Source: Armatimonadota bacterium (GTDB lineage: Bacteria; Armatimonadota; UBA5829; DTLH01). From it: a stretch of 64,000 nucleotides of DNA. The position numbers and the translations under genes are program-made. Of the stretch, positions 1 through 64,000 are shown piece after piece; position 1 is the first letter of the stretch, and the number at the start of each line of letters is the position of its first letter. Below the pieces are notes generated by a model. It made no database searches, was not told the DNA's origin, and saw nothing but the letters and a program-made list of their open reading frames with translations. Location of the stretch: contig JBDKSP010000011.1 of the NCBI GenBank assembly GCA_039680575.1, positions 7,861-71,860 on the forward strand. The letters run 5' to 3'.

Positions 1-15
1 AGCGCAGCGTGGAAT

Positions 16-1260
16 GTGGGACTTACGGGCGAAAAACTCATAACAACAATCAAGACGAAGAGTTCGACCTTGCCCGCCGGTCAGATCACGGTAAAGTTCG
101 CCGCACCGATCTACGACGACCCGCAGAACTGGTACGGCAAGGACTTCATTGCCTTTGGTAATGGTTTCTTCAACTTTGGTGGCTCGTATGTATACAGTTC
201 CACTGATATGGACAGCTTGCCCATCTACGCATACAGCGAGCAGTCCGGCTTCTGGGAACCGATGCCCGTGAGCGTCAGCCAGGACGGCGTCACATGGTAT
301 TCGTTCGCCAATGGTCCCTATGCTGACGATTATGCTCCGACTCAGGCATTTGCCTGGGACTGGGTGGAAAACAGGTGGCTCAAAAACAGCGCAGGCACAG
401 AAGTCGAACTAGAATTCACCCGTCCGGTCGATCCGAGTCTGACTGTCACGAGCTTCAACCAAAAGTCTGTCGCTCAAGGGATCGATCTATACAAAGGTTC
501 CGGCGGAGGAACTGCTTTCGACCTGGAAGACTTACCGGATTTACCAGCGGACCCTGGGACGGGACTGAAGTGGATTCAGTATGTCAAAGTCGATGGGACA
601 GGCGGAGAAGTGGATGCTTTTGCACGAGTAAGCCATCAAATTGCTCCAATTTCCATCGGAGAAGCAAAGAAACTCGATGATGGGACAAACATTGTGCTCA
701 GTGATGTCGTTGTATCCTCCGAAACATACGCGACCGGTCGGTCCTGCTATATTCAGCAGGCAGACAGGTCCAGCGGCATCAAGCTGATGGGAAGAATACT
801 CGGCAAAGGGCAAAAACTAAGCGCTGTATATGGCAAAACAGACACAATCGGCGGCGAGCGAGTGATCCTGGCGACATCCGTCCTCGCTGAAGCGGACGAA
901 CAGGGTAATAACATCACTGCCGATGTGAGGCCACTCGGTATGACTAATAATGTGGCCGCCGGGACGGGACTCAGCACCAAAGGGCTCCTGGTACGGACCT
1001 GCGGCAGAGTAAAGTCGGTCGATTCCAACGCGAAGTCGTTTGTTGTCGGTGATGGTTCCAACCACGAGATCAAGTGCCTTGCGCCAAGGAACACCAAAGC
1101 CGCCGAACCGAACAATGGTCTGATACCGGACCCTGACTTCGTTCTGCCAGGAGAGGATGATTTCGTCGTAGTCACCGGAATAAACTCCAGCGAAAACACT
1201 GACAATCAACAGGTCTCAATCATCATGCTCCGCAGCAGCGATGATATGCAGATAAAATAA
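16..1260 (+). CDS. Hypothetical secreted or surface protein, possibly N-terminally truncated by the window edge
   Basis: A 414-aa ORF opens at the start of the window. The sequence is Gly/Asp/Thr-rich and mostly hydrophilic with no recognisable catalytic motifs. It sits immediately upstream of two PEP-CTERM genes, suggesting an operon. Confidence 0.45.
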   Translation: MGLTGEKLITTIKTKSSTLPAGQITVKFAAPIYDDPQNWYGKDFIAFGNGFFNFGGSYVYSSTDMDSLPIYAYSEQSGFWEPMPVSVSQDGVTWYSFANGPYADDYAPTQAFAWDWVENRWLKNSAGTEVELEFTRPVDPSLTVTSFNQKSVAQGIDLYKGSGGGTAFDLEDLPDLPADPGTGLKWIQYVKVDGTGGEVDAFARVSHQIAPISIGEAKKLDDGTNIVLSDVVVSSETYATGRSCYIQQADRSSGIKLMGRILGKGQKLSAVYGKTDTIGGERVILATSVLAEADEQGNNITADVRPLGMTNNVAAGTGLSTKGLLVRTCGRVKSVDSNAKSFVVGDGSNHEIKCLAPRNTKAAEPNNGLIPDPDFVLPGEDDFVVVTGINSSENTDNQQVSIIMLRSSDDMQIK

Positions 1261-1276
1261 TCAGAAGGAGAAAAGA

Positions 1277-1876
1277 ATGGTTAAAAAAGGTGTGGGATTG
1301 CTGGCTGCAATCCTGCTGCTCTCGCTGATATCGACAGCAGCGAGCGCATTCTCGTTCGACGATATCCAGCTCTGGGCTGGAAGCGGCAGCAATAAGGCTG
1401 CTCTCGTTATAGATTGGAACGACGGCAAAGAGCCGGAATGTTTGGCTTGGGGTTACAGGTGGGACGGCACAGCAACCGGCAGAGATATGCTTAACGCCGT
1501 TAAAAACCTCGATGAAAGATTGAACGAGGTAATTGGAACGTACGGACAAGCTGCCGTCCTTGGCCTGGGTTACGACCTTGACAGCGATGGCTTTTCCTCG
1601 AACGATTCATCCGATCATTATCAGTCGGGCTGGTCGACATCAGGATTTTGGAGTTATTGGCTCAAATCCACTACTGATGTGAGCTGGTCATTTTCACACT
1701 ATGGGATTTCAGGTAGAACACTCTCCGATGGCTGTTGGGATGGATGGAGTTTTTCGAAGGGAGTTGCGCCCGATTCTATTACAGCGGCAACTTCTGTTCC
1801 CGAACCATCAAGCCTTTTTGCTCTTGTGACCGGAGTTGCTGGCCTGTTTGGGTTCGGCATCAGACGCAAGAAATAA
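1277..1876 (+). CDS. PEP-CTERM sorting-domain protein
   Basis: An AGGAG-like RBS lies 8 bp upstream. The N-terminus is a signal peptide (MVKKGVGLLAAILLLSLISTAASA). The C-terminus is VPEPSSLFALVTGVAGLFGFGIRRKK, which is the PEP motif plus a TM helix plus a basic tail. This is the canonical exosortase substrate signature. Confidence 0.75.
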   Translation: MVKKGVGLLAAILLLSLISTAASAFSFDDIQLWAGSGSNKAALVIDWNDGKEPECLAWGYRWDGTATGRDMLNAVKNLDERLNEVIGTYGQAAVLGLGYDLDSDGFSSNDSSDHYQSGWSTSGFWSYWLKSTTDVSWSFSHYGISGRTLSDGCWDGWSFSKGVAPDSITAATSVPEPSSLFALVTGVAGLFGFGIRRKK

Positions 1877-1904
1877 TCACAATACTTTGAAGAAGGATAA
1901 AAAT

Positions 1905-2558
1905 ATGAAAAGAACAATTGCTCTCGCGCTGCTGATTGTATTAGCGGCAGTGCTTGCCGGTTCTTCTGCGAGCGCATTCTCGTTCGACGATATCCAGCTC
2001 TGGGCTGGAAGCGGAAGCAATAAGGCTGCTCTCGTTATAGATTGGAACGACGGCAAAGAGCCGCAGTCCATGGTGTGGGGCTATCGATGGGATGGGACCG
2101 CCACTGGTAAAAACATGTTCGACGCGGTGCTTGCGCTCGACAGCAGGCTGTACGCCTCTATGGAATACTGGGAGAGCTATAACAGCTACTCAGTCAACAG
2201 TATTAATTATGTATCCGATTCCGCCAATCACTATGCAGAAGGCATGGCCTCGAGCTACTGGGCATATTACATAGCTGAGACAAACAGCTCTCTCCCAACG
2301 AAATGGGATTATTCAGGCTGGGACATATCAGCGCGCCCGCTAAGTAACGGCTCATGGGATGGATGGAGCTACGCTGCCGATTGGCATTCACCAGAACCGC
2401 CAAGTACGCCAACATCTGCCCCGTCAGTACCTGAGCCATCGGGCATTTTAGCACTTGGAAGCGGCGCGTTGGGACTTATCGGCTTCGTGACCAGGCGTAG
2501 AGCAAAACCACAACATGATGGTATAGGTGGACTTGTGCTTCGCAGACGAATAGATTAG
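1905..2558 (+). CDS. PEP-CTERM sorting-domain protein, a paralog of the upstream gene
   Basis: The start is placed at ATG 1905 (MKRTIALALLIVLAAV signal peptide) with an AAGGAT RBS. The C-terminus is VPEPSGILALGSGALGLIGFVTRRRAK. The N-terminal AFSFDDIQLWAGSGSNKAALVIDWNDGKEP domain is shared with gene 1277-1876. Confidence 0.75.
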   Translation: MKRTIALALLIVLAAVLAGSSASAFSFDDIQLWAGSGSNKAALVIDWNDGKEPQSMVWGYRWDGTATGKNMFDAVLALDSRLYASMEYWESYNSYSVNSINYVSDSANHYAEGMASSYWAYYIAETNSSLPTKWDYSGWDISARPLSNGSWDGWSYAADWHSPEPPSTPTSAPSVPEPSGILALGSGALGLIGFVTRRRAKPQHDGIGGLVLRRRID

Positions 2559-2574
2559 TAGATTCATCATGCTT

Positions 2575-2606
2575 CGAAGGGCTGGCGCGAACCAGCCCTT
2601 CGGTAT
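2575..2606. terminator. Bidirectional hairpin terminator between convergent genes
   Basis: Perfect 11-bp stem cgaagggctgg / ccagcccttcg with a 6-nt loop. It lies between the + strand PEP-CTERM gene (ends 2558) and the - strand permease (ends 2645). Confidence 0.55.
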
Positions 2607-2644
2607 TCAAGTCCACCCGTAGTTATGATACCGCGTCTGGGAGG

Positions 2645-3793
2645 CTATGACAATCGGAATGCCCGTCTCACAGCCCAATATGCCCAAAGCAGCGCGAATG
2701 GAATCCATATTAAAATGACAAAAAAGTGTTGTGAAAGCAGGGCTGCTGGTGCTCCAATCAAACTGGCCTTTCGGGCAATTGCAACAAAGTGTGTGAGAGG
2801 AAGAGTATAAGCCAAATGCTGCAAAAACCGGGGCATTGCGCAAACAGGCCATGTTGCGCCGGTCAGCATGAAAAGAGGGACGGATAATATAAGCAATACC
2901 TGTGCTGACAAAAGTGAGCTTTTACATATTCCTGCCATTCCAAACCCTGCAAGGATTTTCACCACGATGAACACTGCTGTCGCTGTCAGCATTACTGCCC
3001 ATGCACCATGATATGGACAGTGAAACAGTCCGAATGGAACATAAGATCCGGCAAAAGCCAGAGGAACCATTATCAGCGCATGCGCGCCTGTTTTCCCAAG
3101 CAGTGCTACAAATGGACTTTTACATGTCTGCCGGAGTTGTCGACGCCGTTCAGTTCCGTAATCCTGGCATAAGGCAATGGATGCGCCAAGCATAGTAACC
3201 TGCTGAAGGGCAATACATACTAAGCCAATCAGTAAAAATGCACTGTAATTGTAACTTGGATTAAACAATGGTCTGAACTCAGCTTGTATGGGAGCTGATT
3301 CAGACATAAGGCTGCTTTTTGGTACTCCGCCCATCATCAGGCGTTTCATTCTTACTCTCGTTCCGAATGTTGCGATGACTGTTTTTGCTGATCTTCCGGT
3401 CACATTGCTGATAAGCAGATTGCTTCCGTCCATCAAAACAGCAACAGTGACCGCCTTACCCTTTCTTATATCATGCTCGAAATCATGAGGTATGACGAGA
3501 CAGATATATGCCTCGCCACGCTTGACATATTCTTCAAAATCGCCTTCGGTCTGACTCAATGCGACGATATGCAGGCTATCCGATGCTCTTACATCGCTGA
3601 TAAGTTCCCGAGATAGAGACGAATGGTCCTGATCTACAATTAGCGTTCCAATTTGCCGGACACGACCGCCTAGATAAACTCCGCCGAAGATCAGCCCGTA
3701 GAAAAACGGACCACAGAGCATTATAAGAAAAATGCGCCTGTCGCTGAAAATCGTCTTCAATTCGCGGTGTAACACACGAAGAAATGACTTCAT
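2645..3793 (-). CDS. ABC-2 type transporter permease
   Basis: The 382-aa product has an N-terminal TM helix followed by a large periplasmic loop and then about 5 C-terminal TM helices. This is the YhhJ/ABC2_membrane topology. Confidence 0.8.
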   Translation of the reverse strand: MKSFLRVLHRELKTIFSDRRIFLIMLCGPFFYGLIFGGVYLGGRVRQIGTLIVDQDHSSLSRELISDVRASDSLHIVALSQTEGDFEEYVKRGEAYICLVIPHDFEHDIRKGKAVTVAVLMDGSNLLISNVTGRSAKTVIATFGTRVRMKRLMMGGVPKSSLMSESAPIQAEFRPLFNPSYNYSAFLLIGLVCIALQQVTMLGASIALCQDYGTERRRQLRQTCKSPFVALLGKTGAHALIMVPLAFAGSYVPFGLFHCPYHGAWAVMLTATAVFIVVKILAGFGMAGICKSSLLSAQVLLILSVPLFMLTGATWPVCAMPRFLQHLAYTLPLTHFVAIARKASLIGAPAALLSQHFFVILIWIPFALLWAYWAVRRAFRLS

Positions 3794-4998
3794 TGCTGTG
3801 CCTCCACAGGAACAGTATCAGCATGCATTAATTTTCTAGCGCCCAGATACGCCGCAGTTATTGCAATAATCGACCATATTCCCAGGCCGGTCATCTGCAC
3901 TCCAAGGTCACTTATCGTTGCGCCCATCATGGTTATCTTACGCACCAGTATCACATAGTAACTTAATGGCAATGAGTATGCGACGATACGCATAACAAGC
4001 GGCATTGCGAAAACCGGCCATGTATTGCCGGAAAGCAGATAGGATGGCATTACCACTACCGCGAACACTTCCGTCGTCATCAGGGAATCACCGATCAGTG
4101 ATGAAAGACCTATTCCAAATAAGATCCAGACAGAAAGGAACCACGCAGTCATCCCTGTCAGCAGCCACAGATCACCGATCATGGGAGCGCCTACCATTAG
4201 GGTAGGGATAGCCAGTGCCAGCATTGAGACGGGGAGCATTATGATTATATATGGTATGGCTTTTCCGATGATTACTGCCAACGGTGAATGTGTGATCGAC
4301 CTGAGCCTGGCAAGTGTGCCATCTTCAAATTCCCTTGCTCCGCATCGAGCTACCAAAAGAACCGTCAACAGTTGGATTGATACGACGACGAACCCGACCA
4401 GCATGAAGTTTGCATAGTTGTAGTTCAAAGACGGATTGAACAATACTCTGCTTTCTGATCGAACAGGTTGGACAACCGACATCGCTGAACTCGCGGATGC
4501 TCTTCCTCGCAGCAGTGATTTTCTTATATCGACACCCACAGAGTATGTACCGATGATCGATGATGCGCTGTTGATGGCGACATTGCCGATAAGTATGTTG
4601 CTCGCGTCAACCCACACAGCCACTTTGCTGCCTCGCCCCGATTTTACATCTCGCTCGAAATGATAGGGGAAGACAAAAGATATATTGGACTTGTCTGTTG
4701 CTGCCTGCGCTGGAAAATCATCTGTAGAATCGCTGTACTGCGCCAACCGGAATGTCTCTGATGCCAGAATGCCCCTTGTGATCTCGCGTGACAGGGCTGA
4801 ATTATCCTGATCCACTATTGTAACAGGGAGATTTGTCACTTTCTTGTTCCAATAGACTGTTCCGAAGAACAATGCGTAAGCAATCGGAACAAGAATCGCA
4901 AGGGCAAACATGCTGCGCAAATGAAATATAGCACGAAATTCCCGCAGCATAACATTCCATATTGTTCGTAACATAGCGTGTTCCATTCCCCTGGGCAA
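3790..4998 (-). CDS. ABC-2 type transporter permease, a paralog of the downstream gene
   Basis: The 402-aa product has the same architecture as 2645-3793. The two genes overlap by 4 bp, which suggests translational coupling. Confidence 0.8.
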   Translation of the reverse strand: MPRGMEHAMLRTIWNVMLREFRAIFHLRSMFALAILVPIAYALFFGTVYWNKKVTNLPVTIVDQDNSALSREITRGILASETFRLAQYSDSTDDFPAQAATDKSNISFVFPYHFERDVKSGRGSKVAVWVDASNILIGNVAINSASSIIGTYSVGVDIRKSLLRGRASASSAMSVVQPVRSESRVLFNPSLNYNYANFMLVGFVVVSIQLLTVLLVARCGAREFEDGTLARLRSITHSPLAVIIGKAIPYIIIMLPVSMLALAIPTLMVGAPMIGDLWLLTGMTAWFLSVWILFGIGLSSLIGDSLMTTEVFAVVVMPSYLLSGNTWPVFAMPLVMRIVAYSLPLSYYVILVRKITMMGATISDLGVQMTGLGIWSIIAITAAYLGARKLMHADTVPVEAQQ

Positions 4999-5088
4999 GT
5001 TATATGAACCAGGCGTATCCGATTGTCAGTGCGGTAATGTTCAGACCATGATTCGGATAATCCGGATTTACATGTTCAACTGCGCTCA

Positions 5089-6324
5089 TTATCTTCCGAC
5101 TTTCTGCATATATGGCAAACGGACTCGTGCAGTCATGCCGGTTCTCAGTTCAGGACAATCCTCCGTAATGCGGACAACAACTTCTATCGATCTGACATCG
5201 TAAGAGTTTTGCTCATTAGTTGCTTTCTTTGTAGCGAAATCCGCTGCTTGCGATATCCGGGCAACTCTACCGCGTATTTTCTTGTTATTCAGGGCTGGGA
5301 TTATCACCTGGACATCGTTACCCAACTGCAATTTTCCGAACTTGGACTCATCCGCGAATACCTTAACCTTGAAGTCCTTGCTCTTAACCAGTGTAAGCAC
5401 CGGGAAACCGGCGGATACCATTTCGCCGGTCTCGGACATTTTCTGCGACACATAACCAGTAATTGGCGATACGATCCTGGTTTCATCCTGATATGCCTGG
5501 GCTTCATTGAGCTGTCCTTTCGCTGCTGAAGCCTTATATGACGCAGCGACAACATCCTGCGCGCGAAGAGACACTTGCAGTGCACTATCCTGAGCAAGTT
5601 GCAGAGCCGCCTGAGCTGCCTTTACGCCTTCGCGTGCCTGTTGGATTTCCTCCGGCCTCGCGCCTTCCTTAACAAGACTCAGTTTTGCCTGCGCAGCCTC
5701 CATCTGGGCTTTAGCCGATTTGTATTGGAACGCGATCTCATCTTCTTTTTGCTCAGGAATCACTCCATCCTTATACAGCCCGTTAAATCTATCGTATGTG
5801 CGTTTTGCTGTTTCGTAAGCCGCGGTTGCCTGTTCGACTGCCTTCTGAGCCGCCTCGATCTCCTGTTTGCGCGCACCATTCAAAGCCATAGCAAGCTTGG
5901 CCTTTGCAGCTTTATAACCGGCTTTTGCCTGCTCGACCTGATCCTGAACGGTTTTTGACTGTAAATCCACTGCAATTCGGGCTTGTGAGTGCTGAACCTG
6001 TGCAGCCTGATACATTCCCGAAGCCTGTTCGACCTTCGCGCTGGTCTCCTTCGATTCTAGTACCACGAGCGTCTCACCCGCCCTGACAGGATCACCCTCA
6101 TCGAGGTTCAATACGCTGATTCTGCCGGGGATTTTCGATGAGACATCAACCTCGTCAGCCTCCAGAGTTCCCTCAAGAGTTGCATAACTGTTCGCGTTCT
6201 TTGCAGGAATCGCAACTCGGGGCGAATTGTGTTTGATGAGCGCGATCATTGCAATCAATAGCGCGATAACCAGGGCAATTCCTATGACCGCTGCCTTGAA
6301 ATTTCGGCTTGCTGATCTCATCAC
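5089..6324 (-). CDS. HlyD-family membrane fusion protein (periplasmic adaptor)
   Basis: N-terminal TM anchor, biotin-lipoyl-like hairpin and a long Ala/Gln/Lys-rich coiled coil. There is a 4-bp overlap with the upstream OMF gene. Confidence 0.8.
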   Translation of the reverse strand: MMRSASRNFKAAVIGIALVIALLIAMIALIKHNSPRVAIPAKNANSYATLEGTLEADEVDVSSKIPGRISVLNLDEGDPVRAGETLVVLESKETSAKVEQASGMYQAAQVQHSQARIAVDLQSKTVQDQVEQAKAGYKAAKAKLAMALNGARKQEIEAAQKAVEQATAAYETAKRTYDRFNGLYKDGVIPEQKEDEIAFQYKSAKAQMEAAQAKLSLVKEGARPEEIQQAREGVKAAQAALQLAQDSALQVSLRAQDVVAASYKASAAKGQLNEAQAYQDETRIVSPITGYVSQKMSETGEMVSAGFPVLTLVKSKDFKVKVFADESKFGKLQLGNDVQVIIPALNNKKIRGRVARISQAADFATKKATNEQNSYDVRSIEVVVRITEDCPELRTGMTARVRLPYMQKVGR

Positions 6325-7688
6325 TGCTTCATCTCCTTACTCACCTCGATTATGTCCCCCATATATCGGTGCAGAGTCAGGTATGCCCGTTCCAATATAT
6401 ATGTAGATTGGCATATGCCTAAATCGGCGGATGATAGCGCTACGTTTGCGTCAATTACTTCCAGGCTTGTGCCTGTACCGACTTCGAATCGCTTTCTAGC
6501 TAACCTGAGACTTTCTTGGGCCAACTCCTTTGCCTTTCGTGATGATTCAAGTGCGCTTTTTGCGGAATCCATATCGAGGTATGAACTTTGAATAGCCAGC
6601 TTGATCTGGTTCTGCGTTTCTTCCTTGTCAAGAAGCGTTTGCTTTTGTTCTGACGCTTTTTGAGCGGCCTTGGCCTTGGTCACTCCGCCATTGAATATAT
6701 CCATTGTCACTCTTACTCCGACAGTCCATGCCGGGTCTGTTTGAGCTATGTTTCCCCTGAGCAGTTCAGCTTCACTTATGCCGGTCACCTGAGGCTTCGC
6801 GCTGGCCTTTTCGAACTTCTCCGCGGACATCTCTGACTGAGCCTTAAACCCAAGCGCTTTCAGCAGGCTGTTTTCGCTCATAGCCTGGTTCTGAGCCTGC
6901 GCAAGCGGTAATGGTTCCGATATTTCATATAAAGCGGCATTGAGTTGGATTGCAGTGTCTTGAGGAAGTAATAAAATACTACGAAGCGCTGCTAATGCAA
7001 GTTCATGCTGGTTTTTTGACTCTGTGAGTCTTTTTTCTTGCTCCTTTACGGCTGTCTCTGCGCGTATAACGTCGTATTTGGCGACCACACCAGCAGCGTA
7101 AGCCTTTTGAGCATCATCTAAATGCTTCTTGTAGGAGTCCAGTGCCTGTTGATTGACATCGATAACCTGCCTGGTCAATAGAGCAGCCAGAAATATCGAG
7201 TTGGCTTGATATACTACGTTTGCGGTTGTGTCGCCGGCAAGCGCTTCGTAAGCGCTTACGCCGGCTTCAGCCTGGGCTGCCGCATAGTCCAACATGCCGC
7301 TTGTATAGATGGGATAACCAGCTTCCAGTCTCAAATGTATCAGGTCCTGCGGAGCAACTTCCACGGGCGGCACCGCTAATGATTGGCCGCCCAACACCGG
7401 CACCTGAGATGGAATAGTTACTGAAGGACTGGCAATAGAGATAATATCATTCAGCCTGAGATACTCAGCCGCTATTCCGATTTTGCCAGCTTGGTAACCC
7501 TTGGCTTCCTTCAATGCCTGGCGTCCGGTCTCGATATTCTGTTTGGCGGAATTCACAATCAGGCTTCGGCTCGCCGCCATCTCTGTCACACTGCCGAAAT
7601 CAAGCACAACAGGGGTATCTGTGCTCGCATATAAAGGCGTTCCGACAAAAAGTGCTGCGCAAATCAATACAATCATCTTTTTCATCAT
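6321..7688 (-). CDS. TolC-like outer membrane efflux protein
   Basis: The start is placed at ATGATG 7688 (MMKKMIVLICAALFVGTPLYA signal peptide) with a GGAG RBS. Two OEP-type coiled-coil/beta-barrel repeats are present. Confidence 0.8.
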   Translation of the reverse strand: MMKKMIVLICAALFVGTPLYASTDTPVVLDFGSVTEMAASRSLIVNSAKQNIETGRQALKEAKGYQAGKIGIAAEYLRLNDIISIASPSVTIPSQVPVLGGQSLAVPPVEVAPQDLIHLRLEAGYPIYTSGMLDYAAAQAEAGVSAYEALAGDTTANVVYQANSIFLAALLTRQVIDVNQQALDSYKKHLDDAQKAYAAGVVAKYDVIRAETAVKEQEKRLTESKNQHELALAALRSILLLPQDTAIQLNAALYEISEPLPLAQAQNQAMSENSLLKALGFKAQSEMSAEKFEKASAKPQVTGISEAELLRGNIAQTDPAWTVGVRVTMDIFNGGVTKAKAAQKASEQKQTLLDKEETQNQIKLAIQSSYLDMDSAKSALESSRKAKELAQESLRLARKRFEVGTGTSLEVIDANVALSSADLGICQSTYILERAYLTLHRYMGDIIEVSKEMKQ

Positions 7689-7739
7689 TACAACTCCAAC
7701 AACAATCAGACGCGAATGCAGTTCTTTACATAGCATGCA

Positions 7740-7946
7740 TCAGGAAAAGTCCTTCAAGGCATCGATCTTCATAAGGACAACCCCTTTTGATAACTGGTGC
7801 CTTATTATAAACAGCCAGTCCCCCTCTTTGATCCCGAGTTCAGCTCGCGCCTTGGCGGGGATTATTATCTGTCCGTGTTTTCCTATTCTCGCTGTGCCAT
7901 AGAATGCTGCAGCCAACCCACTCTCATCCATATTAGCCTCCATCAT
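7740..7946 (-). CDS. AbrB/MazE/SpoVT-family swapped-hairpin DNA-binding protein
   Basis: ARIGKHGQIIIPAKARAELGIKEGDWLFI matches the AbrB-type looped-hinge-helix domain. The start is uncertain (ATGATG at 7946 versus the ORF maximum at 7997). Confidence 0.55.
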   Translation of the reverse strand: MMEANMDESGLAAAFYGTARIGKHGQIIIPAKARAELGIKEGDWLFIIRHQLSKGVVLMKIDALKDFS

Positions 7947-8003
7947 TAAGCCTGCTTTATGGCCCACAATGTGATGGTAGCACAGCACTAGAAACAAGGC
8001 AAA

Positions 8004-8032
8004 TTGCTATTTCATATTGAACTCTATATAAT
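8004..8032 (+). promoter_or_regulatory. Putative sigma-70 promoter of the sigma-54 activator gene
   Basis: -35 TTGCTA at 8004-8009, a 17-bp spacer, then a consensus -10 TATAAT at 8027-8032. An AGGAGG RBS (8051-8056) precedes the GTG start at 8063. Confidence 0.4.
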
Positions 8033-8062
8033 ACCGTTATGGAATAGCCAGGAGGCAAAAGG

Positions 8063-9679
8063 GTGAGAGCAGCAGACCTTAAGTTGAATGAACTAGTGGG
8101 TTTTTCAAAAGCGCAGCTCATGTTTCTAGACCGTCGGCTGATAGTGAGCGATTTGCGCGCGTTCGTTCAGTTTGTAAGAGATCTTCTTGATATGGTCGGT
8201 GCAGAGCATGCCAGACGAATACTCACAAGGTATGGTTACTTTTGGGGGCAGGTTGATGCTCAGGCAATGAAGCGTCTTTTTCAATGGGATAGTCTGGAAG
8301 AGTTACTAAAGGCAGGGATGCGGCTGCAGAGTATGCAGGGGATTGGAAAGGTAGTCGGGACAGCGCCTTTGCTGGACACAGAGAATGGCCGCTACCAAAT
8401 GGAGGTAATCTGGTATAATTCCGGGGCGGCTGAATACTACATGGACGAAATTGGCATTACATCTCATCCTGTTTGCTGGGTCAACACAGGCTATTCCACT
8501 GGATATGTGTCGTGTTGTGTCGATAAACCGGTCTACTTCATTGAGCGTGAGTGCAAAGGCAAGGGCGACGACCACTGCGTGGCGGTAGGAGCAGACGCAG
8601 ACACTTGGGGTACGGAATTGGAACCTTATCTACAGTACTTCCAGGCTGATGATATTCAAGGGAAGATCAAAAGATTGACTGCGGAACTAATGCAGAAGAA
8701 TGTCGAGCTTGAAGACCAGCGCAAACAGCGTTCGGATATGCATAGAAGCCACAGCGGAACAGAGGTGCCTCTAGGTTGCAGCGAATCTTACAAAAGGATA
8801 ATCAAACAGGTAACACATGCTGCACCACTCATATCTCCAGTCCTCATAACAGGAGAAGCGGGTGTAGGAAAGCATTATATTACTCGTATGCTTTGTCGAT
8901 TGTCTCATAGTGCAGCGGCACCATTGCAGGTTATACACTGCGGTGTCTTGTCGGGAACACTTCTGGATAGCGAACTCTTTGGACACGCAGCAGGTGCGTT
9001 TCCCGGAGTTGACCACGAAATAGCCGGTCTGCTTGAAGCCGGTAATGGTGGTACTGTGCTTATTGATGAGATTGAACACACATCTCCTGCCGCACAGCTA
9101 AAAATACTGAGAGCCATAGAGTCTGGTGAAGTCGTGCGGTTGGGCGAAATTGTTCCAAGGCAGACAAACGTGAGGATTATTGCTTCCAGTGAGACTGAAT
9201 TGGCTGAATTGGTCAGGCAGGGGAAGTTTCGCAGTGAACTTTACTACCAGTTGAGCTCGATACAGATCAATATTCCTCCTCTTCGGAACCGCCGAGAGGA
9301 CATCCTGCCTATGGCTCGCGCAATTCTTAGGGATCAATGCAGTAAGCTTAATCTGTGCAATATGAAACTGGATGTGACATGTCTAGACTATTTTCTGAAA
9401 TATGATTGGCCCGGGAACGTCCGCGAACTGGAATATGTTGTCACCCGAGCCGCATTGCTGGCCAAGAAAGGTGTGATTACGCCGGAATGCCTGCCCGAAT
9501 ATATGCTGGGAACGGACTTGCGGCACTGCTCAACAAAATACCTGACCCTGGATCAGGTAGAACGCGAACATATTAGGTCAGTATTGAGAAGTGTAGGAGG
9601 TAATAAAACACGTGCAGCGGAAGTGCTTGGAATTGGCTTGACAACACTCTGGAGAAAGCTTAAAGATATAGGGGATTAG
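8063..9679 (+). CDS. Sigma-54-dependent transcriptional activator, XylR/DmpR-like
   Basis: Walker A GEAGVGKH and Walker B/arginine-finger regions (VLIDEIEHTS, FRSELYYQL, PPLRNRREDI, WPGNVREL) are present. The C-terminus carries a Fis-type HTH (TRAAEVLGIGLTTLWRKLK). The N-terminal roughly 200 aa resemble the XylR_N/V4R sensing module. The GAFTGA motif is replaced by GAFPGV. Confidence 0.85.
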   Translation: MRAADLKLNELVGFSKAQLMFLDRRLIVSDLRAFVQFVRDLLDMVGAEHARRILTRYGYFWGQVDAQAMKRLFQWDSLEELLKAGMRLQSMQGIGKVVGTAPLLDTENGRYQMEVIWYNSGAAEYYMDEIGITSHPVCWVNTGYSTGYVSCCVDKPVYFIERECKGKGDDHCVAVGADADTWGTELEPYLQYFQADDIQGKIKRLTAELMQKNVELEDQRKQRSDMHRSHSGTEVPLGCSESYKRIIKQVTHAAPLISPVLITGEAGVGKHYITRMLCRLSHSAAAPLQVIHCGVLSGTLLDSELFGHAAGAFPGVDHEIAGLLEAGNGGTVLIDEIEHTSPAAQLKILRAIESGEVVRLGEIVPRQTNVRIIASSETELAELVRQGKFRSELYYQLSSIQINIPPLRNRREDILPMARAILRDQCSKLNLCNMKLDVTCLDYFLKYDWPGNVRELEYVVTRAALLAKKGVITPECLPEYMLGTDLRHCSTKYLTLDQVEREHIRSVLRSVGGNKTRAAEVLGIGLTTLWRKLKDIGD

Positions 9680-9744
9680 AACGAACGGTAAACCAACTGC
9701 AATCAGACCGTTCATAACAGGAGACTAAGCGTTGATTTACGTCC

Positions 9745-10920
9745 TCAGAACGAATCTATGAGATAAAATACCGGCGTTCTCTTAGGAAAGACAGCTGCAA
9801 GCATCTCCGCGCCGGGCCGCGCTGGGAGAATTTCGGCTGGATTTCGATAACCGAAGACAAGATCTAGAAGCTGATATTGGGTAAGCCCGATCTTCAACTC
9901 TGATTGATGTTCCGAAACGGCAACATGACCGGGTGAAATGTCGAGAGTGATGTCACCGATGCCGTCTACCGTGATTGTCAACAGCGCCTCACTTCGTACA
10001 TTCGCTGCTTGCTTAGAAAGCTCAGGCAGCAGCCGTTCGAACATATTACGCAGGTTCAAAACTTTCAACATCATATAACTGCACGTTTTGGGCTTAAGAG
10101 GTAAGGCGATTTCTGCAATAGCAGTGTTGATTGTGCTGTAATAAGACAGACGGCATATGAGTTCTTCAGCATGCACCTGTGTAGCAAGATCCCACACTTT
10201 ATGCATAAGTGGCCTGAGCGAAGTCTCATGTGCCTCGCGGCAGCAAACCTCTGAAATCTGATAAGAGTTTCTGTAAGCATGTCCTGCAACATAACCCACT
10301 ATCTCATCATCGCACTCAGCTACCCAAATATCGAAGTGTTCGGCTTCAGGGTTTATCGCAAACCCGCTCCAATAGCCGGGAGTGCGTATTGTGGACAGTG
10401 CTATATCGGAATTGAACTCGTTGTAGATAGAAACTACGGCTTTGGCGTCCTTGTTGTCATATGGCCGCACTGAGTACGGCGTATCGGCTGGCGTCAGGCG
10501 GGGCTTTGGGCTTGATGCACCGACAGGAAAGTCGATTGTGCAGTATCCGAGGCGCTCGTAGTAGGGATTGATGCCTGTGAACAGCATAGAAAAATCCATT
10601 CCGGCATCGAACATAACCTCGATGGCATCTCTCATCGTTGCTGACGAGTATCCCTTTCCCTGAGACCCGGGAAGAGTGCCGACATTACTGATTCCGCCCA
10701 TAACAAGCGTAGAACTCCCGCACCTGACCTCGCGGCGGACAATCTGAACGGCGCTAACGATGCGGCCTTCATCCTCGCAGACGCGAGTGTATTCAGGAGT
10801 AAACCAGGGGTCTCCATAGAAGTATCGTTTGAAGTAACTGCGTGATGTATTTACAAAAGATTTGTCCCATAGATCGAGACATGTGTCGAACTCATCTGGT
10901 TTGATGCCTCTGATAATCAT
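9745..10920 (-). CDS. GNAT-family N-acetyltransferase (Eis-like, two-domain)
   Basis: The acetyl-CoA binding motif GSQGKGYSSATMRDAIEVMFDAG sits in the N-terminal half. The C-terminal extension gives a length of 391 aa, which is typical of Eis-like enzymes. Confidence 0.65.
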   Translation of the reverse strand: MIIRGIKPDEFDTCLDLWDKSFVNTSRSYFKRYFYGDPWFTPEYTRVCEDEGRIVSAVQIVRREVRCGSSTLVMGGISNVGTLPGSQGKGYSSATMRDAIEVMFDAGMDFSMLFTGINPYYERLGYCTIDFPVGASSPKPRLTPADTPYSVRPYDNKDAKAVVSIYNEFNSDIALSTIRTPGYWSGFAINPEAEHFDIWVAECDDEIVGYVAGHAYRNSYQISEVCCREAHETSLRPLMHKVWDLATQVHAEELICRLSYYSTINTAIAEIALPLKPKTCSYMMLKVLNLRNMFERLLPELSKQAANVRSEALLTITVDGIGDITLDISPGHVAVSEHQSELKIGLTQYQLLDLVFGYRNPAEILPARPGAEMLAAVFPKRTPVFYLIDSF

Positions 10921-11357
10921 TAAAGATCTCCGTCGGGCTTGAAGTCCGTAAACCCGTAGGGCATGTAGTCTGAAAGCAACCTTACGATAACAGAGCCGCT
11001 AGTATTTGCAGATATGATAGTCAGAGATTTGCCTGAGGCGAACTCCTGTATTACCTGGAGACATGCGCCGCAGGGGCTAGATGGAGTTCCGTCCGCAACA
11101 ACTGCTATAGCCTCGATTTCTTGTTCCCCTGCTGCTACAGCGTTCGCTATTGCGACTCGTTCCGCGCAGATCGTAAGGCCGAAAGAGACATTCTCGATGT
11201 TGCAGCCGGTAAAGATGCGGTTGCTGGATGTAAGTACCGCTGCACCCACCGGGAACTTCGAATAAGGTGCATATGCGTTCTTTCTTGCCTCTGCCGCCGC
11301 ACGAATCAGTTTATCGTTCAATCCGCAATCCCCTTCACCCTCAGATAAGCGCCACAA
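10920..11357 (-). CDS. cdd: Cytidine deaminase
   Basis: Zinc-binding motifs CAERVAI and PCGACLQVI are present. The length of 145 aa is typical of the homotetrameric CDA class. Confidence 0.85.
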   Translation of the reverse strand: MWRLSEGEGDCGLNDKLIRAAAEARKNAYAPYSKFPVGAAVLTSSNRIFTGCNIENVSFGLTICAERVAIANAVAAGEQEIEAIAVVADGTPSSPCGACLQVIQEFASGKSLTIISANTSGSVIVRLLSDYMPYGFTDFKPDGDL

Positions 11358-13698
11358 TGGTAGCGCCTGCGCCGCCTTCTGCCTGTTCTCCGAGTCTGTA
11401 TGACTCCACCGCCGGATGGCCCTTCAGGAATTGCCAGACAGCGAGCTTCAGCGCGCCGGTACCCTTGCCGTGGATTATGCGGACCTGGGACAGCCCAGCT
11501 CCCTGCGCTTCGTCGAGATACTTTTCGAGCTTATACAGCGCTTGTTCAGCGCGCTGGCCGATCAGGTTTATCTCACCGGAGATATTTGCGGCCTTGGTGA
11601 GCGTTACGCTCATTCCGGTCGGTTCAGGAGCATGCTCTTCTTTTTTACTGCCCCTGGATGGCCTGAGGGATGCTTCCGGGACGTTTACGCGCATTACGCC
11701 GATCATCACGAGCGCTTCGCCGTCTCGGATATCATCCACAAGCACGCCTTCCTGGTTCAGGTTCGCAATTCGCACATTATCGCCCTTTTTGAAGACCACG
11801 CCTTCTACCGGAAGGTCTTCCTCGGGCTCAGGCTGTATGATAAGCTCGTCGCGGACCTTTTCGATGGACTCTCTTGCGTCTTTTTTGATCTGCTCTGAAC
11901 GACTGCCTTCACGGCTGATCTTCGAGAGTTCAGAAAGTGATTTTTCCAGCTTTTTGGTGTAGCGTTCTATAACCTGTTTGCCCTGGATACGGACTTCATC
12001 CTCTGCTCTGGCTCTCGCTGCCTGGAGCTTTCGGATTTCCTCTTCGTAACGAAGCCGGAGTGACTCAGCTTCGTTATAAGATTTCTTTGCCTGGTGCCGG
12101 TCTTCCATGGCAGCTCGCTGGTTTTCTTCGATACGCCGGATAATCTCGTCTGTGCCATTCTCGCGGCCGGAAAGCGCATCTTCAGCTTGCTTTATAATAT
12201 CATCAGGCATACCAAGCCGGGACGCTATCGCAAATGCGTTGCTGCTGCCGGGAACACCCATCATAAGCCTGTAAGTCGGACGAAGGGTTTCCGGGTCGAA
12301 TTCCACGCTGGAGTTTTGAATGCCTTCGCGGGCGAATGCGAATTCTTTCAACTCACCATAGTGTGTGGTCGCGATCATTCGGGTACCCTTGTCCAGCAGA
12401 TGCTCAAGAATAGCCTTGGCAAGCGCAGCGCCTTCTGCAGGGTCCGTACCTGCTCCAAGCTCGTCGAATAGGACGAGAGAGTTAGGCCGGATACCCCTTA
12501 CGACGTCTACGATATTTCGTACATGCGCCGAAAAAGTGGATAGAGACTGCTCTATGCTCTGCTCATCACCGATGTCCGCGAACACTTGGTCGAAGACAGC
12601 TGCTTCTGTCCCTACACCGGCGGAAACATGCATCCCGGACTGCGCCATCAGCGTAAGGAGCCCGACTGTCTTCAGAGTGACGGTCTTGCCTCCCGTGTTC
12701 GGTCCGGTAATTAGGAGCGCCTTGAACCTGCGGCCAAGCTCGATGTCTATCGGCACTACATCACCATGAAGAAGTGGGTGTCTAGCCTGCACGAGTCTCA
12801 TCCAGCCGTTTTTGTTCAGAATCGGCTCAGTCGCGTTCATTGCAAGTGAAAGCTTTGCTTTCGCCGTAACGAAGTCCAGATGGCCTATGACTTCGAGCGT
12901 CGAAAGCGCATTCTGCGCGGAGGCAGCTACTTCACGGCTCAGTTTTATCAGGACCTTCTCTACTTCCTCATACTCTTTTGAGGCAAGATGCTTCAGGTCG
13001 TTTCCAAGCTCGACTATCTGCTCAGGCTCGACAAAGACCGTTGCTCCTGAAGTGCTTGAGTCGTGAACAATCCCTTTGACTTGCGCGCGATATTCGATCT
13101 TCACCGGTACGCAGTAGCGTTCGCTGCGCTGAGTTATGACAGGATCCTGGAGAGCCGTTTTATACTGTGCCGATTGGACAATCGAGTTCAGCCGCTCCAT
13201 AATCTTCGAATGCTTCGACTTGATGTCAGAACGAACACGGGCGAGAGCGGGGCTGGCTGAGTCGAGTATTTCGCCGCCCTGGTTTATCGACTGGGCGACG
13301 TTTCTCTCTATATCGTCGAAGGTAGACATCCTGGAAGCGATCTCTCCGAGAAGCGGAAATTCGTCTTTTCTTTTTACAAGGAACCCTCGAAGTCTTCTGC
13401 CAGAACCTAAAGTATGAGCCACACTGAGGAGTTCCACCGGCGTGAGCATCGATCCAAGCTCGGCTTTATAAATAGAAGGCCGGATATCCGTTATCCCGCC
13501 GAGTGGGATGCTTCCATTTGAAAGGAGTATTCCGCGAGCTTCTGAAGTCTCCGACTGCATTCGTTCGATCCAGTCGACATCCGTCTGCGGGACGAGCGCA
13601 AGCGCACGCTCCCGGCCGAGCGAACAGGCGGTGTGCTCCGCAAGCGCGTTCACAACCTTATCATATTCAAGAACCTTAAGTGTATGGCCTTCCATCAT
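11341..13698 (-). CDS. mutS2: Endonuclease MutS2
   Basis: MutS domain with a P-loop (LITGPNTGGKTVTLKTVGL), then a long coiled-coil linker, then a C-terminal Smr domain (RIIHGKGTGALKLAVWQFL). Total length 785 aa. Confidence 0.9.
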   Translation of the reverse strand: MMEGHTLKVLEYDKVVNALAEHTACSLGRERALALVPQTDVDWIERMQSETSEARGILLSNGSIPLGGITDIRPSIYKAELGSMLTPVELLSVAHTLGSGRRLRGFLVKRKDEFPLLGEIASRMSTFDDIERNVAQSINQGGEILDSASPALARVRSDIKSKHSKIMERLNSIVQSAQYKTALQDPVITQRSERYCVPVKIEYRAQVKGIVHDSSTSGATVFVEPEQIVELGNDLKHLASKEYEEVEKVLIKLSREVAASAQNALSTLEVIGHLDFVTAKAKLSLAMNATEPILNKNGWMRLVQARHPLLHGDVVPIDIELGRRFKALLITGPNTGGKTVTLKTVGLLTLMAQSGMHVSAGVGTEAAVFDQVFADIGDEQSIEQSLSTFSAHVRNIVDVVRGIRPNSLVLFDELGAGTDPAEGAALAKAILEHLLDKGTRMIATTHYGELKEFAFAREGIQNSSVEFDPETLRPTYRLMMGVPGSSNAFAIASRLGMPDDIIKQAEDALSGRENGTDEIIRRIEENQRAAMEDRHQAKKSYNEAESLRLRYEEEIRKLQAARARAEDEVRIQGKQVIERYTKKLEKSLSELSKISREGSRSEQIKKDARESIEKVRDELIIQPEPEEDLPVEGVVFKKGDNVRIANLNQEGVLVDDIRDGEALVMIGVMRVNVPEASLRPSRGSKKEEHAPEPTGMSVTLTKAANISGEINLIGQRAEQALYKLEKYLDEAQGAGLSQVRIIHGKGTGALKLAVWQFLKGHPAVESYRLGEQAEGGAGATIVALI

Positions 13699-13869
13699 TT
13701 CCCATGAATTATACCAAAGGGCAGGATAGGCAGCAAGGAAGCAGGCGAAATTTTGTATAACTATTCAGTATGAACTATAGGAGTTTTCCCTTCACTTCTG
13801 GCAGCAACGCAACTTAGCTTCAGTGGAAAGCAGTCTGATAAATATTTATATTATGTCTATCTGGTACTG

Positions 13870-13903
13870 CTGACACTGTTTGTCAGTTGATATATGCTAC
13901 AAT
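13870..13903 (+). promoter_or_regulatory. Putative cas operon promoter with an overlapping inverted-repeat operator
   Basis: Extended -10 element TGcTACAAT at 13895-13903. The inverted repeat ctgaca-N5-tgtcag (13870-13886) lies over the -35 position. It is 30 bp upstream of the cas3 ATG, within an AT-rich intergenic region. Confidence 0.3.
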
Positions 13904-13933
13904 GCCTATCAGATGTGCTTGCAGTCATAAGAT

Positions 13934-16555
13934 ATGCGTTATGGAAAAGATGAAGGTGAATATATGGACACAAAGATTACTGATCGCGATATTGTAAGGA
14001 TACTGTGGGCGAAATCGAACCCGCCTCACCCCCTCTGGTGTCATCTGCTGGATACCGCTGCTGTGTGCGAGCAGCTTATAAACTGCTTTGGCTGCCCCGA
14101 AGATATTCCACCTCTATGGACAATGTATCTGGCGGCGCTCCACGATATAGGGAAAGCAGATTCGGAGTTTCAGGAACAGCGTGGCGAGGGATTCAGGCAT
14201 GAATCGATGTCTGGAGACTGGGTATACAGATATTTGACCAGTGCCGATCTGGACTGGGGCGAATATGCCGCAAAACTCGCAGAAGCGGTGCTTCGAAGCC
14301 ACCACGGAAACTTTAAGCCGAAGCCTTGCGGTCATCCAGCCGATTACAACACCTGGGAAGGCATTCGTCTGCAGCTTGCCGAGATAGTCGCGGATGCACT
14401 TAATTTGCATAGTGAACCGTTTTCCCCGCCCGCTTTCGGCAATTCAAGCTCCACCGGAGTCAAACTGATCGGACTGACTGTCCTGTCGGACTGGATCGCA
14501 TCAAACGAAGAGCTTTTCCGCTATCATCTCATCGACAACAACTTGAAACCCCAGGAATACTGGCAGAATGCACAGGTAAATGCAGCCCGCGCTGTCGAGA
14601 CGCTTCAGTTGGACCAGCCGGTCAGCCCAATCCAAGGGAATGAGACCCCTTCTTTTCGTGACATCTGGCCGGATATCCAAGAGCTGAAGCCGTCACAGAG
14701 GACTATCGAAGAATCCTGCATAAAAGGTATTCCTCCGGGGCTTGTTATCATCGAAGCGCCTATGGGAGAAGGCAAAACGGAGTCCGCGATATATATCGCC
14801 GAGTGCTGGAGGAGAAAATACGGCACTAAAGGGACCTATATCGCGCTTCCAACTATGGCTACAAGCAACCAGATGCACCATAGATATAGCGAATTCCTGT
14901 CCAATCGTCGCCCCGCTGTCGGTGCTCCTCGGCTGGTGCATGGGATGGCGTGGCTGATCGATAATACCTCGCCTGATAACGGCCCGGATACGTTCGGTGA
15001 TGACCCGAATGAAGAACAGTTACTCGCGCGTGAGTGGTTCAGCCCCTCGAAGCGGGCATTGATCGCGCCGGAAGGCGTCGGAACAATCGATCAGGTCCTT
15101 ATGGCTGCGCTGAACGTAAAGCACGGCTTCCTGCGGCTGCTTGGAATCTCCTCGAAGACGCTTATTATCGACGAAGTCCACGCATACGATGAGTATATGA
15201 CGGTTATCCTCGAACGGCTCCTCGAATGGTGCAGGACGCTCAAAATACCCGTAATTATGCTCTCAGCCACGCTTTCAAAGCCGCAGAAAGAGCGATTGAT
15301 CGAGGCATATCAGGGAAAACCGGATGATTGTCCCGCGTACCCGCTCATTACCATAGTCCCGATGGATGGGAGTGAGACAAAATCCATATCTGTCGAAGGG
15401 CAAAAGACTCGAAAAGTGCTGGTGGAGCAGCATCCGGGTATGCTGGATGATCCAAAAGCCGCCGCTGATCTGGCAGTTGAGCTGGTAAAGGATGGCGGCT
15501 GCGCATGTGTGCTGGTGAACACCGTAAAGCATGCCCAGGCCGTCTATAAAGAGCTAAAGGAACTGCTTCCCGACGAAAAAGAACGCTATCTATTCCATGC
15601 AAGGTTCCCTGCATGGAGAAGAAATGAAATAGAAGAACAAATAGGAGGAAGTAAGGACAAGGGAAGAATCGGCTTGTTCGGCAAAAAGGCTGTAGAGAAA
15701 GGGACTCGGCCAACGAAAGCAGTGCTTGTCGCCACTCAAGTCGTCGAGCAGAGCATCGACCTGGACTTCGATGTCATGATCTCACAGCTTGCCCCAATCG
15801 ACCTATTACTTCAGCGGACAGGCAGGCTTTGGCGGCATAGAGAAACCGATGCTTTTCGCCCGCCGCATCTGAAAGATACACTTCATATACTTATGCCGGA
15901 CCGTACGCTGGGGGACTCGAAATATGTTTACGGAGAATCAGCGCTTCTTCGTACAATGGCGATTCTTGAAAACCGGAATGTGTTCAACCTCCCGGATGAT
16001 TTCAGGCCGCTGATAGATGATTGCTACGGGGATAGGTGCGTTATAGGCAGTATGGTTTCGGAGCGGATACAGCGGCTGGCTGACGCTGAGGCTGAGATAA
16101 AGAAAGAAATGAGCGCAGGAAAAGCGTCCTTATGCCTCATACCGCTCCCTTCTGATCGAGAGTTCTCTCTTGTAAGGCCAAACGCCGCTATATTAAGGAA
16201 TGAGTCCGATGGAGATACGGCCAGCTACTTCAACACGAGCACGCGGCTGGACAGCAATACCTGCCCGGTTATGCTGCTGGAAGACCCAGTGCTGATTGCA
16301 GCGGCGCATAAGAAGAAAACTCCCCCGAAAGATGTGCTTAAAGAGCTGTTCCTTAACAAAGTGGACATTCCGTCTTCCTGGATCAGAGATGCTCAACCGG
16401 CGGACGGATATGGACCTCTGTTTTCAGACGCTAAGTGGCTTCGCCGGACAACCGTGATCCCGCTCATCGACAGCAAATGGAGGGGGATACGGCAAGGCAA
16501 GAATTTCGAGATAACTGTGGATGATATTTTGGGAGTGGAGGTTGGGTGCCAATGA
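13934..16555 (+). CDS. cas3: CRISPR-associated helicase/nuclease Cas3 (type I-E, HD plus DEAH helicase)
   Basis: N-terminal HD nuclease motifs (HLLDTAAV..LHDIGK). Helicase motif I is APMGEGKTESA and motif II is IIDEVHAY. It is the first gene of the cas operon. The alternative start MDTKI at 13964 is also possible. Confidence 0.93.
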   Translation: MRYGKDEGEYMDTKITDRDIVRILWAKSNPPHPLWCHLLDTAAVCEQLINCFGCPEDIPPLWTMYLAALHDIGKADSEFQEQRGEGFRHESMSGDWVYRYLTSADLDWGEYAAKLAEAVLRSHHGNFKPKPCGHPADYNTWEGIRLQLAEIVADALNLHSEPFSPPAFGNSSSTGVKLIGLTVLSDWIASNEELFRYHLIDNNLKPQEYWQNAQVNAARAVETLQLDQPVSPIQGNETPSFRDIWPDIQELKPSQRTIEESCIKGIPPGLVIIEAPMGEGKTESAIYIAECWRRKYGTKGTYIALPTMATSNQMHHRYSEFLSNRRPAVGAPRLVHGMAWLIDNTSPDNGPDTFGDDPNEEQLLAREWFSPSKRALIAPEGVGTIDQVLMAALNVKHGFLRLLGISSKTLIIDEVHAYDEYMTVILERLLEWCRTLKIPVIMLSATLSKPQKERLIEAYQGKPDDCPAYPLITIVPMDGSETKSISVEGQKTRKVLVEQHPGMLDDPKAAADLAVELVKDGGCACVLVNTVKHAQAVYKELKELLPDEKERYLFHARFPAWRRNEIEEQIGGSKDKGRIGLFGKKAVEKGTRPTKAVLVATQVVEQSIDLDFDVMISQLAPIDLLLQRTGRLWRHRETDAFRPPHLKDTLHILMPDRTLGDSKYVYGESALLRTMAILENRNVFNLPDDFRPLIDDCYGDRCVIGSMVSERIQRLADAEAEIKKEMSAGKASLCLIPLPSDREFSLVRPNAAILRNESDGDTASYFNTSTRLDSNTCPVMLLEDPVLIAAAHKKKTPPKDVLKELFLNKVDIPSSWIRDAQPADGYGPLFSDAKWLRRTTVIPLIDSKWRGIRQGKNFEITVDDILGVEVGCQ

Positions 16556-18120
16556 ATAAGACTTTTAACCTACTAAAAGAACCCTGGATTCATGTAGTCC
16601 AGGACAATGAGTTAGTGGAGATGAATCTCCGCGATGTTTTGTGCTTGGCGGACAAGATATCGGAAATATCCGATCCGCTGCCGATAGTGGAATTCGGCCT
16701 TTCCCGACTGCTCGTTGCGCTCGTTATGGATGTTTTTCACCTCTATGACAGCCGCGACAGTTTCGGCCTGAGGGACCTGCTGAATACCGGTCATTTCGAC
16801 CCCGCGCAGATAGATGAATATTTCGAAGTAAACGGTCCCTACTTCGATCTGTTCGACGCCAAAAGGCCATTCCTGCAGATGGCTGATGTCGACAGCCCGG
16901 TAAAGCCACTTTCCGGGCTTCTATCATGCGTCCCATCAGGGACGGCAGCAACTCACTTTCACCACTACGGTGAAATGGAGTTCAGCGTATCCCCAGCCGC
17001 GGCGGCCAGGCTTCTTACTACGATTGCGCCGTTTATGACCGCAGGCGGCGCGGGACTGGCTCCGTCCATCAACGGCGCTCCACCCTGGTATGTGCTTGTC
17101 AGGGGAGAGAACCTGTTCGAGACCATCTGCCTGAACTGCTTTGTCGGGAATACCGGGTTATCAGGCGATGCTCCGCCTGCATGGAGGAACCCGCTGCCGC
17201 CAAAGACCGACGGCCGGTGCGCGGGTGCAAGCCTGCCGGAAGCATTGACCTGGCGGCCAAGGCTGATACAGCTCATTCCTGGTAACTCTGGAGTCTGTTC
17301 CATGTCAGGCGAGGAGTGCGATGTTCTCGTCCAGACGATGAGATTCAAGGCAGGAGCATCCTGCAACTTCGCATGGACCGACCCCAATGTGCCGTATAAG
17401 TACTCAGAAAAAGGGGCGCTGGTGATGAGACCGCAGGACGGCAGGGAGATCTGGCGCGACACCGGGCCGCTCGCGCTCTTGAACGATAACGCATATAAAT
17501 CTTCGGATGCCAAAGTGAAATTCTCCCGTCCGCTGATTGTCGACCAGTTCCAGGAGTTATATAGCCACAAGGATAAACCGTTCTCTTTTGCCGTCTATGG
17601 TATGCGGACCGATATGAAGATGAAAGTCTTCGAGTGGCAAAAGGAAGTCCTTTCCGTTCCTGTAGAGTTGGTCATAGGTCAGAACCACGCAATCTTTGCG
17701 CAGGACTTTATCGACGAAGCGGACAAGGTAGAATACGCGCTGAGAAAAGCGATAAAGCATCTCTACCCCAGGGACGGCGCGGGCAACTCGAATGCGTTCG
17801 AGTCGGTGATTGCCAACGCCAGGCGGCAATACTGGTCGCACCTTCGACCTCACTACAATGACCTGCTAAAGGAGATGGCCAAGCATTCTGAGGATGAATT
17901 GGCCGAAGCTAAATATGCGCTTCAGGACGAGTGGCGCACTCACGAGAAAAAGGCCGCTATGGAAGCATTCCATACCGCATCGGAGGATTTGGACACCTAC
18001 GCAGAGAATATCCGGCGTCAGGCTGAAGCCGGACGGCAACTGCAATCTTCTATAAATGGCGTGTTTTTGAGCCCGGAAGAGAAAGCGGCGAGAAAGAAGT
18101 CCAAAACAAGGAGGAAATGA
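16546..18120 (+). CDS. casA: Cascade large subunit Cse1/CasA
   Basis: 524 aa. It follows cas3 with a 10-bp overlap and is followed by cse2. Size and position are canonical for I-E. Confidence 0.88.
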   Translation: MPMNKTFNLLKEPWIHVVQDNELVEMNLRDVLCLADKISEISDPLPIVEFGLSRLLVALVMDVFHLYDSRDSFGLRDLLNTGHFDPAQIDEYFEVNGPYFDLFDAKRPFLQMADVDSPVKPLSGLLSCVPSGTAATHFHHYGEMEFSVSPAAAARLLTTIAPFMTAGGAGLAPSINGAPPWYVLVRGENLFETICLNCFVGNTGLSGDAPPAWRNPLPPKTDGRCAGASLPEALTWRPRLIQLIPGNSGVCSMSGEECDVLVQTMRFKAGASCNFAWTDPNVPYKYSEKGALVMRPQDGREIWRDTGPLALLNDNAYKSSDAKVKFSRPLIVDQFQELYSHKDKPFSFAVYGMRTDMKMKVFEWQKEVLSVPVELVIGQNHAIFAQDFIDEADKVEYALRKAIKHLYPRDGAGNSNAFESVIANARRQYWSHLRPHYNDLLKEMAKHSEDELAEAKYALQDEWRTHEKKAAMEAFHTASEDLDTYAENIRRQAEAGRQLQSSINGVFLSPEEKAARKKSKTRRK

Positions 18121-18123
18121 GCA

Positions 18124-18813
18124 GTGATCGAAACACCGACTGATACTCCGGTTGTTCCAGAGGAAACCCAAAATGATTACCTTGCTTACGATCTGAAGTT
18201 TATCTGTGATCTGGCGAAGCATCTGAATGGCGACAGAGGCAAGGCTGCCATGCTTCGCAGAAACGCGGGGAATACAATCGCGGAATCGAGAAACATCGAT
18301 TGGTTCTTCCACCTGCTTGGCGGACGTCCCATCACACGTCTGAATGATGGTACGTTCAAAGACGAAGAGGCCTATTTCGTCATTTCGACGCTGTTTGCAT
18401 CGGACAAAGCCAGTATCGAGTGCTTTGCTGATAAAGAAGCTGAGACGAAGCCGGCTAACGGCAATTTCGGTTACACGCTGTACCGGCTTAAAAAGAAGAT
18501 ATGCGATGTGGAATCTGCAGAAAAGACATTCGACCGCAGGTTCGGCATCCTTCTCGATGCCGATTTCGACCCGCAGCTTGGCGGAAGCCTTTCGTTCAGA
18601 CTCAGGCAGATGACAAAGCGTGTAATCGCTGAGAAAGACCCTGCATTAAGTATCAACTGGCCGCAGTTGTTGCGCGATATAAAGCGCTGGAACGGCAGTA
18701 AAAAGCCCACTCAGAAGAGCTGGGCGCGCAGCTATTATGCACCGGTTTTCAAGTCCAGCGACGAGAAACCGGAATCGGACGAAAAACAAGACCACATACA
18801 AGGAGATTATTAA
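18124..18813 (+). CDS. casB: Cascade small subunit Cse2/CasB
   Basis: 229 aa with a GTG start 3 bp after the casA stop. It lies between cse1 and cas7 as in E. coli. The product is helical and rich in Arg/Lys. Confidence 0.8.
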   Translation: MIETPTDTPVVPEETQNDYLAYDLKFICDLAKHLNGDRGKAAMLRRNAGNTIAESRNIDWFFHLLGGRPITRLNDGTFKDEEAYFVISTLFASDKASIECFADKEAETKPANGNFGYTLYRLKKKICDVESAEKTFDRRFGILLDADFDPQLGGSLSFRLRQMTKRVIAEKDPALSINWPQLLRDIKRWNGSKKPTQKSWARSYYAPVFKSSDEKPESDEKQDHIQGDY

Positions 18814-18814
18814 A

Positions 18815-20005
18815 ATGCTTATCGAAATTCATATACTTCAGAACCATTCACCTTCAAACCTGAACAGGGACGATACCGGAAGCCCTAAGGAGGCTATTTT
18901 CGGAGGTTGGAAGCGGGCGCGTATATCCAGCCAGTGTCTGAAGCGGAGCATCCGCAGGTCCGGCATATTCCAGCAGGAGATGAATGGTCATCTAGCCAAT
19001 CGTACCCGGCGGCTGCCGGAACTCGTGCGGGAAAGGCTCATCGCAGGCGGAGTCCCGGCGGAGTTGGCTGAAATCGCCGCCAGGAAGGCATCCGGCTTCG
19101 GCAACAACAAAAATTCGGAGCAGAAAGCGGATAAAGACGGCAAGTATGCGACGGCTCAGACGATGTTTCTTACTGATAAGGACATCGACGCCGTTACGGA
19201 GGTGCTGAAAGAGGCAGCGCTGGCAGCCGGGACGCCCGAAAAGTTCGAGGCGGACAAGACCAGCTATCAGGAGAAGGCCAGACCGTTAGGTTATCGCCCG
19301 GTCAGCGTGGATATAGCGTTATTCGGCAGGATGATTACTTCAGAGGCCTTCAGAGACTGCGAAGCCTCCGCGCAGGTGGCACACGCCATCTCCACTCATA
19401 AAGTCGAGCACGAATATGACTACTTTACAGCCGTGGACGACCTGAAAGGGACAAGCGAAATCGAGGAAGATGCCGGAGCCGATATGATAGGCGATGTGGA
19501 GTTCAATTCCGCCTGTTATTACAAGTATTTCTCGATAGATTTCGAAGGGTTCGTTGCAAATCTCACGGGTGAGTGCGCAGGGAGAAAAGATATTTCCAAA
19601 AACGAGAAAGACGATGCCTCCGATCTCGCTGCGCGGGCAGTTGGCGCACTGCTGAAAAGCGCCGTCTTTACGACTCCATCCGGTAAGCAGAACACTTTCG
19701 GCGCAAATCAGCTCCCGGCTGCGGTACTTGTCGAAGTGAGGCCATACAATACTCCTGTCAATTACGCTAACGCATTTGCAGAGCCCGCGAGATACGCCGC
19801 TGACGGAGGACTCGTAAAAGATTCCATAAACAAACTCACAAAGCACATTTCGGCCTTGACAAAAGGTTTCAACCTGGAATCGAAAGCTCGTTTCCTGCTT
19901 GCGCCGGAATACCCGGAATGCACCATCGAAGGCGTGGGTGTCACCAAAGTCTCTGACATGAATGCCTTGTGTGAGCAGGTGAAGGGTGTGATCCTAAATG
20001 GGTAG
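18815..20005 (+). CDS. casC: Cascade backbone subunit Cas7e/CasC
   Basis: AAGGAG RBS. The start is MLIEIHILQNHSPSNLNRDDTGSPK, which is the conserved Cas7e N-terminal motif. Length 397 aa. Confidence 0.9.
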   Translation: MLIEIHILQNHSPSNLNRDDTGSPKEAIFGGWKRARISSQCLKRSIRRSGIFQQEMNGHLANRTRRLPELVRERLIAGGVPAELAEIAARKASGFGNNKNSEQKADKDGKYATAQTMFLTDKDIDAVTEVLKEAALAAGTPEKFEADKTSYQEKARPLGYRPVSVDIALFGRMITSEAFRDCEASAQVAHAISTHKVEHEYDYFTAVDDLKGTSEIEEDAGADMIGDVEFNSACYYKYFSIDFEGFVANLTGECAGRKDISKNEKDDASDLAARAVGALLKSAVFTTPSGKQNTFGANQLPAAVLVEVRPYNTPVNYANAFAEPARYAADGGLVKDSINKLTKHISALTKGFNLESKARFLLAPEYPECTIEGVGVTKVSDMNALCEQVKGVILNG

Positions 20006-20750
20006 ACCGGTGCTTCTGCTCAGGCTGGAGGGGGTTTGGCAGTCCTGGGGGGAGAGATCGCGGTGGGATGTCCGCGATACCGGGACGGAGCCGACCAAGT
20101 CAGGTATAGTTGGGCTGCTTGGCTGCGCTCTTGGCTACCCAATGCGCGACCCACGGCTGGAAAATGAGCTCGATGCAGGGCTGCGCTTCGGCGTCCGGGT
20201 GGAAAACGCCGGGCGTGTGGTGCAGGACTATCAGACCGTGAGCGGTTTTCTTCCCACAGCCGAAGGCTCTTACCGTCACATGGGGGCAACAGCGAAATCG
20301 CTTGACAAACTTAAAAATTCTCCCGATGTGACACCATCGACGATAGTATCTCCTCGTTATTATCTGGAAGACGCCTCGTTTTTGGCGGCGTTGGAAGAAA
20401 AAGACGGCTTCAATGGGCTGCTGTCGAAGTGCGAAGCCGCCCTAAGAGAGCCGAAATGGCCGATATTTCTTGGACGAAAGGCCTGTGTGCCTACAAGGCC
20501 GGTATTGGAGAGGTTTATTGATGACTACAGTAGTATAGAAGAAGCGTTGGAGCAGTATGAGTGGTCGTGGCTGCGTTCATGCAAGGAAGACCGCAGCGAT
20601 CTTCGTCCGAAAAAGCTGGCTGTAATGATCGAAACGGCAAATGGCGAGCTTTGGCGGCAGGATGTGGTGCAGATGAACCAGGCAAGGCAGTATGGGTTCC
20701 GCCGCGTGCATTCTTACACTGTCAATACCCCGGCAGGAGGTGAGTCCTGA
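19998..20750 (+). CDS. casD: Cascade subunit Cas5e/CasD
   Basis: The N-terminus [46 protein letters not shown] is diagnostic for Cas5e. There is an 8-bp overlap with casC. Confidence 0.9.
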   Translation: [250 protein letters not shown]

Positions 20751-21364
20751 TGTATTTGTCCATGCTTCAGCTCAACCCGCGCTGTAAACAGGTGCAGTCT
20801 GAGATTTACGACCCTTATCAGATGCACCGCACACTCTGTAAGGCGTTCGGGGATGATGAGGAATCCTGGAAGAACGCGAGAGTGCTCTTCCGTGTAGATG
20901 AAACGAACGGAGGCTGCAAACTCTGCGCGTTGGTGCAGTCGAAATTGCGCCCCGATTGGACGAAACTGACTGTTCCCGGCAATTACCAGGTCGATGAGCC
21001 TAAATTGAAGGAAGTCCAGTTCGCTCTTGAAACAGGCCAGAGGTTGGGCTTCCGGCTCAGGGCAAATCCGACCGTAAAGCGCGATGGAAAGCGTGAAGGG
21101 CTCTATAAAGAGGAAGAACAATATGAATGGCTGAGGAAAAAAGGCGAACACGGCGGATTTACCGTGCTGAACGCGATAGCGAGAGCGGACGGTAAGCAGA
21201 AGAGCCTTACGGCTAAGGGGAAAGACGCGGTTTTACTGTCTGTGATATTCGAAGGCATACTGCAGATAACAGACCCGGAATTGTTCTTGAAAACGCTGGA
21301 GTCAGGCATCGGTTCAGCGAAAGGGTTTGGGTTCGGGCTGCTTTCCATTGCGCCGGTGAGGTAG
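20750..21364 (+). CDS. casE: CRISPR RNA endoribonuclease Cas6e/CasE
   Basis: MYLSMLQLNPRCKQ..YQMHRTL parallels the E. coli CasE N-terminus. The C-terminus is glycine-rich (GFGFGLLSI). Length 204 aa. Confidence 0.9.
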   Translation: MYLSMLQLNPRCKQVQSEIYDPYQMHRTLCKAFGDDEESWKNARVLFRVDETNGGCKLCALVQSKLRPDWTKLTVPGNYQVDEPKLKEVQFALETGQRLGFRLRANPTVKRDGKREGLYKEEEQYEWLRKKGEHGGFTVLNAIARADGKQKSLTAKGKDAVLLSVIFEGILQITDPELFLKTLESGIGSAKGFGFGLLSIAPVR

Positions 21365-21368
21365 TATT

Positions 21369-22322
21369 ATGACTCGTGATACTAAACTCAAAGACTTGCA
21401 CCTGCTGCCCAAGATCAAGGACTCGCTTTCGTTTCTGTATGTAGAGCATGCGAAGATAGATAAACATGATCAAGCCATAGCTATACATGACGCTGATAGC
21501 ATGACGCCTGTACCGGTGGCTAGCCTGGCTGTTTTGATGCTCGGTCCGGGAACGACGATCACGCATGCAGCCATCAATGCTCTGGCAGACAATAATTGCC
21601 TTGTAATATGGTGCGGAGAGGAAAATGTGCGGTTCTATGCCTGCGGGATAGGAGGCACGAGAAGCGCAAATCGACTGTTGAGGCAGGCAAGGCTCGCTTC
21701 AAGCGAAACAAGCCGTCTTCAAGTCGTGAAAAGAATGTACAGGATGCGCTTTGAAGAGGAAATTCCAGAGGAAACCACGGTCGATGCGTTAAGAGGTATG
21801 GAAGGCGCAAGAGTAAGACAGGCTTATTCCAGGCTGAGCGCAGAGACCGGTGTTGACTGGAATGGTAGAAATTACGACAGGCAAAACTGGCAAGCTGCCG
21901 ATGTGATAAATCGCGCAATATCGGCAGCGAATTCCTGTCTTTACGGGCTGTGCCACGCCGCGATACTATCGGCTGGGTACAGCCCGGCTATCGGTTTTAT
22001 TCATACGGGAAAGCAGTTGTCGTTCGTCTATGACATCGCTGATCTATATAAGGTGGACTTTACTGTGCCACTTGCATTCAAAATGGCGGCAGACCCACCT
22101 GCGCAGCTTGAACGAAGTGTAAGGCTTGCCTGCCGCGATGCTTTCAAAGAGATGAAATTGGTCAGCCGTATCATTCCTGATATAAAGCTCGTTCTTGGAG
22201 AAGTAGGAGACGAGGACGAGACGAGTCTTTTTGATAGCGATGAGGCGTTACCAGCCGAGTTGTGGCTGCCATCATGGGAAGTTCAGGATAAGGTGACGGA
22301 AGATGATGGTACTGATACTTGA
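21369..22322 (+). CDS. cas1: CRISPR integrase Cas1e
   Basis: 317 aa. The conserved YVEHAKIDKHDQAIAIHD region is present. It is followed by an overlapping cas2. Confidence 0.93.
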   Translation: MTRDTKLKDLHLLPKIKDSLSFLYVEHAKIDKHDQAIAIHDADSMTPVPVASLAVLMLGPGTTITHAAINALADNNCLVIWCGEENVRFYACGIGGTRSANRLLRQARLASSETSRLQVVKRMYRMRFEEEIPEETTVDALRGMEGARVRQAYSRLSAETGVDWNGRNYDRQNWQAADVINRAISAANSCLYGLCHAAILSAGYSPAIGFIHTGKQLSFVYDIADLYKVDFTVPLAFKMAADPPAQLERSVRLACRDAFKEMKLVSRIIPDIKLVLGEVGDEDETSLFDSDEALPAELWLPSWEVQDKVTEDDGTDT

Positions 22323-22590
22323 GAGTGTTCCATCCGGATTGCGGGGTGAGATCAGCCGATGGTTGATCGAACCGAAGGCAGGTGTGTTTGTCGGGAAAGT
22401 ATCAGCCATGGTGCGCGATAAGCTGTGGCAGAAAGCCTGCGAGCATTCTAAAGGGGGTGGGGTAACTATGATATATAGCACAAATAATGAACAGGGATAT
22501 ACATTTAGGACGTTTGGTGAAACATCGCGTTCTATTGTTGACTGGGAAGGCTTGATGCTCGTGAGGATAGACAATAATTCGTCATCCTAG
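22303..22590 (+). CDS. cas2: Cas2e
   Basis: 95 aa, overlapping cas1 by 20 bp. The stop codon is 1 bp from the first CRISPR repeat. Confidence 0.9.
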   Translation: MMVLILESVPSGLRGEISRWLIEPKAGVFVGKVSAMVRDKLWQKACEHSKGGGVTMIYSTNNEQGYTFRTFGETSRSIVDWEGLMLVRIDNNSSS

Positions 22591-22591
22591 A

Positions 22592-24145
22592 GTATTCCCC
22601 ACACACGTGGGGGTGAACCGCGGAGTTGCAGCGGCAAATGGCACAGATACAGGTATTCCCCACACACGTGGGGGTGAACCGCATTGGAATCGCGCTGTGC
22701 GGCGGCCACAAAAGTATTCCCCACACACGTGGGGGTGAACCGAGCCTCCAGAACCCATCCCACAGCAGTTACGAGTATTCCCCACACACGTGGGGGTGAA
22801 CCGATGTTTTCATTTCCCCTGCTCCTCCTTCAGATGTATTCCCCACACACGTGGGGGTGAACCGTTTATGCAGGCTACGGCCGATCTTTCCGCTGGGTAT
22901 TCCCCACACACGTGGGGGTGAACCGGGTCAATTCCTCATTTTCACGCACTAGTGATTGTATTCCCCACACACGTGGGGGTGAACCGGCCTTGAGCACTGC
23001 TGTTTCGAGTTCTGCCCTGTATTCCCCACACACGTGGGGGTGAACCGTCCGGGGTGTTGTGGTTTGTATCAACTCAGGTGTATTCCCCACACACGTGGGG
23101 GTGAACCGCAGCTCGAGCTTGCGGAAAAGCAGCAGGAGTTGTATTCCCCACACACGTGGGGGTGAACCGTCATCCGCAAACCCGATAGCGACGGTGTCGC
23201 CGTATTCCCCACACACGTGGGGGTGAACCGCCGACTGTCCGGGTAGATATGCTCTGCTATAAGTATTCCCCACACACGTGGGGGTGAACCGTTAGGGTCA
23301 CTGTAGGCACAATTCTGGCCTTGGTATTCCCCACACACGTGGGGGTGAACCGATATATTGTCCGCTGAACCGTGGGACGACAGCGTATTCCCCACACACG
23401 TGGGGGTGAACCGAACATACTTGCCGTTGACCATCCCCCAGCCGTGTATTCCCCACACACGTGGGGGTGAACCGAACTGTGCAGGGTATTGGATCGCCGG
23501 CGTCACGTATTCCCCACACACGTGGGGGTGAACCGGGGAGACAGAATCATGAACGAGCAAATACACAGTATTCCCCACACACGTGGGGGTGAACCGGTTC
23601 GCAGGTGGTTTCACGCATAAACTCAACCGTATTCCCCACACACGTGGGGGTGAACCGGGTCGCCACTCTTTCTGGCATTCAGCCGGTCAGTATTCCCCAC
23701 ACACGTGGGGGTGAACCGCAGTGCTCCCTGAGTTCCAGCGAAGCACCGTCGTATTCCCCACACACGTGGGGGTGAACCGGGAGTGCGGTGAACCCGCTGC
23801 CCCTCCAGACTGTATTCCCCACACACGTGGGGGTGAACCGACTGCCGTGAGCACAGAGAACGCTAAAACCGCGTATTCCCCACACACGTGGGGGTGAACC
23901 GCGTGTCAGCATTCGTTCGCGCAGCAGTGCAGAGTATTCCCCACACACGTGGGGGTGAACCGATAGTACCGGCACTGAAATACCGGTGCTGAACGTATTC
24001 CCCACACACGTGGGGGTGAACCGGACAAGGACAAGTTCCACTGCTTGGACGCTCTGTATTCCCCACACACGTGGGGGTGAACCGATGTAAAGGCGCAAAA
24101 CAATCTACACGAACTAGTATTCCCCACACACGTGGGGGTGAACCG
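22592..24145 (+). CRISPR. Type I-E CRISPR array with 26 identical 29-bp repeats (GTATTCCCCACACACGTGGGGGTGAACCG) and 25 spacers of 32 bp
   Basis: Strict 61-bp periodicity was counted directly. The repeat shares the I-E consensus architecture (G.TTCCCC...GGGG.TAAACCG-like) with a CACGTG-containing hairpin core. It is on the same strand as the cas genes. The minus-strand ORFs in the ORF track with recurring HPHVCGEY peptides are artefacts of repeat translation. Confidence 0.97.
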
Positions 24146-24161
24146 GACGGCATTGGCTTTC

Positions 24162-26534
24162 CTAATCCCGTTGTTTTCTTCTCACTATCAGCATCCCGGC
24201 TATGAATGCGAGCGAGGAGAAATACAGGATCATTCCGGTCCGGTATGGTGTGTTCACGTACTCCATTCTTATATCATGTTTGCCTTTGGGGAGGTATACC
24301 GCCCGGAACAGGTAGTCTGCGCACAGGACTTTTACGGGTTTTCCGTCTACCCATGCCTGCCACCGTGGGTAATATACCTCACTGAAGAACAGGTAGCCGT
24401 TTGACGCCATATCAGCCTTAACATCGAGCCTGGTATCCGAGTAGGACGTAATTACTGCCCGGTCTTTTGCCGGATTGCCCGGAACCCGGCGAATTACGTT
24501 TCTGTTTTCGAGTATTATCGTCTTTTTTGGATCAAAGTCCGGCTCTTTTATCTCTTTAAGCGCTGCGTCGGGACTTTCCGCAAGTGTCGCGCTGTGAACG
24601 GTGAAAACTCTCGGAAGCCAGTTCCTGTTGTAGTAGACAAATGACTTTCCCGCGTGGATTTCCGCAAGATGGCTGCCTGTCAATCGCTTCGTGGATAGCA
24701 CATACTTTACGTTGAGCAGGCCGACCAAAGGGGAATCATGCCGGGTAATATCAGCGCTCACTCCGACATACGCAGGCGTGTTCTGGATAGCTCCTGCGTA
24801 GGCTGCGTAACGGCCTATTGAAGTGGGATAATAGCCGTTGACGCTCTCCAGCCCGTCAAAAACCCCCTGGGCGTATTGAAATGAGTCCGTGTCCATAGGA
24901 AGTATGCGGAAGCGGTCGCTGTCGGCTTTGATGATATTTATCGCCATTCTGTCCCCGGAAGTATAGAATTTCCGCGCGTTTGTGGTGAAAAGCAGCGGAT
25001 CGGCATAAAACCACAGGTCGATAAACGATAATGCGATGAGTGCGGTCGCGGCGGCATTAAGACTGATCCATTTTCGCGTAAGAGCAGTGACTGCTAGAGT
25101 CCCTAGCGCAATAAGCGCCGCAGTCCAGGCAAGTCCCGATAGCTGCATCGCATAAAGTCCTGCCAGTTTGCCCATAACGGCTTCGGGGTTGCTCCTGGTA
25201 GAGCCGATAATGCGTTCGGCGTGCGATAATATAATGCCTTTTGCCGCCCACCAGGCCACGAGGGAGATAATTACGGCGAGAAACGAGAAAGCCATGACCT
25301 TCCTGGCCAGCACAGCCTTGCCTTGTGCGTTTTGCGTCTCCGGTTCGATGGCAGCGAGTCGCGGAGACCTGAGCCTGACCGATGATGAGATCACTATATC
25401 AGTTCCGTAAGCCGCAAGCCCCGCCATTGCGAATGTATAGAGGTAAAGTATCTTGCTTGGAGCCCGGATCATACTGAAACCGGGGATTTTGTATATCAAT
25501 TTGAAGAACGGAGTATAATCACCGAGCGCGATCAGGATAGATAAAATGGCAAGCGCCTTGAAATATCCCGCGCGGGAGTCACGCATACCGAAAAATGCGA
25601 TGATAGCGAGAATGAACGGCAGAATGCCGATGAACATCGATCCGTCCCAGTAAAGCGCGCCGAAAGCGGAGTTTTCCTGCACCGGGCTGCCCCAGAACGA
25701 GGGCGCTATAGCAGTGACGAGCTGTGCAGGAGCGAGCGAAAACGAGGATGCGAAGCTGTAGTCCGTGCCGCCTCCACGGTTGGAAAGCGCTGTTGATTCT
25801 AAAAACTGCAGGATATATGGAGAGGATATAAAAAACGTGAAAAGAAAGGCTATTACAGCGAGACCAGCGTAAACCGGGACCAGGTTGAGCTTTCGTTCTT
25901 TGGCAACCATCGGCAAAACGCGCCAGATAAAGAAGATGGCCATAGCCAGCCCGGTGTAGTAGACATATTGTGGGTGCAGCCCAAGCAGTTGAAACCCCAG
26001 GACCACACCGGTCAGAGCAGCATACCGGAACTGCCTTGTCTCGACAGCTTTGTCAAGGAACAGAAACGTGAGTGGTATCCACACGCCCGACCAGATTGCG
26101 CCGCCATGACCCGCGTATATCTTCGAGATAAAGAACGCTGAGAACCCGAAGGCCATTCCTCCGATGATGGAGCCCGTATTGCTGCGTCCGAACCTTCGCA
26201 TGAGCATGTACATAAAGACCGCGGCTCCGAATATATGGATGATATACCGCCATGTCATCTCTCTTGGGAGCGGCATTGTCAGGCACAACCAGTCCAGAGG
26301 GTAAAGAGGTATAGCGGATGTGAGAGGAAAGCCGCTCATCATATAGGGGAACCAGTCAGGTCTCACTCCGCTTTGCACAGCATGGCTGAAATACCAACTG
26401 AACGGGTAACCCTGCGTAACGATATCCATTCCGAAAATAGTACCCGGTCTGAAAATGACATTGTGGAAGATCAGCAGAGTCGAAATGGCGAAAAGCACAG
26501 CTACGGATGGACCGAAAGCAGCCTGTTTTTTCAT
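24162..26534 (-). CDS. YfhO-family GT-C-like membrane glycosyltransferase
   Basis: 790 aa with more than 12 TM helices. The C-terminal soluble domain carries the YYPRWQAWVDGKPVKV...LPKGKHDIRMEY motif characteristic of the YfhO family. It lies in a glycan locus with a GtrB-like GT2. Confidence 0.65.
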   Translation of the reverse strand: MKKQAAFGPSVAVLFAISTLLIFHNVIFRPGTIFGMDIVTQGYPFSWYFSHAVQSGVRPDWFPYMMSGFPLTSAIPLYPLDWLCLTMPLPREMTWRYIIHIFGAAVFMYMLMRRFGRSNTGSIIGGMAFGFSAFFISKIYAGHGGAIWSGVWIPLTFLFLDKAVETRQFRYAALTGVVLGFQLLGLHPQYVYYTGLAMAIFFIWRVLPMVAKERKLNLVPVYAGLAVIAFLFTFFISSPYILQFLESTALSNRGGGTDYSFASSFSLAPAQLVTAIAPSFWGSPVQENSAFGALYWDGSMFIGILPFILAIIAFFGMRDSRAGYFKALAILSILIALGDYTPFFKLIYKIPGFSMIRAPSKILYLYTFAMAGLAAYGTDIVISSSVRLRSPRLAAIEPETQNAQGKAVLARKVMAFSFLAVIISLVAWWAAKGIILSHAERIIGSTRSNPEAVMGKLAGLYAMQLSGLAWTAALIALGTLAVTALTRKWISLNAAATALIALSFIDLWFYADPLLFTTNARKFYTSGDRMAINIIKADSDRFRILPMDTDSFQYAQGVFDGLESVNGYYPTSIGRYAAYAGAIQNTPAYVGVSADITRHDSPLVGLLNVKYVLSTKRLTGSHLAEIHAGKSFVYYNRNWLPRVFTVHSATLAESPDAALKEIKEPDFDPKKTIILENRNVIRRVPGNPAKDRAVITSYSDTRLDVKADMASNGYLFFSEVYYPRWQAWVDGKPVKVLCADYLFRAVYLPKGKHDIRMEYVNTPYRTGMILYFSSLAFIAGMLIVRRKQRD

Positions 26535-26566
26535 CTTGATACACGGCCTCCTTTAAGAGGTTGCAA

Positions 26567-27727
26567 TTACTTATGTGCCGGCTTCAGCAGGCCGAGCATA
26601 GTTGCGCCGATTTTGGCGGCAGTCGCGGTATTGAGCAGCATATTGGAGTAGGCCTGGTTGGCGAGAGGACACCAGCAATTGCCTTTCTTTATGTATTGCC
26701 GGATTTCATCCGCGCGCGGCGAGCGCCAGATCCTCCAGAAGTCGTAATCATAATCCGAGAGTCGTCCCATCGACTTGTCATACCCCAGTACGCAGCACGG
26801 CCATACGTCTCCATAGGGGCTGATGTGAACATTCGATATTCCTCCGTAGCAGGGCAGCACCTGTTTTCTCTCGTGCAGAATACGTACGACGAGATTGTAA
26901 TAAACGAGTCTCGATGCGCTTATCTGCTTTCCGAGCTTTCCGGCTTCTCTCAAGTGCCTGCGGCTTTCATCGGAGAAAGCCCGAATTGCCTGTTCGTAGT
27001 CATCCGCGGTCGGGGTGATCGAGTCTTCCTCGTTGAACATCTCGCTTCTCTGCTCGGCAATCTCGCTTATGTAGCTGTCCAACCCCAGAAGGTGAACGAA
27101 ACGGGCGACTTCTCTGATATTATGCACGTTATAGCTGGATATGACCGTTCCAGCGCCGACCTCCAGGTTCGAATAGCGCTCTTTCAGCTTTTTCAGCCGG
27201 TTTATGGTCTCCAGCAGCTTATCGAAGTTACCGGGGACACCTCGGATCTCGTCATGTGAGTCTCCCACGCCATCGAATGAAGGCTTGACGGTAAACATGA
27301 CCTGTCTTTTGCTTGCTTTAAGCCGTTTCAGGATATCTTCCGTCATTGCGACTATCCGGTCGGTCAGGATGGCGTTCGTCGGAGTATGGATAACCCCAGG
27401 CGTGAGCAGTTCATTAGCGAGTTCCACTATCTGAGGGAAATCTTTTCTGAGGAATGGTTCGCCGCCGCTCATATTGACAAAATAGACGTGTCCCAGGCTC
27501 TTGAAAAGCCTCTCGAAGTCTCCGAGCGTCATTTCGTCTTTCAGGTTTGTGCCGCACTCGCCGCGATACATATCCCATATATTACAGGTCTTGCATCTGG
27601 ACTGGCACATGTTGGTGACGGAAAGGGTGATGTTTATGGGACGGCCCGGAGACACCATACCCAATCGGGCCAGTTTATAGTTCATCGTCCTGGGAAGTAT
27701 GTCAGTTATCAGCGCTTTAGGGGTCAT
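26567..27727 (-). CDS. Radical SAM enzyme with a C-terminal SPASM/twitch-like Cys cluster
   Basis: CQSRCKTC is a CX3CX2C motif located about 40 aa from the chosen start. The C-terminus has PCCV and CWCP cysteines. The start was trimmed to ATG 27727, 22 bp after the upstream flippase stop; the six-frame ORF extends further to 28000. Confidence 0.7.
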   Translation of the reverse strand: MTPKALITDILPRTMNYKLARLGMVSPGRPINITLSVTNMCQSRCKTCNIWDMYRGECGTNLKDEMTLGDFERLFKSLGHVYFVNMSGGEPFLRKDFPQIVELANELLTPGVIHTPTNAILTDRIVAMTEDILKRLKASKRQVMFTVKPSFDGVGDSHDEIRGVPGNFDKLLETINRLKKLKERYSNLEVGAGTVISSYNVHNIREVARFVHLLGLDSYISEIAEQRSEMFNEEDSITPTADDYEQAIRAFSDESRRHLREAGKLGKQISASRLVYYNLVVRILHERKQVLPCYGGISNVHISPYGDVWPCCVLGYDKSMGRLSDYDYDFWRIWRSPRADEIRQYIKKGNCWCPLANQAYSNMLLNTATAAKIGATMLGLLKPAHK

Positions 27728-27749
27728 ACCACCAACAGTTAGCCTCCGT

Positions 27750-29396
27750 TTATTCTTCAGCACCTTTACCCGGAACTGCTGAGGCGTAAACATGCCCGGC
27801 AGAAGGATTAAGCATCGATTTTGCTGAACGGTACGATTCTCTATCGAGAGAAACAGCGATGAGCGGATACGCGATAAGCGTGAGTATAGCCGATCCGAGC
27901 GCTGTAGCAAGCCCGCTCGGAAGTATGAGTGCTGCAATGGCAAACGAGGCGCCGACAGCGCATAATGAGCTGAAAAGCGGGTGTTTGAACATCTCCGCAT
28001 ATCCGCCCACAGTCATATCCAGCATCTTGACGACCTTCCAAAGCGCCATGCTTGTGCCGATAATGTAGGCACAGGTGAAAAGGACCGCAACACCAGCCGC
28101 ACCGAACTTTATCGCAACCGGATAGACAAGCGGCGCCGCGATGCCGAGCTGCAGGAAGTTAAGCCGGTACACCCACTTGGGCTCACCCATGGCCATAAAA
28201 ACGATCCCTGCTGTCGCGCCGATAGACCGGAACATCCCGTAAAACGCAAGTATTCTGAAAAGCGGTATAGCAGGAGCCCATTTTCTTCCGAAAAACCCCA
28301 GCACGAAGTCGCTTGCCGCAAGCGCCAGCCATATCGCTGCCGGGAAAGAGAGCATCGAAATGCTCTTCACGGTCCGAGTGTATGCTCGTCTCAAGGCCGG
28401 TATATCATTGTTCAGTTTCGAGTAAGTAGGAAACATCACTTTGTTGACGATGTGAGTGATATTCGTCGCGGGCAGGTTGCAGATGGTATAGGCAAGGCTG
28501 TAGTAGCCGAGGATAGTCACGCCCAGCCATCTCCCGATAGCCGCGTTGTCGATATAGAAAAAGGCAAGGAACAGGAATGTGGCTGCCATCAGCGGTTTTC
28601 CGAAACTGAGTGTGCGTTTGGCGCTTTCTTTATGAAAAGATGCAACCGGCTTCCAACCCGCGACTGTCCAGGTGACAATGGCGGATATTGTAACGCTTGC
28701 CAGATGTCCGATTACGAGGCTCCATACTCCGAGCCCTTTGTAAGCGAGCGTGATCGAAACGGCTGCATAGGAAAGACCCATCGCAAGCTCCGGCAGCGCC
28801 CGCCTTTTGAACTCAAGGTCTTTTTCCAGAAGAGTCGAAGGGACTGTCGCAAGTGAAGATAAAACGACTGAAAAGCTCATTATCCTGAGCGGCCAGATGA
28901 ACGCCGGTCCGCCGAACACCATTGAGATAAGCGGGCTCGCTGCATAGATCACAGCCCATGCGCTGAAGCCGAATATTGCGCTCATCAGAAATGTCGTTTC
29001 GGCGTTTTTCTGCACATCGGTCTTATGGTAGATAAGCGCCTGGCCGAATCCAAGGTCGCGGAAGAGTGTCAGCGCGGTTACGATCATTGTCCCAAGTGCG
29101 AACAGCCCGAATACGGATGGAGCCAGCAGCCGTGCAAGCACGATTGTCACCAGAAACTGCATTATCCTGACGGTAATCGCGCCTGTAAACGTCCAGCCGA
29201 CTCCGGTAATTACGTTTCTGCCAATAGTTTTTTTCATATAGTCCGCCTGATAGTCAGTGTCGTTGTGTTTTGGAATCTGTTCGATCTTGAGCCGGTCGGC
29301 TAACGTCGCCATGAGATGCCGCTCAATGAATCCTGCAGCGCCTGTTACGAGCGTTTTTATTTTCCGAAAGCAGTTACCGCCAGACTCCTGCGGCAA
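27750..29396 (-). CDS. MOP-superfamily polysaccharide flippase (Wzx-like)
   Basis: 548 aa with about 12-14 TM helices and the usual Wzx layout. Confidence 0.7.
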   Translation of the reverse strand: MPQESGGNCFRKIKTLVTGAAGFIERHLMATLADRLKIEQIPKHNDTDYQADYMKKTIGRNVITGVGWTFTGAITVRIMQFLVTIVLARLLAPSVFGLFALGTMIVTALTLFRDLGFGQALIYHKTDVQKNAETTFLMSAIFGFSAWAVIYAASPLISMVFGGPAFIWPLRIMSFSVVLSSLATVPSTLLEKDLEFKRRALPELAMGLSYAAVSITLAYKGLGVWSLVIGHLASVTISAIVTWTVAGWKPVASFHKESAKRTLSFGKPLMAATFLFLAFFYIDNAAIGRWLGVTILGYYSLAYTICNLPATNITHIVNKVMFPTYSKLNNDIPALRRAYTRTVKSISMLSFPAAIWLALAASDFVLGFFGRKWAPAIPLFRILAFYGMFRSIGATAGIVFMAMGEPKWVYRLNFLQLGIAAPLVYPVAIKFGAAGVAVLFTCAYIIGTSMALWKVVKMLDMTVGGYAEMFKHPLFSSLCAVGASFAIAALILPSGLATALGSAILTLIAYPLIAVSLDRESYRSAKSMLNPSAGHVYASAVPGKGAEE

Positions 29397-30531
29397 CTGC
29401 CGACGGCTTGTAGTCCTGCTGTCCCAGGTATACCTTTTCTACCTGCTCTATCATCCTGTCCAGGCCGAAGAGCGCAGTAACACGTTCCTTGCCTGCTCTG
29501 CCCATCGCTTCAACGCGTTCCTCTTTGAAGATGCTGTAGATCGACGATGCGATAGCGGCAGGATCATGGACAGGAACGATACAGCCGGTGAAACCATCAA
29601 TTATCGTTTCGCTGATTCCAGATACATCGGGAGCGACGACCGGCAGCCCTGCGGCCATTGCTTCAAGCGCTGCAAGAGGGTGTCCTTCCCAGAGTGATGA
29701 CATTGCGAATACATCGAACGCCGGGAGGATTTCGGGTATATCGCTTCTGAACCCTGTAAAGATAACCTTGTGAGCTATCCCCAGATCCTGCGCTAGACGT
29801 TTTACCTCAGGCAGTTCTTCTCCATCCCCAATAAGCACGAAAACTACGTCATCGAGCTGTTTATGCAGGATTGTTGCTGCCCTGACCAGATCACCCAGGT
29901 TTTTCTGCTTCGTGAACCGCGCCGCTGTCCCTACAACGCGGCAGCCGGTCGGGATCATAAGTTTATTTCTGGCGTGGCATTTACTGACGGGTTTTTCGTA
30001 TTTGGTAAGATCTACCCCGCTGTGTATGGTAGTTACGCGATAATCGGGGACTCCTTCGTCTATGGTCATCCTCCTGAGATCGCTTGACACCGTGATAATC
30101 GTGTCCGTCCAATTAGCAAGCTGCTTGTCTGACCATTTATATACATACTCAACGGGTTTTCGGACTGCGCTATATCCGTGGATGAGGTCGGTGGACATAG
30201 AGTGGACAGTATGGACGATCTTCCTGCACCCGGCAAGCCTCGCTGCGATCCGCCCGGTAACACCGGCGCGTACTCCGTTGGTATGCACCACATCGAACCC
30301 ATTTTGTTTTATGGCTTTTGCAAGGTTGATGATTGTCGGTATGTCCGGGTAGCGATGGTACTCTGCGTGTATGATGGGTATTTCTGCCGCCATGAGGTTC
30401 TTATAGAGCTTCTCATGATTGCAGGATACGGCAACCTCATGTCCTTTTTCCCTCATGCCGACCGCCAGATCGTATACATACCTCGCCTGGCCTCCGAAAG
30501 CCGGCGCGCCATCTATCTGAAGAATTTTCAT
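29374..30531 (-). CDS. Glycosyltransferase family 4
   Basis: The GT-B fold motif EGHPLAALEAMAAGLPVVA (the EX7E region) is present. Length 385 aa. Confidence 0.85.
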   Translation of the reverse strand: MKILQIDGAPAFGGQARYVYDLAVGMREKGHEVAVSCNHEKLYKNLMAAEIPIIHAEYHRYPDIPTIINLAKAIKQNGFDVVHTNGVRAGVTGRIAARLAGCRKIVHTVHSMSTDLIHGYSAVRKPVEYVYKWSDKQLANWTDTIITVSSDLRRMTIDEGVPDYRVTTIHSGVDLTKYEKPVSKCHARNKLMIPTGCRVVGTAARFTKQKNLGDLVRAATILHKQLDDVVFVLIGDGEELPEVKRLAQDLGIAHKVIFTGFRSDIPEILPAFDVFAMSSLWEGHPLAALEAMAAGLPVVAPDVSGISETIIDGFTGCIVPVHDPAAIASSIYSIFKEERVEAMGRAGKERVTALFGLDRMIEQVEKVYLGQQDYKPSAVAAGVWR

Positions 30532-30548
30532 CTGGATTTATCCTTCCC

Positions 30549-32042
30549 TCAGTGCCTGTTTTTGATACCGGGAGCCATGACTGCCGCGATTTTGGATATA
30601 TCCTCTTTCGTTATTTCACGCATCGCAGCAAGCGCAAACGCGTAGACCGTAAAAAGGATGACGTAAGTCCCTACCAATTGAAATCCTCGTGCAGGCAGTA
30701 CTCCCGCGGCGAAATAGACCATCATCCCTGATATAATTATTCTGAAAGCGGAGACAGGCGCAATGAGTCCGCCCAGTCTTCCCGCGCAAATCGCGGCGGA
30801 TGTCAAAAGGCCGACGCCCGCCGTTGATACCGATGCGATAGCCGCTCCCGTTATCCCAAACTTGGGGATAAATACCATATTGAGCGCAAATGCTATTGCA
30901 ATCAGGATAGTAGTACCCAAAAGCGGCGTTCGTATATCGCCAATTGCCACCGATATGTTATAAAGCGCGTGAAGAAACCCGAAAAGCATCAAGCCGGCTG
31001 CAAGTATTGCAAGCGCGGGAGCCGCGGCCATGTATTTATCAGTGTAAAGCATCTCGACTGTACCTGCCGATGTGCCGGACAAGACGGCTGTGACCGGTAC
31101 CAGCAGCAGCATATGGAGCCTGAGTGCCTGGCGGACATACTGGTGTATCATTTCGTAATTATTTCTGCTTGCTGCATGTGAGATCGCGGGCAGAGTAGCC
31201 GTAGCGATTCCGATCAGTACATAAAACGGCGCTCGTGCGAGGGTATTGGCGGCTGTGTAGAAGCCGGTGCTTTCCGGCGTTTGCATAAGCGCCTTTACAG
31301 CAAACATATCTATGTTGATCAGGAGTGTAAATCCGATGGAAAGCGCCGCGGTACCGCCTGCGTAACGGATCAGCTTTTTTATAGGATATAGATCGACTTT
31401 AGGCAGTGTTCCGGCAAGTATTACGGCTACCGCAAGCCCCCCGACGGATGCGAGTATATTTCCGATGATTGCGCCTCGTAATCCGAAACCGAGCATCACC
31501 AGAAGAAGTACCGTCCCAACCTTTGAAATGGCATATGTAAGCATAGCGGCAGATTGCTTCGCATAGTTTCGCTTGCCATTCAATATAGCCGTGTAGCAAA
31601 AATAGAACGCATAGACAGGTATATCGAGAGATGCGAGCCGGACAAGCCTGGTGAGGTTCGGGTCATGAAGCAGACTTGCGATCCAGGGAGCCGCGATCAT
31701 TGCAATAACGAATAACAGCGCGCTGAAAATGAGCTGTCCACGCATCGCGGACCGGGCAATCGAAGTCATCAGGTCTTCCCGCTCTGAGCCGAATTTCCTG
31801 ATTGCATACGGGAAGCCGCCGGTCAGAGAGACTTCCATCCATATAAGAAACGCCATGACTATCCCGAACAGACCGTAATCCGCCGGTCCGAGCTTACGCC
31901 CGAGGTAAAAATGGACGACATATCCACCGATCAGGAATGCTGACTGCACTCCGACAAGTGAGATCGTTCCACGGGCAAGACTGTCTTTGCGGCTGGCAGT
32001 TATATCAGATGCTTCGACGGCCATCTGCTCCTCACATCGCAA
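30549..32042 (-). CDS. MOP-superfamily polysaccharide flippase (second copy)
   Basis: 497 aa and polytopic. It is a paralogous class to 27750-29396. Confidence 0.7.
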   Translation of the reverse strand: MRCEEQMAVEASDITASRKDSLARGTISLVGVQSAFLIGGYVVHFYLGRKLGPADYGLFGIVMAFLIWMEVSLTGGFPYAIRKFGSEREDLMTSIARSAMRGQLIFSALLFVIAMIAAPWIASLLHDPNLTRLVRLASLDIPVYAFYFCYTAILNGKRNYAKQSAAMLTYAISKVGTVLLLVMLGFGLRGAIIGNILASVGGLAVAVILAGTLPKVDLYPIKKLIRYAGGTAALSIGFTLLINIDMFAVKALMQTPESTGFYTAANTLARAPFYVLIGIATATLPAISHAASRNNYEMIHQYVRQALRLHMLLLVPVTAVLSGTSAGTVEMLYTDKYMAAAPALAILAAGLMLFGFLHALYNISVAIGDIRTPLLGTTILIAIAFALNMVFIPKFGITGAAIASVSTAGVGLLTSAAICAGRLGGLIAPVSAFRIIISGMMVYFAAGVLPARGFQLVGTYVILFTVYAFALAAMREITKEDISKIAAVMAPGIKNRH

Positions 32043-33252
32043 GGATTGCTTTTATTATTTCTTCAGGGTCCGGCGGACATCCGGGTATGTGAATGATGTT
32101 TTTCGGTATCTCCTCGTAATTTTCCAGCAGGTCGCGGGCGCAGTCGCCGCTTATCAGGATCTTCTGGTTTTTCCTGAACTCCGGCATGCGGTTTCCCCGT
32201 CCGCGTACGACATCGATCCGTTTGAAAAACATGTAGTACGCCAGTTTCGGGATGAACATCCAGTATTTCGGGGTCCTTCTGGCAAGCCTGAACGCCTTAT
32301 GGAACGCCTCATCATCCAGATGGCACGCGCGATGGTTTCTCCATACGTATAAGTTGTGGTTTTTCTTCACGTCCTGCGGCGCGGGATCGAATACGGCTGC
32401 GAGTGACTCGATGCTCATTCCCCGTACATCTGTTTCCCATCTTCCAAGTCCCAGACTGATGGCGCGTTTGATGTGCAGGACTTCTTCGGGGTCCGCTCCC
32501 ATCAGCTTTGCTCCGACGATGTCTGTTTCTACCATATTTTTACCGACCAGGAGCACCCCCATCGGTTTTGGGTGCCCCAGTATCGGTCCGTTTCCTTCCA
32601 TCGCCAGTATTCCGTCTACTACGGTCATATGCGGTCGAACTGCTCTTGCGAGCTGTGCAATCGGCTCATGCAGACCGAGCCGGTGGTACATCTGCCTGTC
32701 TTTGAACGAAAGCAGCCCCCACTGGTTCTTCATAGTGAGCGAAACGGTGGTCCGGTTGTGTGTTTTCAGCTTCGCTACATTGATGTATATGTCAGATTCC
32801 AGCATGGGAGTAGGAACGGACATATAGCCACAGTAGTAGTTTTGGAGTTCATCATCTTCATAATAATTAGGCAGGTTCCTATAGCCATAGCCGATACTGA
32901 CATTAGTTCTGAGCGCGTCGAACAGGTTCAGGAGTCGGGCGTTCTTGCGCTTGGCAAGGTCCGCGTAACCAGTGACTTGAAAAGTCTTTTGGGGGTCGAC
33001 CCCGAGCGCCGGAGCCTCCGCAATCGTGACATCCCGCACTCCCGAATCGTGCAGAAGGTCGATTATGCTTTCCACAACAACGGGATGAACGACAACACCC
33101 GTTTCCGGCGCAAAGGCCTGAACGAGGTTTACTTTGAGGACAGCCTTTCGAGCTCCATCGAAGCTGACCCCGGCTTCCTTCATCCCTTTTGCTATCTCGG
33201 ATTTGATGGCATCCAGATTGTAATGCGATACTGCGCTTAGATATACCGACAT
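32032..33252 (-). CDS. DUF362-domain protein
   Basis: The start is trimmed to MSVYLSAV so that it abuts the upstream gene's stop at 33276. The LKVNLV motif is comparable to the KPNL signature of DUF362. There is no ferredoxin-like tail in this copy. Confidence 0.55.
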   Translation of the reverse strand: MSVYLSAVSHYNLDAIKSEIAKGMKEAGVSFDGARKAVLKVNLVQAFAPETGVVVHPVVVESIIDLLHDSGVRDVTIAEAPALGVDPQKTFQVTGYADLAKRKNARLLNLFDALRTNVSIGYGYRNLPNYYEDDELQNYYCGYMSVPTPMLESDIYINVAKLKTHNRTTVSLTMKNQWGLLSFKDRQMYHRLGLHEPIAQLARAVRPHMTVVDGILAMEGNGPILGHPKPMGVLLVGKNMVETDIVGAKLMGADPEEVLHIKRAISLGLGRWETDVRGMSIESLAAVFDPAPQDVKKNHNLYVWRNHRACHLDDEAFHKAFRLARRTPKYWMFIPKLAYYMFFKRIDVVRGRGNRMPEFRKNQKILISGDCARDLLENYEEIPKNIIHIPGCPPDPEEIIKAILAM

Positions 33253-33275
33253 CTCACCCTCCAGAAAATCAGCGC

Positions 33276-34391
33276 TTATGACTTGAATGATTGCTTTATC
33301 GTTACTGCTCCATTCGGGCACATGTTTACACACATAAGGCAGCGGGCTTTGCTGCACTGTCCATAGTCCAGTTTTTCAGACTCGATGTCTATGGCATTCA
33401 CCGGACACGCGGCTGCGCAGGCATCGCAATAACTGCACCTTTTCCAGTCGATGACAGGGTGAATACCGAACCTGGAATGAAACCAGGGTATAAGGCTCTT
33501 CACTCCGAAATTTGATAAGTAATGGTCGCTCGCATAGACCGTTGCGTATAAATGCCGGTACAGGTTTTTGCGGAGTTTGCTGCTTCCGGCTGCTATATCT
33601 ACCGGCTCGACCTCATCGCCGGCTATATCGATCAGCGGGGAGCGCCCACGGGCTGCGAGCTTTAGGTGCTTTACATCCGATCTTTCAAACCCCAATAACT
33701 TCGAGGCGAACAGGTCCAGAGCGAGCATATCTGTCGATGCGGCAATTACACCCATGCTCATATATTCTCCATAGACCGCACCCGAGACCGGAATGACCAG
33801 CCCTTCCATTACCGACATTACCGGGCGAAACAGCTTGTAGAGCGCTGCGATTCCGGCATCCAGCCCCTTGGCGTGTACCTCCCGCCTGCTGCTCTTATGA
33901 AGCATACCGAAACAGTTCTTGATTGCCAGGCTCACATCGGTCAGCTTGTGACATTTCATCTTTGGGACGTTTACGATAGCTTCTGACTCTACTGCGGTCG
34001 CGGCTATCTTCACTCGCCTGATCCTTGGGTGGTCGAATGGGACTTCTATATATCTATCCTCTTCGAAGTTTACGACCTCGACCCCAAGCTGTTGGGCGAG
34101 GTCTCTTATTCCCAGGATGTCAAATGTAGTATAAGAATCATATTCAAAACCTGAACAATCGCCTATTACAGGAGTAGCGCCGGCATCTATGATTTCCTGC
34201 ACCACTGCAGCCAGAACATCGAAGTTGGTTACAGCGGCAGGTACCGGCGCGACCAGATTCGGCTTGACCAACACAGTCCAGCCGGGACGGATATTCTCCT
34301 TCAGGCCGCCCGATATCGAGATCGCTTGCCTGCAGGCTGCGACAATATTCTCCGTGCCTTCCCCGACCTTTACAACAGCTACCGTTGCCAT
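33276..34391 (-). CDS. DUF362-domain protein with a C-terminal 2x[4Fe-4S] ferredoxin domain
   Basis: TVLVKPNLV motif in the N-terminal region. The C-terminus has CSYCDACAAACP and CLMCVNMCP, which are two CX2CX2CX3CP clusters. Confidence 0.65.
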   Translation of the reverse strand: MATVAVVKVGEGTENIVAACRQAISISGGLKENIRPGWTVLVKPNLVAPVPAAVTNFDVLAAVVQEIIDAGATPVIGDCSGFEYDSYTTFDILGIRDLAQQLGVEVVNFEEDRYIEVPFDHPRIRRVKIAATAVESEAIVNVPKMKCHKLTDVSLAIKNCFGMLHKSSRREVHAKGLDAGIAALYKLFRPVMSVMEGLVIPVSGAVYGEYMSMGVIAASTDMLALDLFASKLLGFERSDVKHLKLAARGRSPLIDIAGDEVEPVDIAAGSSKLRKNLYRHLYATVYASDHYLSNFGVKSLIPWFHSRFGIHPVIDWKRCSYCDACAAACPVNAIDIESEKLDYGQCSKARCLMCVNMCPNGAVTIKQSFKS

Positions 34392-35366
34392 CTATAGGTA
34401 CCCCTGATCTATGTACCATTCGACTGTTTGCTGTATTCCGTCCGAAAGGCTGACCTGTGGTTCAAAACCTAGTGTCTGCTCTGCTTTGGATGTGTCGGAT
34501 GCATGATCACGGGTGAAAAAGTTTACCTGGTATCTGGTCAGAGGCGGCTCATGGTTGAGAATTCCCGCCGCGGCTTCAGCACCGTAAGCTGCAAGTTTCG
34601 CAAGGATAACCGGCACATTTTTGCGTGTAGACCTCAATCCAAGCGTATTGGAGATGACCTTGGCGAGTTCGAAAACCGTAACAGGCCTGGGACCTGCTAT
34701 GTTGAATATTTCACCGAATGCGGCAGGGTTCTCCATCGTGATAAGGCATCCACTGACAACATCGTCCACATAGGTAGGGTGAAGCAGGCTTCTTCCGCTG
34801 CCGATAAGCGGGAAACGGTCTTCCTTTATGGCTTTGAACAGCTTGAGCTTGTGCAGATCTCCCGGACCGTAAACGAAGTCCGGCCTTATTACAGTCACGG
34901 CAACATGATTATTCTTGTGATAGGCAAGCGCTGTCTTCTCTCCATCGCATTTGGTGCGCTCGTATAGCGCCGACGGTCTGTAAGGCAGGCATTCCGGCGC
35001 AACCCCGGACATACCGACCACACCGGGGGTGCTGCAGTGTATGACTTGCCGGACGTTATTCCGTTGACAGGCTTCCAGAAGGACTCTAACGGCCTGAACA
35101 TTGACTTGCCGCATCTCATCGACCTTTACCGCCTGTCCCCCGAGTTTCGCTGCCAGATTGAAAACCACATCGACATTCCGGCAGGCTGCAGAGACTGATT
35201 CAGGATCGACCAGAGAGCCTTTTTTTATCTCGACACCGTTAGAACTAAGCCTCTCATAGTTGCTGCTCTCACGCACGATAGCACGCACCTCATGTCCCGA
35301 TCTGAGGAGTGCCTGCACCAGATGTCCTCCGATAAACCCTGTAGCGCCCGTTACCAGGATCAGCAT
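34392..35366 (-). CDS. NAD-dependent sugar epimerase/dehydratase (SDR family)
   Basis: Rossmann motif LVTGATGFIGGHL and a catalytic YxxxK motif. The length of 324 aa is typical of UDP-hexose 4-epimerases. Confidence 0.85.
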   Translation of the reverse strand: MLILVTGATGFIGGHLVQALLRSGHEVRAIVRESSNYERLSSNGVEIKKGSLVDPESVSAACRNVDVVFNLAAKLGGQAVKVDEMRQVNVQAVRVLLEACQRNNVRQVIHCSTPGVVGMSGVAPECLPYRPSALYERTKCDGEKTALAYHKNNHVAVTVIRPDFVYGPGDLHKLKLFKAIKEDRFPLIGSGRSLLHPTYVDDVVSGCLITMENPAAFGEIFNIAGPRPVTVFELAKVISNTLGLRSTRKNVPVILAKLAAYGAEAAAGILNHEPPLTRYQVNFFTRDHASDTSKAEQTLGFEPQVSLSDGIQQTVEWYIDQGYL

Positions 35367-36502
35367 CCGGTACCTCCTGCTTCGCTCACAAGGCTCTCTA
35401 TAGCCTCGACAAGCCTGCTCCAGGAGAACTCTTCTCTAAAAGCTGATATATTGTCGATGAACTCCCCGGCTTTATCCTCTTCAAAGAACCTGACCACTGC
35501 GCGCGCAAGCGCGTATGAGTCCTCAGGGGACACTACGTACCCTGTTTTTCCATCAATGACGGTCTCGGGCAGCCCTCCGACGTTCGTGGTGACGACAGGC
35601 CTGTCGAACCCGTATGCGATCTGCGCGATTCCGCTCTGTGTGGCGGTGACATAAGGCAGGACAACCAGGTCTGCAGCAGAGAAATACATCCCGACGGCCT
35701 CGTTAGGGATATATTCATCCGTAATCTTGACGCAGTGATCTATCCCAAGGTCTTTTATCAGCCGAACATACTTCTCTTTACCGTCGTAGAACTCTCCTGC
35801 TATGACAAGTACGGCATTTACCGATGAAAGGATGGCTGGCATTGCCTCTATCAGATATTTCAACCCCTTATACTCCCGTACGAGGCCGAAGAAGAGTATT
35901 ACGTTCTGATTTTGGCTCAGTCCCAGTTCGCGCCGGGCAGTATCCTTCGATATCGGCTGCTTCCTAAACACCTCGTAGGTTGGGTGGCGGGCTTTCCGCA
36001 CCTGCGCATTTGGCAGAATATCCTTCAGGTTTATGGTGTCTTCTTCCGAATGAGTAATGAACATGTTTCCCTTGCCCAGGGCATATTTCGTGAAAAGTCT
36101 GACCGGTCCGCTCTTTTCGTGCGGCAGCACATTGTGGCACAGGAACATTACCTTGGTGAATTTGCGGCATAGCGCTGCTAACGACCCGAAAGCCGGTGCA
36201 AAAAACGGATGCCACCACTGTATGATGACCAATTCGGGTGAATATTCCCGTATTCTTTTCGCCGCGTGTGACCATGACAGAGGGTTCATTGAATCGACGA
36301 GCGGTTCGGCTCCTTCAACCACCAATTTTACTGCGCTTTCATCCCTTTGGGTCTTGCCGGGAAAAAGCAGCCGGGGATACTGGCGTGACATCGACACAAG
36401 CTGCACTTCATGTGACTCCGCAAGACTTTTGCAGAGTAATGCAGTGTAGTGTGCGATTCCTCCCCTGAAAGGAAATGAAGGCCCGACAACAATGATACGC
36501 AA
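35360..36502 (-). CDS. Glycosyltransferase family 4
   Basis: GT-B C-terminal domain with GGLPETVIDGKTGYVV. Confidence 0.85.
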   Translation of the reverse strand: MRIIVVGPSFPFRGGIAHYTALLCKSLAESHEVQLVSMSRQYPRLLFPGKTQRDESAVKLVVEGAEPLVDSMNPLSWSHAAKRIREYSPELVIIQWWHPFFAPAFGSLAALCRKFTKVMFLCHNVLPHEKSGPVRLFTKYALGKGNMFITHSEEDTINLKDILPNAQVRKARHPTYEVFRKQPISKDTARRELGLSQNQNVILFFGLVREYKGLKYLIEAMPAILSSVNAVLVIAGEFYDGKEKYVRLIKDLGIDHCVKITDEYIPNEAVGMYFSAADLVVLPYVTATQSGIAQIAYGFDRPVVTTNVGGLPETVIDGKTGYVVSPEDSYALARAVVRFFEEDKAGEFIDNISAFREEFSWSRLVEAIESLVSEAGGTGC

Positions 36503-36559
36503 ATCAGTCCTATGCCCCTGTTTTTATGATCTATTTGATTGCTTATACCAACATCGATA

Positions 36560-37627
36560 CTATATCCACGGTCTGGCAGCTTCAGATTCCGGATTTTTCT
36601 TGCAGATTGCCTGTGCCGATTTGCCCGTTATCCTGCACACCTGAGATTTCTCGTCCTTGTTCTGGCGCGCGATCATCTCAGCCAGCAACCCATGGGAAAC
36701 GAACTGTACACCGAGGATCATCAAAAGGACGCCCAGCATAAGGAGCGGCCTGCGTCCTATCGCCGCGCCTCCGATCCAGATTGCGGCGAGGTATATGTTG
36801 ACTACAGTCCCGGCGAATAGAAGCATCAGGCCTAGAGAGCCGAACAGGTGAAGAGGTTTTGTGGTGTACCGGGTAATGAAGAGTACGGTCAGCAGGTCCA
36901 GCAGCCCGCGTGTGAACCTGGCTATGCCGTATTTCGACTTCCCGAACTTTCTGCTCCTGTGGTTCACTTTGATCTCAGCCACGCTGAACCCGCTTCCGAA
37001 CGCCAGCGCCGGGATATAGCGGTGAAGCTCGCCATAAATTTTGACATTCTCGATGACCTCACGCTTATATGCCTTGAAACCGCAGTTGAAGTCGTGCAGC
37101 TTCAATCCGGTGGTCATCGATGCTACTTTGTTGAAGAGCTTGGATGGAAGTGTTTTTGAAATAGGGTCCAGCCGCCTGAACTTCCACCCGGAGACCATGT
37201 CGAAACCTTCCGAAAGTTTCGAAAGGAAGTTTGGTATCTCCTTGGGGTCGTCCTGAAGGTCCGCGTCGAGGGTAAAGACAATATCACCGCTCGCTGCCTT
37301 AAACCCTTCTGTGAGAGCTGCGGCTTTACCGAAATTACGGCGCATGTATATGGCTGTGACCCGTGGATCAGTTTCACACAAGCGCGTGAGGATGTCGGCT
37401 GATCCGTCTGTGCTTCCATCGTTGACAAATATGATCTCATACCTGCAGCCAATGTTGTCCAGCGTGCTCGTTAACTCTTCATAAAGAGTTCCAAGACTCT
37501 CTTTTTCGTTGTAGAGTGGGATTACTACGGATATTGCCTTTTCCACTGCAGTTTTGTTGGACTCATCAGCGACGTATCCGGCCTGTCTCTCCACTGCTGT
37601 TGCCTCCTTGACATAAAAGAACCCCAC
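36560..37627 (-). CDS. GT2 polyprenyl-phosphate glycosyltransferase (GtrB/ArnC/CsbB-like)
   Basis: N-terminal GT-A domain (VVIPLYNE..FVNDGSTDGS..DAD) followed by two C-terminal TM helices. This is the architecture of UndP-sugar synthases. Confidence 0.8.
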   Translation of the reverse strand: MGFFYVKEATAVERQAGYVADESNKTAVEKAISVVIPLYNEKESLGTLYEELTSTLDNIGCRYEIIFVNDGSTDGSADILTRLCETDPRVTAIYMRRNFGKAAALTEGFKAASGDIVFTLDADLQDDPKEIPNFLSKLSEGFDMVSGWKFRRLDPISKTLPSKLFNKVASMTTGLKLHDFNCGFKAYKREVIENVKIYGELHRYIPALAFGSGFSVAEIKVNHRSRKFGKSKYGIARFTRGLLDLLTVLFITRYTTKPLHLFGSLGLMLLFAGTVVNIYLAAIWIGGAAIGRRPLLMLGVLLMILGVQFVSHGLLAEMIARQNKDEKSQVCRITGKSAQAICKKNPESEAARPWI

Positions 37628-37899
37628 CTCTTGATTGAAAACAGATGTGGGGATGTCTTTTCCCCACCATCGCTTCCGAAACTTGAAATACCCACCGATG
37701 AGTCGTTAAAAACATCGAAGCCAATTTCTTCATGGCATGAGCTTTCAGTGTTAATCTGCCAAAAATGAACATGGTCACAGAAATCGATTCATAGGTTTTC
37801 GGCTGACGGTCAATAACCAACCATTTGCCGGTAATTGCCGAAAATCCGCTGGAGAGTCTCAGGTGTAAGTCTCGCCTGAACCCATAGACCGTTAATCGA

Positions 37900-39315
37900 G
37901 TGGCCGGATTAGGCAGTATGAGTAGTATGAGCAGCGATTCGTCCGTAGAATCAGATAAGCTCCGAAACTTTCCACAAGGAGCAGGCTTAACCATCAAGCT
38001 CGGCTTCTGGGGAGCATTTTTGATTGCAACACTGGCGGTATCGGTCGTCGCCAAGCTGCCGTTTACTGCTCCGAGCGCTCAGGCATATATCACGATATGC
38101 GCGATGACTTCTGCTGTCTACCTGGCTGTTTTTACTCATTGCCTGATGCGTCTTGCATACTGCCGATGCCCCAGTTGGTTACTCTACACATCCAGTTTTG
38201 CGGCCTTATCGATATCCGGGTTGATTGGCGTAGTTCTCAATTTGGGGTTGATAGAAAGTGATATCACGTGGAGGCGGTTGTATCTGCTTAGGTCGGCGTT
38301 ATTGCCGACAGCTACAACACTCCTTGTTTTTGCGTCACATGCGCTCAAGGCCAGCACCAGGGGATACCGGTTGAGAACATGGAAAATCAGTGTTTGTGCT
38401 GTTTTGGTCGTAGGTTTTCTGGTGGTAATGTGGCGTACCGGCGTATGGTATTTTACATGCAGCATGATCCGAAGTTCAAATATGGACCCACTCCTGGCGA
38501 TATACACGGCCTCCGCTGCTACATCGATAGTCCTGCTGTATAATGTCAACAAGCTGGCGGGCTCCAGTCCGAATGAAATATTCGTTCCGGTATGCTATTG
38601 GAGTGTTGCCATGGTTATCGAATCAGTGCTGACGCTTATATCCTGGACCTTTTTGGACACTCTACGGTTCAAGATGATGGGAATCGAACTCGCGGGTGTT
38701 ATGGCAATGCTGATAGGCCTAAGTATGGAAAATGAGCGGGCGCATAGAGGCGCAGCCCAGCAAATGTCGGATTTGGAAGCGATGCAAAAGGTTTCCTGGT
38801 CACTTGTAGGCGCAGGTGATCTGATGGAGCTAATGTCTACTTTTGTTAAAGCTATTTCAGAAGGATTTCAGGATGCGCCGGTCGTGGCGTATCTGGATAA
38901 AGAGGATGTTGGAGAGTCACTTACCATCGCCGCTGTGACAGGCATCGATGATCCGGCCATATACTTTGGAAAGGTATGCTCTCTCAGACCGGAAAGAAGG
39001 CCGGGGTTCCACAATGGTCATACGGCACGTGCATTTGCGAGTTCCGAGGTCCAGACTGCAAAAGCGGTGTTCTCGGATGTAGAGTTTATGCCCTGGAGAA
39101 TGGTCGCGCATGAGGACGGAATGGTAGTGTCGGTACCTCTCCCGTATCAAAACAGGGTGATAGGGGTAGTGAACCTGTTCTTAGCCGGAGCGCGGGATGT
39201 TTCAGATGACCGTATAAGACAGTTGGAAGCTATCGCGGCAGCAGTATCACCAGCCATAGAGAACGCGCGGCTCAGAGTCAGAATAGCTGATGTCAGCCTG
39301 GAGCAGGCCGCATAA
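37900..39315 (+). CDS. Polytopic membrane protein with a C-terminal cytoplasmic GAF-like domain
   Basis: About 8 TM helices, followed by a roughly 170-aa soluble domain with GAF-like secondary-structure periodicity. No kinase, GGDEF or HD-GYP output domain follows. Confidence 0.5.
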   Translation: MAGLGSMSSMSSDSSVESDKLRNFPQGAGLTIKLGFWGAFLIATLAVSVVAKLPFTAPSAQAYITICAMTSAVYLAVFTHCLMRLAYCRCPSWLLYTSSFAALSISGLIGVVLNLGLIESDITWRRLYLLRSALLPTATTLLVFASHALKASTRGYRLRTWKISVCAVLVVGFLVVMWRTGVWYFTCSMIRSSNMDPLLAIYTASAATSIVLLYNVNKLAGSSPNEIFVPVCYWSVAMVIESVLTLISWTFLDTLRFKMMGIELAGVMAMLIGLSMENERAHRGAAQQMSDLEAMQKVSWSLVGAGDLMELMSTFVKAISEGFQDAPVVAYLDKEDVGESLTIAAVTGIDDPAIYFGKVCSLRPERRPGFHNGHTARAFASSEVQTAKAVFSDVEFMPWRMVAHEDGMVVSVPLPYQNRVIGVVNLFLAGARDVSDDRIRQLEAIAAAVSPAIENARLRVRIADVSLEQAA

Positions 39316-39394
39316 TATCTTCGAAAAACGACCGCGGATATATCCGCAATTTGCTTACTGCTCATCAATTCGCCTCAAACATCGCAAACCGCAG

Positions 39395-39424
39395 TTTACT
39401 TTAAGTCCGCTCGTCTGCTATAAT
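39395..39424 (+). promoter_or_regulatory. Putative eno promoter
   Basis: -35 TTTACT (39395-39400), an 18-bp spacer, then the extended -10 TGcTATAAT (39416-39424). A GGAGAA RBS lies upstream of the ATG at 39511. Confidence 0.45.
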
Positions 39425-39492
39425 CGGGTATCTTTTTGGGCAGGATAAAGTTTAGTGTATCCATTATTGTGGGATGCACTTTTTATTAATGA

Positions 39493-40806
<1,314 letters not shown>

Positions 40807-40837
40807 TAAGCTCGATATAAGCTGATATTAATATACT

Positions 40838-40884
40838 GGAGCCACAATGGAGTGAAAAGAGCCATGTGGCTCCCTTTGTGTCTT
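40838..40884 (+). terminator. Rho-independent terminator downstream of eno
   Basis: 9-bp stem ggagccaca / tgtggctcc with a T-rich tail ctttgtgtctt. Confidence 0.45.
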
Positions 40885-40900
40885 AGGAAGACTAAAATCA

Positions 40901-42316
40901 ATGAGAAAAACAAAGATCGTTTGCACAATCGGACCTGCGTGCTCATCTGAAGAGTGCGTAAAGAACCTGATCAAGGCTGGTATGAACGTCGCACGGCTAA
41001 ACTTCTCGCATGGGACGCAGGAGGAACATGCCGAACGGATAGAGATGATACGTTCTCTTTCAGCATCGCTCGGCCAGCCAGTGGGGATATTGCAGGATTT
41101 GTCAGGTCCGAAGATCAGGCTGGGAATGATTGCCGCAAAATGCGTTAATCTTGTAGAAGGCCGGAAATTCGTATTTACGACCCGGGAGGTTGCAGGCAGC
41201 GAAAAAGAAGTCACGCTTCCTTACCCGGAGTTTGTTGAGCAGGTAAAAAAGGGCAGCACGATCTTTGTTGATGACGCGCGGCTACAGTTCAGGGTTATCT
41301 CGAAAACTGATACAGACATAGTCACGAAAGTGGTGATAGGCGGAGAGCTGAGTTCCAGAAAAGGCGTAAGCGTTCCGGGTACCAGACTCTGCGCGGCTCC
41401 GCTCACCGAAAAGGACATATCCGATCTCGAGTTCGGACTGAAGCATGGCGTGGACTGGGTGGCTGTATCTTTCGTTCGGACCCCGAATGACAGAGCCGCA
41501 GCGGATGAAGTGATGAAACGGGTTGGGATCAAAAGGCCGCTTATAGCGAAGATAGAGCGTCCTGAAGCAGTAGCTGCTATTGATGAGATTATCGATGCAT
41601 TTGATGGGATAATGGTCGCGCGAGGCGATCTGGGCATAGAGCTTGCTATTTATGATGTCCCGATCATTCAGAAATCGATTATCAAGAAGTGCAATGCAGC
41701 AGGAAAACCTGTAATTACCGCAACGCAGATGCTGGACTCCATGATATCCAACCCCAGGCCAACGAGGGCTGAAGCATCGGATGTCGCCAATGCAATCCTC
41801 GACGGTACAGACGCGACAATGCTCTCAGGGGAGACAGCGGCTGGTGATTATCCTGTAGAATCGGTCAGAATGATGGCAAGAATCGCAAGGCGCGCAGAGC
41901 GGTCGATCTCCTATACCGAAGAACTGAGGGAAAGGACTGCTATGCCGGCCAGGAGTGTGACTGAGGCGATAGGTCAGGCAAGCGCCGAACTTGCTGCAGA
42001 CCTCAAGGTAGCTGCGGTAGTTACCTGTACTGCTACAGGGACAACCGCGCGGCTTGTATCCAAATACAGGCCTTCTTCTCTGATCGTGGCCGCTGTATCG
42101 AGGCCTGAAGCCGTTGGACAGTTGACGCTTTCGTGGGGTGTTTTGCCGCTGCCTGTTCCCGCATCGAATAGCACAGACGATCTCATCTATGTAGCGGTGA
42201 GGTCTGCGAGAAAAGCCGGATATGTCCGCCCTGGGGATACGGTAGTCGTGACCGCAGGAGTACCTGTAGGGGTTCCCGGCAATACGAGCTTAATACGTGT
42301 GATAAGTGTGGAGTAA
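40901..42316 (+). CDS. pyk: Pyruvate kinase
   Basis: MRKTKIVCTIGPACSS..ARLNFSHG and MVARGDLGIE motifs. Length 471 aa. Confidence 0.95.
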   Translation: MRKTKIVCTIGPACSSEECVKNLIKAGMNVARLNFSHGTQEEHAERIEMIRSLSASLGQPVGILQDLSGPKIRLGMIAAKCVNLVEGRKFVFTTREVAGSEKEVTLPYPEFVEQVKKGSTIFVDDARLQFRVISKTDTDIVTKVVIGGELSSRKGVSVPGTRLCAAPLTEKDISDLEFGLKHGVDWVAVSFVRTPNDRAAADEVMKRVGIKRPLIAKIERPEAVAAIDEIIDAFDGIMVARGDLGIELAIYDVPIIQKSIIKKCNAAGKPVITATQMLDSMISNPRPTRAEASDVANAILDGTDATMLSGETAAGDYPVESVRMMARIARRAERSISYTEELRERTAMPARSVTEAIGQASAELAADLKVAAVVTCTATGTTARLVSKYRPSSLIVAAVSRPEAVGQLTLSWGVLPLPVPASNSTDDLIYVAVRSARKAGYVRPGDTVVVTAGVPVGVPGNTSLIRVISVE

Positions 42317-42448
42317 TACGCCTGTTTGCTTCCAATGGCTTAGTGAGTTGTGTTATAAAGAAGCTGTGCGTAATGAGTTTTATGTGAAAACTGAAACTTT
42401 CCCGGAAGATTATCGGCAACAACCGGCAAATGATCAGTTGCCGGCAGC

Positions 42449-42501
42449 GCCGAGGGGTCTAGTAGGAGGAAGCTAGCCGAGGGGTCTATTAGGAGGAAGC
42501 T
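42449..42501 (+). repeat. Tandem duplication (27 + 26 bp) of the RBS-containing 5' leader immediately upstream of ATG 42502
   Basis: gccgaggggtctagtaggaggaagcta is followed by gccgaggggtctattaggaggaagct. Each copy carries an AGGAGG Shine-Dalgarno sequence. Confidence 0.8.
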
Positions 42502-43398
42502 ATGAGACGTGTTTCCAGCCATATATCATATTTGATCGTTATAACGGCTATGCTGGCGGTTTTTCTGACTATGCTGTCGATATCTGCATCTGCTCAGCAA
42601 TCATCAAGCCGGATTTTTGTCCTGGGTTCTGTTAACAAACCGGGTGAATATCCTTTTAGCGCCGGAATGACGGTAAAAGACGCAATAGAGCTTGCAGGCG
42701 GACTCCTGAACAACTACGAAAAAACATCCGCAGTGCTTGTGAGTGAAAAGAACGATAGGACTGCCATCAATTTGCAGGCAGTCTTGTCTGGTACAGAGAT
42801 CGTTACGCTTTCGGCGGGTGATACGGTCATAGTCAGGCCTGCCAGCATACGCGTCGAAGGCCGCGTGAAGGTTCCGGGTGAGTTCAACCTGAAACGTGGG
42901 ATGACGGCATCTGATGCGCTGACGCTTGCGGGCGGAGTCGATGAGAACGGGGCACGTGAAGCGACCTATGTCACAAGAAACAGCAAAAAGATCAGCGCCA
43001 ACCTCGATAAGCTGTCGTCAGCACTTCCTCTGGAACCGGATGATGTTGTGACTGTCCCGGAATATCAGGCATCGGTAACAGGCGAGATAAATCAGCCTGG
43101 TACATATAGCCTCGTACCAGGGAAAACTGCTAACCTCGATGCGCTGATACAGGCAGCGGGCGGAATTACCGCTAAGGCTGACCTGAAAAAAGTCCGAATA
43201 TCGCCGCTTGAAGGGATCGACCGGCCTACCCGCATCGTCGATGTGTCCAACGTGAGTGTGAGGCAGGCGACAAAAGTCGAATGTGGAGATGTTGCATTCA
43301 TCCCGCAAGCACAGATACATCAAAAGCGAAAGATGTCGCTGGGTAATGCTACGCAGATCACATTGATGATTTATACGCTGCTTCAGATATTTAAATAA
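42502..43398 (+). CDS. Secreted protein with three SLBB (soluble ligand-binding beta-grasp) domains; polysaccharide-export (Wza periplasmic)-like
   Basis: Signal peptide, then three repeats of about 90 aa. Each contains a V.G.V..PG.Y.......dAi..AGG motif of the kind found in Wza/GfcE periplasmic domains. Confidence 0.6.
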   Translation: MRRVSSHISYLIVITAMLAVFLTMLSISASAQQSSSRIFVLGSVNKPGEYPFSAGMTVKDAIELAGGLLNNYEKTSAVLVSEKNDRTAINLQAVLSGTEIVTLSAGDTVIVRPASIRVEGRVKVPGEFNLKRGMTASDALTLAGGVDENGAREATYVTRNSKKISANLDKLSSALPLEPDDVVTVPEYQASVTGEINQPGTYSLVPGKTANLDALIQAAGGITAKADLKKVRISPLEGIDRPTRIVDVSNVSVRQATKVECGDVAFIPQAQIHQKRKMSLGNATQITLMIYTLLQIFK

Positions 43399-43863
43399 TC
43401 ACAGTCCCCCGCCAGTATCCTGAGGTTCTGCATAGGTGTCTGATGAGTTCGGACGGACCGGGTCGGATACGACATGCGGTTTGCGGTTGTTATTGTTTGG
43501 CACGGGGCGGTTGTAACCCGAATTCCGAGGGTTTTGGTTTTGAGGCGGCACTGGTTGCAGCTGTACAGGCGCTGTCTGTTGCCGTGATGTTGGGGCAGCC
43601 TGGTTGGCCTGCTGTGGCGATTCTCTCATAAAGAGCATCCAGTAAGCTATAGCGAATATGATTAAAGTCGCCACGGAGATTATGGCGATCATCATCTTTT
43701 GGTCTTTTTCCTGGGTTTTTTGCTTCTGGTCGCGTGCCTTGTCGTCAGCCTTCCGCCGCTTGGCGTGTTCGGTTGCTTCCATTACGTCCTTCAGCAGGTC
43801 TTTGTTGATTAGGCTATCGCCATCGTCTAGCTGATTCAGGTCCAGACGCTTGTCATTTGCCAT
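43399..43863 (-). CDS. Hypothetical bitopic membrane protein with a Pro/Gln/Asn-rich tail
   Basis: 154 aa with a charged N-terminus, a single TM helix (MMIAIISVATLIIFAIAYWMLF) and a low-complexity C-terminus. Confidence 0.4.
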   Translation of the reverse strand: MANDKRLDLNQLDDGDSLINKDLLKDVMEATEHAKRRKADDKARDQKQKTQEKDQKMMIAIISVATLIIFAIAYWMLFMRESPQQANQAAPTSRQQTAPVQLQPVPPQNQNPRNSGYNRPVPNNNNRKPHVVSDPVRPNSSDTYAEPQDTGGGL

Positions 43864-44029
43864 TTATTTTCGCCTCACATAAAGCTTTGTATTTATATTA
43901 CCCATGCTACCATTGCATGACATAAGGTTCAACCCCTAATTTGGATTATATGGCGTGGGTAACGGTTGCTGGATATGCGCAGGAGTGATATAATTTCTCG
44001 ATTCCGAAGTATGAACGGAGAACCGAAAT

Positions 44030-44320
44030 TTGAAGCTGACAAGGGAAGAAGTAACCCAGATAGCGTTCCTTGCGAGGCTCGAACTGAGCGATCAGGAAGC
44101 GGATAACCTAGGCGGTCATTTGAACAGGCTCCTCGAAAACTTTGAAAAGTTGAAAGAGATCGATACGGAAGATGTGGAGCCGACTTCTCATACAATCCCG
44201 GTGCATAATGTGCTCCGAAAGGATGTTTCCCGTCCTTCGCTTCCCCCGGAAGAGGTTTTGGCCAACGCCCCGGAACGCGCTGATGATACATTTGAAGTTC
44301 CAAGGATAGTGGAGACGTAG
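44030..44320 (+). CDS. gatC: Glutamyl/aspartyl-tRNA amidotransferase subunit C
   Basis: 96 aa. LTREEVTQIAFLARLELSDQE is typical of GatC. It lies directly upstream of gatA. Confidence 0.9.
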   Translation: MKLTREEVTQIAFLARLELSDQEADNLGGHLNRLLENFEKLKEIDTEDVEPTSHTIPVHNVLRKDVSRPSLPPEEVLANAPERADDTFEVPRIVET

Positions 44321-44323
44321 GAT

Positions 44324-45790
44324 ATGGTAGACGGACTGTATAAACTGACGGCTCATGAGCTTCACGACCTCATCCGTACCAGGCAGGTGACCGCAAAAGA
44401 AGTCACAGAGTCTGTCTTGGCGCGGGTAGGGGACGTGGATGACCGCGTAAAGTCCTACGTCACCGTAACCGGCGAGCTTGCGCTTGCCCAGGCGGATGCC
44501 GTGGACGCCAGAGTCGCGGCCGGAGAAAAAATATCTCCGCTTGCGGGCATTCCATTTGCACTGAAAGACAATATGAGCACCCGTGGTATCCTTACCACCT
44601 GCTCATCGAAGATTTTATATAACTATAAGCCGGTCTACGACGCTACTGTCGTGGAGCGTATAGCAGGCGCGGGCGGTATAACAGTCGGTAAGACGAACCT
44701 GGATGAGTTCGCTATGGGGTCATCCACAGAAAACTCCGCGTTATTTACATCGAAGAACCCGTGGGACCTAGATACGGTCCCTGGTGGGTCGAGCGGCGGG
44801 TCATCTGCAGCGGTCGCGGCGGATGAAGCCGTTATAGCGTTCGGTTCCGACACCGGCGGCTCAATCAGGCAGCCTGCGTCGTTCTGCGGCGTGGTCGGGA
44901 TGAAGCCGACATATGGCCGGGTGTCTCGCTACGGGCTTATCGCCTTTGCGTCGTCGCTCGATCAGATAGGTCCCATCACCAAAGATGTCACGGACTGCGC
45001 TCTTGCTATGAATGTGATATGCGGGCACGATTCCTGTGACTCGACATCGCTCGATGTGCCTGTCCCGGACTTCACCAAGTCGCTTGTGCCGGATGTGAAG
45101 GGCGTCAAGATCGGTATTCCTGAGGAGTTCTTTGCTCAGGGAGTGACGCCAGAGGTTTCGGATGCCGTTATGAAGGCTGTCGAGGTCCTTAAGGGGCTTG
45201 GAGCCGAGTACAAAGAAACCTCGATGCCGATGGTCGAGTACGGCCTGCCGACATACTATATAATCGCTCCGGCTGAGGCCAGTTCCAACCTTGCGAGGTA
45301 TGATGGCGTCCGCTTTGGTCTTAGAAGCGATGACAGCCCGGACCCGATCACGATGTTCAGAAAGACCCGCGAGGCCGGTTTCGGACCTGAAGTCAAACAG
45401 CGGATTATGATCGGCACGTATGCCCTTTCTGCGGGCTATTATGATGCCTATTACCTCAAAGCTCAGAAGGTGCGGACGCTGATCCGCCAGAGCTTCGAGA
45501 GACTGTTCGAGGAGTTCGATGTATTGATAGCGCCGACCTCACCGACCGTAGCATTCGGCATCGGAGAGCGTGCCGCGGACCCGTTCAGCATGAAACTTGC
45601 GGATATTCTGACGATTCCGGCTAACATGGCGGGAATCCCAGCTATTTCAGTCCCGTGCGGGTTCCATAACGGCCTGCCTATTGGCCTGCAGATCATCGGA
45701 AAATCACTCGATGAAGAAACGATCATTCGCGTAGCCTATGCATTCGAGCAAGCAACCGACTATCATCGGCAGAAGCCGAATTTGATGTAA
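44324..45790 (+). CDS. gatA: Glutamyl/aspartyl-tRNA amidotransferase subunit A
   Basis: Amidase signature [13 protein letters not shown]. Length 488 aa. Confidence 0.95.
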
Positions 45791-46111
45791 GATGTAAGGA
45801 TGTAAGATGAATGGTGCAAATCTGCACCATTCTCATCCCTAAATCCTGAATTGATGGTGCGCGGTTTGCAACCGTGCATTTGAAAGAATCCCGCCATTTG
45901 TAATGGCTTTTTCTGGATTATAAATCCAGATGTTCTTTTTCGGACGCGATTGCAAATCGCATCCGATCAAAGGCGATTTAATATGCTTCGGGACCGCTTT
46001 TCGTCCCGAAGCGCGAGTCTCCACTAATCCGATAAGTTGGCTTCGGTGCAAAATACGCGCGCTGAAGCATCACTGAATCCTGAATCTTATCCTAAGTTGA
46101 GTAGATAACAA

Positions 46112-47563
46112 ATGATTGAGTACGAGCCTGTAATCGGTATGGAAGTCCATGCGGAACTCTTGACGGAGAGCAAGATGTTCTGCGGGTGCAAGGTAGCATT
46201 CGGCGGAGAGCCGAACACAAGGTGCTGCCCGGTCTGCATCGGCCTGCCGGGGTCGCTTCCGGTAATGAACGAGCGTGCGGTGCATTTTGTCGCCCGAACA
46301 GCGCTTGCGCTGAACTGCAAGATATCCGAGCACAGTATATTCCACCGGAAGAACTACTTCTACCCGGACCTCCCGAAGGGTTATCAGATTTCGCAATATG
46401 GGGAAACTCCTATCGGTATTGGTGGGTATGTCGAGATCAACGTGAACGGCAAGACCAAGCGGATCGGTATCAAGCGGGTGCACCTCGAAGAAGATACCGG
46501 TAAGCTCTTTCATGTAGAAGGCGATAAGAGCCAGATAGACTACAACAGAAGCGGCGTTCCGCTGATGGAGATCGTTACCGAGCACGACCCCGCCAAGGGG
46601 TTCGACCAGATCAACTCCGCCGAAGAAGCGCGTGAGTATCTAGTCAGGTTACGCTCGATTATAATTTATCTCGGAGTCTCGGACGGCAAAATGGAGGAGG
46701 GAAGTATGCGGTGCGAGCCGAATATCTCCATAAGGCCGAAAGGGAGCAGTGAGTTCGGGACAAGAACAGAGATCAAGAACCTGAACAGCTTCAAAGCCGT
46801 CTATGGCGGCGTGCAGTATGAAGTCGAGCGGCAGGCGAAGATCCTTAATCGCGGCGGGACAGTTGTCCACGAGACCCGAAGGTGGGATGATTCCCGTGGA
46901 GTGACAGCTGTGATGCGCAGCAAGGAGATGGAACAGGAGTATCGTTATTTCCCGGAACCGGACCTTGTGCCGCTCCAGTTCGATCCTGCATGGATAGAGG
47001 AGCAGAGAAAGCTTCTGCCGGAGCTTCCGCAAGAGAAAAAACGCCGGTTTGTCGAGCAGTTCGGGATACCCGATGCCGATGCCGAGGTACTGACGGACTC
47101 GAAAGCCCTGGCTGCGTTCTATGAGACGGCTGTTCAGGACTACCATGACCCGAAAGTTGTCGCAAACTGGGTTATGGGTGATTTCCTGAGGATGCTTAAC
47201 GCAGCCGGTTTGGATGCCGACCAGTCGAAGATCGCTCCAGAGCATATTGTAGAGATGCTGAAACTCATAGACAACGGGACGATCAGCGGAAAGATAGCGA
47301 AAACCGTCTTTGCTGATATGTTCGAGACAGGAAAACGTCCTGAAGAGATCGTCAAAGAAAAGGGACTTGTCCAGATAACCGATGAGAGCGCTATCGAAAC
47401 TGCAGTAGACCAGGTGTTGAAAGATAACCCTGCCGAAGTCGAAAAATACCGTGCCGGAAAGCAGGAGTTGATGGGGTTCTTCGTCGGCCAGGTGATGCGT
47501 TCTACCAGAGGGAAGGCGAACCCGGGCACAGTCAATAAATTGCTTAAAGAAAAACTCGCATAA
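46112..47563 (+). CDS. gatB: Glutamyl/aspartyl-tRNA amidotransferase subunit B
   Basis: [24 protein letters not shown] start and a C-terminal GatB/YqeY domain. Length 483 aa. Confidence 0.95.
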
Positions 47564-47642
47564 TATTCTGGACATAGCACGGAACGGATTGTGTTCAGCT
47601 GCAAAATACAGGGAAGATTTGCTTTATTGGATGAGGTGTTGA

Positions 47643-48479
47643 ATGGAATCGATAGGTGAAGCACTTAAAGCTCGACGGGCCGAAAAAGGGTTCAGCCTTA
47701 AGGATGTTTTTGAAGCGACCAAGATAACCATGCAGAACCTTGCTGCTCTTGAGGAAAATCGCTTCGATGCGTTCGCCAACAAGGTCTACGCAAGGGCTTT
47801 TTTAAGGGATTATGCTAATTTTCTGGGGTTGGACAGCACTGAGATGCTGCAGAACTATGAATCGGAATGGGTGACATCTACTCCTGTGCCGGTGGTTCAG
47901 AAGAAACGTTCGCCTGTCGCGGCGGTTATAATCGTCGTATTACTGCTTGCGGGGCTTGGTGCCGGAGCTTATTACTATTATCCAAAATATGTAAATTCGA
48001 TGGATAAGAAACCTGCCGCCACGCCGGTTACGCAGAAACCTGAACCTAAACCAGATGTGAAGCCAACACCTGTAACTGCTCCGAATGGCACAGCCGCTAA
48101 ACCTAAACCTGGAAACAACCAGGTCAACCCGGCTGTTCCTGTTGCAAACGGTGCAATTCCAACCAGCCAGCCAGGGAAACCTGCAGCTAATGGCACTGAT
48201 AAACCTGCCCAGCCTGCCAAGAAACCGGCTCCCGCTGTGCTACCGGGCCAGGTAAGAGTAGAGTTGACGGCGCGCCAGGATGTATGGGTTCACATCAAGA
48301 CTGATGGTGAGACGGCGATTATCAAGACATTGAAAGCCGGAGAGAAGGCAGCTGTCGCAGGCAAGGTCGTCTCCGTAAGAGCCGGAAGCTCGGGCGCGCT
48401 CGATGTAACCGTGAATGGAAAGAAACTTGGCAAGTTCGGTCCTGCTGGCCAACCGACGACCAGAACGTTCAAGCCTTAG
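47643..48479 (+). CDS. RodZ-like HTH (XRE) domain membrane protein
   Basis: N-terminal HTH_XRE, a single TM helix (AAVIIVVLLLAGLGAGAYYY), a Pro/Ala/Lys-rich linker and a C-terminal beta-rich domain. This matches the RodZ layout. Confidence 0.65.
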   Translation: MESIGEALKARRAEKGFSLKDVFEATKITMQNLAALEENRFDAFANKVYARAFLRDYANFLGLDSTEMLQNYESEWVTSTPVPVVQKKRSPVAAVIIVVLLLAGLGAGAYYYYPKYVNSMDKKPAATPVTQKPEPKPDVKPTPVTAPNGTAAKPKPGNNQVNPAVPVANGAIPTSQPGKPAANGTDKPAQPAKKPAPAVLPGQVRVELTARQDVWVHIKTDGETAIIKTLKAGEKAAVAGKVVSVRAGSSGALDVTVNGKKLGKFGPAGQPTTRTFKP

Positions 48480-48505
48480 TTTAGAGAAATAGAAATAGGA
48501 TTAAG

Positions 48506-48547
48506 GGGAATGGTGGAGATTTCCGCCATTCCCTTTTCGCGTTTTTC
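48506..48547 (+). terminator. Rho-independent terminator after the rodZ-like gene
   Basis: Stem gggaatgg / ccattccc followed by ttttcgcgttttt. Confidence 0.5.
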
Positions 48548-48720
48548 GTGCTTCCTCGCGCATTTCGCGATTCAAAACTGACTGCTGTCCTCCGATGTTT
48601 AGCACTCATACCCCACGGGAAGATAAAAAGAGGGCGAATGGCTTCGCGATACTTTGGTACGTGATGTTCAAGACGCTTGAAACGTCGTAAGCTCCTACCG
48701 ATCTGAGGAGGGAAGTTGAA

Positions 48721-49329
48721 ATGGAAGATGAGATCCATGTTCAGCGAGAGGAAGAAGCCGGTCGAAGAGGTGGCGCCGCATCAGCGTATGCAGGCGCATA
48801 TGCCCAGCCGGTTGAGCGTGGAATTCTATTAAAAGATAGAGTTAGGTGGGCTTCGGTCTGGGGCGGTTATCTTGTAGCGTTCGCGCTCCAGCTCTGGCTT
48901 ACTGTCCTTGGATTTGCCATTTTTGGTCAGGGGTTGGGTGCAGCAACAACTTCAGTGACGACAGGCCTGGTAATTTGGGCTGGAGTCGCAGCCCTGATTG
49001 CGCTTTTCGTAGGAGGACTCCTAGCAGCAAGGTTAGGTGGAATCGCTGGAACCGATAATGGCATATACAACGGCGTAGTGCTGTGGGGTCTGTCATTTGT
49101 TATCTTGATGGTCCTTGCATCGCTCGGCGCAGGAGGAGTGCTCGGCGCAATGCTTGGACAGACTGGTGGAGGCGCTCCAACAACACCTGGAGCAACATCG
49201 ACAGCTCTTGGAACAGCTACGACAGGAGCGTGGTGGTTCTTCATTTTCCAGTTCCTGGCATTAGTAGCGGCAGCCGCAGGCGGTGCCCTTGGTGCTCGCC
49301 CGGCTCCAGAAGAGGAAGCAAGCCGGTAA
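48721..49329 (+). CDS. Hypothetical Gly/Ala-rich membrane protein
   Basis: 202 aa with about 4 TM helices. A + strand terminator lies immediately downstream at 49361. An alternative minus-strand ORF (48927-49508) was rejected. Confidence 0.4.
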   Translation: MEDEIHVQREEEAGRRGGAASAYAGAYAQPVERGILLKDRVRWASVWGGYLVAFALQLWLTVLGFAIFGQGLGAATTSVTTGLVIWAGVAALIALFVGGLLAARLGGIAGTDNGIYNGVVLWGLSFVILMVLASLGAGGVLGAMLGQTGGGAPTTPGATSTALGTATTGAWWFFIFQFLALVAAAAGGALGARPAPEEEASR

Positions 49330-49360
49330 CAAATAATTATCCTGAATTGAACTTGGTTTA

Positions 49361-49391
49361 GGGGCGGATCTACAGGGTCCGCCCCTTTTTC
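49361..49391 (+). terminator. Rho-independent terminator
   Basis: Stem ggggcgga / tccgcccc followed by a ttttt tract. Confidence 0.5.
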
Positions 49392-49531
49392 GATTCTACG
49401 GGTGAATAAGGAGTCAAACAAAAGGAAATAACCATCGGCACGGATAAGTGGTCTCAGGAACAAGAAGATAGCAAGTTGATCAGCAAGAGCGTTATCCATG
49501 GGGATCATGAATGACGCTGGTTAGGACGAAA

Positions 49532-50314
49532 ATGGCAATACTTATCAGTAATGACGATGGTATCCACTCAGAAGGGATACTTGCACTAAAAAATGCTCTT
49601 CAAGAGCTTGGCAGAGTAGTTGTAGTTGCCCCGGACAGGCCGAGAAGTGCCTCAGGACACTCGATAACGCTTCACAAACCGCTTCGGGTAGAGAAAGTGC
49701 GGATGCTCGACGGTGATTTCGGCTATGCCACGAACGGGACGCCGTCGGACTGTGTCTCACTCGGTGTGCTGGATGTCGTAGGCGAAAAAGTCGACCTCGT
49801 CGTCTCAGGTATCAACCGCGGACCGAACCTAGGCTGGGACCTTACATACTCCGGAACCGTATCCGCTGCTATGGAAGGCGTTGTCATGGGCGTGCAGTCT
49901 TTTGCTATCTCGGTGGCGTCTTACAAAGAGGATGCCGGATACGACTACGCCGCGAAGTTTGCTGTATTTATGGGTAAATTGCTTCTCGAAAACCCGCTTC
50001 CTGAAAGCGTGTTGCTCAGTGTAAACGTACCGGGCATTCTCCCGGATGAAATCAGAGGGATAGAAGTCACCCGGCAGGGTAAAAGGCACTACGCGGGACG
50101 GATCGAAAAACGGACTGACCCTATGGGGCGGGCTTACTACTGGCTCGGCGGCGATATGCCGCTTGATAACCTGGAAGAAGGCACCGATGTGAAAGCCATC
50201 GCGGATGATAAAGTCTCTGTTACGCCCATTCATCTTGATCTGACGGGGTATCCGGCGCTCGATATAGTGAAAGGGTGGGGCGTAGAGTCATTTAAATATC
50301 GAACAGGCAGTTGA
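49532..50314 (+). CDS. surE: 5'/3'-nucleotidase SurE
   Basis: [19 protein letters not shown] is the SurE hallmark. AGGA lies 9 bp upstream. The ORF could alternatively start at 49511. Confidence 0.88.
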
Positions 50315-50357
50315 TGTTATAAATATATCCACAGTTAATAACGGAGGAATTGGCAGG

Positions 50358-51092
50358 TTGGATAAAACAATTCGAGTAACGGTATGGAACGAGTTCCGGC
50401 ACGAAAAGGACCTGAATGACAAGACTTCGAAAGTGTATCCTGACGGGATACATACGGTTATCGCAAAGAATCTCAGCTCTCAACCCGGGTTTGTTGTGCA
50501 GACGGCGACACTGGATGAGCCGGAGCACGGGCTGACTGAGGAAGTGCTTAAAAACACGGACGTTTTGATCTGGTGGGCTCATATGGCGCATCATGAGGTC
50601 TCTGATGAGATCGTGGAGCGGGTTCATCAGCGGATTATTACAGACGGTATGGGGCTGATCGTCCTGCACTCAGGGCATTTTTCAAAAATATTCAAAAAAC
50701 TGATGGGGACCGGATGCGACCTCAAGTGGCGCGAAGTAGGTGAAAAGGAACGGATTTGGGTCATCGACCGGGCACACCCGATAGCGGAAGGACTGCCGGA
50801 CTATTTCGAGCTCCCCCAAACGGAGATGTACGGCGAGCCGTTCGGTATTCCCAGCCCCGACGAACTGGTTTTCATCAGTTGGTTCCAGGGTGGAGAGGTC
50901 TTCAGAAGCGGCTGCTGCTGGCACAGAGGCATGGGCAAGGTTTTCTACTTCCGTCCGGGACATGAGACCTATCCGATCTTCTTCAATGAGACCGTGATGA
51001 AGGTCATCTCGAACGGTATCAAGTGGGCTGCCCCGACGTGCGGACCCGCGTTCATACAGGGCGAAAGAAAACCGCTTGAGAAGCTGGGCTGA
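50358..51092 (+). CDS. ThuA-like protein (class I glutamine amidotransferase-like fold; trehalose-utilisation family)
   Basis: 244 aa. The overall pattern (VTVWNEF..E, LIWWAH, LIVLHSG) is consistent with the ThuA family. The assignment was made from memory of the family, not from a search. Confidence 0.55.
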
Positions 51093-51200
51093 GATTTAGA
51101 ACCGCGGAGACGCGGAATGAATGGAAGCGCGGATTTAGCGGATTTTGCGAATGGTGGAGATTTACGGCACCTAACCCTATGCTCCGGCATCGCAGTTCAT

Positions 51201-51271
51201 CTACCCCGTGGACCTACTGGACCACGGGGGTATTAACCGTGGACCTACCGGACCACGGGGTAGAAGCACGA
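51201..51271. repeat. REP-like imperfect palindromic element, duplicated unit
   Basis: ctaccccgtggacctactggaccacggggg / tatt / aaccgtggacctaccggaccacggggtag aagcacga. Each half forms a hairpin. A related single-unit copy is at 56798-56836. Confidence 0.75.
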
Positions 51272-51404
51272 GTCTCCCGGAAGGGCAAATGAGGCATCTC
51301 TGATGCCGGGTGATCGGTTGAGGTCGAATAACCGGGATCAGAGATCCCTATCCGGCCTATGCGGGCTGGATTGCAAATACGCCCGAGAAAAAGGAACAGG
51401 TTCA

Positions 51405-51986
51405 ATGTCAAGTAAAGGTATAGCAACTGTAGGTGAATATCTGTACTGGTCGTACGCCAACTTGGGCATGGCACACGCAGCGTTGTCTAGTGGCGCTCAT
51501 TCTTATGGCCGGGTTCACTATATAATCCGCAACAAGCTCTATCGTGGGCTGGTCAACGGTACGATGCATCTCGGCTCACTAAAGGAAGACGAGAGGTTGA
51601 AGCTTGTTATGCCACAAGCTTGCTGTTATTGTGGTTCCATAACAGAACTGACGCTGGATCACTTGATACCAACAAGCAAGGGTGGAAAAGATACAGCAGA
51701 CAACATTGTCTGGGCGTGCAAGTCATGCAATAGTTCCAAGGGTGCGATGGATGTGCTGGAGTGGCACGAAAAGACGAGCAGATTCCCATCGGTATTGCTG
51801 CTCCGACGTTATCTGAAACTTGTTATCGAGTTTTGCGATTGCAACGGATTAATGGAATCAAACCTAAATGATCTGCTTCAGCTTCCATTTTCTCTTAGGT
51901 GCATACCTCAAGAGTTTCCCGAACTTAATACATTGAAGTTATGGGTTATTCCTATCTGCAATGGTAGCTTAGTCTCACCGCTGTAG
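51405..51986 (+). CDS. HNH endonuclease-domain protein
   Basis: CCYCGS...LDHLIPTSKGG..DNIVWACKSCNSSKG is an HNH motif with Cys4 zinc ligands. AAGGAACAGG RBS. The start was trimmed from the ORF maximum of 51303 to ATG 51405. Confidence 0.7.
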   Translation: MSSKGIATVGEYLYWSYANLGMAHAALSSGAHSYGRVHYIIRNKLYRGLVNGTMHLGSLKEDERLKLVMPQACCYCGSITELTLDHLIPTSKGGKDTADNIVWACKSCNSSKGAMDVLEWHEKTSRFPSVLLLRRYLKLVIEFCDCNGLMESNLNDLLQLPFSLRCIPQEFPELNTLKLWVIPICNGSLVSPL

Positions 51987-52136
51987 CAGTGTTAATGTAT
52001 ACCTAAGATTCTGTCAGAGTTTTCACCGCGACAAATTCCCTCCCTCCATGCTAAAATAACCTAAAGAGTTTCAGGCGATTGGCTGCTAACTGAACAGCTG
52101 AGAGTCGATAAGTATAACGAAATTAGAGGTTTTGCA

Positions 52137-52790
52137 ATGTCGCATCATCATGATCACGGCTGCGATTGCGGTTGTGAGGAAAACATCAAAGTACTCTTCC
52201 AGGGAGACAGCATTACGGACTGTGACCGAAGCCGCGATGACCTGAAATGTTTGGGCCATGGCTACCCAATGTTCATCGCCTCCCGGTATCTGGCGAAACA
52301 TCCCGAATATCCGGTGGAGTTCATAAACCGAGGTGTCAGCGGCGACCGTTCGCGTGACCTTAAGGCTAGGTGGGACAAGGACTGCATCGAGATCCAGCCC
52401 GACCTGGTGTCTATTCTTGTCGGAATCAACGATGTCTGGCGCAGGTACGACAACAATGACCCGACATCTGTTGACCAGTTTGCCGATAACTGCCACGATA
52501 TCCTTACGAGAACGGTAGAATCGACCGATGCCGGAATCATCCTTCTGGAGCCATTCCTTCTTCCGGTCATGGATGAACAGGATGCATGGCGTGAGGACCT
52601 TGATCCCAAGATTCAGGTAGTCCGGGCGCTGGCGCGCGAGTTCGATGCTTCGCTCATTCCGCTGGACGGTTTGTTCGCCCAAGCCTCAACAAAGAGAGAA
52701 CCCGAGTTCTGGTCTGCTGACGGCGTTCATCCCACCTTTGAAGGTCATGCACTGATTGCTCAGGCCTGGCTGGATGCTGTAGATATTTAA
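52137..52790 (+). CDS. SGNH/GDSL-family hydrolase
   Basis: Block I GDSIT, block III GxND (VGINDV) and block V DGVHP..GH. The N-terminus is unusual: MSHHHDHGCDCGCEEN. Confidence 0.75.
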   Translation: MSHHHDHGCDCGCEENIKVLFQGDSITDCDRSRDDLKCLGHGYPMFIASRYLAKHPEYPVEFINRGVSGDRSRDLKARWDKDCIEIQPDLVSILVGINDVWRRYDNNDPTSVDQFADNCHDILTRTVESTDAGIILLEPFLLPVMDEQDAWREDLDPKIQVVRALAREFDASLIPLDGLFAQASTKREPEFWSADGVHPTFEGHALIAQAWLDAVDI

Positions 52791-52815
52791 AAGAAAGGCT
52801 GCCTGAGTAGAGTAT

Positions 52816-53784
52816 ATGCTTTTAGAATACAATCACCCGTCAGTCAGATTGACCGGACGCTGGTACTGCGATTCGGAGAAACGTGCTTCCACCGTCTGCA
52901 CAGGGTCGAGTATCGATATTGCATTTAAAGGCGGATACGCCCTGCTTTTCTTCGATACGTCGACCAACATCGATCCGTTTCCGCATCTCTGGTTGGAACT
53001 CGATGGAAATGGAAGGGTCGAAGCGCCTCTCGACCGTATACTCAGAGTCGAGGCTGAAGGACAGGGACAACATCACCTCAAAGTCATCTTCAAATCTGCC
53101 GTCGAGCTTCAAAACCGCTGGAAAGAGCCGATTCAAGCTGTAATTCGCTTCAAAGGAGTAGAGGTAGAAGACGCAGCAGAGCTGTCTTCGGAAGAGAAGC
53201 CTGTAATCGAGTTCGTAGGGGATTCGATTACCGAGGGAATTCTTATCGATGTAGAGCACTGCCCAGCAGCAAACTACAACCAGAGAATATATCAGGATGA
53301 CGCATGCGCTACTTATGCATGGCTTGCAGCCGAGAAGCTTTCGATGCAGCCGGTGATGATGGGGTTCGGCAGAATCGGTGTCACGATAGATGCGAACGGC
53401 GGAGTGCCTGTGATTCAGGAGTCCTATCCGCTTTGTTATGAAGGAGCGCCGCTCACGGATAGTAAACCCAAAGCGATAGTCATCAATATCGGCACGAATG
53501 ATATGTCTGCACCGCTGGATGACTTCAAAAATGGTTATATTGCCCTGCTGAAAGCGATACGTTCGAAAAACCCCGATGCAGGGATATTTGCGTTATCTCC
53601 GTTTATCGGCTATTTCGAGGAAAGCCTGCCTGGTATAGTCGCTGAATACAACGATACGTGCCACGATGATGTCAAAGTTATCAGCACGGCAGGATGGCTG
53701 CCTAAAGAGCCCATGCACCCGCGGAGAGACGGGCACAAACGCGCGGGGAAACTCCTGGCGGAACAATTGGCAAAATCGATATAA
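52816..53784 (+). CDS. SGNH hydrolase with an N-terminal beta-sandwich domain (CE2-like carbohydrate esterase architecture)
   Basis: The C-terminal half has the GDSITEG and GTNDM blocks. The roughly 120-aa N-terminal domain precedes it. Confidence 0.6.
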   Translation: MLLEYNHPSVRLTGRWYCDSEKRASTVCTGSSIDIAFKGGYALLFFDTSTNIDPFPHLWLELDGNGRVEAPLDRILRVEAEGQGQHHLKVIFKSAVELQNRWKEPIQAVIRFKGVEVEDAAELSSEEKPVIEFVGDSITEGILIDVEHCPAANYNQRIYQDDACATYAWLAAEKLSMQPVMMGFGRIGVTIDANGGVPVIQESYPLCYEGAPLTDSKPKAIVINIGTNDMSAPLDDFKNGYIALLKAIRSKNPDAGIFALSPFIGYFEESLPGIVAEYNDTCHDDVKVISTAGWLPKEPMHPRRDGHKRAGKLLAEQLAKSI

Positions 53785-53847
53785 GCAAGAGGCAGTCCTG
53801 TAATTCAAAAACGGGGCTGCCTCACATCATATTCTCAGTGGCTGAAC

Positions 53848-54372
53848 CTACTTCACGCCCAGCTTGGCAAACTCAGCTTTCAGTGTATCTGCGCTTACTT
53901 CACCGATGAATATCGCCTTGATTACTCCGTCTTTGTCGATGATAAAGGTAGCTGGAACACCCTCGATACCGTAATTCTCGATCACATCGGCACCTGCGTC
54001 CGTTCCCGCGAATGCGTTCTGGTATTTGACGGAGTATTCCTTTACGAATTTTTGAGCGCTTTCAATGCTGCCATCTACGCTTACGCCGACAACATTTATT
54101 CCCTTGGATTTGAGATCGTCGTATACTTTGTTCAGGATCGGAGCCTCATTCTGGCAGTGAGAACACCAGCTTGCCCAGAAAGCCAGCATGGTGGGTTTAT
54201 TGGTATAGTCGGACAGCTTAATGGTTGATTTCCCATCGACACTGCCGAGCGAGAAATTCGGAGCCTTCTCGCCCACGGACACGGCCGCTGAAGCCGTGGG
54301 GGCGAGGACCAGCATAACAGTTACTACCAGCACTAATGCCGATGCCAAAGCCGACCTGTTATATAGCATCAT
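53848..54372 (-). CDS. TlpA-like periplasmic thiol:disulfide oxidoreductase
   Basis: Signal/anchor sequence followed by a thioredoxin fold with WASWCSHCQ (a CXXC active site). Confidence 0.8.
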   Translation of the reverse strand: MMLYNRSALASALVLVVTVMLVLAPTASAAVSVGEKAPNFSLGSVDGKSTIKLSDYTNKPTMLAFWASWCSHCQNEAPILNKVYDDLKSKGINVVGVSVDGSIESAQKFVKEYSVKYQNAFAGTDAGADVIENYGIEGVPATFIIDKDGVIKAIFIGEVSADTLKAEFAKLGVK

Positions 54373-54490
54373 ATCTCACCTACTGCTAACAGCATTGCCC
54401 CACTTGTAGTACTGTTACCCGTTTATTGTTGCAATTGCAGCATTTGAATAAATGGGATAGTGCTGACGGCTGAAAACTGAATGCTGATAG

Positions 54491-56773
54491 CTAACGAAGC
54501 AGTTCTCTGAGCAGGAATGCGGCGCCCTGTTTATCGAGAGGTTCGTTGTTGTTACCGCATTTGGGCGATTGGACGCATGACGGGCAGCCGTCCTCGCAGC
54601 GGCAGTCTTCTATGGCTCTCAGAGTGGCAGCCAGAACTTCATCCAGCCGGTAATATGCCGTTTCGGATATGCCTACTCCGCCGGGGTGGGCATCGTAGAT
54701 GAAGATAGCGGGCAGGTTCGATACATCGGGATGAGCCGGGTGCGACACGCCGCCGATGTCCTGCCGGTCGCACATAGCGAAAAGCGGTAATATCCCGATG
54801 GCAGCGTGTTCTATCGCATGGATACTGCCCGCGAGGTTGAACCCTCTTCCAACGAGTTTACCGGCAAGCTCCTGTGGGATCGAAAACCAGACCGATTGCG
54901 TCGGAAAATCGATCTCTGGCAGGTCGAGCGGCACATGCTCGATCATCTCGTCGGTGAACAGCTTTTTGCGCCTGAAACCGGTCACCTTGCTCGTGACCTG
55001 CACATCCCCCTGATAGGCTGTGGTCTTGAAGAAAGGTTTTTCGCCGAGTGTTTCTTTCTTCATGATCCAGGTCATAGAGCTTGGCACGGTGTAGTAGTTC
55101 AAATCGGCGGGATGCACATACGCCGTTCTTTCGCTTACATCCAGCTTTTCGACGATGTAGGACTCGCCGCCGTGAAGGTAGACCGCTCCCTGGTGGATAG
55201 TCTCGAAGGCGTTGGTCGCGTCGACCGTTCCGAGGAAAGTCATGCGCCTCACGTCGACAATATTATAGCTGTCGCTCGATGTCGAACGGATGTTGACCTC
55301 TTTGGCCGGGTAGGTGTCTCCGGTCCAGTACCATCTGCCTCGATACGCGAGCTCACCGGCTTCACCGAGCGTTGCAAGCACTTCGTATAGCCGTTCGCCG
55401 AAGAGCGCCACTTCATCATTTTCGATAGGCAGCTCATAAGCCGCGCAAAGAGCGTGCGCGGCAAGAAGATATGGGTTTTCCGGGTCGATTATCGCTTCCT
55501 CATGTGTGTGTTCGAAGAAATAATCGGGATGGCGCATCAGAAACTGGTCAATAGGGTTGTCGATGGCGACAAGGACTGCGAGCGATGATTCTTTGGTCCG
55601 CCCGGCGCGTCCGGCCTGCTGCCAGGTACTTGCTATAGTGCCGGGATAGCCCGTCATAATCGAGGCGTCGAGGTTACCGACATCGATCCCCAGTTCGAGC
55701 GCCGTTGTGCTTGTCACTCCGAGCAGATCGCCTCTGAACAGCCTGTGTTCGATCTCCCGCCGCTCTTCCGGCCTGTAACCGGCCCTGTAGGACATGATTT
55801 TGTCCGCTGCAGGCGAATGGTGGTCTTCCAGCGACTTTTTCGCGTATCGGAGGATTAGTTCAGCGCTTTTGCGTGCGAGAGTGAAGACTATTGTCCTGAC
55901 TCCGCTTTCGACCAGCTTGATAAAGATGTTGACGGCTTCCGTATTGGCGCTTTTTCGCTCGCCGTTTTGCCCGATAAGCGGAGGGTTCCAGAATATGAAA
56001 TACTTTTCGCCGGATGGAGAAGTGTCCTCATCTATGACTCTGGCTTCGAGCCCCGTCAGAGATCTGAAATGATCGCTGGGGTTGGAAATAGTTGCCGATG
56101 CGCTGATGAACTGCGGGTTTGTGCCGTAGTGCGCAGCAATTCTTCTCAGCCTGCGGATGATATCCGCGACATGCGACCCGAACACACCGCGATAGGTGTG
56201 AATTTCATCAATTACCACGTATTTCAGGTTCCTGAAGAACGATGCCCAGTTAGTGTGATACGGCAGAATGCTGACATGGAGCATATCCGGGTTGGTGAGT
56301 ATTATGTGTGAGTTCCGCCTGATCTGACCTCGCAGGTAAGACGGAGTGTCGCCGTCATAGGTAGCTGAACGCTGCGCTGCTTCGATGGGATACCTTTTGA
56401 TTTTGCCCAACTGGTCCTGAGCGAGAGCTTTTGTTGGGAATATATAAAGCGCGCGCGCATTTTGGTCATCAATGAGCGTTTCCATCACTGGGATGTTGTA
56501 GCAGAGCGTCTTTCCTGAGGCTGTGGAGGTGACGACGACCACGTTTTCGCCACGGCGTGCAGCATTTACCGCTCCGGCCTGGTGCGCGTACAGCTCGAGC
56601 ACCCCGTCGTTTTTGAGCGCTCTTTCTATTTCATCCGGCAGAGGATCATCCAGATTGCCGAAAACAGCGGGTCTCGCGGGGATATGCTCGATGTGGACTA
56701 TCTGTCCGCGATAATCGGGATCATTCTTCAACCTCTCGATAAATTCGTACGCGCGCAAGTAAAATCGCTCCAA
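54491..56773 (-). CDS. DEAD/DEAH-box helicase with a C-terminal DUF1998 zinc domain (MrfA/YprA-like)
   Basis: Motif I TSTASGKT, motif II VVIDEIHTY, and a C-terminal CRCEDGCPSCVQSPKCGN four-Cys cluster. Total length 760 aa. Confidence 0.85.
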   Translation of the reverse strand: MERFYLRAYEFIERLKNDPDYRGQIVHIEHIPARPAVFGNLDDPLPDEIERALKNDGVLELYAHQAGAVNAARRGENVVVVTSTASGKTLCYNIPVMETLIDDQNARALYIFPTKALAQDQLGKIKRYPIEAAQRSATYDGDTPSYLRGQIRRNSHIILTNPDMLHVSILPYHTNWASFFRNLKYVVIDEIHTYRGVFGSHVADIIRRLRRIAAHYGTNPQFISASATISNPSDHFRSLTGLEARVIDEDTSPSGEKYFIFWNPPLIGQNGERKSANTEAVNIFIKLVESGVRTIVFTLARKSAELILRYAKKSLEDHHSPAADKIMSYRAGYRPEERREIEHRLFRGDLLGVTSTTALELGIDVGNLDASIMTGYPGTIASTWQQAGRAGRTKESSLAVLVAIDNPIDQFLMRHPDYFFEHTHEEAIIDPENPYLLAAHALCAAYELPIENDEVALFGERLYEVLATLGEAGELAYRGRWYWTGDTYPAKEVNIRSTSSDSYNIVDVRRMTFLGTVDATNAFETIHQGAVYLHGGESYIVEKLDVSERTAYVHPADLNYYTVPSSMTWIMKKETLGEKPFFKTTAYQGDVQVTSKVTGFRRKKLFTDEMIEHVPLDLPEIDFPTQSVWFSIPQELAGKLVGRGFNLAGSIHAIEHAAIGILPLFAMCDRQDIGGVSHPAHPDVSNLPAIFIYDAHPGGVGISETAYYRLDEVLAATLRAIEDCRCEDGCPSCVQSPKCGNNNEPLDKQGAAFLLRELLR

Positions 56774-56797
56774 ATAATATGCTTCCGGGATAACATC

Positions 56798-56836
56798 CTA
56801 CCACGTGGACCCACTGGACCACGTGGAGAAGCACGA
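56798..56836. repeat. REP-like palindromic element, single unit (same family as 51201-51271)
   Basis: ctaccacgtggacccactggaccacgtggagaagcacga shares the flanks ctacc..cgtggacc and ggaccacg.gg.agaagcacga with the 51.2-kb copy. Confidence 0.75.
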
Positions 56837-57068
56837 TATTCACTAAACTAGGGTATTATGCCCTTATCGAGGGTGGAGGTCAAGCGGAAAAGCGAGGTTC
56901 AGGGGGTAGGGGATGATAAGAATACTGGAGAAAACCGGTATATCTAGCAGTTGACATTTCGCTATGCTGATGATAGCCTTAGCAAGCTGCCGCTAAATGT
57001 GGCAGAAACGAATGCAGCTAATTTTCAGACACCGCATATAGTATTTTTATGGGGAACAGGAGTGAATC

Positions 57069-57764
57069 ATGGTATATTCTACTTTACGCTCAAGATTGTG
57101 CAGCGTGGTTATCTTAATTTTCATACTGCTTTGTTTTACCGCACTTCCAGTTAGCGCCGCGCAAGTATACTGGGCGGACTGGATTAACGGTACGGTGGGC
57201 AATAACGGGTCTGTATCCGGTGTAATCAATTTACCCGGCAAGACATTGAGCTTGAGATATACTGGGCAGTCATACTTCATCACGACATCCGGCGGCACGA
57301 ATTACTGGAATCCTTCTACGCCGTACGTCAGCGCTATGGTCGGCAATCCGCCACCGGCGTCGGATATCATCGCCATAAGCGACACCTCTATGAGGACTTT
57401 GACATTCTCTGAGCCGGTACAGAATCTATTCCTGGCGTTCGTGAGCCTGAATGGCAATGGATACAAGTTCAATCACGATTTCGAAATCGTAAGTACCGGC
57501 AGGGGATATTGGGGCGACGGAACAGTCGTCAGAGAAGACTTGGGCGGAAATCTATATGAGTTACGCGCGACAAGTAATGAACCGCATGGTGTGATACGGT
57601 TCAAGGATCCTGTATCCTCACTGTCATGGACATGCAATGTAAATGAGAATTGGCACGGCTTTACAGTCGGTACATACAATGTGCCTGAACCCGGCTCGTG
57701 CGTTGTGCTGGGAGGCGGCTTAATGAGCCTGCTCGGATACGCTCTACGCCGCAAGAGAAGCTAA
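57069..57764 (+). CDS. PEP-CTERM sorting-domain protein
   Basis: Signal peptide. The C-terminus is VPEPGSCVVLGGGLMSLLGYALRRKRS. Confidence 0.7.
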   Translation: MVYSTLRSRLCSVVILIFILLCFTALPVSAAQVYWADWINGTVGNNGSVSGVINLPGKTLSLRYTGQSYFITTSGGTNYWNPSTPYVSAMVGNPPPASDIIAISDTSMRTLTFSEPVQNLFLAFVSLNGNGYKFNHDFEIVSTGRGYWGDGTVVREDLGGNLYELRATSNEPHGVIRFKDPVSSLSWTCNVNENWHGFTVGTYNVPEPGSCVVLGGGLMSLLGYALRRKRS

Positions 57765-57885
57765 TCCCTTCAAGGCAAAATACAGATCTACACTAGCCCC
57801 AGGTTTGCAGGAATGCATGCCTGGGGCTATTATCATGTTCACTCTGTAACCTCAGCTATTGATTCCACGTCATTACTTAATATAT

Positions 57886-57965
57886 ATTAAGTATATAGAG
57901 AAGTGATTATGCATTAAGTATATAGAGAAGTGATTATACATTAAGTATATAGAGAAGTGATATGG
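57886..57965 (+). repeat. Tandem direct repeat: 2 full 27-bp units and 1 partial unit (ATTAAGTATATAGAGAAGTGATTAT[G/A]C), immediately upstream of the RND operon
   Basis: Unit 1 at 57886-57912 and unit 2 at 57913-57939 differ by 1 nt. A partial unit 3 runs 57940-57965. An 18-bp perfect palindrome acttaatatatattaagt (57874-57891) overlaps the first unit. Confidence 0.85.
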
Positions 57966-57975
57966 AGATTTGTAG

Positions 57976-59544
57976 ATGAAGAGATGGTTGAGCATTGTAA
58001 TGCCTGTTTTTTTGTTAGGTTCGCTTGTCACCTGGCGGATTGCACAAAAAAAGGCTGAGAACGCCTCCCAGTCACAGCAAATGGGTGCAAGGATGAAGGG
58101 ACCGGTATCGGTTGCTCTCGGAAAAGTCGAAATCAAAGACCTTTCAAGCACATTTGATGCGATGGGCTCGGTTGAAGCGCCTATGAGCGTAAAAATTGCT
58201 CCGAAAGTTACCGGACGCATAGATTATCTTGATGTCCATGAAGGCGACCGGGTGCGAAAAGGCCAGGTCCTGGTGAAGATAGACGCATCGGACGTGGAGG
58301 CTCAAGTTCAACAGGCAATGGCTGCGGTGGCAGAAGCGCGCTACCGCCTTGCTCAGGCACAGATGACTCAAAACCCCACAGATGTTTCGATAAACACCCA
58401 GATAACTCAGCAAGGATCAGCGCTCGCAAGCGCCGCTGCCGATTACGATCAGGCGCAAAAGTCCGCCGATGCGCAGATTTTGGCAGCCGAGGCCAACTTA
58501 AAAGACTCTGGATCGAAAATAGAGAACGCAAAAGCCGCAGTAAACAGTGCTCAAGCCAATGTAGACAACGCGCAGACGAAATTTGATAGATCCCAGAGAT
58601 TGTATGAGAAAGGCTACGTAGCCGCTCAGGATGTGGATGACACCAAAGCTGCTCTGACTGTGCAAAAGTCAAATCTGGAAATCGCAAATGGACAGCTCAA
58701 ATCAGCAATTCTCCAAAAGGATGCCGTTGCAGAGCAGCTCAATGTGACGAAAGCTAAAGCGGTATCCGACATAGCGGCAGCTAAAGCCAAGCTCACTCAG
58801 ACGCAGGCATCTTTGAAATACGCTACGGCAAACACATCGCAGAAGAGCGCATATCGGCAGAGCATCGCTGCACTGAAAGCCTCTGTGGATGCTGCTATGG
58901 CAGGTCTCAGAAGCGCACAGGCTAAGCGTCAGGATACCATTCTTAGATCGCCTCTTGACGGCTTCGTTACCGGACGCTACGCCGACCCCGGCGCAATCGC
59001 TTCGCCCACTCAGCCAGTGCTCGCAGTGCAGTTCACCAAGCAGATATGGGTGTCAGTATCTGTCCCGGAAGACATCTGTTCAAGAATTCATATAGGCCAA
59101 CCATCCAAAATCAACTTCGATGCTTTTCCGGATAAAACATTCAGTGCGAGTGTGATACAGATCAACCCATCAGCCGATTCGATGAGCAGGCAGTTCACCG
59201 TTCGCGTCATAATGGCTAACCCGGACAGCATGTTCAAGCCGGGAATGTTCACACATGTCTCTATAGAGACTGACCGCGTGCATAATGCAGTAGTAGTGCC
59301 GCGCGAAGCCGTACAGACTGACCGTGACGGCAAGTACGTGATGACTGTTGGGGCGGACAAAACGGCCAGACGTGTTCCTGTATCACCGCAGGGTGGGGAC
59401 GACAGCTTTATCAACATAGGAAATGCCCTGAAACCCGGCGACAGCGTAATTATTATGTCTGCGACGCCGGTTAAGGACGGTCTGAAGGTTAAGACCGGAG
59501 AGCAGCGCGGCAAGGGAGGCTTTGGGAAGGCAGGGCGTAAATGA
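57976..59544 (+). CDS. Efflux RND transporter periplasmic adaptor (HlyD/AcrA family)
   Basis: TM anchor, long coiled-coil, then beta-barrel and MP domains. There is a 4-bp overlap with the downstream pump gene. Confidence 0.85.
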   Translation: MKRWLSIVMPVFLLGSLVTWRIAQKKAENASQSQQMGARMKGPVSVALGKVEIKDLSSTFDAMGSVEAPMSVKIAPKVTGRIDYLDVHEGDRVRKGQVLVKIDASDVEAQVQQAMAAVAEARYRLAQAQMTQNPTDVSINTQITQQGSALASAAADYDQAQKSADAQILAAEANLKDSGSKIENAKAAVNSAQANVDNAQTKFDRSQRLYEKGYVAAQDVDDTKAALTVQKSNLEIANGQLKSAILQKDAVAEQLNVTKAKAVSDIAAAKAKLTQTQASLKYATANTSQKSAYRQSIAALKASVDAAMAGLRSAQAKRQDTILRSPLDGFVTGRYADPGAIASPTQPVLAVQFTKQIWVSVSVPEDICSRIHIGQPSKINFDAFPDKTFSASVIQINPSADSMSRQFTVRVIMANPDSMFKPGMFTHVSIETDRVHNAVVVPREAVQTDRDGKYVMTVGADKTARRVPVSPQGGDDSFINIGNALKPGDSVIIMSATPVKDGLKVKTGEQRGKGGFGKAGRK

Positions 59545-62500
59545 ACATAGCCAAATTCGCAGTCAGCCGCCCGGTCGCGGTCATAATGCAGATCGCGGCA
59601 CTGGTCCTTCTCGGCATCGTATGCCTGATGCGGCTTCCTGTAGACCTTTTGCCTGATGTCACAATGCCGACAGTCAGCGTGACCACACAGTGGCCGAACG
59701 TTGCGCCAGAAGAGATCGAGGCGCAGATTACACGTCCTATCGAACGCGCGGTTTCGTCAGCACCGGGAATGAACCAGGTCACATCTAGCAGCGTTACGGG
59801 CACTTCACAGGTGCGGATTCAGTTCCGATGGGGAGTCGATATCGGCCAAGCCGCGGTAGATGTTCTTCAGCAGGTGCAGCGCGCGCAGAGGTCGTTCCCA
59901 TCCGACCCGACCATACAGAACCCGACCGTACTCAAGATGGACCCTAACCAGATGCCGATTATCACCTACGCGGTGTCAGGTATAGATGATCCTGTAAAAC
60001 TGCGCTCCCTGGTTGATAACCAAATCACCCCGATGCTGGACTCGGTGGATGGGGTCGCGTCCGCGACAGTCTCAGGCGGCCAGCAAAGAGGCATCATAAT
60101 AGATGTAGACCCTTACAAGCTGAAGGCGCATCATCTGTCGTTTTCGGACATCTCTAAACGAATCTCTCAGGAAAATGCAAACCTGCCTGCCGGTATCGCA
60201 AAAGAGAGCAACACAGAGTACACTATCCGAAGCATTGGTTGGTTCAGGAGCATTAATGAGATCGGCAGAATCCCGCTCAAGTCTATCGATGGGGACCTGG
60301 TGCACTTAAGCGATGTCGCCAGTGTCCGTGACTCGCATTCAGAAACCAGGCTTTTCACCCGCATCAACGAAAGACCGTCCGTTGGTATCTCCATCACCAA
60401 ACAAAGCGGAGCTAATACCATCAGTACAGCAGATGCGGTATTTCAACGGGTGAAGCAGATCGAAAAAATCTACCCGAACCTGAAATTCGGGCTTGCGAAC
60501 GACCAGTCGCAGTTCATCAGGAACTCCGTCAATAACGTGAGAGACAGCGCCATCATCGGCGGAATCCTGGCTATACTCATACTCCTCTTTTTCTTGAGGA
60601 ATATCCGCAGTACCATTGTTGTAGCGCTTTCGATCCCGATTTCGATTATCTCGACGTTCGCGCTCATCTACATGTGCGGTTTTTCTATCAATACCATGTC
60701 CCTTGGCGGCATTGCGCTTGCTACAGGGCTTATTGTCGATGACGCAGTTGTTGTTCTAGAGAATATATTCCGACACATAGAACGAGATAAGAAAACCGCA
60801 GCGGAGGCGGCTGTCAGCGGCACATCAGAGATAATATCGGCCGTTGTAGCGTCCACCTGGACAGTAATGGTGGTCTTCCTGCCGCTGCTTCTCATAAAAG
60901 GCCAAGCTGGGCAGATGTATACGCAGTTCGCTCTTGTGGTCATCTTCTCTCTTGCTGTTTCGCTTCTGGATGCTGTTACAGTCGTCCCGATGCTGGCGAC
61001 AAAGCTGATATCCGGTGAGGCGCACTCGGAGAACCTTGCGAACGCAGCAGATCATCCGAATATTCTGATGCGGATGTTCCATCGCTGCGGAGAGTGGCTG
61101 AGCGAACTGGACAATGCCTATTCCAGGGGACTCCATTGGGCGATTCATCATAGATTGTGGACCGTATGCGGCGCGCTGGGGATTACTCTTATCTGTCTAC
61201 TGTTCGCTACTCAGGTTGGCACGGAGCTTATGCCGAAAACTGACAGCGGCAACTTCAACGTAAACGTCAAAATGCCTATCGGCACCGCACTTTCTCAGAC
61301 TAACAAGGCAATGACAGCCGTTGAAAACATAGTCATGAAGAACCCGGACGTCGAAACGACAATGACGACGGTCGGTTCTGGCGGAAACTTCAGAGCAGGC
61401 TCGGAAAGGCCGTATCAAGGCTCGGTTTCAGTGAGCCTAAAGGATAACCGGAGCAAATCTACAGCCGATATCATCAAAAGCCTTCGGAAATCACTGGGGC
61501 GGATACCGGGCGTAAATGCCCGGCCATCGCAGAACGACATTGTGACACAGATGATGACCGGCGGTTCTCAGAACATAGAAATCGATATCTTTGGCGATGA
61601 TCTGACCACACTATCCTCAATCGCAAAAGAGATAATGGGGCGGCTCAGAGGCATAAACGGGCTTGAGAACCTGGACATTAACTGGCAGGAAGCAATGCCG
61701 GAAATCCAGTGGCGCATCGACCGGGATAAAGCCCAGCAGCTTGGTGTCAGTTTCACAGATGTTGCCGATACCCTGAGCACCGCGACAAACGGTGATATCG
61801 CAAGCTATTATCAGGAAAATGGATTCCAGTATCCGATAATTGTGCAGTTGCCGGAAGCTGAACGGAAAACTGTATCGAAGATGAGCGATATCATTGTGAA
61901 AGCCAATGAAAACGCGCCTGATATAGTCCTGAGTCAGGTCGCTGCACCAGAATACGCGATGGGACCCAGCGAAATCACCCGCATGGACCGGAAACGCTAT
62001 GTGGCGGTTACTGGAATGCCGCAGGGACGCTCATCAGGCGAAATCAATGCCGACATAGAGAAAGCTATGGAAGGAATCGGTCTCCCGACAGGCTACTACT
62101 GGGACTGGGGAATCCATCAAAAAGAGACTGCGGAGGAGTTCGGCGGAATGACACTCGCTGTATTTCTGGCTATCGCTCTCATTTATATGCTTCTTGCGTC
62201 CCAGTTCGAGTCGTTCATACACCCGCTTACGATCCTACTTTCTGTCCCGCTGGCAGGAGCCGGCGTAGTGCTCGGTCTGTTCCTTACGAACAGGGCATTC
62301 GGATTGACTTCGTTTATCGGTGTATTGATGCTCGTGGGAATCGTCGTCAAAAACGGCATTTTACTGGTCGACTACACGAATAAGCTGAGGGAGCGCGGGA
62401 TCAAGCGTGAGGAAGCGCTCATTACTGCAGGGAGGACAAGGCTTCGGCCGATCCTTATGACCGCTTCCGCAGCAATTCTGGGTATGCTGCCGCTCGCGCT

Positions 62501-62669
62501 TGCACTCGGCGAAGGTTCCGAAATTCAGGCTCCGATGGCAACCACTGTCATAGGCGGTCTTATGACTTCCACAGCGCTTACATTGTTCGTTGTGCCGGTT
62601 GTTTACTCGCTGTTGGATGATCTCGTGGGAAAACGGAAAGATAAGGAGCAGGCGGATGTCCGACAGTGA
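59541..62669 (+). CDS. Efflux RND transporter permease (AcrB/HAE family)
   Basis: 1042 aa with 12 TM helices and two large periplasmic loops. The product has the AcrB/AcrD/AcrF family layout. Confidence 0.95.
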   Translation: MNIAKFAVSRPVAVIMQIAALVLLGIVCLMRLPVDLLPDVTMPTVSVTTQWPNVAPEEIEAQITRPIERAVSSAPGMNQVTSSSVTGTSQVRIQFRWGVDIGQAAVDVLQQVQRAQRSFPSDPTIQNPTVLKMDPNQMPIITYAVSGIDDPVKLRSLVDNQITPMLDSVDGVASATVSGGQQRGIIIDVDPYKLKAHHLSFSDISKRISQENANLPAGIAKESNTEYTIRSIGWFRSINEIGRIPLKSIDGDLVHLSDVASVRDSHSETRLFTRINERPSVGISITKQSGANTISTADAVFQRVKQIEKIYPNLKFGLANDQSQFIRNSVNNVRDSAIIGGILAILILLFFLRNIRSTIVVALSIPISIISTFALIYMCGFSINTMSLGGIALATGLIVDDAVVVLENIFRHIERDKKTAAEAAVSGTSEIISAVVASTWTVMVVFLPLLLIKGQAGQMYTQFALVVIFSLAVSLLDAVTVVPMLATKLISGEAHSENLANAADHPNILMRMFHRCGEWLSELDNAYSRGLHWAIHHRLWTVCGALGITLICLLFATQVGTELMPKTDSGNFNVNVKMPIGTALSQTNKAMTAVENIVMKNPDVETTMTTVGSGGNFRAGSERPYQGSVSVSLKDNRSKSTADIIKSLRKSLGRIPGVNARPSQNDIVTQMMTGGSQNIEIDIFGDDLTTLSSIAKEIMGRLRGINGLENLDINWQEAMPEIQWRIDRDKAQQLGVSFTDVADTLSTATNGDIASYYQENGFQYPIIVQLPEAERKTVSKMSDIIVKANENAPDIVLSQVAAPEYAMGPSEITRMDRKRYVAVTGMPQGRSSGEINADIEKAMEGIGLPTGYYWDWGIHQKETAEEFGGMTLAVFLAIALIYMLLASQFESFIHPLTILLSVPLAGAGVVLGLFLTNRAFGLTSFIGVLMLVGIVVKNGILLVDYTNKLRERGIKREEALITAGRTRLRPILMTASAAILGMLPLALALGEGSEIQAPMATTVIGGLMTSTALTLFVVPVVYSLLDDLVGKRKDKEQADVRQ

Positions 62670-63147
62670 CATAATACAACAGGCGAATGAACTGGCATCG
62701 CTTATTTCCAAGCTCATACGCACGCTGTATACACTCGAAACCGGCGATATGACCGGTGGACTCCCAATAGCGCAGCTTCGTGCTTGTGGTACTCTTCTGG
62801 AGAAGCCAAGGACGATATCCTGCCTCAGCAAAGAGCTCGGTATATCGGCAAGCGCCGGCACACAGCTTGCCGATCGCCTTGAAAAAGCAGGACTTGCAGA
62901 GCGTTTTGCCGAACAGGGCGACAATCGATTAAAGCACCTGCGATTGACGGACCACGGGCGGCAGATGATAAGCGCCCGTCGTGAAAAACGTGTCGAACAT
63001 ATAGCAAAAGCACTCAATGAGCTCTCTTCAGAAGACCGTGAGAGGGTCATCTATTTCATTATGAAGCTCTACCAGGCAGGAAAATCAACAAAAGAGAAGC
63101 CGCCGGTTGAGGACTCACTGGCCGCTGTCGTAACATCGTTGGATTAA
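62656..63147 (+). CDS. MarR-family transcriptional regulator
   Basis: Winged HTH (ISCLSKELGISASAGTQLADRLEKAGLAER). AAGGAG RBS. The start ATG 62656 overlaps the pump gene's 3' end by 14 bp. Confidence 0.7.
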   Translation: MSDSDIIQQANELASLISKLIRTLYTLETGDMTGGLPIAQLRACGTLLEKPRTISCLSKELGISASAGTQLADRLEKAGLAERFAEQGDNRLKHLRLTDHGRQMISARREKRVEHIAKALNELSSEDRERVIYFIMKLYQAGKSTKEKPPVEDSLAAVVTSLD

Positions 63148-63176
63148 TCCTGGGAATAATCAGCACTGGAGCCTAT

Positions 63177-63629
63177 TTATTTCTTTTTGTCGATCAACGT
63201 AATTACGCTTTCTTCAGACATCCTAAGTACAGCCGACAGCTCTTCAGTAAGCAGCTTTTTGGCTCGCTTTAGTTGCTGTTGCTGGGTTATCTTGGGATAG
63301 CGTGATTTAGGCCCTATTATACCGCTTCGGATAGCACGTGCAAGGTCAATAGGATCACCCCAATTTATTGTAAGTTCTTCATCACAAAGGTTGGTATCAT
63401 CGGCTTCGCCGGAGAGGATACTTATAGCTTGTTTGAGTGTTTCTGCTGCAGCCAGAGGCCGCAGCCCAATTTGGTCTGCGGTGTCTATCGGTACAAGGAT
63501 TGTTGAGGCCATAGATGGTTTAGGAATAACATAATAATCTCTGGACATGCCATCTTCAGAACGTTCCTCAATTGATTTTATAATCCCTACACCATACCTG
63601 GGATGTAAAACTGCGTCGCCGATTTCCAT
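63177..63629 (-). CDS. CarD/CdnL-family RNA polymerase-binding transcription factor
   Basis: The N-terminus MEIGDAVLHPRYGVGIIKSIE matches the CarD_TRCF RNAP-interacting domain. Length 150 aa. Confidence 0.78.
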   Translation of the reverse strand: MEIGDAVLHPRYGVGIIKSIEERSEDGMSRDYYVIPKPSMASTILVPIDTADQIGLRPLAAAETLKQAISILSGEADDTNLCDEELTINWGDPIDLARAIRSGIIGPKSRYPKITQQQQLKRAKKLLTEELSAVLRMSEESVITLIDKKK

Positions 63630-63826
63630 TCGAGAAACCGCCCCCTTTCAAGGTCTTTGTCAGCGGCCGGTTGATAACGATTACTTCAATACCGGATTGC
63701 TCTCTGTGAAACTCAGTTGGTAGCCTCCATTTATGCTATTGATATGAGGTCACATCAACGGATTGACACTTATATTATATAATTATATAGTATAAGTATA
63801 CAACATTATGAGGTAAAAAATCAAGT

Positions 63827-64000
63827 ATGGTAGACGATATAATTGACGCACTTGAAACAGCAAAAGAAGCCTGCAAACTTTTGCCGCCATCACTGCCGAA
63901 TATGAAACCGGTCCATTTTCGTGTCTTGAACGCGATTTACCGAATCCACGATGATTCCGCCAGTTCACGCATATCAGATATCAGCAAGGTATTGGGTTTT
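63827..64000 (+). CDS. Partial ORF running off the window end; possible HTH regulator
   Basis: ATG at 63827 follows an AT-rich promoter-like region. The frame stays open to the window end (MVDDIIDALETAKEA...ISDISKVLGF). It is not in the ORF track because no stop codon is reached. Confidence 0.3.
   Translation, partial: MVDDIIDALETAKEACKLLPPSLPNMKPVHFRVLNAIYRIHDDSASSRISDISKVLGF

What the first reader, a model, noticed from the sequence alone, without database searches (positions are those of the whole stretch)
22540..22660. CRISPR array starts 2 bp after the cas2 stop, with no intergenic leader
Repeat orientation (ending AACCG, matching I-E arrays) and cas gene order put the leader on the cas2 side. 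Repeat 1 begins at 22592 and the cas2 stop codon is at 22588-22590. In characterised I-E loci an AT-rich leader of roughly 60-100 bp with an IHF site and the pre-crRNA promoter separates cas2 from the array. Here those functions would have to lie inside the cas2 3' coding sequence (ttgactgggaaggcttgatgctcgtgaggatagacaataattcgtcatcctag). Alternatively the array is acquisition-incompetent or read through from the cas operon.
Basis: seen in the sequence. Interest (0 to 1): 0.6.

Follow-up and report, generated by a model that had tools for sequence, protein, structure and literature searches.

The report
CRISPR array abutting cas2, minimal leader
A complete type I-E CRISPR-Cas locus whose repeat array starts one base after the cas2 stop codon; this layout is normal for a large, widespread branch of I-E systems that keep only 10-20 bases between cas2 and the array, and in this genome a stop-codon change lets cas2 read across those few bases.

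Summary
The cas2 stop codon TAG is at 22588-22590, one base (A, 22591) follows, and repeat 1 starts at 22592. The array has 26 identical 29-nt repeats and 25 unique 32-nt spacers. A convergent gene ends 16 nt after the last repeat, so there is no room for a leader at either end.

This is not an accident of this genome. Among 74 distinct cas2-array junctions from relatives, 62 have a gap of 21 nt or less. The distance from the cas2 start codon to repeat 1 is 289-292 nt in 61 of 81 loci. In the window's own subgroup (nine loci, all 289 nt), the last 10 nt before repeat 1 form a conserved DNA motif, TCATCCTAGR. Four relatives stop at an earlier in-frame TAG. The window has TCG at that position and reads on to the TAG inside the motif.

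Relatives with the same layout differ in spacers at the cas2 end and share them at the far end, so spacer acquisition is polar and active. I found no extra synonymous-site constraint, no promoter-like site and no terminator-like site in the cas2 3' end.

My best reading is a minimal leader-anchoring junction, with the array transcribed together with the cas operon. A published precedent exists in S. thermophilus CRISPR4. Interest is modest.

The parts
13934..22590 (+). Type I-E cas operon. cas3 is 13934-16555, cse1 16546-18120, cse2 18124-18813, cas7 18737-20005, cas5 19998-20750, cas6e 20750-21364, cas1 21369-22322 and cas2 22303-22590. The genes overlap or lie within 5 nt of each other.
   Evidence: NCBIfam type I-E models match all eight proteins above their cutoffs. 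Cas1 is 49% identical to E. coli Cas1, and the catalytic Glu, His and Asp motifs are kept: LRGMEGARVR, GFIHTGK and VYDIAD.
22303..22590 (+). cas2 (95 aa). The conserved core ends at ..EGLMLVRI (codon 89, 22567-22569). The tail DNNSSS is not conserved as protein.
22579..22581 (+). TCG codon at the position where four sister lineages (L105/L106, L108, L001, L003) carry the cas2 stop codon TAG.
   Evidence: In-register comparison of nine loci, all with 289 nt from the cas2 ATG to repeat 1.
22582..22591 (+). TCATCCTAGA, a 10-nt leader-repeat junction motif (minimal leader). It contains the stop codon that cas2 actually uses (22588-22590).
   Evidence: The motif is conserved as DNA whether it is translated (WIN, L107, L104, L002) or untranslated (L105/L106, L108, L001, L003). 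TAG at -4..-2 is present in 9 of 9 loci and CA at -9..-8 in 9 of 9. Across the wider clade, A(-3) and G(-2) carry 1.6-2 bits. The E. coli leader ends TTTTAGA.
22592..24145 (+). CRISPR array with 26 identical 29-nt repeats and 25 unique 32-nt spacers. The crRNA strand is +. The 8-nt 5' handle would be GTGAACCG and the hairpin CCCCAC-ACAC-GTGGGG.
24146..24161 (.). 16-nt trailer between the last repeat and the stop codon of the convergent gene.
24162..26534 (-). Convergent 790-aa membrane-protein gene with a YfhO-like C-terminus. It bounds the array and is not part of the CRISPR system.

Best explanation
This is an intact chromosomal type I-E CRISPR-Cas locus from an Armatimonadota genome. It belongs to a large I-E lineage, defined by a Cas2e of about 90 aa and repeats of the form ..CCCCAC-N4-GTGGGGGTGAACCG. 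In this lineage the array is not preceded by a canonical leader. Repeat 1 sits in a fixed register, 289-292 nt from the cas2 start codon, which leaves only about 20 nt after the conserved Cas2 core.

The only DNA-level conserved element upstream of repeat 1 is the last ~10 nt. In the window's subgroup this is TCATCCTAGR. In most of the clade it is a T-run followed by AGT. Both resemble the TTTTAGA end of the E. coli leader.

Shown: in the window, the ancestral cas2 stop (TAG at -13..-11) has become TCG. The ORF therefore runs three more codons to the in-frame TAG that is part of the junction motif, and the whole mini-leader is translated.

Inferred: the junction motif acts as a leader-anchoring sequence that Cas1-Cas2 reads directly. 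This would resemble type II-A systems and would not need the IHF-folded ~60-bp leader used by E. coli. New spacers would still enter at the cas2-proximal repeat.

Inferred: the pre-crRNA is made by read-through of the cas operon transcript. Cas6e cleavage in repeat 1 would then separate the cas mRNA from the crRNAs.
For: Lineage-wide layout:
- Among 74 unique junctions from genomes and metagenomes, the gap is 21 nt or less in 62. The cas2 ATG to repeat 1 distance is 289-292 nt in 61 of 81 loci, although the sequence at -30..-10 carries little information.
- A cultured example is Acaryochloris marina pREC1, with a 21-nt gap and a 291-nt distance.
- Contigs of the closest relatives break 21-38 nt after the cas2 stop, that is, inside repeat 1.

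Stop-codon shift and DNA-level motif:
- One search shows this across nine independent assemblies, all in the same 289-nt register.

Polarity is retained:
- L109 and L110 have flanks 99.9% and 98% identical and a 19-nt gap. They share 5 trailer-side spacers but carry 8 versus 4 unique spacers at the cas2 end. Their trailer repeats carry an older sequence variant.
- L074 and L077 are 100% identical over the 890 nt upstream. L074 has 13 extra spacers at the cas2 end.

The system looks functional:
- Cas1 catalytic motifs are intact. The window has 26 identical repeats and 25 unique 32-nt spacers.

No embedded leader in cas2:
- There is no excess synonymous conservation in the cas2 3' end.

Read-through transcription:
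- The scans find no + strand terminator-like site between cas2 and the array and no promoter-like site in cas2. The genes are tightly packed.

Precedents in the literature:
- In S. thermophilus CRISPR4 (type I-E) the cas2 stop codon overlaps the repeat (PMC5826314, citing Carte et al. 2014), and its Cas1/Cas2-DnaQ module acquires spacers (PMC10470216).
- Type II-A systems need only the 10 bp of leader adjacent to the repeat (PMC4330368).
- 27% of surveyed I-E organisms lack IHF, and a factor-independent model has been proposed for cases where the Cas1-2 site lies next to the junction (PMC5224486).
Against: - There is no transcript or integration data for this organism or for any class member. 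The leader-anchoring role of the motif and the read-through transcription are both inferences.
- The fixed 289-292 nt register suggests that something upstream, within cas2 DNA, may matter at a set distance. Codons D80-G83 (-54..-43) show a small rise in same-codon frequency (1.2-1.3). This coincides with the position of the E. coli IAS (-50..-53, PMC5224486).
- Consensus scans for promoters and IHF sites are insensitive. The IHF pattern I used does not even detect the known E. coli site. Armatimonadota promoter motifs are unknown.
- The polarity evidence comes from relatives, not from the window's own species. Only one assembly of that species exists.
- Loss of leader-proximal units by repeat recombination could mimic leader-end gain in the L074/L077 pair.
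Confidence: 0.6

Rival explanations
1. Embedded leader. The functional leader, meaning an integration-host-factor-type bending site, an upstream Cas1-2 docking site and/or the pre-crRNA promoter, lies inside the last ~60-100 nt of the cas2 coding sequence. The conserved Cas2 C-terminal codons double as DNA signals at a fixed distance from repeat 1.
For: - The cas2 ATG to repeat 1 distance is held at 289-292 nt in 61 of 81 loci.
- Same-codon frequency rises slightly at D80-G83, at -54..-43. This is where E. coli has its IAS (PMC5224486).
- The conserved amino acids D-x-E-G-L fix two of every three bases there anyway.
- A 93-aa subgroup carries a full IHF consensus, AATCAATAATTTA, at -17..-5, spanning the stop codon.
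Against: - There is no general excess of synonymous conservation in the 3' third of cas2, whereas the 20-nt overlap with cas1 is detected by the same test.
- No promoter-like site is found in cas2.
- The window's TTGATG..AATAAT string has a 15-nt spacer and is not kept in L107.
- The IHF-like match is confined to one subclade and is absent from the window's subgroup.
Confidence: 0.25
2. Decaying or frozen array. The leader was lost, the array can no longer acquire spacers, and it is only expressed passively, if at all.
For: - None of the three cas2-proximal spacers tested matched a viral contig.
- There is no second assembly of this species to show spacer turnover.
- S. thermophilus CRISPR4, the known precedent, has not been seen to acquire spacers in its native host (PMC4330368).
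Against: - All 26 repeats are identical and all 25 spacers are unique and 32 nt long.
- All eight cas genes are intact, with Cas1 catalytic motifs present.
- The same architecture is kept in dozens of diverged lineages. Where two variants of one locus exist, they differ at the cas2 end.
Confidence: 0.08
3. Artefact. An assembly error or frameshift has extended cas2 or removed the leader.
For: The window comes from a metagenome-assembled genome. CRISPR arrays commonly break assemblies.
Against: - Nine independent assemblies share the identical 289-nt register and junction motif.
- The Cas2 model match is full length.
- The extension is explained by a single-base difference, TAG versus TCG, not by a frameshift.
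Confidence: 0.02
4. The leader is at the other end, at 24146 and beyond, and the array is read or extended from there.
For: The last repeat is not degenerate, which is unusual for a trailer end.
Against: - Only 16 nt separate the last repeat from a convergent 790-aa gene.
- The repeat orientation matches E. coli read from the cas2 side.
- Relatives show conserved spacers at the distal end and variable ones at the cas2 end.
Confidence: 0.03

Closest known systems
Escherichia coli K-12 type I-E CRISPR-1 with its IHF-dependent leader
   Same: - The cas gene order is the same (cas3-cse1-cse2-cas7-cas5-cas6e-cas1-cas2-array).
- The repeat is 29 nt and ends AACCG on the cas strand, and spacers are 32 nt.
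- Cas1 is 49% and Cas2 45% identical.
- The last bases before repeat 1 are alike: E. coli TTTTAGA|G and the window CCTAGA|G.
   Different: E. coli has 105 nt between the cas2 stop and repeat 1. That stretch holds an IHF site and a Cas1-2 docking site at -50..-53, both needed for integration (PMC5224486). Here 1 nt separates them. The corresponding DNA is cas2 codons 61-95 and shows no extra nucleotide constraint.
Streptococcus thermophilus DGCC7710 CRISPR4 (type I-E)
   Same: This is a published case in which the I-E cas2 stop codon coincides with part of the first repeat, so there is no intergenic leader (PMC5826314, citing Carte et al. 2014). Its adaptation module integrates spacers next to a leader plus one repeat in a heterologous host (PMC10470216).
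   Different: - Its Cas2 is fused to a DnaQ exonuclease, its repeat is 28 nt and its spacers are 33 nt (PMC5826314 and PMC10470216).
- It is a different I-E branch. The related L. fermentum locus has a 292-aa Cas2 and a 29-nt gap.
- I could not read the primary paper, so the details of its junction are second-hand.
Type II-A leader-anchoring sequence (S. thermophilus CRISPR1, S. pyogenes)
   Same: Only about 10 bp of leader directly adjacent to repeat 1 are required for polarised acquisition, with no host bending factor. [quoted passage not shown] This is the model that the junction motif found here resembles in logic.
   Different: It is a different CRISPR type and a different Cas1-Cas2 family. 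The II-A leader still has its own promoter in an intergenic leader. No experiment links the motif found here to integration.

Membership tests
[quoted passage not shown] | Signature genes cse1 (cas8e), cse2, cas7e, cas5e and cas6e, together with cas3, cas1e and cas2e | tested here: met
   All eight proteins match the I-E-specific NCBIfam models above their cutoffs.
[quoted passage not shown] | Repeat of about 29 nt with a stable hairpin and an 8-nt 5' handle ending ACCG, on the same strand as the cas genes, with 32-nt spacers | tested here: met
[quoted passage not shown] | Catalytically competent Cas1 integrase | tested here: met
   The alignment to E. coli Cas1 keeps the Glu141, His208 and Asp218/221 motifs. 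Activity itself cannot be tested with these tools.
Canonical E. coli-type I-E leader (IHF-dependent) | A non-coding AT-rich leader of at least ~60 bp between cas2 and repeat 1 | tested here: not met
   The gap is 1 nt, against 105 nt in E. coli.
Canonical E. coli-type I-E leader (IHF-dependent) | An IHF binding site and an upstream Cas1-2 docking motif (IAS, -50..-53) conserved as DNA | tested here: inconclusive
   There is no excess synonymous conservation. No IHF consensus is found in the window's subgroup. However, the consensus scan also misses the known E. coli site, and whether the genome has an IHF gene is unknown.
Canonical E. coli-type I-E leader (IHF-dependent) | A pre-crRNA promoter inside the leader | tested here: inconclusive
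   No sigma-70-like site is found in cas2. The scan is consensus-based, its site count is no higher than in shuffled sequence, and promoter motifs of this phylum are not known.
Minimal-leader (leader-anchoring-sequence) arrays | A short conserved DNA motif directly abutting repeat 1 | tested here: met
   TCATCCTAGR is conserved in the subgroup whether it is coding or not. A(-3) and G(-2) carry 1.6-2 bits across the clade.
Minimal-leader (leader-anchoring-sequence) arrays | Polarised spacer gain at that repeat | tested here: met
   This is met in relatives only, in the pairs L109/L110 and L074/L077. It could not be tested for the window's own species.
Minimal-leader (leader-anchoring-sequence) arrays | The motif is necessary and sufficient for integration without a host factor | not testable with these tools
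   This requires integration assays.

The most novel reading that the evidence does not exclude
A widespread branch of type I-E systems has dispensed with the IHF-folded leader. Its Cas1-Cas2 finds the first repeat using only a ~10-nt junction motif, possibly together with cas2 coding DNA held at a fixed 289-292 nt register. The array has no promoter of its own and is expressed as the 3' end of the cas operon mRNA. crRNA supply and Cas protein supply would then be transcriptionally locked together, with Cas6e cleavage in repeat 1 defining the 3' end of the cas mRNA.
Probability: 0.4. Interest if true: 0.5.

Novelty: new member of a known kind. Interest (0 to 1): 0.35.

Why it matters
The E. 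coli paradigm holds that I-E integration needs about 60 bp of leader plus IHF. It is often treated as general for the subtype. This locus and its many relatives show a natural I-E design in which almost nothing lies between cas2 and the array, yet spacer gain remains polar. That design offers a compact, host-factor-free candidate for studying how a I-E integrase picks the first repeat, and for building recording tools based on it.

There is also a practical warning for annotation. Pipelines that extract 'leaders' as the 100-200 nt upstream of arrays will return cas2 coding sequence for this clade. They will then report its codon-level conservation as leader motifs.

Tried and rejected
- Rfam scan of the whole window and a tRNA scan: nothing found.
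- Promoter and terminator consensus scans over the operon and array: the number of sites is no higher than in shuffled sequence, none lies in cas2, and there is no terminator before the array.
- Synonymous-site test for an embedded leader: negative, apart from a small bump at codons 80-83.
- IHF consensus scan: enriched only in one 93-aa subclade, and it fails on the E. coli positive control, so I do not use it as evidence of absence.
- Protospacer search for spacers 1-3 in viral contigs, with every sixth position left free: no hits. I therefore could not confirm PAM or orientation.
- Self-targeting search of all 25 spacers against the window and the fetched loci: none.
After rescanning from the start codon, only L052 and L089 (-2) remain.
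- A local RNA hairpin (22564-22588) that pairs the junction motif with the R-I-D codons: not kept in L105 or L108, so I dropped it.
- Primary papers by Carte et al. 2014 and Santiago-Frangos et al. 2021: not retrievable. Whether this clade's leader architecture has already been catalogued remains unchecked.

Full report
**What is in the window**

The region 13934-22590 on the + strand encodes a complete type I-E operon: cas3, cse1, cse2, cas7, cas5, cas6e, cas1 and cas2. Every protein matches its I-E NCBIfam model above the cutoff. The genes overlap or lie within 5 nt of each other.

cas2 is 22303-22590 and encodes 95 aa. Its TAG stop is at 22588-22590, a single A follows at 22591, and the first repeat begins at 22592. 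The repeat GTATTCCCCACACACGTGGGGGTGAACCG occurs 26 times without a mismatch at 61-nt spacing, ending at 24145; shuffles give none. The 25 spacers are all unique and all 32 nt long.

A convergent 790-aa ORF with a YfhO-like C-terminus ends at 24162, 16 nt after the last repeat. Neither end of the array therefore has room for a leader.

The surrounding genes are MutS2, a sigma-54 activator and polysaccharide biosynthesis genes, so the locus is chromosomal. The identical Cas2 sequence is on record from an Armatimonadota MAG.

**Is cas2 mis-called?**

No. The Cas2e model covers residues 1-86 over model positions 1-87 of 87. In an alignment of 24 homologues the conserved core ends at ..EGLxLVRI(P), which is residue 89 here. 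It is followed by a non-conserved tail, DNNSSS. E. coli Cas2 is 94 aa and aligns through the same core. Cas1 is 49% identical to E. coli Cas1 and keeps the catalytic Glu, His and Asp motifs.

**Comparison with the textbook case**

In E. coli K-12 the repeat has the same orientation and the same ..AACCG end. There, 105 nt separate the cas2 stop from repeat 1, and that leader ends ..TATACTTTTAGA|GAGTTCCCC.

**Relatives**

A Cas1-based scan of one genome per species returned 14 loci, mostly Armatimonadota MAGs. A Cas2-profile scan of metagenomes returned 80 more, with 57-70% Cas2 identity. All carry repeats of the same family on the cas strand.

After rescanning each cas2 from its start codon, there are 74 unique cas2-to-repeat-1 junctions. 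The gap from stop codon to repeat 1 is 21 nt or less in 62 of them. The modes are 18, 10 and 19 nt, four junctions have 1 nt, and in two the TAA stop overlaps the first two bases of the repeat.

More telling is the distance from the cas2 start codon to repeat 1. It is 289-292 nt in 61 of 81 loci, whatever the position of the stop codon. The stop codon floats inside a segment of fixed length, about 20 nt, between the Cas2 core and repeat 1.

A second, smaller class has about 85 nt more, with a start-to-repeat distance of 370-379 nt. It includes other Armatimonadota.

Named isolates span the range of gaps:

| Organism | Gap, cas2 stop to repeat 1 |
|---|---|
| Acaryochloris marina pREC1 | 21 nt (same short class, distance 291 nt) |
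| L. fermentum (Cas2-DnaQ fusion) | 29 nt |
| T. thermophilus | 60 nt |
| D. gobiensis | 68 nt |
| Ideonella | 71 nt |
| Acetobacter | 75 nt |
| Streptomyces atratus | about 104 nt |
| E. coli | 105 nt |

The window is thus an ordinary member of the short-form clade.

**The window's own subgroup**

Nine loci share exactly 289 nt between the cas2 ATG and repeat 1. They are the window, L107 (82% Cas2 identity), L105/L106, L108, L104 and L001-L004. Read in register:

- All nine have TAG at -4..-2 and CA at -9..-8. Most have TCATC(C/A/T)TAG(R/T) at -10..-1.
- The 12 nt before this motif vary freely.
- In L105/L106, L108, L001 and L003, cas2 ends at an earlier in-frame TAG (-13..-11; Cas2 is 92 aa, gap 10 nt), and the motif is untranslated.
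- In the window that codon is TCG (22579-22581). In L107 it is AAG, in L104 ACG and in L002 TGT. In these four loci the ORF continues for three codons to the TAG inside the motif, giving a 95-aa Cas2 and a 1-nt gap.

The same ten bases are therefore kept whether or not they are translated. That indicates selection on the DNA rather than on the protein. The window's 'missing leader' comes down to a single-base difference at the earlier stop-codon position (TCG here, TAG in four sister lineages), in a lineage whose extra-genic leader was only 10 nt.

Across the whole short-form clade, the positions just upstream of repeat 1 are the only informative ones: a T-run at -9..-5 and A(-3) G(-2) T(-1), at 1.6-2 bits. 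Positions -30..-10 carry little information. The resemblance to the E. coli leader end, TTTTAGA, suggests a shared junction determinant.

**Is a longer leader hidden in cas2?**

I tested this by asking how often two diverged sequences (less than 75% amino-acid identity) use the same codon at positions where they share the same amino acid. I compared this to the gene-wide expectation for that amino acid.

- The ratio is 1.2 for the first ten codons, which overlap cas1. This is the expected positive control.
- It is 0.90-0.98 across codons 10-70.
- It is 1.04-1.05 for the last twenty codons.
- There is only a small local rise, 1.2-1.3, at D80-G83 (-54..-43).

Sigma-70-type scans find no promoter-like site in cas2, and the number of sites over the operon is no higher than in shuffled sequence. 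No + strand terminator-like site lies between cas2 and the array.

The IHF consensus is found in 6 of 57 upstream segments. All six belong to the 93-aa subgroup, where AATCAATAATTTA spans the stop codon at -17..-5. None is in the window's subgroup. The same pattern misses the experimentally defined E. coli site, so it cannot prove absence.

**Is the array still being extended, and at which end?**

No second assembly of the window's species is on record, so I used relatives with the same architecture.

- L109 and L110 come from an Aminobacterium-type locus with a 19-nt gap. Their flanks are 99.9% and 98% identical. They share five spacers on the trailer side but carry eight versus four unrelated spacers at the cas2 end. 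Their trailer-side repeats carry an older variant (CCCCACATACG) that the cas2-side repeats lack.
- L074 and L077 are 100% identical over the 890 nt upstream and have a 17-nt gap. L074 has 13 additional spacers ahead of the seven shared ones, and in L077 those seven sit directly at the junction.
- L045 and L088 differ only by internal deletions.

This is the classic signature of leader-proximal acquisition. The cas2 end behaves as the leader end despite the near-absence of a leader.

**Literature**

- For E. coli, integration needs IHF, an IHF site and a Cas1-2 docking site at -50..-53. The same paper notes that 27% of surveyed I-E organisms lack IHF. It proposes factor-independent integration where the docking site adjoins the junction (PMC5224486).
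- In type II-A, the 10 bp next to the repeat suffice, and the csn2 stop codon overlaps leader signals (PMC4330368).
- Most relevant, a review citing Carte et al. 2014 states that in S. thermophilus CRISPR4, a type I-E system, the cas2 stop codon coincides with part of the repeat (PMC5826314). Its Cas1/Cas2-DnaQ module acquires spacers in E. coli (PMC10470216).
- An I-E array abutting cas2 therefore has a published precedent, although in a different branch with a Cas2-DnaQ fusion. I could not retrieve Carte et al. 2014 or the leader-motif survey of Santiago-Frangos et al. 2021. I cannot say whether the fixed-register short form has been described.

**Conclusion**

- Shown: the observation itself, its lineage-wide nature, the fixed register, the DNA-level junction motif, the stop-codon shift in the window, and polar spacer turnover in relatives.
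- Inferred: the junction motif is the leader-anchoring signal, read directly by Cas1-Cas2 without IHF. The array is transcribed as the tail of the cas operon and released by Cas6e.
- Main rival: cas2 coding DNA at a fixed distance contributes a docking site or a promoter. The fixed register and the small bump at -54..-43 keep this alive.

The finding is real but typical for its clade and has a precedent. Its value is as a pointer to a compact I-E adaptation architecture that could be tested in cultured organisms.

Noticed in passing
L038 1707-4772, L060 1404-4490, L076 (metagenome loci): Three relatives encode a single ~1020-aa protein. It has a Cas2e domain at the N-terminus, followed by a Cas3 HD nuclease and helicase domains. 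This is a Cas2-Cas3 fusion within the I-E Cas2e family, analogous to the I-F Cas2/3 fusion. No array follows the gene within the fetched DNA.
   Followed up: partly
L024, L026, L016, L069, L079 and other 93-aa Cas2 loci, -17..-5 from repeat 1: The last codons and stop of cas2, together with the 10-nt gap, read (G)AATCA(A/G)TAAnTT. In six loci this is a full match to the IHF consensus WATCAANNNNTTR; 0.17 matches are expected in shuffles. All six are in one subclade, so the matches are not independent.
   Followed up: partly
L005, L055, L057, L006, L007, L013, L009: A second class of loci, several from Armatimonadota, has about 85 nt more between the Cas2 core and repeat 1 (370-379 nt from the cas2 start). 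It has its own conserved junction, TAGACAGnTTTATG(A/T), and in three loci a GTCTACA motif near -45. In L005, L055 and L057 the cas2 ORF is extended to 119-120 aa and covers most of that stretch.
   Followed up: no
window 24117-24161: The last repeat is a perfect copy rather than the degenerate terminal repeat often seen. Only 16 nt separate it from the stop of a convergent 790-aa YfhO-like gene. The scan finds no terminator-like site between them, so array transcripts would run antisense into that gene.
   Followed up: no
L001, L003, L059, L110: first repeat: In several relatives only the first, cas2-proximal repeat differs from the rest, at its last base (..AACCT, ..AACCA or ..AACCC instead of ..AACCG). 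This is the position that in E. coli derives from the PAM.
   Followed up: no
L062 and L068 arrays: The same spacer occurs twice in one array, at positions 2 and 17 of 18, in both samples.
   Followed up: no
window 18124-20005: The longest ORFs for cse2 (229 aa, against a 167-position model) and cas7 (422 aa, with the model match starting at residue 28) overlap by 77 nt. The true cas7 start is probably downstream of 18737.
   Followed up: no
L012 (Solibacteraceae MAG): In this relative no array follows cas2. A long array of a related repeat lies upstream of the fetched cas1 instead (3178-5991 in locus coordinates).
   Followed up: no
L104-L108 (closest relatives of the window): All five contigs end 21-38 nt after the cas2 stop, that is, inside repeat 1. 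Assemblers break at the array, which is why no spacer comparison was possible for the window's nearest relatives.
   Followed up: yes

Follow-up and report, generated by a model that had tools for sequence, protein, structure and literature searches.

The locus described here points to an uncharacterized, oxygen-independent modification of a sugar. It lies at positions 24162–37627 of the window (the whole 64-kb stretch of DNA that was analyzed) from an Armatimonadota bacterium, where ten tightly packed genes occupy the minus strand. These ten genes form one operon, and we consider that it probably serves the polyprenyl-phosphate-dependent glycosylation of an extracytoplasmic acceptor, in which a sugar would be modified in the cytoplasm before the glycan is flipped. 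A radical SAM enzyme (rSAM), an SDR, a GT4 (GT4b), and a GT2 from this operon constitute a cassette that recurs in other genomes. An earlier note on this DNA had described ten co-directional glycan and redox genes, and this description was borne out: each of the ten domain assignments was recovered in Pfam with a score at or above the gathering score. The genes are listed below from the first to the last.

36560..37627, minus strand: predicted GT2 polyisoprenyl-phosphate glycosyltransferase (ArnC/GtrB/PgfS-like), first gene of the operon (Pfam Glycos_transf_2, 121 bits)
35360..36502, minus strand: GT4 glycosyltransferase "GT4b," core cassette partner of rSAM (Pfam Glyco_trans_1_4, Glycos_transf_1)
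34392..35366, minus strand: extended SDR (S...YxxxK), core cassette partner (Pfam Epimerase, 137 bits)
33276..34391, minus strand: DUF362 protein (predicted LarA fold) with a C-terminal 2x[4Fe-4S] ferredoxin domain, "DUF362Fer" (Pfam DUF362, 145 bits, and Fer4)
32032..33252, minus strand: second DUF362 protein (LarA-fold family) with a C-terminal Cys3-His (..GCPP) extension (Pfam DUF362, 147 bits)
30549..32042, minus strand: MOP-superfamily flippase (MurJ/Wzx-like) "WzxB" (Pfam Polysacc_synt_3, Polysacc_synt, MurJ)
29374..30531, minus strand: GT4 glycosyltransferase "GT4a," variable inner module (Pfam Glycos_transf_1, 130 bits)
27750..29234, minus strand: MOP flippase (WzxC/TuaB-like) "WzxA," whose ORF reaches 29396 (Pfam Polysacc_synt_3, 253 bits)
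26567..27793, minus strand: radical SAM enzyme with a predicted Twitch-type auxiliary-cluster domain, from an unnamed glycan-associated family (Pfam Radical_SAM, 56 bits, and SPASM, 32 bits)
24162..26534, minus strand: putative YfhO-family GT-C-type membrane glycosyltransferase, last gene of the operon (Pfam YfhO, 47 bits)

The coordinates of the ten genes correspond to exact ORF limits, and likely true starts lie inside the ORFs at ~29234 for WzxA, at ~33252 for the DUF362 protein without Fer4, and at ~27793 or 27727 (M92) for rSAM, whose ORF extends to 28000 and whose public gene call is 408 aa. The intergenic gaps range from -11 to ~140 nt, and the block has a CRISPR array as its left border and a divergent GAF gene as its right border. 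The whole gene order recurs on three other contigs (L001, L084, and L085) with 45–76% protein identity and different flanking genes, and because the same order is found at this level of identity, the arrangement is not a matter of chance. The synteny is retained in relatives without a CRISPR neighbor, and when the locus, which abuts CRISPR-Cas, was compared with the PADLOC models of known anti-phage defense, the sole match was a weak one between the generic radical SAM core and pVip (E 3e-8). An SLBB (Wza-like) protein is encoded 5 kb from the locus. In the 64-kb window, no GtrA was found, and no ORF of at least 150 aa had a Pfam domain of a phosphoglycosyl transferase (PGT), Wzy, or a chain-length regulator (Wzz), genes that could lie elsewhere in the genome. 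Of the parts of a Wzx/Wzy-dependent pathway, the window thus contains only Wzx-like flippases.

The earlier note had called rSAM a radical SAM/SPASM enzyme. The full SPASM domain is defined by a seven-cysteine motif, CX9-15GX4C-gap-CX2CX5CX3C-gap-C, through which two auxiliary clusters are bound (PMC6231123). The radical SAM part of the call stood, and the full SPASM part was rejected: the CX2CX5CX3C half is absent, and only CX12GX4C(C) and CXC are present. A Twitch domain is a truncated SPASM with one cysteine on each side of a beta-hairpin and another after helix alpha-2', and it holds a single auxiliary cluster. Five cysteines of rSAM are invariant across 27 sequences (C-x17-CC-x38-CxC), and in the structural model a beta-hairpin at residues 321–332 is followed by helices. 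Because half of the SPASM motif is missing and these five cysteines are invariant, rSAM appears Twitch-like, and its auxiliary domain is predicted to bind one cluster. The closest solved fold is that of the sugar decarboxylase BlsE; the fold matches include SkfB, BlsE, MoaA, and BtrN, and SkfB, anSME, and SuiB are near fold neighbors. The family also has invariant motifs of its own, EIAEQRSE and CXC. In an NCBIfam search, no model came near its cut-off for the Cys-rich (redox) proteins of the locus, and no anSME-like full SPASM was present; these proteins fall outside the characterized families.

The rSAM family is unnamed and comprises ~1,450 clusters at 50% identity. To count its neighbors, we used 42 genome loci flanked by at least 5 kb of sequence on each side, and a gene was regarded as a partner when it was on the same strand and within 6 kb of rSAM. 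An SDR was a partner in 28 of these loci, a GT2 in 25, and GT4b in 25; all three occurred together in 17, and at least one of them in 36 loci drawn from many anaerobic phyla. Beyond the 42 loci, flippase and UDP-glucose dehydrogenase neighbors were still present. Family members are also fused to other domains, as in GT2(+TM)-rSAM (three cases), GT4-rSAM (P0263), LPG_synthase_TM-rSAM, rSAM with a PTPS_related membrane domain (PF10131), and rSAM-FAD_binding_6, and some of the fusion partners are lipid-flippase-like membrane domains. These observations strongly support rSAM as a widespread core partner of GT2, GT4, and SDR across anaerobic bacteria and archaea. In a small number of loci (L022 and L044), the family member stands alone, and in Cloacimonadota the family gene adjoins nusB. 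The redox genes travel with the glycosyl genes across relatives, as the neighborhood check proposed in the earlier note was meant to establish, and the family is located mostly in glycan loci, so the premise that such loci normally lack radical SAM proteins was overstated. The grouping of three redox proteins with YfhO as one set held for the rSAM core and failed for the rest: the DUF362 module is present in only 6 of the 42 loci, and YfhO is interchangeable with a PMT_2-type GT-C, which takes its position in L002 and L038.

The glycosylation machinery was identified with varying depth. In NCBIfam, GT2 matched ArnC (E 7e-63) and PgfS (2e-42), both under the equivalog cut-offs, and among solved structures it was closest over residues 29–327 to ArnC (9bhc/8vxh, E 5e-57), followed by GtrB (5eke) and DPMS (Dol-P-Man synthase; 5mlz). 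It has a GT-A GT2 domain, resembles ArnC/GtrB along its whole length, and has TM helices in its C-terminal part (267–313); it is predicted to be a polyisoprenyl-phosphate glycosyltransferase, and its orthologues in L001 and L085 are 70–72% identical. WzxA matched NCBIfam PRK10459 (E 1.5e-70) and has a 495-aa orthologue in L001 (74% identical); WzxB has ~12–14 hydrophobic segments and orthologues in L001, L004, and L085. The YfhO gene matched PF09586 (E 1.4e-12, 47 bits against a cut-off of 28.5) through its C-terminal 80 residues only (model positions 755–834), with weak matches to PgfM1/PgfM2. Its product has a polytopic N-terminal part, a ~280-aa soluble domain, and a terminal TM helix, and this topology, together with the above-threshold match, argues for membership of the YfhO family; the orthologues in L001, L084, and L085 are likewise called YfhO. 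No solved structure related to this protein was found. A "GMDIVTQGYP" stretch was seen in its N-terminal part. GT-Cs of the YfhO family are expected to have a catalytic acidic residue in the first loop outside the cytoplasm.

Among the partners, GT4a is absent from L001 and present in L084 and L085, where an extra GT2 and a PMT_2 then occur. The best NCBIfam matches of the SDR (OleD, HpnA, and SdmB) were all below cut-off, and its closest solved structure was the UDP-GlcA 4-epimerase of B. cereus (E 2e-29). UDP-glucuronic acid 4-epimerases are recognized by a Ser/Tyr/Lys triad, a carboxylate-binding Thr/Ser network, and Arg185; in the SDR, the Tyr and Lys align, T126-S127-S128 is replaced by T-P-G, and the R183-Q-R185 segment is deleted, and this assignment was rejected. 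Because its nearest PDB sequences are nucleotide-sugar enzymes, the SDR may only supply a donor sugar and not reduce a lipid-linked ketone.

The two DUF362 proteins form a minority accessory of the cassette. The eight cysteines of DUF362Fer are invariant, and its AF2 model (pLDDT 92.7) was compared with Foldseek, in which the top 18 PDB matches were all LarA, malate racemase, or LarA-like (probability 1.00, ~250 aligned columns, TM ~0.43); a LarA fold is thus predicted from the model. At the sequence level, DUF362 gave no detectable match to solved LarA proteins, and the Pfam DUF2088 model did not match the DUF362 protein. In LarA, the cofactor is bound by Lys184, His200, and Arg75, and His108 and His174 are catalytic (PMC11770544). 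Residues K146, H148, K158, N159, and H173 of DUF362Fer are conserved (K158 and H173 without exception, and H148 almost always), and the second DUF362 protein has the same K/H/K-N/H motif. What the DUF362 proteins share with LarA is the predicted fold and the Pfam clan (DUF2088; CL0471); their conserved H-x9-K-x14-H pattern resembles LarA H174/K184/H200 in sequence spacing. No equivalents of LarA R75 or H108 were identified. The DUF362 proteins differ from LarA in their extra 2x[4Fe-4S] or Cys3-His modules, the latter represented by C310, C371, H388, and C392, invariant in six orthologues, and the cofactor-synthesis genes larB, larC, and larE are not found in the 64-kb window. Relatives of DUF362Fer with at least 33% identity were found only within the rSAM glycan cassette, i.e., it is a narrow subfamily seen in ~15% of cassettes. 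Other phyla have a different gene where the second DUF362 gene would lie: in L004 and L038, this place is taken by a Gfo/Idh/MocA sugar dehydrogenase whose closest match is UDP-GlcNAc 3-dehydrogenase.

Our statements on function derive from homology, from the genes nearby, and from fusions. Cell walls, lipopolysaccharide, and surface proteins are decorated by lipid-carrier glycosylation, in which GtrB/ArnC acts first, a flippase second, and a GT-C last. In the pathway that we propose, the following steps have strong support: the ArnC/GtrB-type GT2 would form a polyprenyl-monophosphate sugar, which the two soluble GT4s would probably extend; the two MOP flippases would move the lipid-linked glycan across the membrane, and the YfhO-type GT-C would transfer it to the acceptor. 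Neither a signal peptide nor a convincing TM segment is present in rSAM, the SDR, the two GT4s, or the two DUF362 proteins. As the three redox proteins are among these, the modification is expected to be cytoplasmic and to precede flipping and transfer; of the two timings entertained in the earlier note, only the one before transfer is therefore retained. At the cytoplasmic face, rSAM may abstract a hydrogen atom from the sugar of a lipid-linked (or nucleotide-linked) intermediate. Our leading guess is that a secondary alcohol would be oxidized to a ketone, with the electron passing to the auxiliary cluster, followed by stereo-inverting reduction by the SDR; direct epimerization, or radical decarboxylation of the BlsE kind, are alternative chemistries. 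The two DUF362 proteins with their predicted LarA fold, both of which carry Fe-S or metal sites, may add a lineage-restricted redox module that oxidizes a sugar C-OH or shuttles electrons to or from rSAM. Several points count against the proposal, among them that the usual cargo of MOP flippases is diphosphate-linked, yet no priming PGT was found in the window, and that some members of the rSAM family stand alone.

The leading chemistry would be an oxygen-independent counterpart of the epimerization by mycobacterial DprE1/DprE2, an oxidase and an SDR-type ketoreductase that convert decaprenyl-phosphoryl-ribose to -arabinose at the cytoplasmic face for use by GT-C enzymes. Both systems would modify a polyprenyl-monophosphate sugar in the cytoplasm through an oxidase and an SDR before GT-C use, the reaction here being hypothetical; the oxidant is a flavoenzyme there and would be a radical SAM/Twitch protein here, with no sequence relationship. 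The GtrA/GtrB/GtrC, CsbB/GtcA/YfhO, S. mutans PgfS/PgfM1/PgfE/PgfM2, and ArnC/ArnEF/ArnT systems resemble the locus in combining an ArnC/GtrB-type GT2, which has TM helices at its C terminus, with a flippase step and a GT-C, and the Pgf and Arn systems also encode an SDR alongside. In contrast to the three-component systems, the locus has two MOP flippases in the role of the GtrA- or ArnE/F-type small flippase, and it has two cytoplasmic GT4s, which suggest an oligosaccharide rather than a single sugar; those systems have neither a radical SAM protein nor LarA-fold Fe-S proteins. The sugar-acting Twitch/SPASM enzymes BlsE, DesII, and BtrN are 15–17% identical to rSAM and belong to antibiotic pathways, where their substrates are nucleosides, TDP-sugars, or aminocyclitols, whereas the rSAM family is found in surface-glycan loci and in fusions with GT2, GT4, or membrane domains.

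Other readings of the locus were weighed. An unlikely one takes rSAM as a BlsE-like decarboxylase that would convert a lipid- or nucleotide-linked hexuronic acid to a pentose; the GT-C would thereby receive an Arn-like pentose donor, and the uronic-acid epimer would come from the SDR. It is very unlikely that the locus is an ordinary Wzx/Wzy-type exopolysaccharide or O-antigen cluster, in which the Fe-S genes would be there incidentally or would encode generic electron carriers, without any new sugar chemistry. The presence of two Wzx-like flippases and of two GT4s would fit such a cluster, as would the SLBB protein and the inner module, GT4a(+GT2+PMT_2), which differs among relatives as in serotype loci. 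However, Wzy, Wzz, and a priming PGT are all absent from the window, the redox genes hold their position at 45–76% identity, and the linkage of rSAM to GT2/GT4/SDR spans phyla and extends to GT fusions.

We regard as still less probable a cassette that builds or remodels a membrane glycolipid head group, in which rSAM might be responsible for carbocycle formation, as has been suggested for calditol or hopanoid cyclitol ethers: the named NCBIfam matches are all far under their cut-offs, and the ArnC/GtrB-type GT2, the GT-Cs (YfhO and PMT_2), and the MOP flippases are hallmarks of polyprenyl-carrier glycosylation. The view that rSAM is a maturase of peptides or proteins (sactisynthase-like or anSME-like) that strayed into the locus and has no relation to the glycan genes draws on the fold proximity of SkfB, anSME, and SuiB and on the Pfam SPASM call, but it is largely refuted and scarcely credible. 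RiPP radical SAM maturases have an N-terminal RRE (RiPP recognition element) and an adjacent precursor gene. The rSAM model contains no RRE, with a single N-terminal helix ahead of the core, and no precursor-peptide gene was found nearby; the conserved small ORFs in 83 loci were all shadow ORFs, except nusB. A sulfatase gene is also absent, the seven-cysteine motif is incomplete, and the glycosyltransferase linkage is conserved, with fusions in addition.

To our knowledge, the carrier-linked sugar modifications known so far are hydrolytic or flavin/NAD-dependent. No description of an rSAM/DUF362 glycan-modification pathway was found in the searchable literature, in agreement with the earlier note, which held that no pathway of this type is established. 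A broader version of the polyprenyl-phosphate proposal, which we put forward as doubtful, is that epimerization of the carrier-linked sugar by rSAM and SDR (or decarboxylation by rSAM alone) is widespread in anaerobic bacteria and archaea, with the DUF362 proteins as the first LarA-fold enzymes to act on a glycan intermediate, possibly depending on a nickel-pincer cofactor. For DUF362, a large family of uncharacterized function, the locus provides a defined biochemical setting and a link to LarA-type hydride transfer that can be tested. As a family of ~1,450 clusters is wired into cassettes across anaerobic phyla, and is sometimes fused to GTs, we infer a common, uncharacterized surface-sugar chemistry in anaerobes. 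The cultured carriers of the rSAM family, namely Desulfosarcina variabilis, delta proteobacterium strain NaphS2, and Pelotomaculum terephthalicicum, offer an entry point to this chemistry.

Ten minus-strand ORFs, all in the same direction, fill window positions 24162-37627. For this locus, the earlier note had proposed an undescribed sugar-modification pathway in which genes for YfhO/GtrB-type glycosylation are combined with three redox proteins, and its domain calls were all reproduced by Pfam at or above the gathering score. The ten genes, with the names used here for their products, are as follows.

36560-37627, minus strand, gene 1: ArnC/GtrB-type glycosyltransferase (GT2)
35360-36502, minus strand, gene 2: GT4 glycosyltransferase (GT4b)
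34392-35366, minus strand, gene 3: extended SDR
33276-34391, minus strand, gene 4: DUF362 protein with a 2x[4Fe-4S] ferredoxin tail (DUF362Fer)
32032-33252, minus strand, gene 5: second DUF362 protein
30549-32042, minus strand, gene 6: MurJ/Wzx-like MOP flippase
29374-30531, minus strand, gene 7: second GT4 glycosyltransferase (GT4a)
27750-29234, minus strand, gene 8: WzxC/TuaB-like MOP flippase
26567 to about 27793, minus strand, gene 9: radical SAM protein (rSAM)
24162-26534, minus strand, gene 10: YfhO-family membrane protein

Judged by the lengths of the orthologues, the likely start codons of three of these ORFs are internal. The spacing between the genes ranges from a slight overlap to about 140 nt, and promoter and terminator scans of the locus remained at chance level and were uninformative on the operon limits. 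A deposited protein from an Armatimonadota MAG is identical to one of the DUF362 proteins.

The glycosylation genes form a frame of a known kind, GtrB/ArnC-type carrier glycosylation. The full length of GT2 aligned to solved ArnC structures (E 5e-57), followed by GtrB and an archaeal Dol-P-Man synthase, and these alignments, together with the transmembrane helices at its C-terminus, identify GT2 as a polyisoprenyl-phosphate glycosyltransferase; its scores were below every NCBIfam equivalog cut-off. The last gene exceeded the Pfam YfhO threshold in its C-terminal part only, its predicted topology was as expected, and no relative was found among solved structures. When all ORFs of at least 150 aa in the window were scanned, no priming phosphoglycosyl transferase, Wzy or GtrA-type flippase was detected. 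Based on these results, the frame is a route from GtrB through a flippase to a GT-C enzyme, supplemented by a pair of soluble GT4 enzymes and a pair of MOP flippases.

The redox genes belong to this glycan pathway, as the earlier note had supposed, and synteny, linkage to GT2, GT4b and SDR across phyla, and gene fusions all support this. The gene set and order were confirmed, and the whole ten-gene order was found again on three other contigs, one from an Armatimonadota MAG (L001), with proteins 51-76% identical to those of the window, and two (L084 and L085) with proteins 45-70% identical; the genes flanking these loci differ from those of the window. In L084 and L085, an additional GT2 and PMT_2 pair lies beside GT4a. 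The inner module between the two flippases varies: it comprises GT4, GT2 and PMT_2 in these two loci (L084:13650-17374 and L085:7002-10599), the window has only the GT4, and L001 has no gene there, which looks as if a second carrier-sugar branch had been gained or lost in steps.

The rSAM family is widespread, with more than 2,000 indexed homologues, and when 1.84 billion representatives were searched with its profile, 1,447 clusters at 50% identity were matched (E ≤1e-30). We fetched 80 genome loci of this family and clustered the neighbouring ORFs; the sources were bacterial (Desulfobacterales, Planctomycetota, Chloroflexota, Gemmatimonadota, Clostridia, Fermentibacteria, Cloacimonadota and Omnitrophota) and archaeal (Methanosarcinales, Bathyarchaeota and Methanomassiliicoccales). 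Among the carriers in culture are Desulfosarcina variabilis (L021), strain NaphS2 (L018) and Pelotomaculum terephthalicicum JT (L060). For the neighbour counts, we took the 42 loci in which rSAM has 5 kb or more of sequence to either side and considered genes of the same strand no farther than 6 kb away. SDR was found in 28 of the 42 loci, GT2 and GT4b in 25 each, and a conserved 279-aa protein without a family match in 16, followed by DUF362 (6), DUF218 (5), YfhO (4) and LPG_synthase_TM (4). GT2, GT4b and SDR were all present in 17 loci, and at least one of them was present in 36. The radical SAM gene had been regarded as exceptional in a glycan locus, whereas these counts show it to be a common partner in anaerobes. 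The typical order is GT2-GT4b-rSAM-DUF218-SDR-unknown in Desulfobacterales, GT2-GT4b-SDR-LPG_TM-YfhO-rSAM in Fermentibacteria, and GT2-GT4b-SDR-DUF362Fer-Gfo/Idh/MocA-(flippase or pyruvyl transferase)-rSAM-GT-C in Chloroflexota, Gemmatimonadota and Sedimentisphaerales. In one locus outside the counted set (L047), a flippase and a UDP-glucose dehydrogenase are neighbours of rSAM, and a few family members are solitary. The protein of about 279 aa (e.g., L020:9130-9966 and L003:12199-13014), a companion of rSAM and SDR that does not occur in this window, matched nothing in Pfam or NCBIfam and has a possible methyltransferase-like motif. Seven Cloacimonadota loci (L066-L068, L074-L076 and L079) carry an rSAM relative about 40% identical in a nusB-GT2-rSAM order without SDR or GT4, which may be a reduced or otherwise distinct version of the cassette.

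The strongest single argument comes from fusion proteins. Among the profile matches, GT2 with two transmembrane helices is joined to rSAM in three separate clusters, and a GT4-rSAM fusion was also found. Other members are fused to LPG_synthase_TM (49% identity to the window protein) or to a PTPS_related membrane domain (PF10131). These fusions to glycosyltransferases and lipid-flippase-like membrane domains indicate that rSAM works on a lipid-linked sugar or directly beside one. One further fusion, rSAM-FAD_binding_6, adds a reductase domain, and its existence shows that the family makes use of dedicated redox partners. The fused or intein-bearing relatives are P0148, P0156, P0242, P0263, P0268, P0270, P0274 and P0285, one of which is split by an intein.

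The motifs TNxCQSxCxTC, SGGEP and EIAEQRSE are invariant in the rSAM family, as are five C-terminal cysteines arranged as CX12GX4C(C)...CXC, of which the CXC resembles that of SkfB. The SPASM domain is defined by a seven-cysteine motif that includes a CX2CX5CX3C half (PMC6231123). Because this half is absent, a full SPASM domain was rejected, and the auxiliary domain is Twitch-like, with one auxiliary cluster expected. The fold neighbours of rSAM include SkfB, BlsE, MoaA and BtrN, a set that Foldseek also returned, and they put it in the SPASM/Twitch group, where sugar-acting members are found, without fixing the reaction. No NCBIfam model came near its cut-off on rSAM.

DUF362, a Pfam family of no known function, shares clan CL0471 with the LarA N-terminal domain. 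The model of DUF362Fer was confident (pLDDT 92.7), and its top 18 PDB matches were all LarA-family structures; HMMER searches of PDB sequences with the DUF362 proteins and the DUF362 domain profile gave ferredoxin-domain matches or nothing. Both paralogues and their relatives keep K43, N45, K146, (H148), K158-N159, G162, H173, G208 and D226. In LarA, H174 is the catalytic histidine, K184 the cofactor-tethering lysine and H200 a nickel ligand (PMC11770544). The spacing H148-x9-K158-x14-H173 appears to resemble that of these three residues, and we treat it as a lead only. The C-terminal extension of the second DUF362 protein (window 32032-32400) has invariant C310, C371, H388 and C392 in a '..HIPGCPP' context that recalls the cluster-binding motif of NuoB, so this protein may also bind a metal or Fe-S centre. 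When metagenomes were scanned with the ferredoxin-tailed subfamily as the query, only relatives of at least about 35% identity occurred with SDR, GT4b and GT2, and 30 longer loci with relatives at 25-30% identity had no glycan genes; among the genome loci, relatives as low as 33% also lay within the cassette. Glycan linkage of the entire DUF362-ferredoxin family was rejected, since at 25-30% identity the contexts of the relatives are unrelated. From this split in identity, the glycan-linked DUF362Fer is a narrow, cassette-tied subfamily, and only about 15% of cassettes have it. In L004 and L038, the gene at the position of the second DUF362 protein encodes a member of Gfo/Idh/MocA whose nearest matches are UDP-GlcNAc 3-dehydrogenase and inositol 2-dehydrogenase, and oxidation of a secondary alcohol of a sugar is thereby suggested as the role of the module.

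The best NCBIfam matches of SDR were the lipid-acting reductases OleD, HpnA and SdmB, all below cut-off, and the nearest solved protein was the UDP-GlcA 4-epimerase of Bacillus cereus. The catalytic Tyr and Lys are kept, but the Thr/Ser carboxylate network is replaced and the Arg185 segment is deleted; this identity was rejected because the carboxylate-binding residues are missing. No dehydratase-type acid/base pair was present in the SDR sequence, and a plain keto-reductase or epimerase role would fit best.

The redox proteins of the locus are all cytoplasmic by sequence analysis. Of the two timings left open by the earlier note, this puts the modification before transfer, not after it. GT2 would load a sugar onto polyprenyl phosphate, the GT4 enzymes would extend it, and rSAM would abstract a hydrogen from the sugar at the cytoplasmic face, before flipping by the MOP proteins and transfer by the YfhO GT-C. 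As a tentative lead, rather doubtful in itself, rSAM may oxidise an alcohol that SDR then reduces with stereo-inversion. The pair would then be an oxygen-independent analogue of DprE1/DprE2. The main alternative for rSAM is a BlsE-type decarboxylation. The DUF362 module might contribute a second oxidation or electron transfer.

If rSAM were a stray peptide maturase, its position among glycan genes would be incidental. Its AF2 model (pLDDT 84.7) has a lone helix ahead of the core and no RRE, and no conserved small ORF was found alongside the rSAM gene in the family loci; a RiPP role is unlikely on both grounds. A RiPP or anSME-type maturase was rejected, there being no RRE, precursor gene or sulfatase, and a stray maturase is essentially excluded. 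To regard the locus as an ordinary Wzx/Wzy cluster leaves unexplained both the conserved, fused redox genes and the missing phosphoglycosyl transferase and Wzy. A glycolipid head-group pathway is possible, but is a poorer fit to the GT-C and ArnC-type genes. A defence system, considered in view of the adjacent CRISPR locus and a Pfam match to GT4-conflict, had no support from PADLOC and was rejected.

No description of the cassette was found in the searchable literature, and to that extent neither the LarA-fold Fe-S module nor the conserved radical SAM partner has been described. The proposal of an undescribed pathway is partly supported: the redox genes are part of it, with the DUF362 pair restricted to certain lineages. 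Within glycan biosynthesis, the rSAM family is a large group of enzymes that is uncharacterised and can be tested.

The left neighbour of the locus is a complete type I-E cas operon at 13934-22590 (cas3, cse1, cse2, cas7, cas5, cas6e, cas1 and cas2), which the syntenic glycan loci of relatives do not have. A CRISPR array at 22592-24145 consists of 26 perfect 29-nt repeats (GTATTCCCCACACACGTGGGGGTGAACCG) with a period of 61 nt and no degenerate terminal repeat. It begins 1 nt past the cas2 stop and ends 16 nt short of the stop codon of the yfhO-like gene, so that neither end has space for a normal leader. On the right, a divergent GAF-domain gene is followed by enolase and pyruvate kinase, and past these, 5 kb from the locus, a protein with three SLBB domains (Wza/polysaccharide-export-like) is encoded at 42502-43398. 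Elsewhere in the window are three consecutive plus-strand ORFs (414, 199 and 240 aa) without a Pfam match at 16-2558, efflux systems at 2645-7736 (ABC-2 permeases, HlyD and OEP) and 57976-62669 (HlyD and an AcrB-type RND pump), an HNH endonuclease at 51303-51986, and an MrfA-like helicase at 54491-56773.

Follow-up and report, generated by a model that had tools for sequence, protein, structure and literature searches.

A radical SAM protein with a twitch-like C-terminal domain, encoded in a surface-glycosylation operon of an Armatimonadota bacterium, is a probable sugar-modifying enzyme

The radical SAM (rSAM) protein encoded in the window analysed here, a 64,000-nucleotide stretch of a contig from an Armatimonadota bacterium, belongs to a large, uncharacterised family, and its probable activity is a radical modification, not described before, of a sugar rather than of a peptide. 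We assign a probability of roughly 55% to the reading that it is a cytoplasmic enzyme acting on a lipid-linked (less likely a nucleotide-linked) sugar before flipping, within a family dedicated to lipid-carrier-dependent surface glycosylation. We infer the substrate class, a sugar borne on a lipid, and the cytoplasmic timing from the genomic context. Because the protein has no predicted transmembrane (TM) segment or signal peptide, and requires SAM and a reductant, it would act before the flipping step.

The open reading frame begins with an ATG at 27727 and closes with a stop codon ending at 26567 (386 aa). The mechanical ORF extends to 28000, and one gene caller places the start at 27793 (408 aa, P0001); we take 27727 as the likely start, since M1 aligns with the first residue of 30/30 homologues and a GGAGG lies 15 nt 5′ of this ATG. 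Pfam Radical_SAM (PF04055) matches residues 36–207 at 56.6 bits (cut-off 29.5), and the core motif C41-QSR-C45-KT-C48 is invariant in 31 homologues and conserved at 98–99% in 109 diverse family members, among which the GGE SAM-binding motif is also retained (G88 and G89, 100%; E90, 91%). By its sequence the protein is a member of the radical SAM superfamily, with SAM cleavage as its predicted activity. The assignment is well beyond chance, with homologues down to E=1e-264 and more than 2100 proteins at E≤1e-5, and the AF2 model is of high internal confidence (pLDDT 88.3, pTM 0.89). The family comprises 1469 clusters at 50% identity (E≤1e-30), with 259 species hits spanning bacteria and archaea; plasmid and phage collections yielded only distant relatives (24–29% identity). 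Among cultured organisms, family members occur in Desulfosarcina variabilis Montpellier (NZ_CP159846.1, around 5,104,270–5,105,400), strain NaphS2 (ADZZ01000383.1) and Frisingicoccus caecimuris DSM 28559 (NZ_SLXA01000023.1). No publication on the family turned up in a literature search, and no characterised homologue was identified. When the PDB was searched by sequence, the protein and the family profile matched nothing beyond the generic N-terminal core of SkfB, MoaA and Tes, and the C-terminal domain alone gave chance matches only.

The gene lies in a ten-gene operon on the reverse strand, in the order GT2, GT4, SDR, two DUF362, Wzx, GT4, Wzx, rSAM and YfhO (Table 1). It is separated by 22 bp from the upstream Wzx gene and by 32 bp from the downstream YfhO gene, and neither gap contains a promoter- or terminator-like site, in a scan whose site counts were those expected from shuffled sequence and hence uninformative. 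As the sequence-only reading had proposed, the gene sits between a flippase and a GT-C transferase, with which it is probably co-transcribed. The GT2 product (TM helices C-terminal, at 267–319) matches the NCBIfam models for ArnC (212 bits), PgfS (146) and AglJ (94), all under equivalog cut-offs and at family level. The flippase adjacent to the rSAM gene scores 238.6 bits against the NCBIfam MOP flippase model and has ~11 hydrophobic segments, and the GT-C protein matches Pfam YfhO at 47.3 bits (cut-off 28.5) and PgfM2 weakly, with at least six strongly hydrophobic segments and a C-terminal TM segment. Three apparent paralogous ORFs downstream of the YfhO gene (22875–24098) were rejected as artefacts of a CRISPR array.

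Table 1. Genes of the operon and sequence features of the rSAM gene, in window coordinates
Feature	Position	Strand	Basis or remark
GT2, polyprenyl-phosphate sugar synthase type (ArnC/PgfS/AglJ-like)	36560..37627	(-)	First operon gene
GT4 glycosyltransferase of the conserved GT2-GT4-SDR block	35360..36502	(-)	Pfam
Extended SDR, HpnA/OleD/3beta-HSD type, NADP(H)-type signature	34392..35366	(-)	NCBIfam
DUF362 protein with C-terminal 2x[4Fe-4S] ferredoxin domain	33276..34391	(-)	Pfam DUF362 + Fer4
DUF362 protein	32032..33357	(-)	Pfam DUF362, 147 bits
Second MOP-family (Wzx/MurJ-like) flippase	30549..32042	(-)	Pfam Polysacc_synt_3, Polysacc_synt, MurJ
GT4 glycosyltransferase	29374..30531	(-)	Pfam Glycos_transf_1 + Glyco_transf_4
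Wzx/MOP-family flippase (Polysacc_synt_3), upstream of rSAM	27750..29396	(-)	Pfam, 253 bits
rSAM gene	26567..27727	(-)	386 aa, radical SAM/SPASM (twitch-like); soluble, 0 predicted TM segments
Codons of C41-x3-C45-x2-C48	27584..27607	(-)	Radical SAM [4Fe-4S] motif
Auxiliary-cluster region	26669..26851	(-)	C293-x12-G306-x4-C311(C312) ... C351-x-C353
YfhO-family GT-C-type membrane glycosyltransferase	24162..26534	(-)	790 aa, multi-pass; last operon gene

The operon thus contains the parts of a three-component glycosylation system, namely a polyprenyl-phosphate sugar synthase of the GT2 type, two MOP/Wzx flippases and a YfhO-family GT-C protein. The described systems of this kind (GtrA/B/V, Arn, CsbB-GtcA-YfhO, S. 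mutans Pgf and the pentofuranose systems) likewise combine a GT2, a flippase and a GT-C protein in each operon; however, they have no radical SAM enzyme, whereas the present type of operon has one, adds one or two GT4 genes and employs flippases of the MOP/Wzx or LPG_synthase_TM type. Three-component systems with cytoplasmic sugar-tailoring enzymes are known, as with ArnD and DprE1/DprE2, and in Citrobacter youngae O2 an SDR epimerase, ORF13, by itself determines which pentofuranose is transferred (PMC11127046).

The C-terminal domain matches Pfam SPASM (PF13186) at 31.5 bits (cut-off 21.5; residues 293–352), in agreement with the SPASM-type domain first proposed for the protein. The extra C-terminal cysteines that had been noted are present, but are fewer than assumed: in alignment, C293, C311, C351 and C353 are kept in 92–95% of the 109 diverse members and C312 in just 42%, and the seven-cysteine SPASM motif (CX9-15GX4C - gap - CX2CX5CX3C - gap - C) does not occur in the family, the CX2CX5CX3C block being missing. 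The AF2 model places a β-hairpin (299–309; strands 299–302 and 307–309) between C293 and C311 and a helix (337–347) ahead of C351 and C353, which is the layout of the BtrN-like twitch domain, a shortened SPASM with a cysteine pair around a β-hairpin and further cysteines after a helix. Since only four auxiliary cysteines are conserved, one cluster is expected rather than two, and from the cysteine pattern the protein is predicted to carry a single four-cysteine auxiliary Fe–S cluster of the twitch type. The domain composition also bears on chemistry. Neither a cobalamin-binding nor a HemN-like domain is present, and SPASM/twitch enzymes are not known to act as methylases; sugar C-methylation, one of the reactions first suggested, is therefore unlikely.

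In a Foldseek comparison with PDB structures, all similarity was at the level of the fold (TM ~0.5–0.6), and the matches include the sugar-acting twitch enzymes DesII, BlsE and BtrN. The sugar-modifying DesII and BlsE are top matches (8hzv, E=1e-9; 7vob, E=6e-9), and BlsE gives the best target-normalised TM-score (0.67). DesII acts on a TDP-sugar and BlsE on cytosyl-glucuronide. Both enzymes are, however, just 15–16% identical to the rSAM protein, and belong to secondary-metabolite pathways, without any association with genes for a GT2, a flippase or a GT-C protein. The twitch dehydrogenases BtrN and SpeY (4m7t, E=2e-6; 7wzv, E=1e-4) share the core and the shortened SPASM domain, with four cysteines around a β-hairpin and a helix, and likewise act on carbohydrate-like substrates. 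They differ in sequence (~15% identity, the C-terminal domains showing no match at sequence level) and in setting, being found in aminoglycoside/aminocyclitol antibiotic clusters where the rSAM family is found in cell-surface glycan operons; compared with BtrN, the family is also ~130 residues longer and has a helical hairpin insert at 241–286.

The fold does not by itself separate sugar from peptide chemistry, as the peptide-modifying SkfB, SuiB and anSME match it as well as the sugar-modifying enzymes do. With these three among the best fold matches and a Pfam SPASM domain at the C-terminus, the protein could be a maturase of peptides or proteins, either of the RiPP type or generating formylglycine as anSME does, with its substrate encoded elsewhere, for example a PEP-CTERM or alkaline-phosphatase-family protein. 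The earlier comparison with the anSME and peptide-maturase class stands at the level of fold: anSME combines the radical SAM and SPASM folds with a dehydrogenase-type use of its auxiliary clusters (4k36, E=6e-8), and the identity of anSMEcpe to the rSAM protein is 15%, again fold level only. It does not extend further. Where anSME binds two auxiliary clusters through seven to eight cysteines, for three Fe–S clusters in all, and acts on a protein, a sulfatase with a Cys/Ser-x-Pro-x-Arg motif, the rSAM family has four conserved cysteines, not seven, and no sulfatase partner; moreover, only ~30 residues (one helix, 3–21) precede the core, leaving no room for a leader-recognition domain. An RRE/PqqD-like N-terminal domain is absent from the protein, as is a PqqD-like gene from the recurrent neighbour clusters of related loci. 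The NCBIfam subfamily comparison gave 52 weak matches, none near its cut-off (best 64 bits against cut-offs of 400–500), with every maturase or anSME-type model far below. The same comparison gave no housekeeping assignment. The weak NCBIfam and PDB matches do include AhbD, NirJ and MoaA, as they would if the protein were a cofactor-biosynthesis enzyme present in the operon by chance, but the scores are 36–64 bits against cut-offs of 284–650; with no heme or molybdopterin genes nearby, and a glycan context that is kept across phyla and backed by gene fusions, this explanation is highly improbable.

To place the gene in its wider context, we analysed 79 rSAM loci from at least eight phyla and archaea, of which 39 have at least five genes on each side. 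Glycan genes occur within six genes of the rSAM gene in 94% of the 79 loci. In the full-flank loci, any glycan gene is found in 97%, GT4 in 79%, an HpnA-like SDR in 77% and GT2 in 56%, with GT-C-like genes in 56% and flippase-like genes in 33%, the latter two figures being low in part because the clustering used does not capture the wide divergence of these families. Median gaps between the rSAM gene and its neighbours are 11 and 32 bp, and independent Pfam-annotated contexts show the same gene set. The GT2-GT4-SDR block of the window recurs in three loci (L001, L086, L088), a YfhO gene follows the rSAM gene in four further Armatimonadota loci (L001, L004, L005, L012), and related loci contain PMT_2 or YfhO genes. 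The option of a sugar substrate, raised from the window alone, is favoured by these conserved neighbourhoods together with the fusions described below.

The same loci offer little for a peptide or protein substrate. PEP-CTERM proteins are encoded in the window, their tails lying at 1277–1876, 1836–2558 and 57069–57764, which is 24–30 kb from the rSAM gene; none of the 78 related loci has a PEP-CTERM tail in the 10 kb around the gene, which speaks against the earlier suggestion that these proteins are the substrate. A Phosphodiest-family gene is found near the rSAM gene in 5/79 loci (directly upstream in three), and sulfatases are sporadic, with two in one locus (L084); the scanned window ORFs contain no Pfam Sulfatase domain. 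A search for small ORFs between genes within 2.5 kb of the rSAM gene found no family common to more than 2/79 loci and hence no conserved precursor candidate, in keeping with the original observation that neither a sulfatase nor a precursor peptide is encoded close to the window gene. The context largely refutes the maturase explanation, which we consider very unlikely.

Of the conserved partners of the rSAM gene, the HpnA-like SDR is the most specific. In the window, the SDR scores 153 bits against the NCBIfam OleD model and 143 bits against HpnA, both under cut-off, and is nearer to the models for the lipid-acting OleD, HpnA and SdmB than to GalE or RmlB. The partner SDRs conserve Y135 and K139 in 60/60 sequences and a basic residue after β2 (R32) in 53/60. 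As a general rule, this combination is the signature of NADP(H)-type SDRs; a reductase needs a keto substrate. In a reciprocal test, metagenome loci anchored on the SDR contained the rSAM gene in 3/3 cases with an SDR of at least 305 bits and in 0/77 below, the three positive loci including one (L101) on a contig already counted as L085. It could also be that the SDR merely supplies a nucleotide sugar, unrelated to the rSAM product.

Gene fusions provide a further line of evidence. The rSAM domain is fused to GT2 (P0247, with three members, P0249 and P0256), to GT4 (P0238), to a BenC-like reductase (P0131) and to an LPG_synthase_TM domain that resembles lipid flippases (the P0123 cluster, with 14 members on more than 30 contigs). 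In a Fermentibacter locus (L088), the gene order GT2-GT4-SDR-LPG_TM-YfhO-[TM::rSAM], with YfhO directly before the fusion gene, closely matches the window operon and ties the rSAM enzyme to the membrane. The fusions would fit equally well if the substrate were a nucleotide sugar that the fused glycosyltransferase uses. In that case the enzyme would act on a nucleotide sugar in solution, like DesII on TDP-sugars, and yield an unusual donor for the adjacent GT4, the lipid carrier being uninvolved at that step. Consistent with this, in 34/74 loci the gene immediately upstream of the rSAM gene encodes a GT4, whose donors are nucleotide sugars, nucleotidyltransferase and UDP-glucose dehydrogenase genes accompany the module in some loci (L084, L003), and DesII is itself a top structural match. 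The 14-member fusion to a flippase-like membrane domain is hard to square with a soluble substrate, however, and the SDR partner is nearer to the lipid-acting models than to GalE or RmlB; on balance, we regard a nucleotide-sugar substrate as rather unlikely. The membrane fusion of one family branch and the resemblance of the SDR to lipid-acting enzymes would also suit modification of a non-sugar lipid, either the polyprenyl carrier or the head group or chain of a membrane lipid, as by Tes or HpnH. Weak profile matches to GDGT-MAS/Tes (PDB 7tol, E=0.0012; NCBIfam, 37 bits) point the same way but span the generic radical SAM core only, and the tightest partners of the rSAM gene are glycosyltransferases rather than lipid-synthesis genes, making a lipid substrate improbable.

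For the favoured reading, modification of a lipid-linked sugar, the following sequence of events can be proposed. On the inner face of the membrane, the ArnC/PgfS-like GT2 and the GT4 would assemble a polyprenyl-phosphate-linked sugar or short glycan. The rSAM enzyme would then cleave SAM reductively, and the 5′-deoxyadenosyl radical would take a hydrogen from a sugar carbon of the lipid-linked intermediate or, less likely, of a nucleotide-sugar precursor. The fully cysteine-ligated auxiliary cluster may oxidise the substrate radical to a keto-sugar or, after loss of water, a deoxy-keto-sugar, which the NADP(H)-type HpnA-like SDR would reduce, for a net epimerisation or deoxygenation. Finally, Wzx would flip the tailored lipid-linked sugar, and the YfhO GT-C protein would transfer it outside the membrane. 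A fully ligated auxiliary cluster serves electron transfer in BtrN. The coupling of dehydrogenation or dehydration to SDR reduction is the speculative part of this scheme, which we advance as a tentative possibility. It resembles, by analogy and without shown homology, the pairing of a keto-sugar maker with a dedicated NAD(P)H reductase in AprD4/AprD3 and DprE1/DprE2. In these two-enzyme systems, oxidation or dehydration followed by reduction yields a deoxy or epimerised sugar; DprE1 is a flavoenzyme.

More broadly, although we hold this to be doubtful, the family might represent a widespread, unrecognised step of envelope biogenesis, in which a twitch rSAM enzyme and an NADPH-dependent SDR epimerise or deoxygenate a polyprenyl-phosphate sugar on the inner leaflet, or change its carbon skeleton, and a GT-C protein installs an uncatalogued sugar. 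This would be an O2-independent counterpart of DprE1/DprE2, with carriers as diverse as Desulfobacterota, Armatimonadota, Firmicutes of the gut and DPANN archaea. To our knowledge, examples of radical SAM enzymes working on sugars come almost exclusively from antibiotic pathways. If the family does tailor lipid-linked or nucleotide sugars for surface glycans, it would add a new enzyme class to envelope glycobiology, and many anaerobes, gut Firmicutes and archaea would be predicted to display sugars that are still unknown; the combination of rSAM, HpnA-like SDR and GT4 would serve as a bioinformatic marker for such glycans, more than 1000 protein clusters labelled only as radical SAM protein would gain a working role, and a SPASM match alone would be poor ground for the label of peptide maturase.

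Radical SAM genes beside a GT1/GT4 gene and an NAD-dependent epimerase gene have been described in a glycan cluster on a virulence-associated plasmid of Brachyspira hyodysenteriae (PMC4267127). We rejected these as relatives of the family, the best scoring 35 bits against the family profile over the N-terminal core only. Within the window operon, the DUF362 protein with the ferredoxin domain is a candidate electron carrier, and DUF362 genes recur in 8/79 loci.

The radical SAM gene of the window (rSAM) encodes a soluble enzyme that, judged by its sequence, belongs to the radical SAM superfamily and has a twitch-type domain of the SPASM family and a four-Cys auxiliary site. The translated protein contains C41-QSR-C45-KT-C48, and its Pfam scores, 56.6 bits for Radical_SAM (cut-off 29.5) and 31.5 bits for SPASM (cut-off 21.5), agree with the CX3CX2C motif and SPASM-type domain described in the sequence-only reading. 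The mechanical ORF reaches 28000 and one public gene call for this protein (P0001, 408 aa) begins at 27793; we prefer the ATG at 27727 because the residue equivalent to M1 is the first residue in 30 of 30 homologues and GGAGG lies 5′ of this codon. Public gene calls for the protein cluster span 388 to 410 aa. Across 31 aligned homologues (51-77% identity), C41, C45 and C48 were invariant, as were C293, C311, C351 and C353 of the C-terminal domain; among 109 more diverse family representatives these last four were conserved at 92-95%, and C312 at only 42%. The auxiliary pattern, C-x12-G-x4-C ... C-x-C, starts as the SPASM motif does, for half its length, and then ends in a pair of Cys; it is not the full seven-Cys motif, which binds two auxiliary clusters. 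In the AlphaFold2 model (pLDDT 88.3, pTM 0.89), the first two auxiliary Cys are separated by a β-hairpin (299-309) and the last two follow a helix (337-347), a layout that corresponds to the 'twitch' arrangement of BtrN. One family member, P0245 (745 aa), carries an intein (Intein_splicing, PT-HINT) that separates its radical SAM core from its SPASM domain.

Overall, we consider it about 85% probable that rSAM is a glycan-pathway enzyme and not a peptide enzyme. The previously proposed likeness to anSME and peptide maturases held at the level of fold: Foldseek comparison of the model with the PDB gave fold-level matches only (TM about 0.5-0.6, 14-19% identity), in which peptide-modifying (SkfB, SuiB, anSME) and sugar-modifying (DesII, BlsE, BtrN) enzymes were interleaved. 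Beyond the fold the likeness failed, with four auxiliary Cys only and no equivalog-level score; together with the lack of a sulfatase domain in the scanned window ORFs, as had been suspected, this led us to reject an anSME. A RiPP maturase was rejected likewise: intergenic small ORFs within 2.5 kb of rSAM included no family common to more than 2 of 79 related loci, consistent with the earlier impression that no precursor peptide is nearby, and the core is preceded by a single helix (3-21), so that rSAM has no leader-recognition domain. PEP-CTERM proteins had been raised as substrates, and the window encodes three, but none is encoded within 10 kb of rSAM in any related locus. No NCBIfam model approached its cut-off (ScmE 64/400, AhbD 64/500, N_Twi_rSAM 60/170), which excluded membership of a curated subfamily; cofactor biosynthesis was rejected on these scores and because such genes are not nearby. 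Sugar C-methylation, also suggested earlier, is considered unlikely because the protein has no cobalamin or HemN-type domain. Matches in PDB sequence searches were confined to the N-terminal core, and the C-terminal domain searched alone gave none.

The association with glycan genes is solid, and the family broad. ORFs were called in 79 non-redundant loci and BLAST-clustered, recurrent clusters being converted to HMMs and named by Pfam and NCBIfam; neighbours were counted within 6 genes of rSAM, both in all loci and in a full-flank subset of 39 with at least 5 genes on each side. Glycan genes of any kind occurred in 94% of the 79 loci (97% of the 39), any glycosyltransferase in 84% (92%), GT4 in 77% (79%), an extended SDR in 67% (77%), GT2 in 44% (56%), a GT-C-like protein (PMT_2, YfhO or the large membrane protein of cluster c22) in 41% (56%), a methyltransferase-like protein in 32% (38%), and a Wzx or LPG_synthase_TM flippase-like protein in 24% (33%). 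GT4 was the immediate upstream neighbour in 34 of 74 loci, an SDR (19 loci) or DUF218 protein (17 loci) lay immediately downstream, and median gaps to the neighbours were 11 and 32 bp. The arrangement in Armatimonadota is that of the window operon, and the core order in Desulfobacterota is PMT_2 - (pilin-like) - GT2 - GT4 - rSAM - (DUF218) - SDR - methyltransferase-like; independently retrieved, Pfam-annotated contexts returned the same gene set. In Desulfatiglans loci the gene between PMT_2 and GT2 (L053 5140-5502; also cluster c38 in L028 and L038) is type IV pilin-like with a prepilin N-terminal methylation motif, which hints that a pilin may be what is glycosylated there.

The window operon is one of the lipid-carrier glycosylation systems like Gtr/Arn/CsbB-YfhO/Pgf, and in it rSAM does lie between a flippase and a GT-C protein as first noticed; the described systems have no radical SAM enzyme, whereas this operon has one. 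DUF362 genes, found near rSAM in 8 of 79 loci, might serve as its electron donor or in a separate redox step.

Features of the window around the radical SAM gene
Feature	Position	Strand	Remarks
rSAM	26567-27727	-	ATG at 27727, stop ends 26567; 386 aa
In-frame upstream ATG (27793) and GTG codons	27728-27793		overlap end of flippase gene
Operon (tightly packed; rSAM is gene 9 of 10)	37627 to 24162	-	GT2, GT4, extended SDR, DUF362+ferredoxin, DUF362, Wzx/MurJ-like flippase, GT4, Wzx, rSAM, YfhO
GT2, operon gene 1		-	ArnC/PgfS/AglJ-like, C-terminal TM helices
Two DUF362 genes	32032-34391	-	one with 2x[4Fe-4S] ferredoxin domain
Wzx/MOP flippase	27750-29396	-	upstream of rSAM, gap 22 bp
YfhO-family protein	24162-26534	-	790 aa, multi-pass; downstream of rSAM, gap 32 bp
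GAF-domain protein	37900-39315	+	divergent from operon gene 1
PEP-CTERM proteins	1277-1876, 1836-2558, 57069-57764	+	sorting tails of VPEP, hydrophobic stretch, RRK; 24-30 kb from rSAM
Type I-E CRISPR-Cas, complete	13934-24023	+	cas3, cse1, cse2, cas7, cas5, cas6e, cas1, cas2
CRISPR array	about 23324-24023		29-bp repeat GTATTCCCCACACACGTGGGGGTGAACCG; abuts operon 3′ end
ORFs rejected as genes	22875-24098	-	CRISPR array translated

The link of rSAM to GT2 and GT4, to one specific SDR subfamily, to flippases and to GT-C transferases is genetic and, through fusions, also physical. Family members are fused to GT2 (P0249, P0256 and P0247, whose three members come from different sources and have the same length), to GT4 (P0238, Sandaracinaceae, two NCBI accessions) and to the lipid-flippase-like membrane domain LPG_synthase_TM (P0123 cluster of Candidatus Fermentibacter, 14 members of ~702 aa on >30 contigs). 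The Fermentibacter context, GT2-GT4-SDR-LPG_TM-YfhO-[TM::rSAM], is in essence that of the window operon, and a cluster with STT3, PMT_2, an SDR and LPG_synthase_TM includes one GT2::rSAM fusion. A single sequence, P0131 (658 aa), carries at its C-terminus an FAD/NAD(P)H ferredoxin-reductase module resembling BenC, which would be a built-in electron supply, unusual among radical SAM enzymes. The models that the partner SDR matched best were HpnA, OleD and SdmB (143-209 bits); its scores against GalE or RmlB were lower. All 60 of 60 partner SDRs have Y135 and K139, and 53 of 60 have a basic residue after β-2, R32; such a residue is the usual signature of NADP(H) reductases. The reciprocal test took the SDR as its anchor: rSAM occurred in 3 of 3 metagenome loci in which the SDR reached at least 305 bits with the partner profile, and in 0 of 77 with lower scores.

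In a 90%-clustered database rSAM has more than 2100 matches at E ≤ 1e-5, many of them full-length at 50-60% identity and all with generic names. When the profile was run against 1.84 billion representatives, 1469 clusters (50% identity) reached E ≤ 1e-30, and 6119 reached E ≤ 1e-10. The family is large, and the literature searched holds no description, name or characterised member. Two strict peptide patterns, applied to one genome per GTDB species, recovered 259 relatives. Taxa include Armatimonadota (one relative 92% identical to the window protein), Desulfobacterota, Chloroflexota, Nitrospirota, Nitrospinota, Planctomycetota, Lachnospiraceae and Christensenellaceae, as well as DPANN archaea and Methanophagales. 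Distant relatives (24-29% identity) occur on plasmids of Segatella copri DSM 18205 (L091) and Parabacteroides distasonis (L092), on MT836080.1, and on human-faecal contigs that are unannotated and entitled 'Bacteriophage sp.'; the plasmid relatives (25-28%), on human-gut Bacteroidales replicons, are flanked by glycosyltransferases. Radical SAM genes of the virulence-associated Brachyspira hyodysenteriae plasmid pBHWA1 (L090; seven in a rhamnose/glycan cluster) were rejected as homologues, 0 of 7 belonging to the family, and are analogous only.

GT-C enzymes work outside the membrane; because rSAM is cytoplasmic and needs SAM and reductant, it probably acts before flipping. Its substrate would be a nucleotide sugar or a polyprenyl-P-linked intermediate; the membrane-domain fusion suggests the latter, and we put the odds on a lipid-linked substrate at about even. 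A fully Cys-ligated auxiliary cluster, as predicted, fits electron transfer in a two-electron oxidation, and an NADP(H)-type partner SDR would require a keto substrate; no further dehydrogenase or dehydratase is encoded in the operon. Tentatively, and with considerable doubt over the specific chemistry, rSAM may abstract hydrogen at a sugar carbon, with oxidation to a keto- or deoxy-keto-sugar that the SDR would reduce, for net epimerisation or deoxygenation. The oxidise/dehydrate-then-reduce logic of DprE1/DprE2 and AprD4/AprD3 parallels such a pair. If the glycan reading is true, rSAM would be a sugar-tailoring twitch enzyme recruited to envelope glycan assembly. The role proposed for the SDR has a parallel in the three-component systems of Citrobacter youngae, where ORF13, an SDR epimerase, decides by itself whether the pentofuranose of the side chain is Xylf or Ribf (PMC11127046). 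Finally, the GAF-domain protein may be a regulator, since its arrangement is repeated in a second Armatimonadota locus (L001).

Follow-up and report, generated by a model that had tools for sequence, protein, structure and literature searches.

The nickel enzyme lactate racemase (LarA), represented together with its homologs by PDB entries 5huq, 2yjg, 6d6z, 9eia, and 9q3j, combines a cofactor-binding N-domain (Lar_N, PF09861) with a substrate-binding C-domain (LarA_C, PF21113); Lys184 tethers its nickel-pincer cofactor, His200 is a ligand of the nickel, and His174 is catalytic (PMC12611868). Which enzymes besides LarA use this cofactor is an active question, and the literature examined names just two with a fold other than that of LarA, an aldo-keto-reductase homolog (2026) and an ornithine cyclodeaminase (PMC13524815). 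NphT, a nickel-pincer-dependent aldo-keto reductase homolog with a TIM barrel, was found beside larBCE (PMC13524815). A second structural reference is provided by the NuoB/PSST/MbhJ/HycG proteins and the small subunits of [NiFe]-hydrogenases, in which a cluster-binding domain of the NuoB type pairs with NuoD or a large subunit. In the decaprenylphosphoryl-ribose 2'-epimerase DprE1/DprE2, a lipid-linked sugar is converted by an oxidase to a keto intermediate, which an SDR then reduces to the epimer that serves GT-C transferases as substrate.

The window considered here, which is the whole stretch of 64,000 nucleotides that was analyzed, contains, within a glycan operon of an Armatimonadota MAG, two adjacent genes that can be compared with these systems and that are flanked by the genes for an SDR and a Wzx flippase. 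Gene A (33276..34391, minus strand) encodes a protein of 371 residues, with DUF362 and a C-terminal 2x[4Fe-4S] ferredoxin domain, that is 100% identical to an NCBI "DUF362 domain-containing protein" from an Armatimonadota MAG, and gene B (32032..33252, minus strand) encodes 406 residues, with DUF362 and a NuoB-like [4Fe-4S] domain. The longest open reading frame for B (441 residues, from a GTG at 33357) runs into A; the coordinates given were adopted because the orthologs of B all have 406 residues and the ATG at 33252 is preceded by a GGAGG Shine-Dalgarno sequence. Both proteins match the Pfam model PF04015, for which the gathering cut-off is 24, at 145.5 bits (E 2.8e-42, residues 40-229) for A and 147.1 bits (E 9.1e-43) for B, and they are paralogs with 28% identity across 285 residues (E 3e-22). 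A first-pass annotation had described a tandem of DUF362 paralogs of about 370-400 residues sharing a (K/L)(P/V)NLV motif; these features are borne out, the motif being VKPNLV in A and LKVNLV in B. The nearest NCBIfam model, Npun_F2552, scores well below its cut-off, and a literature search on it found nothing.

DUF362 and the Cofactor Domain of LarA

Searching the PDB by sequence with A and B gave matches to the ferredoxin domain of A only and none to the DUF362 part of either, and neither this search nor Foldseek found a solved DUF362 structure. The AF2 models have pLDDT values of 92.5 (A) and 93.2 (B), and at E ≤ 1e-3 Foldseek matched them in the PDB to LarA-family chains only (18 for A and 15 for B), with E values down to 3e-7 and probabilities of 0.99-1.0. 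The models therefore indicate that DUF362 has the fold of the cofactor-binding N-domain of LarA, and Pfam places DUF362 and DUF2088/LarA_N together in clan CL0471 (PMC11770544). The earlier description of DUF362 as lacking an assigned function is correct in that the literature searched contains no characterized member and no biochemical data for any DUF362 protein, but it needs to be amended with respect to fold and clan.

The DUF362 cores extend over residues 40-229 of A (33705..34274, minus strand) and 38-248 of B (32509..33141, minus strand). The invariant DUF362 set, K-x-N, K-x-H, K-N, H, and D, is complete in both proteins; the invariant residues are Lys43, Asn45, Thr55, Lys146, His148, Lys158, Asn159, His173, and Asp226 in A and Lys40, Asn42, Lys163, His165, Lys175, His190, Asp213, and Asp244 in B. 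The first-pass annotation had divided the pair into a catalytic copy and an electron-transfer copy, a division that is not supported, given the presence of this full set, and of an Fe-S module, in each. B has the canonical EGNGP motif and a clade-specific insertion of about 20 residues near residues 123-142. The proposal that A, for want of EGxGP, is a degenerate, non-catalytic copy was considered and rejected, as every invariant polar residue is kept.

In three independent hhalign runs of DUF362 profiles against LarA, whose sequence was checked against 5huq, the pattern H-x9-K-x14-H fell in the same register on His174, Lys184, and His200, although the E values of 0.004-0.23 are weak and the statistics stayed poor even with 135 DUF362 sequences. 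His148, Lys158, and His173 of A and His165, Lys175, and His190 of B would thus, within the limits of these weak alignments, correspond to one catalytic His, the cofactor tether, and the nickel ligand. Lys175 and His190 of B are invariant in 135 of 135 homologs, and His165 is present in 132. A protein search seeded with LarA yielded only homologs of about 70% identity or more, adding no diversity, and a profile search of the PDB with the B family missed LarA.

True LarA homologs match both Lar_N and LarA_C, whereas neither model matched A or B in Pfam at E ≤ 0.01. LarA His108 has no counterpart, its position being occupied by Glu83 in A and approximately by Gly84 in B, and equivalents of Arg75, Tyr294, Gln295, and Lys298 are also lacking. 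The substrate-binding C-domain of LarA is absent, its place being taken by the ferredoxin domain in A and the NuoB-like domain in B; A and B are distant relatives of LarA in which Fe-S modules stand in place of the substrate-binding half.

Iron-Sulfur Modules

The dicluster ferredoxin domain of A comprises residues 312-365 (33297..33458, minus strand), which are covered by dicluster Pfam models, with PF00037 (Fer4) matching residues 312-335 at 37.1 bits (cut-off 21.1). Two CX2CX2CX3CP clusters had been claimed for this protein; the first (Cys319, Cys322, Cys325, and Cys329) has that spacing, but the second (Cys346, Cys351, Cys354, and Cys358) is CX4CX2CX3CP. The eight cluster cysteines are invariant among 19 homologs.

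It had also been claimed that only the upstream copy carries clusters, which is true of motifs of the ferredoxin type but not of B as a whole, which has a cluster motif of the NuoB type. Residues 306-405 of B (32038..32337, minus strand) align with the NuoB family in hhalign over 95 columns (Prob 94.8%, E 5.5e-8), and in a HMMER alignment with MbhJ the cluster-ligand positions are in register. PF01058 (Oxidored_q6) matches only the last 22 residues, at 19.1 bits (E 1.1e-3), under its cut-off of 27. By sequence comparison, the C-terminal domain of B is homologous to the [4Fe-4S] domain of NuoB and the [NiFe]-hydrogenase small subunits, sharing the CxxC, GxC, and GCPP ligand register. It differs from NuoB in being fused to DUF362 rather than paired with a separate large subunit and in the replacement of the second Cys by Asp in the B clade; the ligand positions, of the form Cys-x2-Asp, Cys, and Cys-Pro-Pro, are Cys310, Asp313, Cys371, and Cys392 (in GCPP). 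The three cysteines are invariant, and the fourth position, which is Asp313 in this protein and a Cys in its more distant homologs, varies among Cys, Asp, and Ala in B-type homologs, as read by hand from the multiple alignment. An Fe-S module is present in 123 of 144 homologs (Fer4 type in 48, NuoB type in 75, and both in none), the other 21 being truncated or having other fusions.

The Operon and Its Recurrence

All genes of the operon lie on the minus strand. The first encodes a GT2 with a C-terminal membrane part (36560..37627), an ArnC/GtrB-like polyprenyl-phosphate glycosyltransferase (ArnC model, E 7e-63), and is followed by a MshA/BshA-like GT4 glycosyltransferase (35360..36502) and an extended SDR of 324 residues (34392..35366), whose nearest relatives of solved structure are nucleotide-sugar epimerases and 4,6-dehydratases and whose stop codon abuts the ATG of A. 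A gap of 23 nt containing a Shine-Dalgarno sequence separates A from B, and the end of B overlaps by 11 nt with the gene for a MOP/Wzx-type flippase (30549..32042). Beyond this are a second GT4 (29374..30531), a second MOP/Wzx flippase (27750..29396), a radical SAM/SPASM enzyme encoded 4 kb downstream of B (26567..27727; 386 residues from Met92 of its open reading frame, with CX3CX2C at residue 132 of that frame), and, as the last gene, a YfhO-type GT-C membrane glycosyltransferase (24162..26534) that is conserved in Armatimonadota loci. The earlier placement of the pair in a glycan locus with a neighboring SDR is in accord with this arrangement. A and B are co-transcribed with the GT2, the two GT4s, the SDR, the two flippases, the radical SAM/SPASM enzyme, and YfhO; promoter and terminator scans between 23.5 and 38.5 kb gave results at chance level.

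The gene order is kept in four further Armatimonadota contigs, with 49-58% identity to A. At a cut-off of 150 bits, 36 of 45 related loci have a radical SAM ortholog no more than 10 kb from B, as compared with 4 of 35 distant loci and 0 of 80 Fer4-type control loci; one Armatimonadota locus (L016) has none within that distance. Within the same distance, the 45 related loci include a GT2 in 25, a GT4 in 26, and an SDR in 34. None of these co-occurrence counts is phylogenetically independent, many of the loci being Eisenbacteria-like. Orthologs of the GT2 (53-58% identity) and of the first GT4 (43-49% identity) occur in the B-type cassette of other phyla. The cassette of B-type DUF362 with radical SAM/SPASM enzyme, ArnC-like GT2, GT4, and SDR spans many bacterial and archaeal phyla; the radical SAM/SPASM enzyme is the most conserved genomic partner of B, and A is a lineage-restricted add-on. 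With a GT-C enzyme included, the cassette is probably responsible for an undescribed sugar of the cell envelope in numerous uncultured bacteria and archaea, among them Asgard archaea.

Candidate Reaction and Competing Readings

The reading that we favor, tentatively, is that A and B are a predicted Fe-S-coupled redox pair of the LarA superfamily that acts in making a modified sugar; the sugar oxidoreduction step hinted at in the first-pass annotation is compatible with the fold and the context. The DUF362 site would hold a hydride- or electron-accepting cofactor or a metal and would oxidize or reduce a secondary alcohol or ketone on a nucleotide-linked or polyprenyl-phosphate-linked sugar. Unlike in LarA, the hydride would not be handed back, and two electrons would be exchanged with the outside along a path of up to three [4Fe-4S] clusters, that of B and then the two of A. 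The SDR could reduce the keto-sugar from the opposite face and, with A, B, and the radical SAM enzyme, may give rise to an epimerized or otherwise modified sugar; after transfer to a lipid carrier and flipping, this would be joined by YfhO to a polymer of the envelope. Both the substrate and the direction in which electrons flow are purely what we infer. This logic would resemble that of DprE1/DprE2 with anaerobic parts, a putative likeness of scheme only: DprE1 is an FAD enzyme, whereas the candidate oxidase here is a LarA-fold Fe-S protein, with no kinship in sequence or fold.

It is also conceivable, although rather unlikely, that A and B have no substrate of their own and serve solely as electron carriers for the radical SAM/SPASM enzyme, reducing its [4Fe-4S] cluster or accepting an electron from a dehydrogenase-type radical SAM reaction. 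In most loci outside the Armatimonadota, B-type DUF362 lies 14-120 bp from the ortholog of the radical SAM enzyme, a distance that fits such a role, as does the frequency of Fe-S modules among the homologs. However, a plain ferredoxin would suffice for it, and it leaves unexplained a DUF362 domain of about 250 residues with some ten invariant polar residues and a LarA-like active-site register; moreover, Fer4-type DUF362 proteins occur without a radical SAM neighbor, the 80 control loci giving no ortholog at the 150-bit cut-off and one weak match of 51 bits.

The nature of the cofactor bears on two further readings. No homolog of LarE or LarA was found by tblastn within 10 kb at 93 B/A-type loci or in the window, and no LarE at 80 further Fer4-type loci; in all, 174 DUF362 loci have no LarE nearby, and a nickel-pincer cofactor is therefore without genomic support here. 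Over all loci, the LarE/LarA searches returned a single LarA homolog, in L133. DUF362 and NphT are both non-LarA candidates flagged by a conserved Lys/His pair, and the sugar substrate and hydride transfer of NphT are the likeness drawn for DUF362, which differs from NphT in its predicted LarA fold and in not being found beside larE at the 174 loci. The lack of linkage to LarE is consistent with a pocket that is a mono- or binuclear metal site and not a site for a pyridinium cofactor, with His165, His190, Asp213, Asp244, and possibly a carboxylated Lys as ligands; such a site would, with the help of Fe-S, dehydrate, dehydroxylate, or reduce a sugar, much as in deoxysugar E1/E3 chemistry. The His/His/Asp/Asp/Lys set is invariant, the Lys is conserved more strictly than a tether alone demands, and the variable fourth ligand of the B cluster recalls site-differentiated catalytic clusters, but neither structures nor sequences offer a precedent for a site of this kind in the LarA fold, and the Lys and His fall exactly on the cofactor ligands of LarA, so that we consider it improbable. 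Equally improbable is the bolder proposal that DUF362 is a large unrecognized branch of nickel-pincer, or related pyridinium-metal, enzymes, in which the hydride shuttle of LarA would be opened to net two-electron redox chemistry by placing beside the cofactor a proximal [4Fe-4S] cluster of the hydrogenase type, as in B, or a ferredoxin, as in A. In this cassette, they would supply the oxidase of an anaerobic epimerase, comparable to DprE1/DprE2, for a sugar linked to a lipid or a nucleotide.

That A and B work as conventional nickel-pincer epimerases of the LarA kind, inverting one stereocenter of a sugar or hydroxy acid by a hidden hydride shuttle with structural or regulatory Fe-S domains, is highly doubtful. 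LarA homologs do include sugar-acid epimerases and carbohydrate-linked single-His variants (PMC11770544, PMC12611868), and the fold and the conserved Lys/His would suit them, but A and B have no LarA_C domain, no second catalytic His, no Lar_N match, and no lar maturation genes nearby, and the prevalence of fused Fe-S modules favors net electron transfer. Finally, that the pair has no part in the glycan pathway and owes its place only to chance or co-regulation is barely credible. Distant subfamilies of DUF362 do appear outside glycan loci (L011, L012, and the Fer4-type loci), but here the genes abut or overlap, their order is kept among Armatimonadota, and the cassette is found again in other phyla.

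DUF362 is a very widespread family with the predicted cofactor domain of LarA and a 100% invariant Lys/His pair, and its invariant residues are concrete targets for mutation. Were it to bind a pincer-type cofactor, DUF362 would be the first enzyme family in which such a cofactor is coupled to one-electron carriers; otherwise, it would show how the LarA fold was put to use in a different metallo-chemistry. B-type loci number 369 among GTDB species representatives, and a contig scan with the Fer4-type alignment gave more than 552 Fer4-type stretches in metagenomes. A link to carbohydrates is seen elsewhere, both in fusions of DUF362 with CBM9 and dockerin domains (PMC5742341) and in GFO_IDH_MocA-DUF362 fusions.

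Domain organization of A and B

The first-pass annotation placed tandem DUF362 proteins in a glycan locus, at coordinates that correspond to two minus-strand ORFs, and a Pfam scan identifies both as DUF362. Gene A (33276-34391, minus strand) encodes 371 residues, with DUF362 at residues 40-229 (E 2.8e-42) followed by a dicluster ferredoxin; gene B (32032-33252, minus strand), immediately downstream, encodes 406 residues, with DUF362 (E 9.1e-43) followed by a C-terminal cluster domain. The start of B had been misplaced: the longest ORF, of 441 residues, begins with GTG and overlaps A, but all orthologs have 406 residues and a GGAGG Shine-Dalgarno sequence precedes the ATG at 33252, which is therefore taken as the start; the stop codon of A lies 23 nt before this ATG. 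The two proteins are 28% identical (E 3e-22) and, by this measure, are paralogs. Both are 100% identical to entries from an Armatimonadota MAG named "DUF362 domain-containing protein."

Residues 312-365 of A match the Fer4 and dicluster ferredoxin models of Pfam, and all 8 Cys of this module are invariant; the spacing of its second motif is CX4CX2CX3CP, which differs from that first described. A conserved helical linker (residues 268-311; 33458-33590 in the window) with the consensus YR..F...Y..D...S..G....IPWFH joins DUF362 to the ferredoxin domain in A and its orthologs, including one from Acidobacteriota (locus L030), and is absent from distant Fer4-type DUF362 proteins, those with a ferredoxin module.

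The earlier view that only A carries clusters does not hold. In an hhalign comparison, residues 285-406 of B match an alignment of NuoB, MbhJ, HycG, and NdhK (Prob 94.8%, E 5.5e-8, 95 columns), and on the strength of this profile match B is assigned a [4Fe-4S] domain of the NuoB/[NiFe]-hydrogenase small-subunit type, which Pfam does not annotate. Three Cys of the extension are invariant (C310, C371, and C392, the last in "GCPP"), and in the comparison of the B-family profile of this region with the hydrogenase subunit MbhJ all four ligand positions are in register. Residues 310-313 form CxxC in distant homologs and C-H-L-D in the Armatimonadota clade, so that the cluster of B is likely to be ligated by three Cys and one Asp. 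At the second ligand position (Asp313 in B, 32314-32316), Asp is found throughout the Armatimonadota orthologs and in the homolog P0053; most distant homologs have Cys there, and the homolog P0057 has Ala. This variability may point to a cluster in B that is site-differentiated or has a labile ligand. Among 144 homologs, the iron-sulfur module is a ferredoxin in 48 and NuoB-like in 75, and none has both. The Armatimonadota B clade also has an insertion of ~20 residues (residues 123-142, approximately 32827-32886), in which Tyr, Asn, and Asp are abundant (GYGYRNLPNYYEDDELQNYY), that is absent from distant B-type homologs, DUF362 proteins related to B, in a 29-sequence alignment. Because the insertion is found in approximately the lineage in which B has an A partner, it may form an A-B interface.

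Relationship of DUF362 to LarA

Sequence searches of the PDB with A and B gave matches only to the ferredoxin part of A and none to a DUF362 structure. AlphaFold models generated from family alignments have pLDDT 92.5 and pTM 0.92 for A and pLDDT 93.2 and pTM 0.89 for B, and the fold search suggested in the first-pass annotation gave a single answer: the only significant Foldseek matches in the PDB are nickel-pincer racemases of the lactate racemase (LarA) family (18 chains for A and 15 for B; E down to 3e-7, probability 1.0). For these predicted models, the result agrees with the placement of DUF362 and DUF2088/LarA_N together in Pfam clan CL0471, on account of which DUF362 was chosen as the outgroup in a LarA phylogeny (PMC11770544). 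In LarA, the cofactor is bound by the N-domain and the substrate by the C-domain (PMC12611868). True LarA homologs contain both Lar_N and LarA_C, whereas A and B correspond to the N-domain alone, with other modules standing where LarA_C would be.

A LarA sequence was checked against 5huq, and small LarA alignments were built for profile-profile comparison with the A family, the B family, and a set of 135 DUF362 sequences. The three comparisons give an identical register, although each is statistically weak alone (E 0.004-0.23). In these weak alignments, LarA His174, Lys184, and His200 correspond, respectively, to His148, Lys158, and His173 of A and to His165, Lys175, and His190 of B, the first being conserved in 132/135 homologs and the other two in all 135. 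In LarA, His174 is a catalytic base, Lys184 the thioamide tether of the nickel-pincer cofactor, and His200 a Ni ligand (PMC12611868). The other catalytic His of LarA, His108, has no counterpart; at its position A has Glu83 and B approximately Gly84. The "EGxGP" motif usual in DUF362 is missing from A; because every invariant polar residue is kept in A and B, neither looks, from its sequence, like a dead copy.

A nickel-pincer cofactor in DUF362 is suggested solely by the Lys/His pair. The invariant His, His, Asp, Asp, and Lys residues could instead build a different metal site, an alternative that is still live. No homolog of the cofactor maturation protein LarE was found in the 2.46 Mb of sequence surrounding 174 DUF362 loci, and there was one LarA homolog. 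The latter, a Lar_N protein of 489 residues, is encoded on a metagenomic contig (L133, 1936-7211) at a distance of 2.6 kb from a Fer4-type DUF362 gene, in a cluster that also has ROK, URO-D-like, PGI, and TIM genes; this is the sole DUF362-LarA proximity among the 174 loci. The nickel-pincer enzymes of recent work are LarA racemases/epimerases, an aldo-keto-reductase homolog, and ornithine cyclodeaminase only (PMC13524815).

No characterized DUF362 protein was found in the searched literature. The clan membership of DUF362 is already known; the searchable literature was without an account of conserved cofactor ligands in DUF362, of a NuoB-like domain in B-type proteins, or of a cross-phylum DUF362 cassette with a radical SAM/SPASM enzyme. 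A large DUF thus becomes a concretely testable candidate.

The operon and its conserved neighbors

A and B are the fourth and fifth of ten minus-strand genes that form a set for building a sugar on a lipid carrier, flipping it, and attaching it externally. In order of transcription, they are preceded by an ArnC/GtrB-type GT2 (polyprenyl-phosphate sugar synthase; 36560-37627; ArnC model E 7e-63), a GT4 (35360-36502), and an SDR (34392-35366), and followed by a Wzx/MurJ-type flippase (30549-32042), a second GT4 (29374-30531), a second Wzx flippase (27750-29396), a radical SAM/SPASM enzyme (26567-27727), and a YfhO-type GT-C transferase (24162-26534). The SDR and glycan context first noticed here is thus borne out; the SDR stop codon abuts the ATG of A, and the end of B overlaps the flippase gene. 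The closest solved relatives of the SDR are nucleotide-sugar epimerases and 4,6-dehydratases (E down to 1.6e-29). Gene order is kept in four further Armatimonadota contigs, with A orthologs 49-58% identical to A.

With each species represented by a single genome, a scan gave 369 B-type loci, from Armatimonadota, Patescibacteria, Acidobacteriota, Eisenbacteria, Chloroflexota, Omnitrophota, and Planctomycetota among bacteria and Methanomassiliicoccales, Alkanophaga, Bathyarchaeia, Helarchaeota, and Promethearchaeum MK-D1 among archaea. B-type DUF362 is present in two complete genomes, that of Promethearchaeum syntrophicum MK-D1 (NZ_CP042905.2) and a Methanomassiliicoccales chromosome (CP070739.1). 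Neighbors within 10 kb were sought by tblastn with the operon proteins at 80 kept loci, divided into those with B of at least 190 bits (n = 45) and those more distant (n = 35). Radical SAM/SPASM orthologs (35-44% identity, 240-296 bits) are present in 36/45 of the former and 4/35 of the latter (Fisher's test, p = 9e-10, for loci that are phylogenetically non-independent because many are Eisenbacteria-like), and an SDR (at least 70 bits) in 34/45 and 1/35. The association with glycosyltransferases envisaged in the first-pass annotation is evident in the closer group, where the ArnC-like GT2 (53-58% identity) occurs in 25/45 as opposed to 0/35 and the GT4 (43-49% identity) in 26/45 as opposed to 1/35. 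In a control set of 80 metagenomic Fer4-type loci, almost no radical SAM, GT2, GT4, or SDR neighbors were found. Three independent Pfam-annotated contigs, one from Patescibacteria, one archaeal with UbiA and PMT, and a third with GtrA, agree: radical SAM/SPASM is present in 3/3 and SDR, GT2, and GT-C in 2/3 each. At an Eisenbacteria-type locus, the gene order is Metallophos, GT2, radical SAM/SPASM, DUF362, unknown, LPG_synthase_TM, SDR, GT2, GT4, GT2, and Phosphodiest.

The radical SAM gene, 4 kb downstream of B in the window, is the most conserved B-type neighbor (loci L018-L062) and often lies 14-120 bp from B; the named models nearest to it are those of generic SPASM maturases (ScmE, AhbD, and NirJ), and it falls far below the cut-off of each. 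That A and B are purely electron carriers for this enzyme is also a live alternative to redox catalysis by DUF362 itself. An A-type partner beside B is confined to Armatimonadota apart from one Acidobacteriota and one archaeal locus (L030 and L070). Besides orthologs of the radical SAM enzyme and the GT4, the latter (9045-13220) has two tandem B-like DUF362 genes and an opposite-strand Fer4-type DUF362 gene, so that sets of several DUF362 copies are seen again outside Armatimonadota.

A divergent gene for a GAF-domain protein (37900-39315, plus strand), a candidate regulator of the locus, lies directly upstream of the first operon gene and is also found in two related Armatimonadota contigs (L003, 3206-4585; L004, 3147-4526). 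On the other side is a complete type I-E CRISPR-Cas system (13934-24147) with Cas3 (HD and helicase), Cse1, Cse2, Cas7 (CT1975), Cas5, Cas6e, and Cas1, followed by an array (22592-24147) in which a 29-nt repeat (GTATTCCCCACACACGTGGGGGTGAACCG) occurs ~26 times at a period of 61 nt; 15 nt separate the end of the array from the YfhO gene.

A possible role in sugar oxidoreduction

LarA takes a hydride from a C-H beside a hydroxyl, holds the keto intermediate, and returns the hydride. Because DUF362 has one catalytic His, lacks the LarA substrate domain, and has an attached iron-sulfur module in 123 of the 144 collected homologs, we infer that net two-electron alcohol/ketone redox would suit it better, the electrons passing in or out via the clusters. 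In this operon, A/B could make or consume a keto-sugar that the SDR could reduce to the epimer, an epimerization logic for which DprE1/DprE2 is a model; the radical SAM enzyme could further modify the sugar, which the ArnC-like GT2, flippases, and YfhO would then process.

DUF362 is also fused to GFO_IDH_MocA sugar/inositol dehydrogenase domains (637 residues) and to CBM9/dockerin (PMC5742341), which supports carbohydrate substrates. One DUF362 protein of 600 residues is fused to a domain of the squalene-hopene-cyclase (SHC) C-terminal type; the homologs P0119, P0122 (Jordarchaeales), and P0116 are GFO_IDH_MocA or SHC-type fusions.
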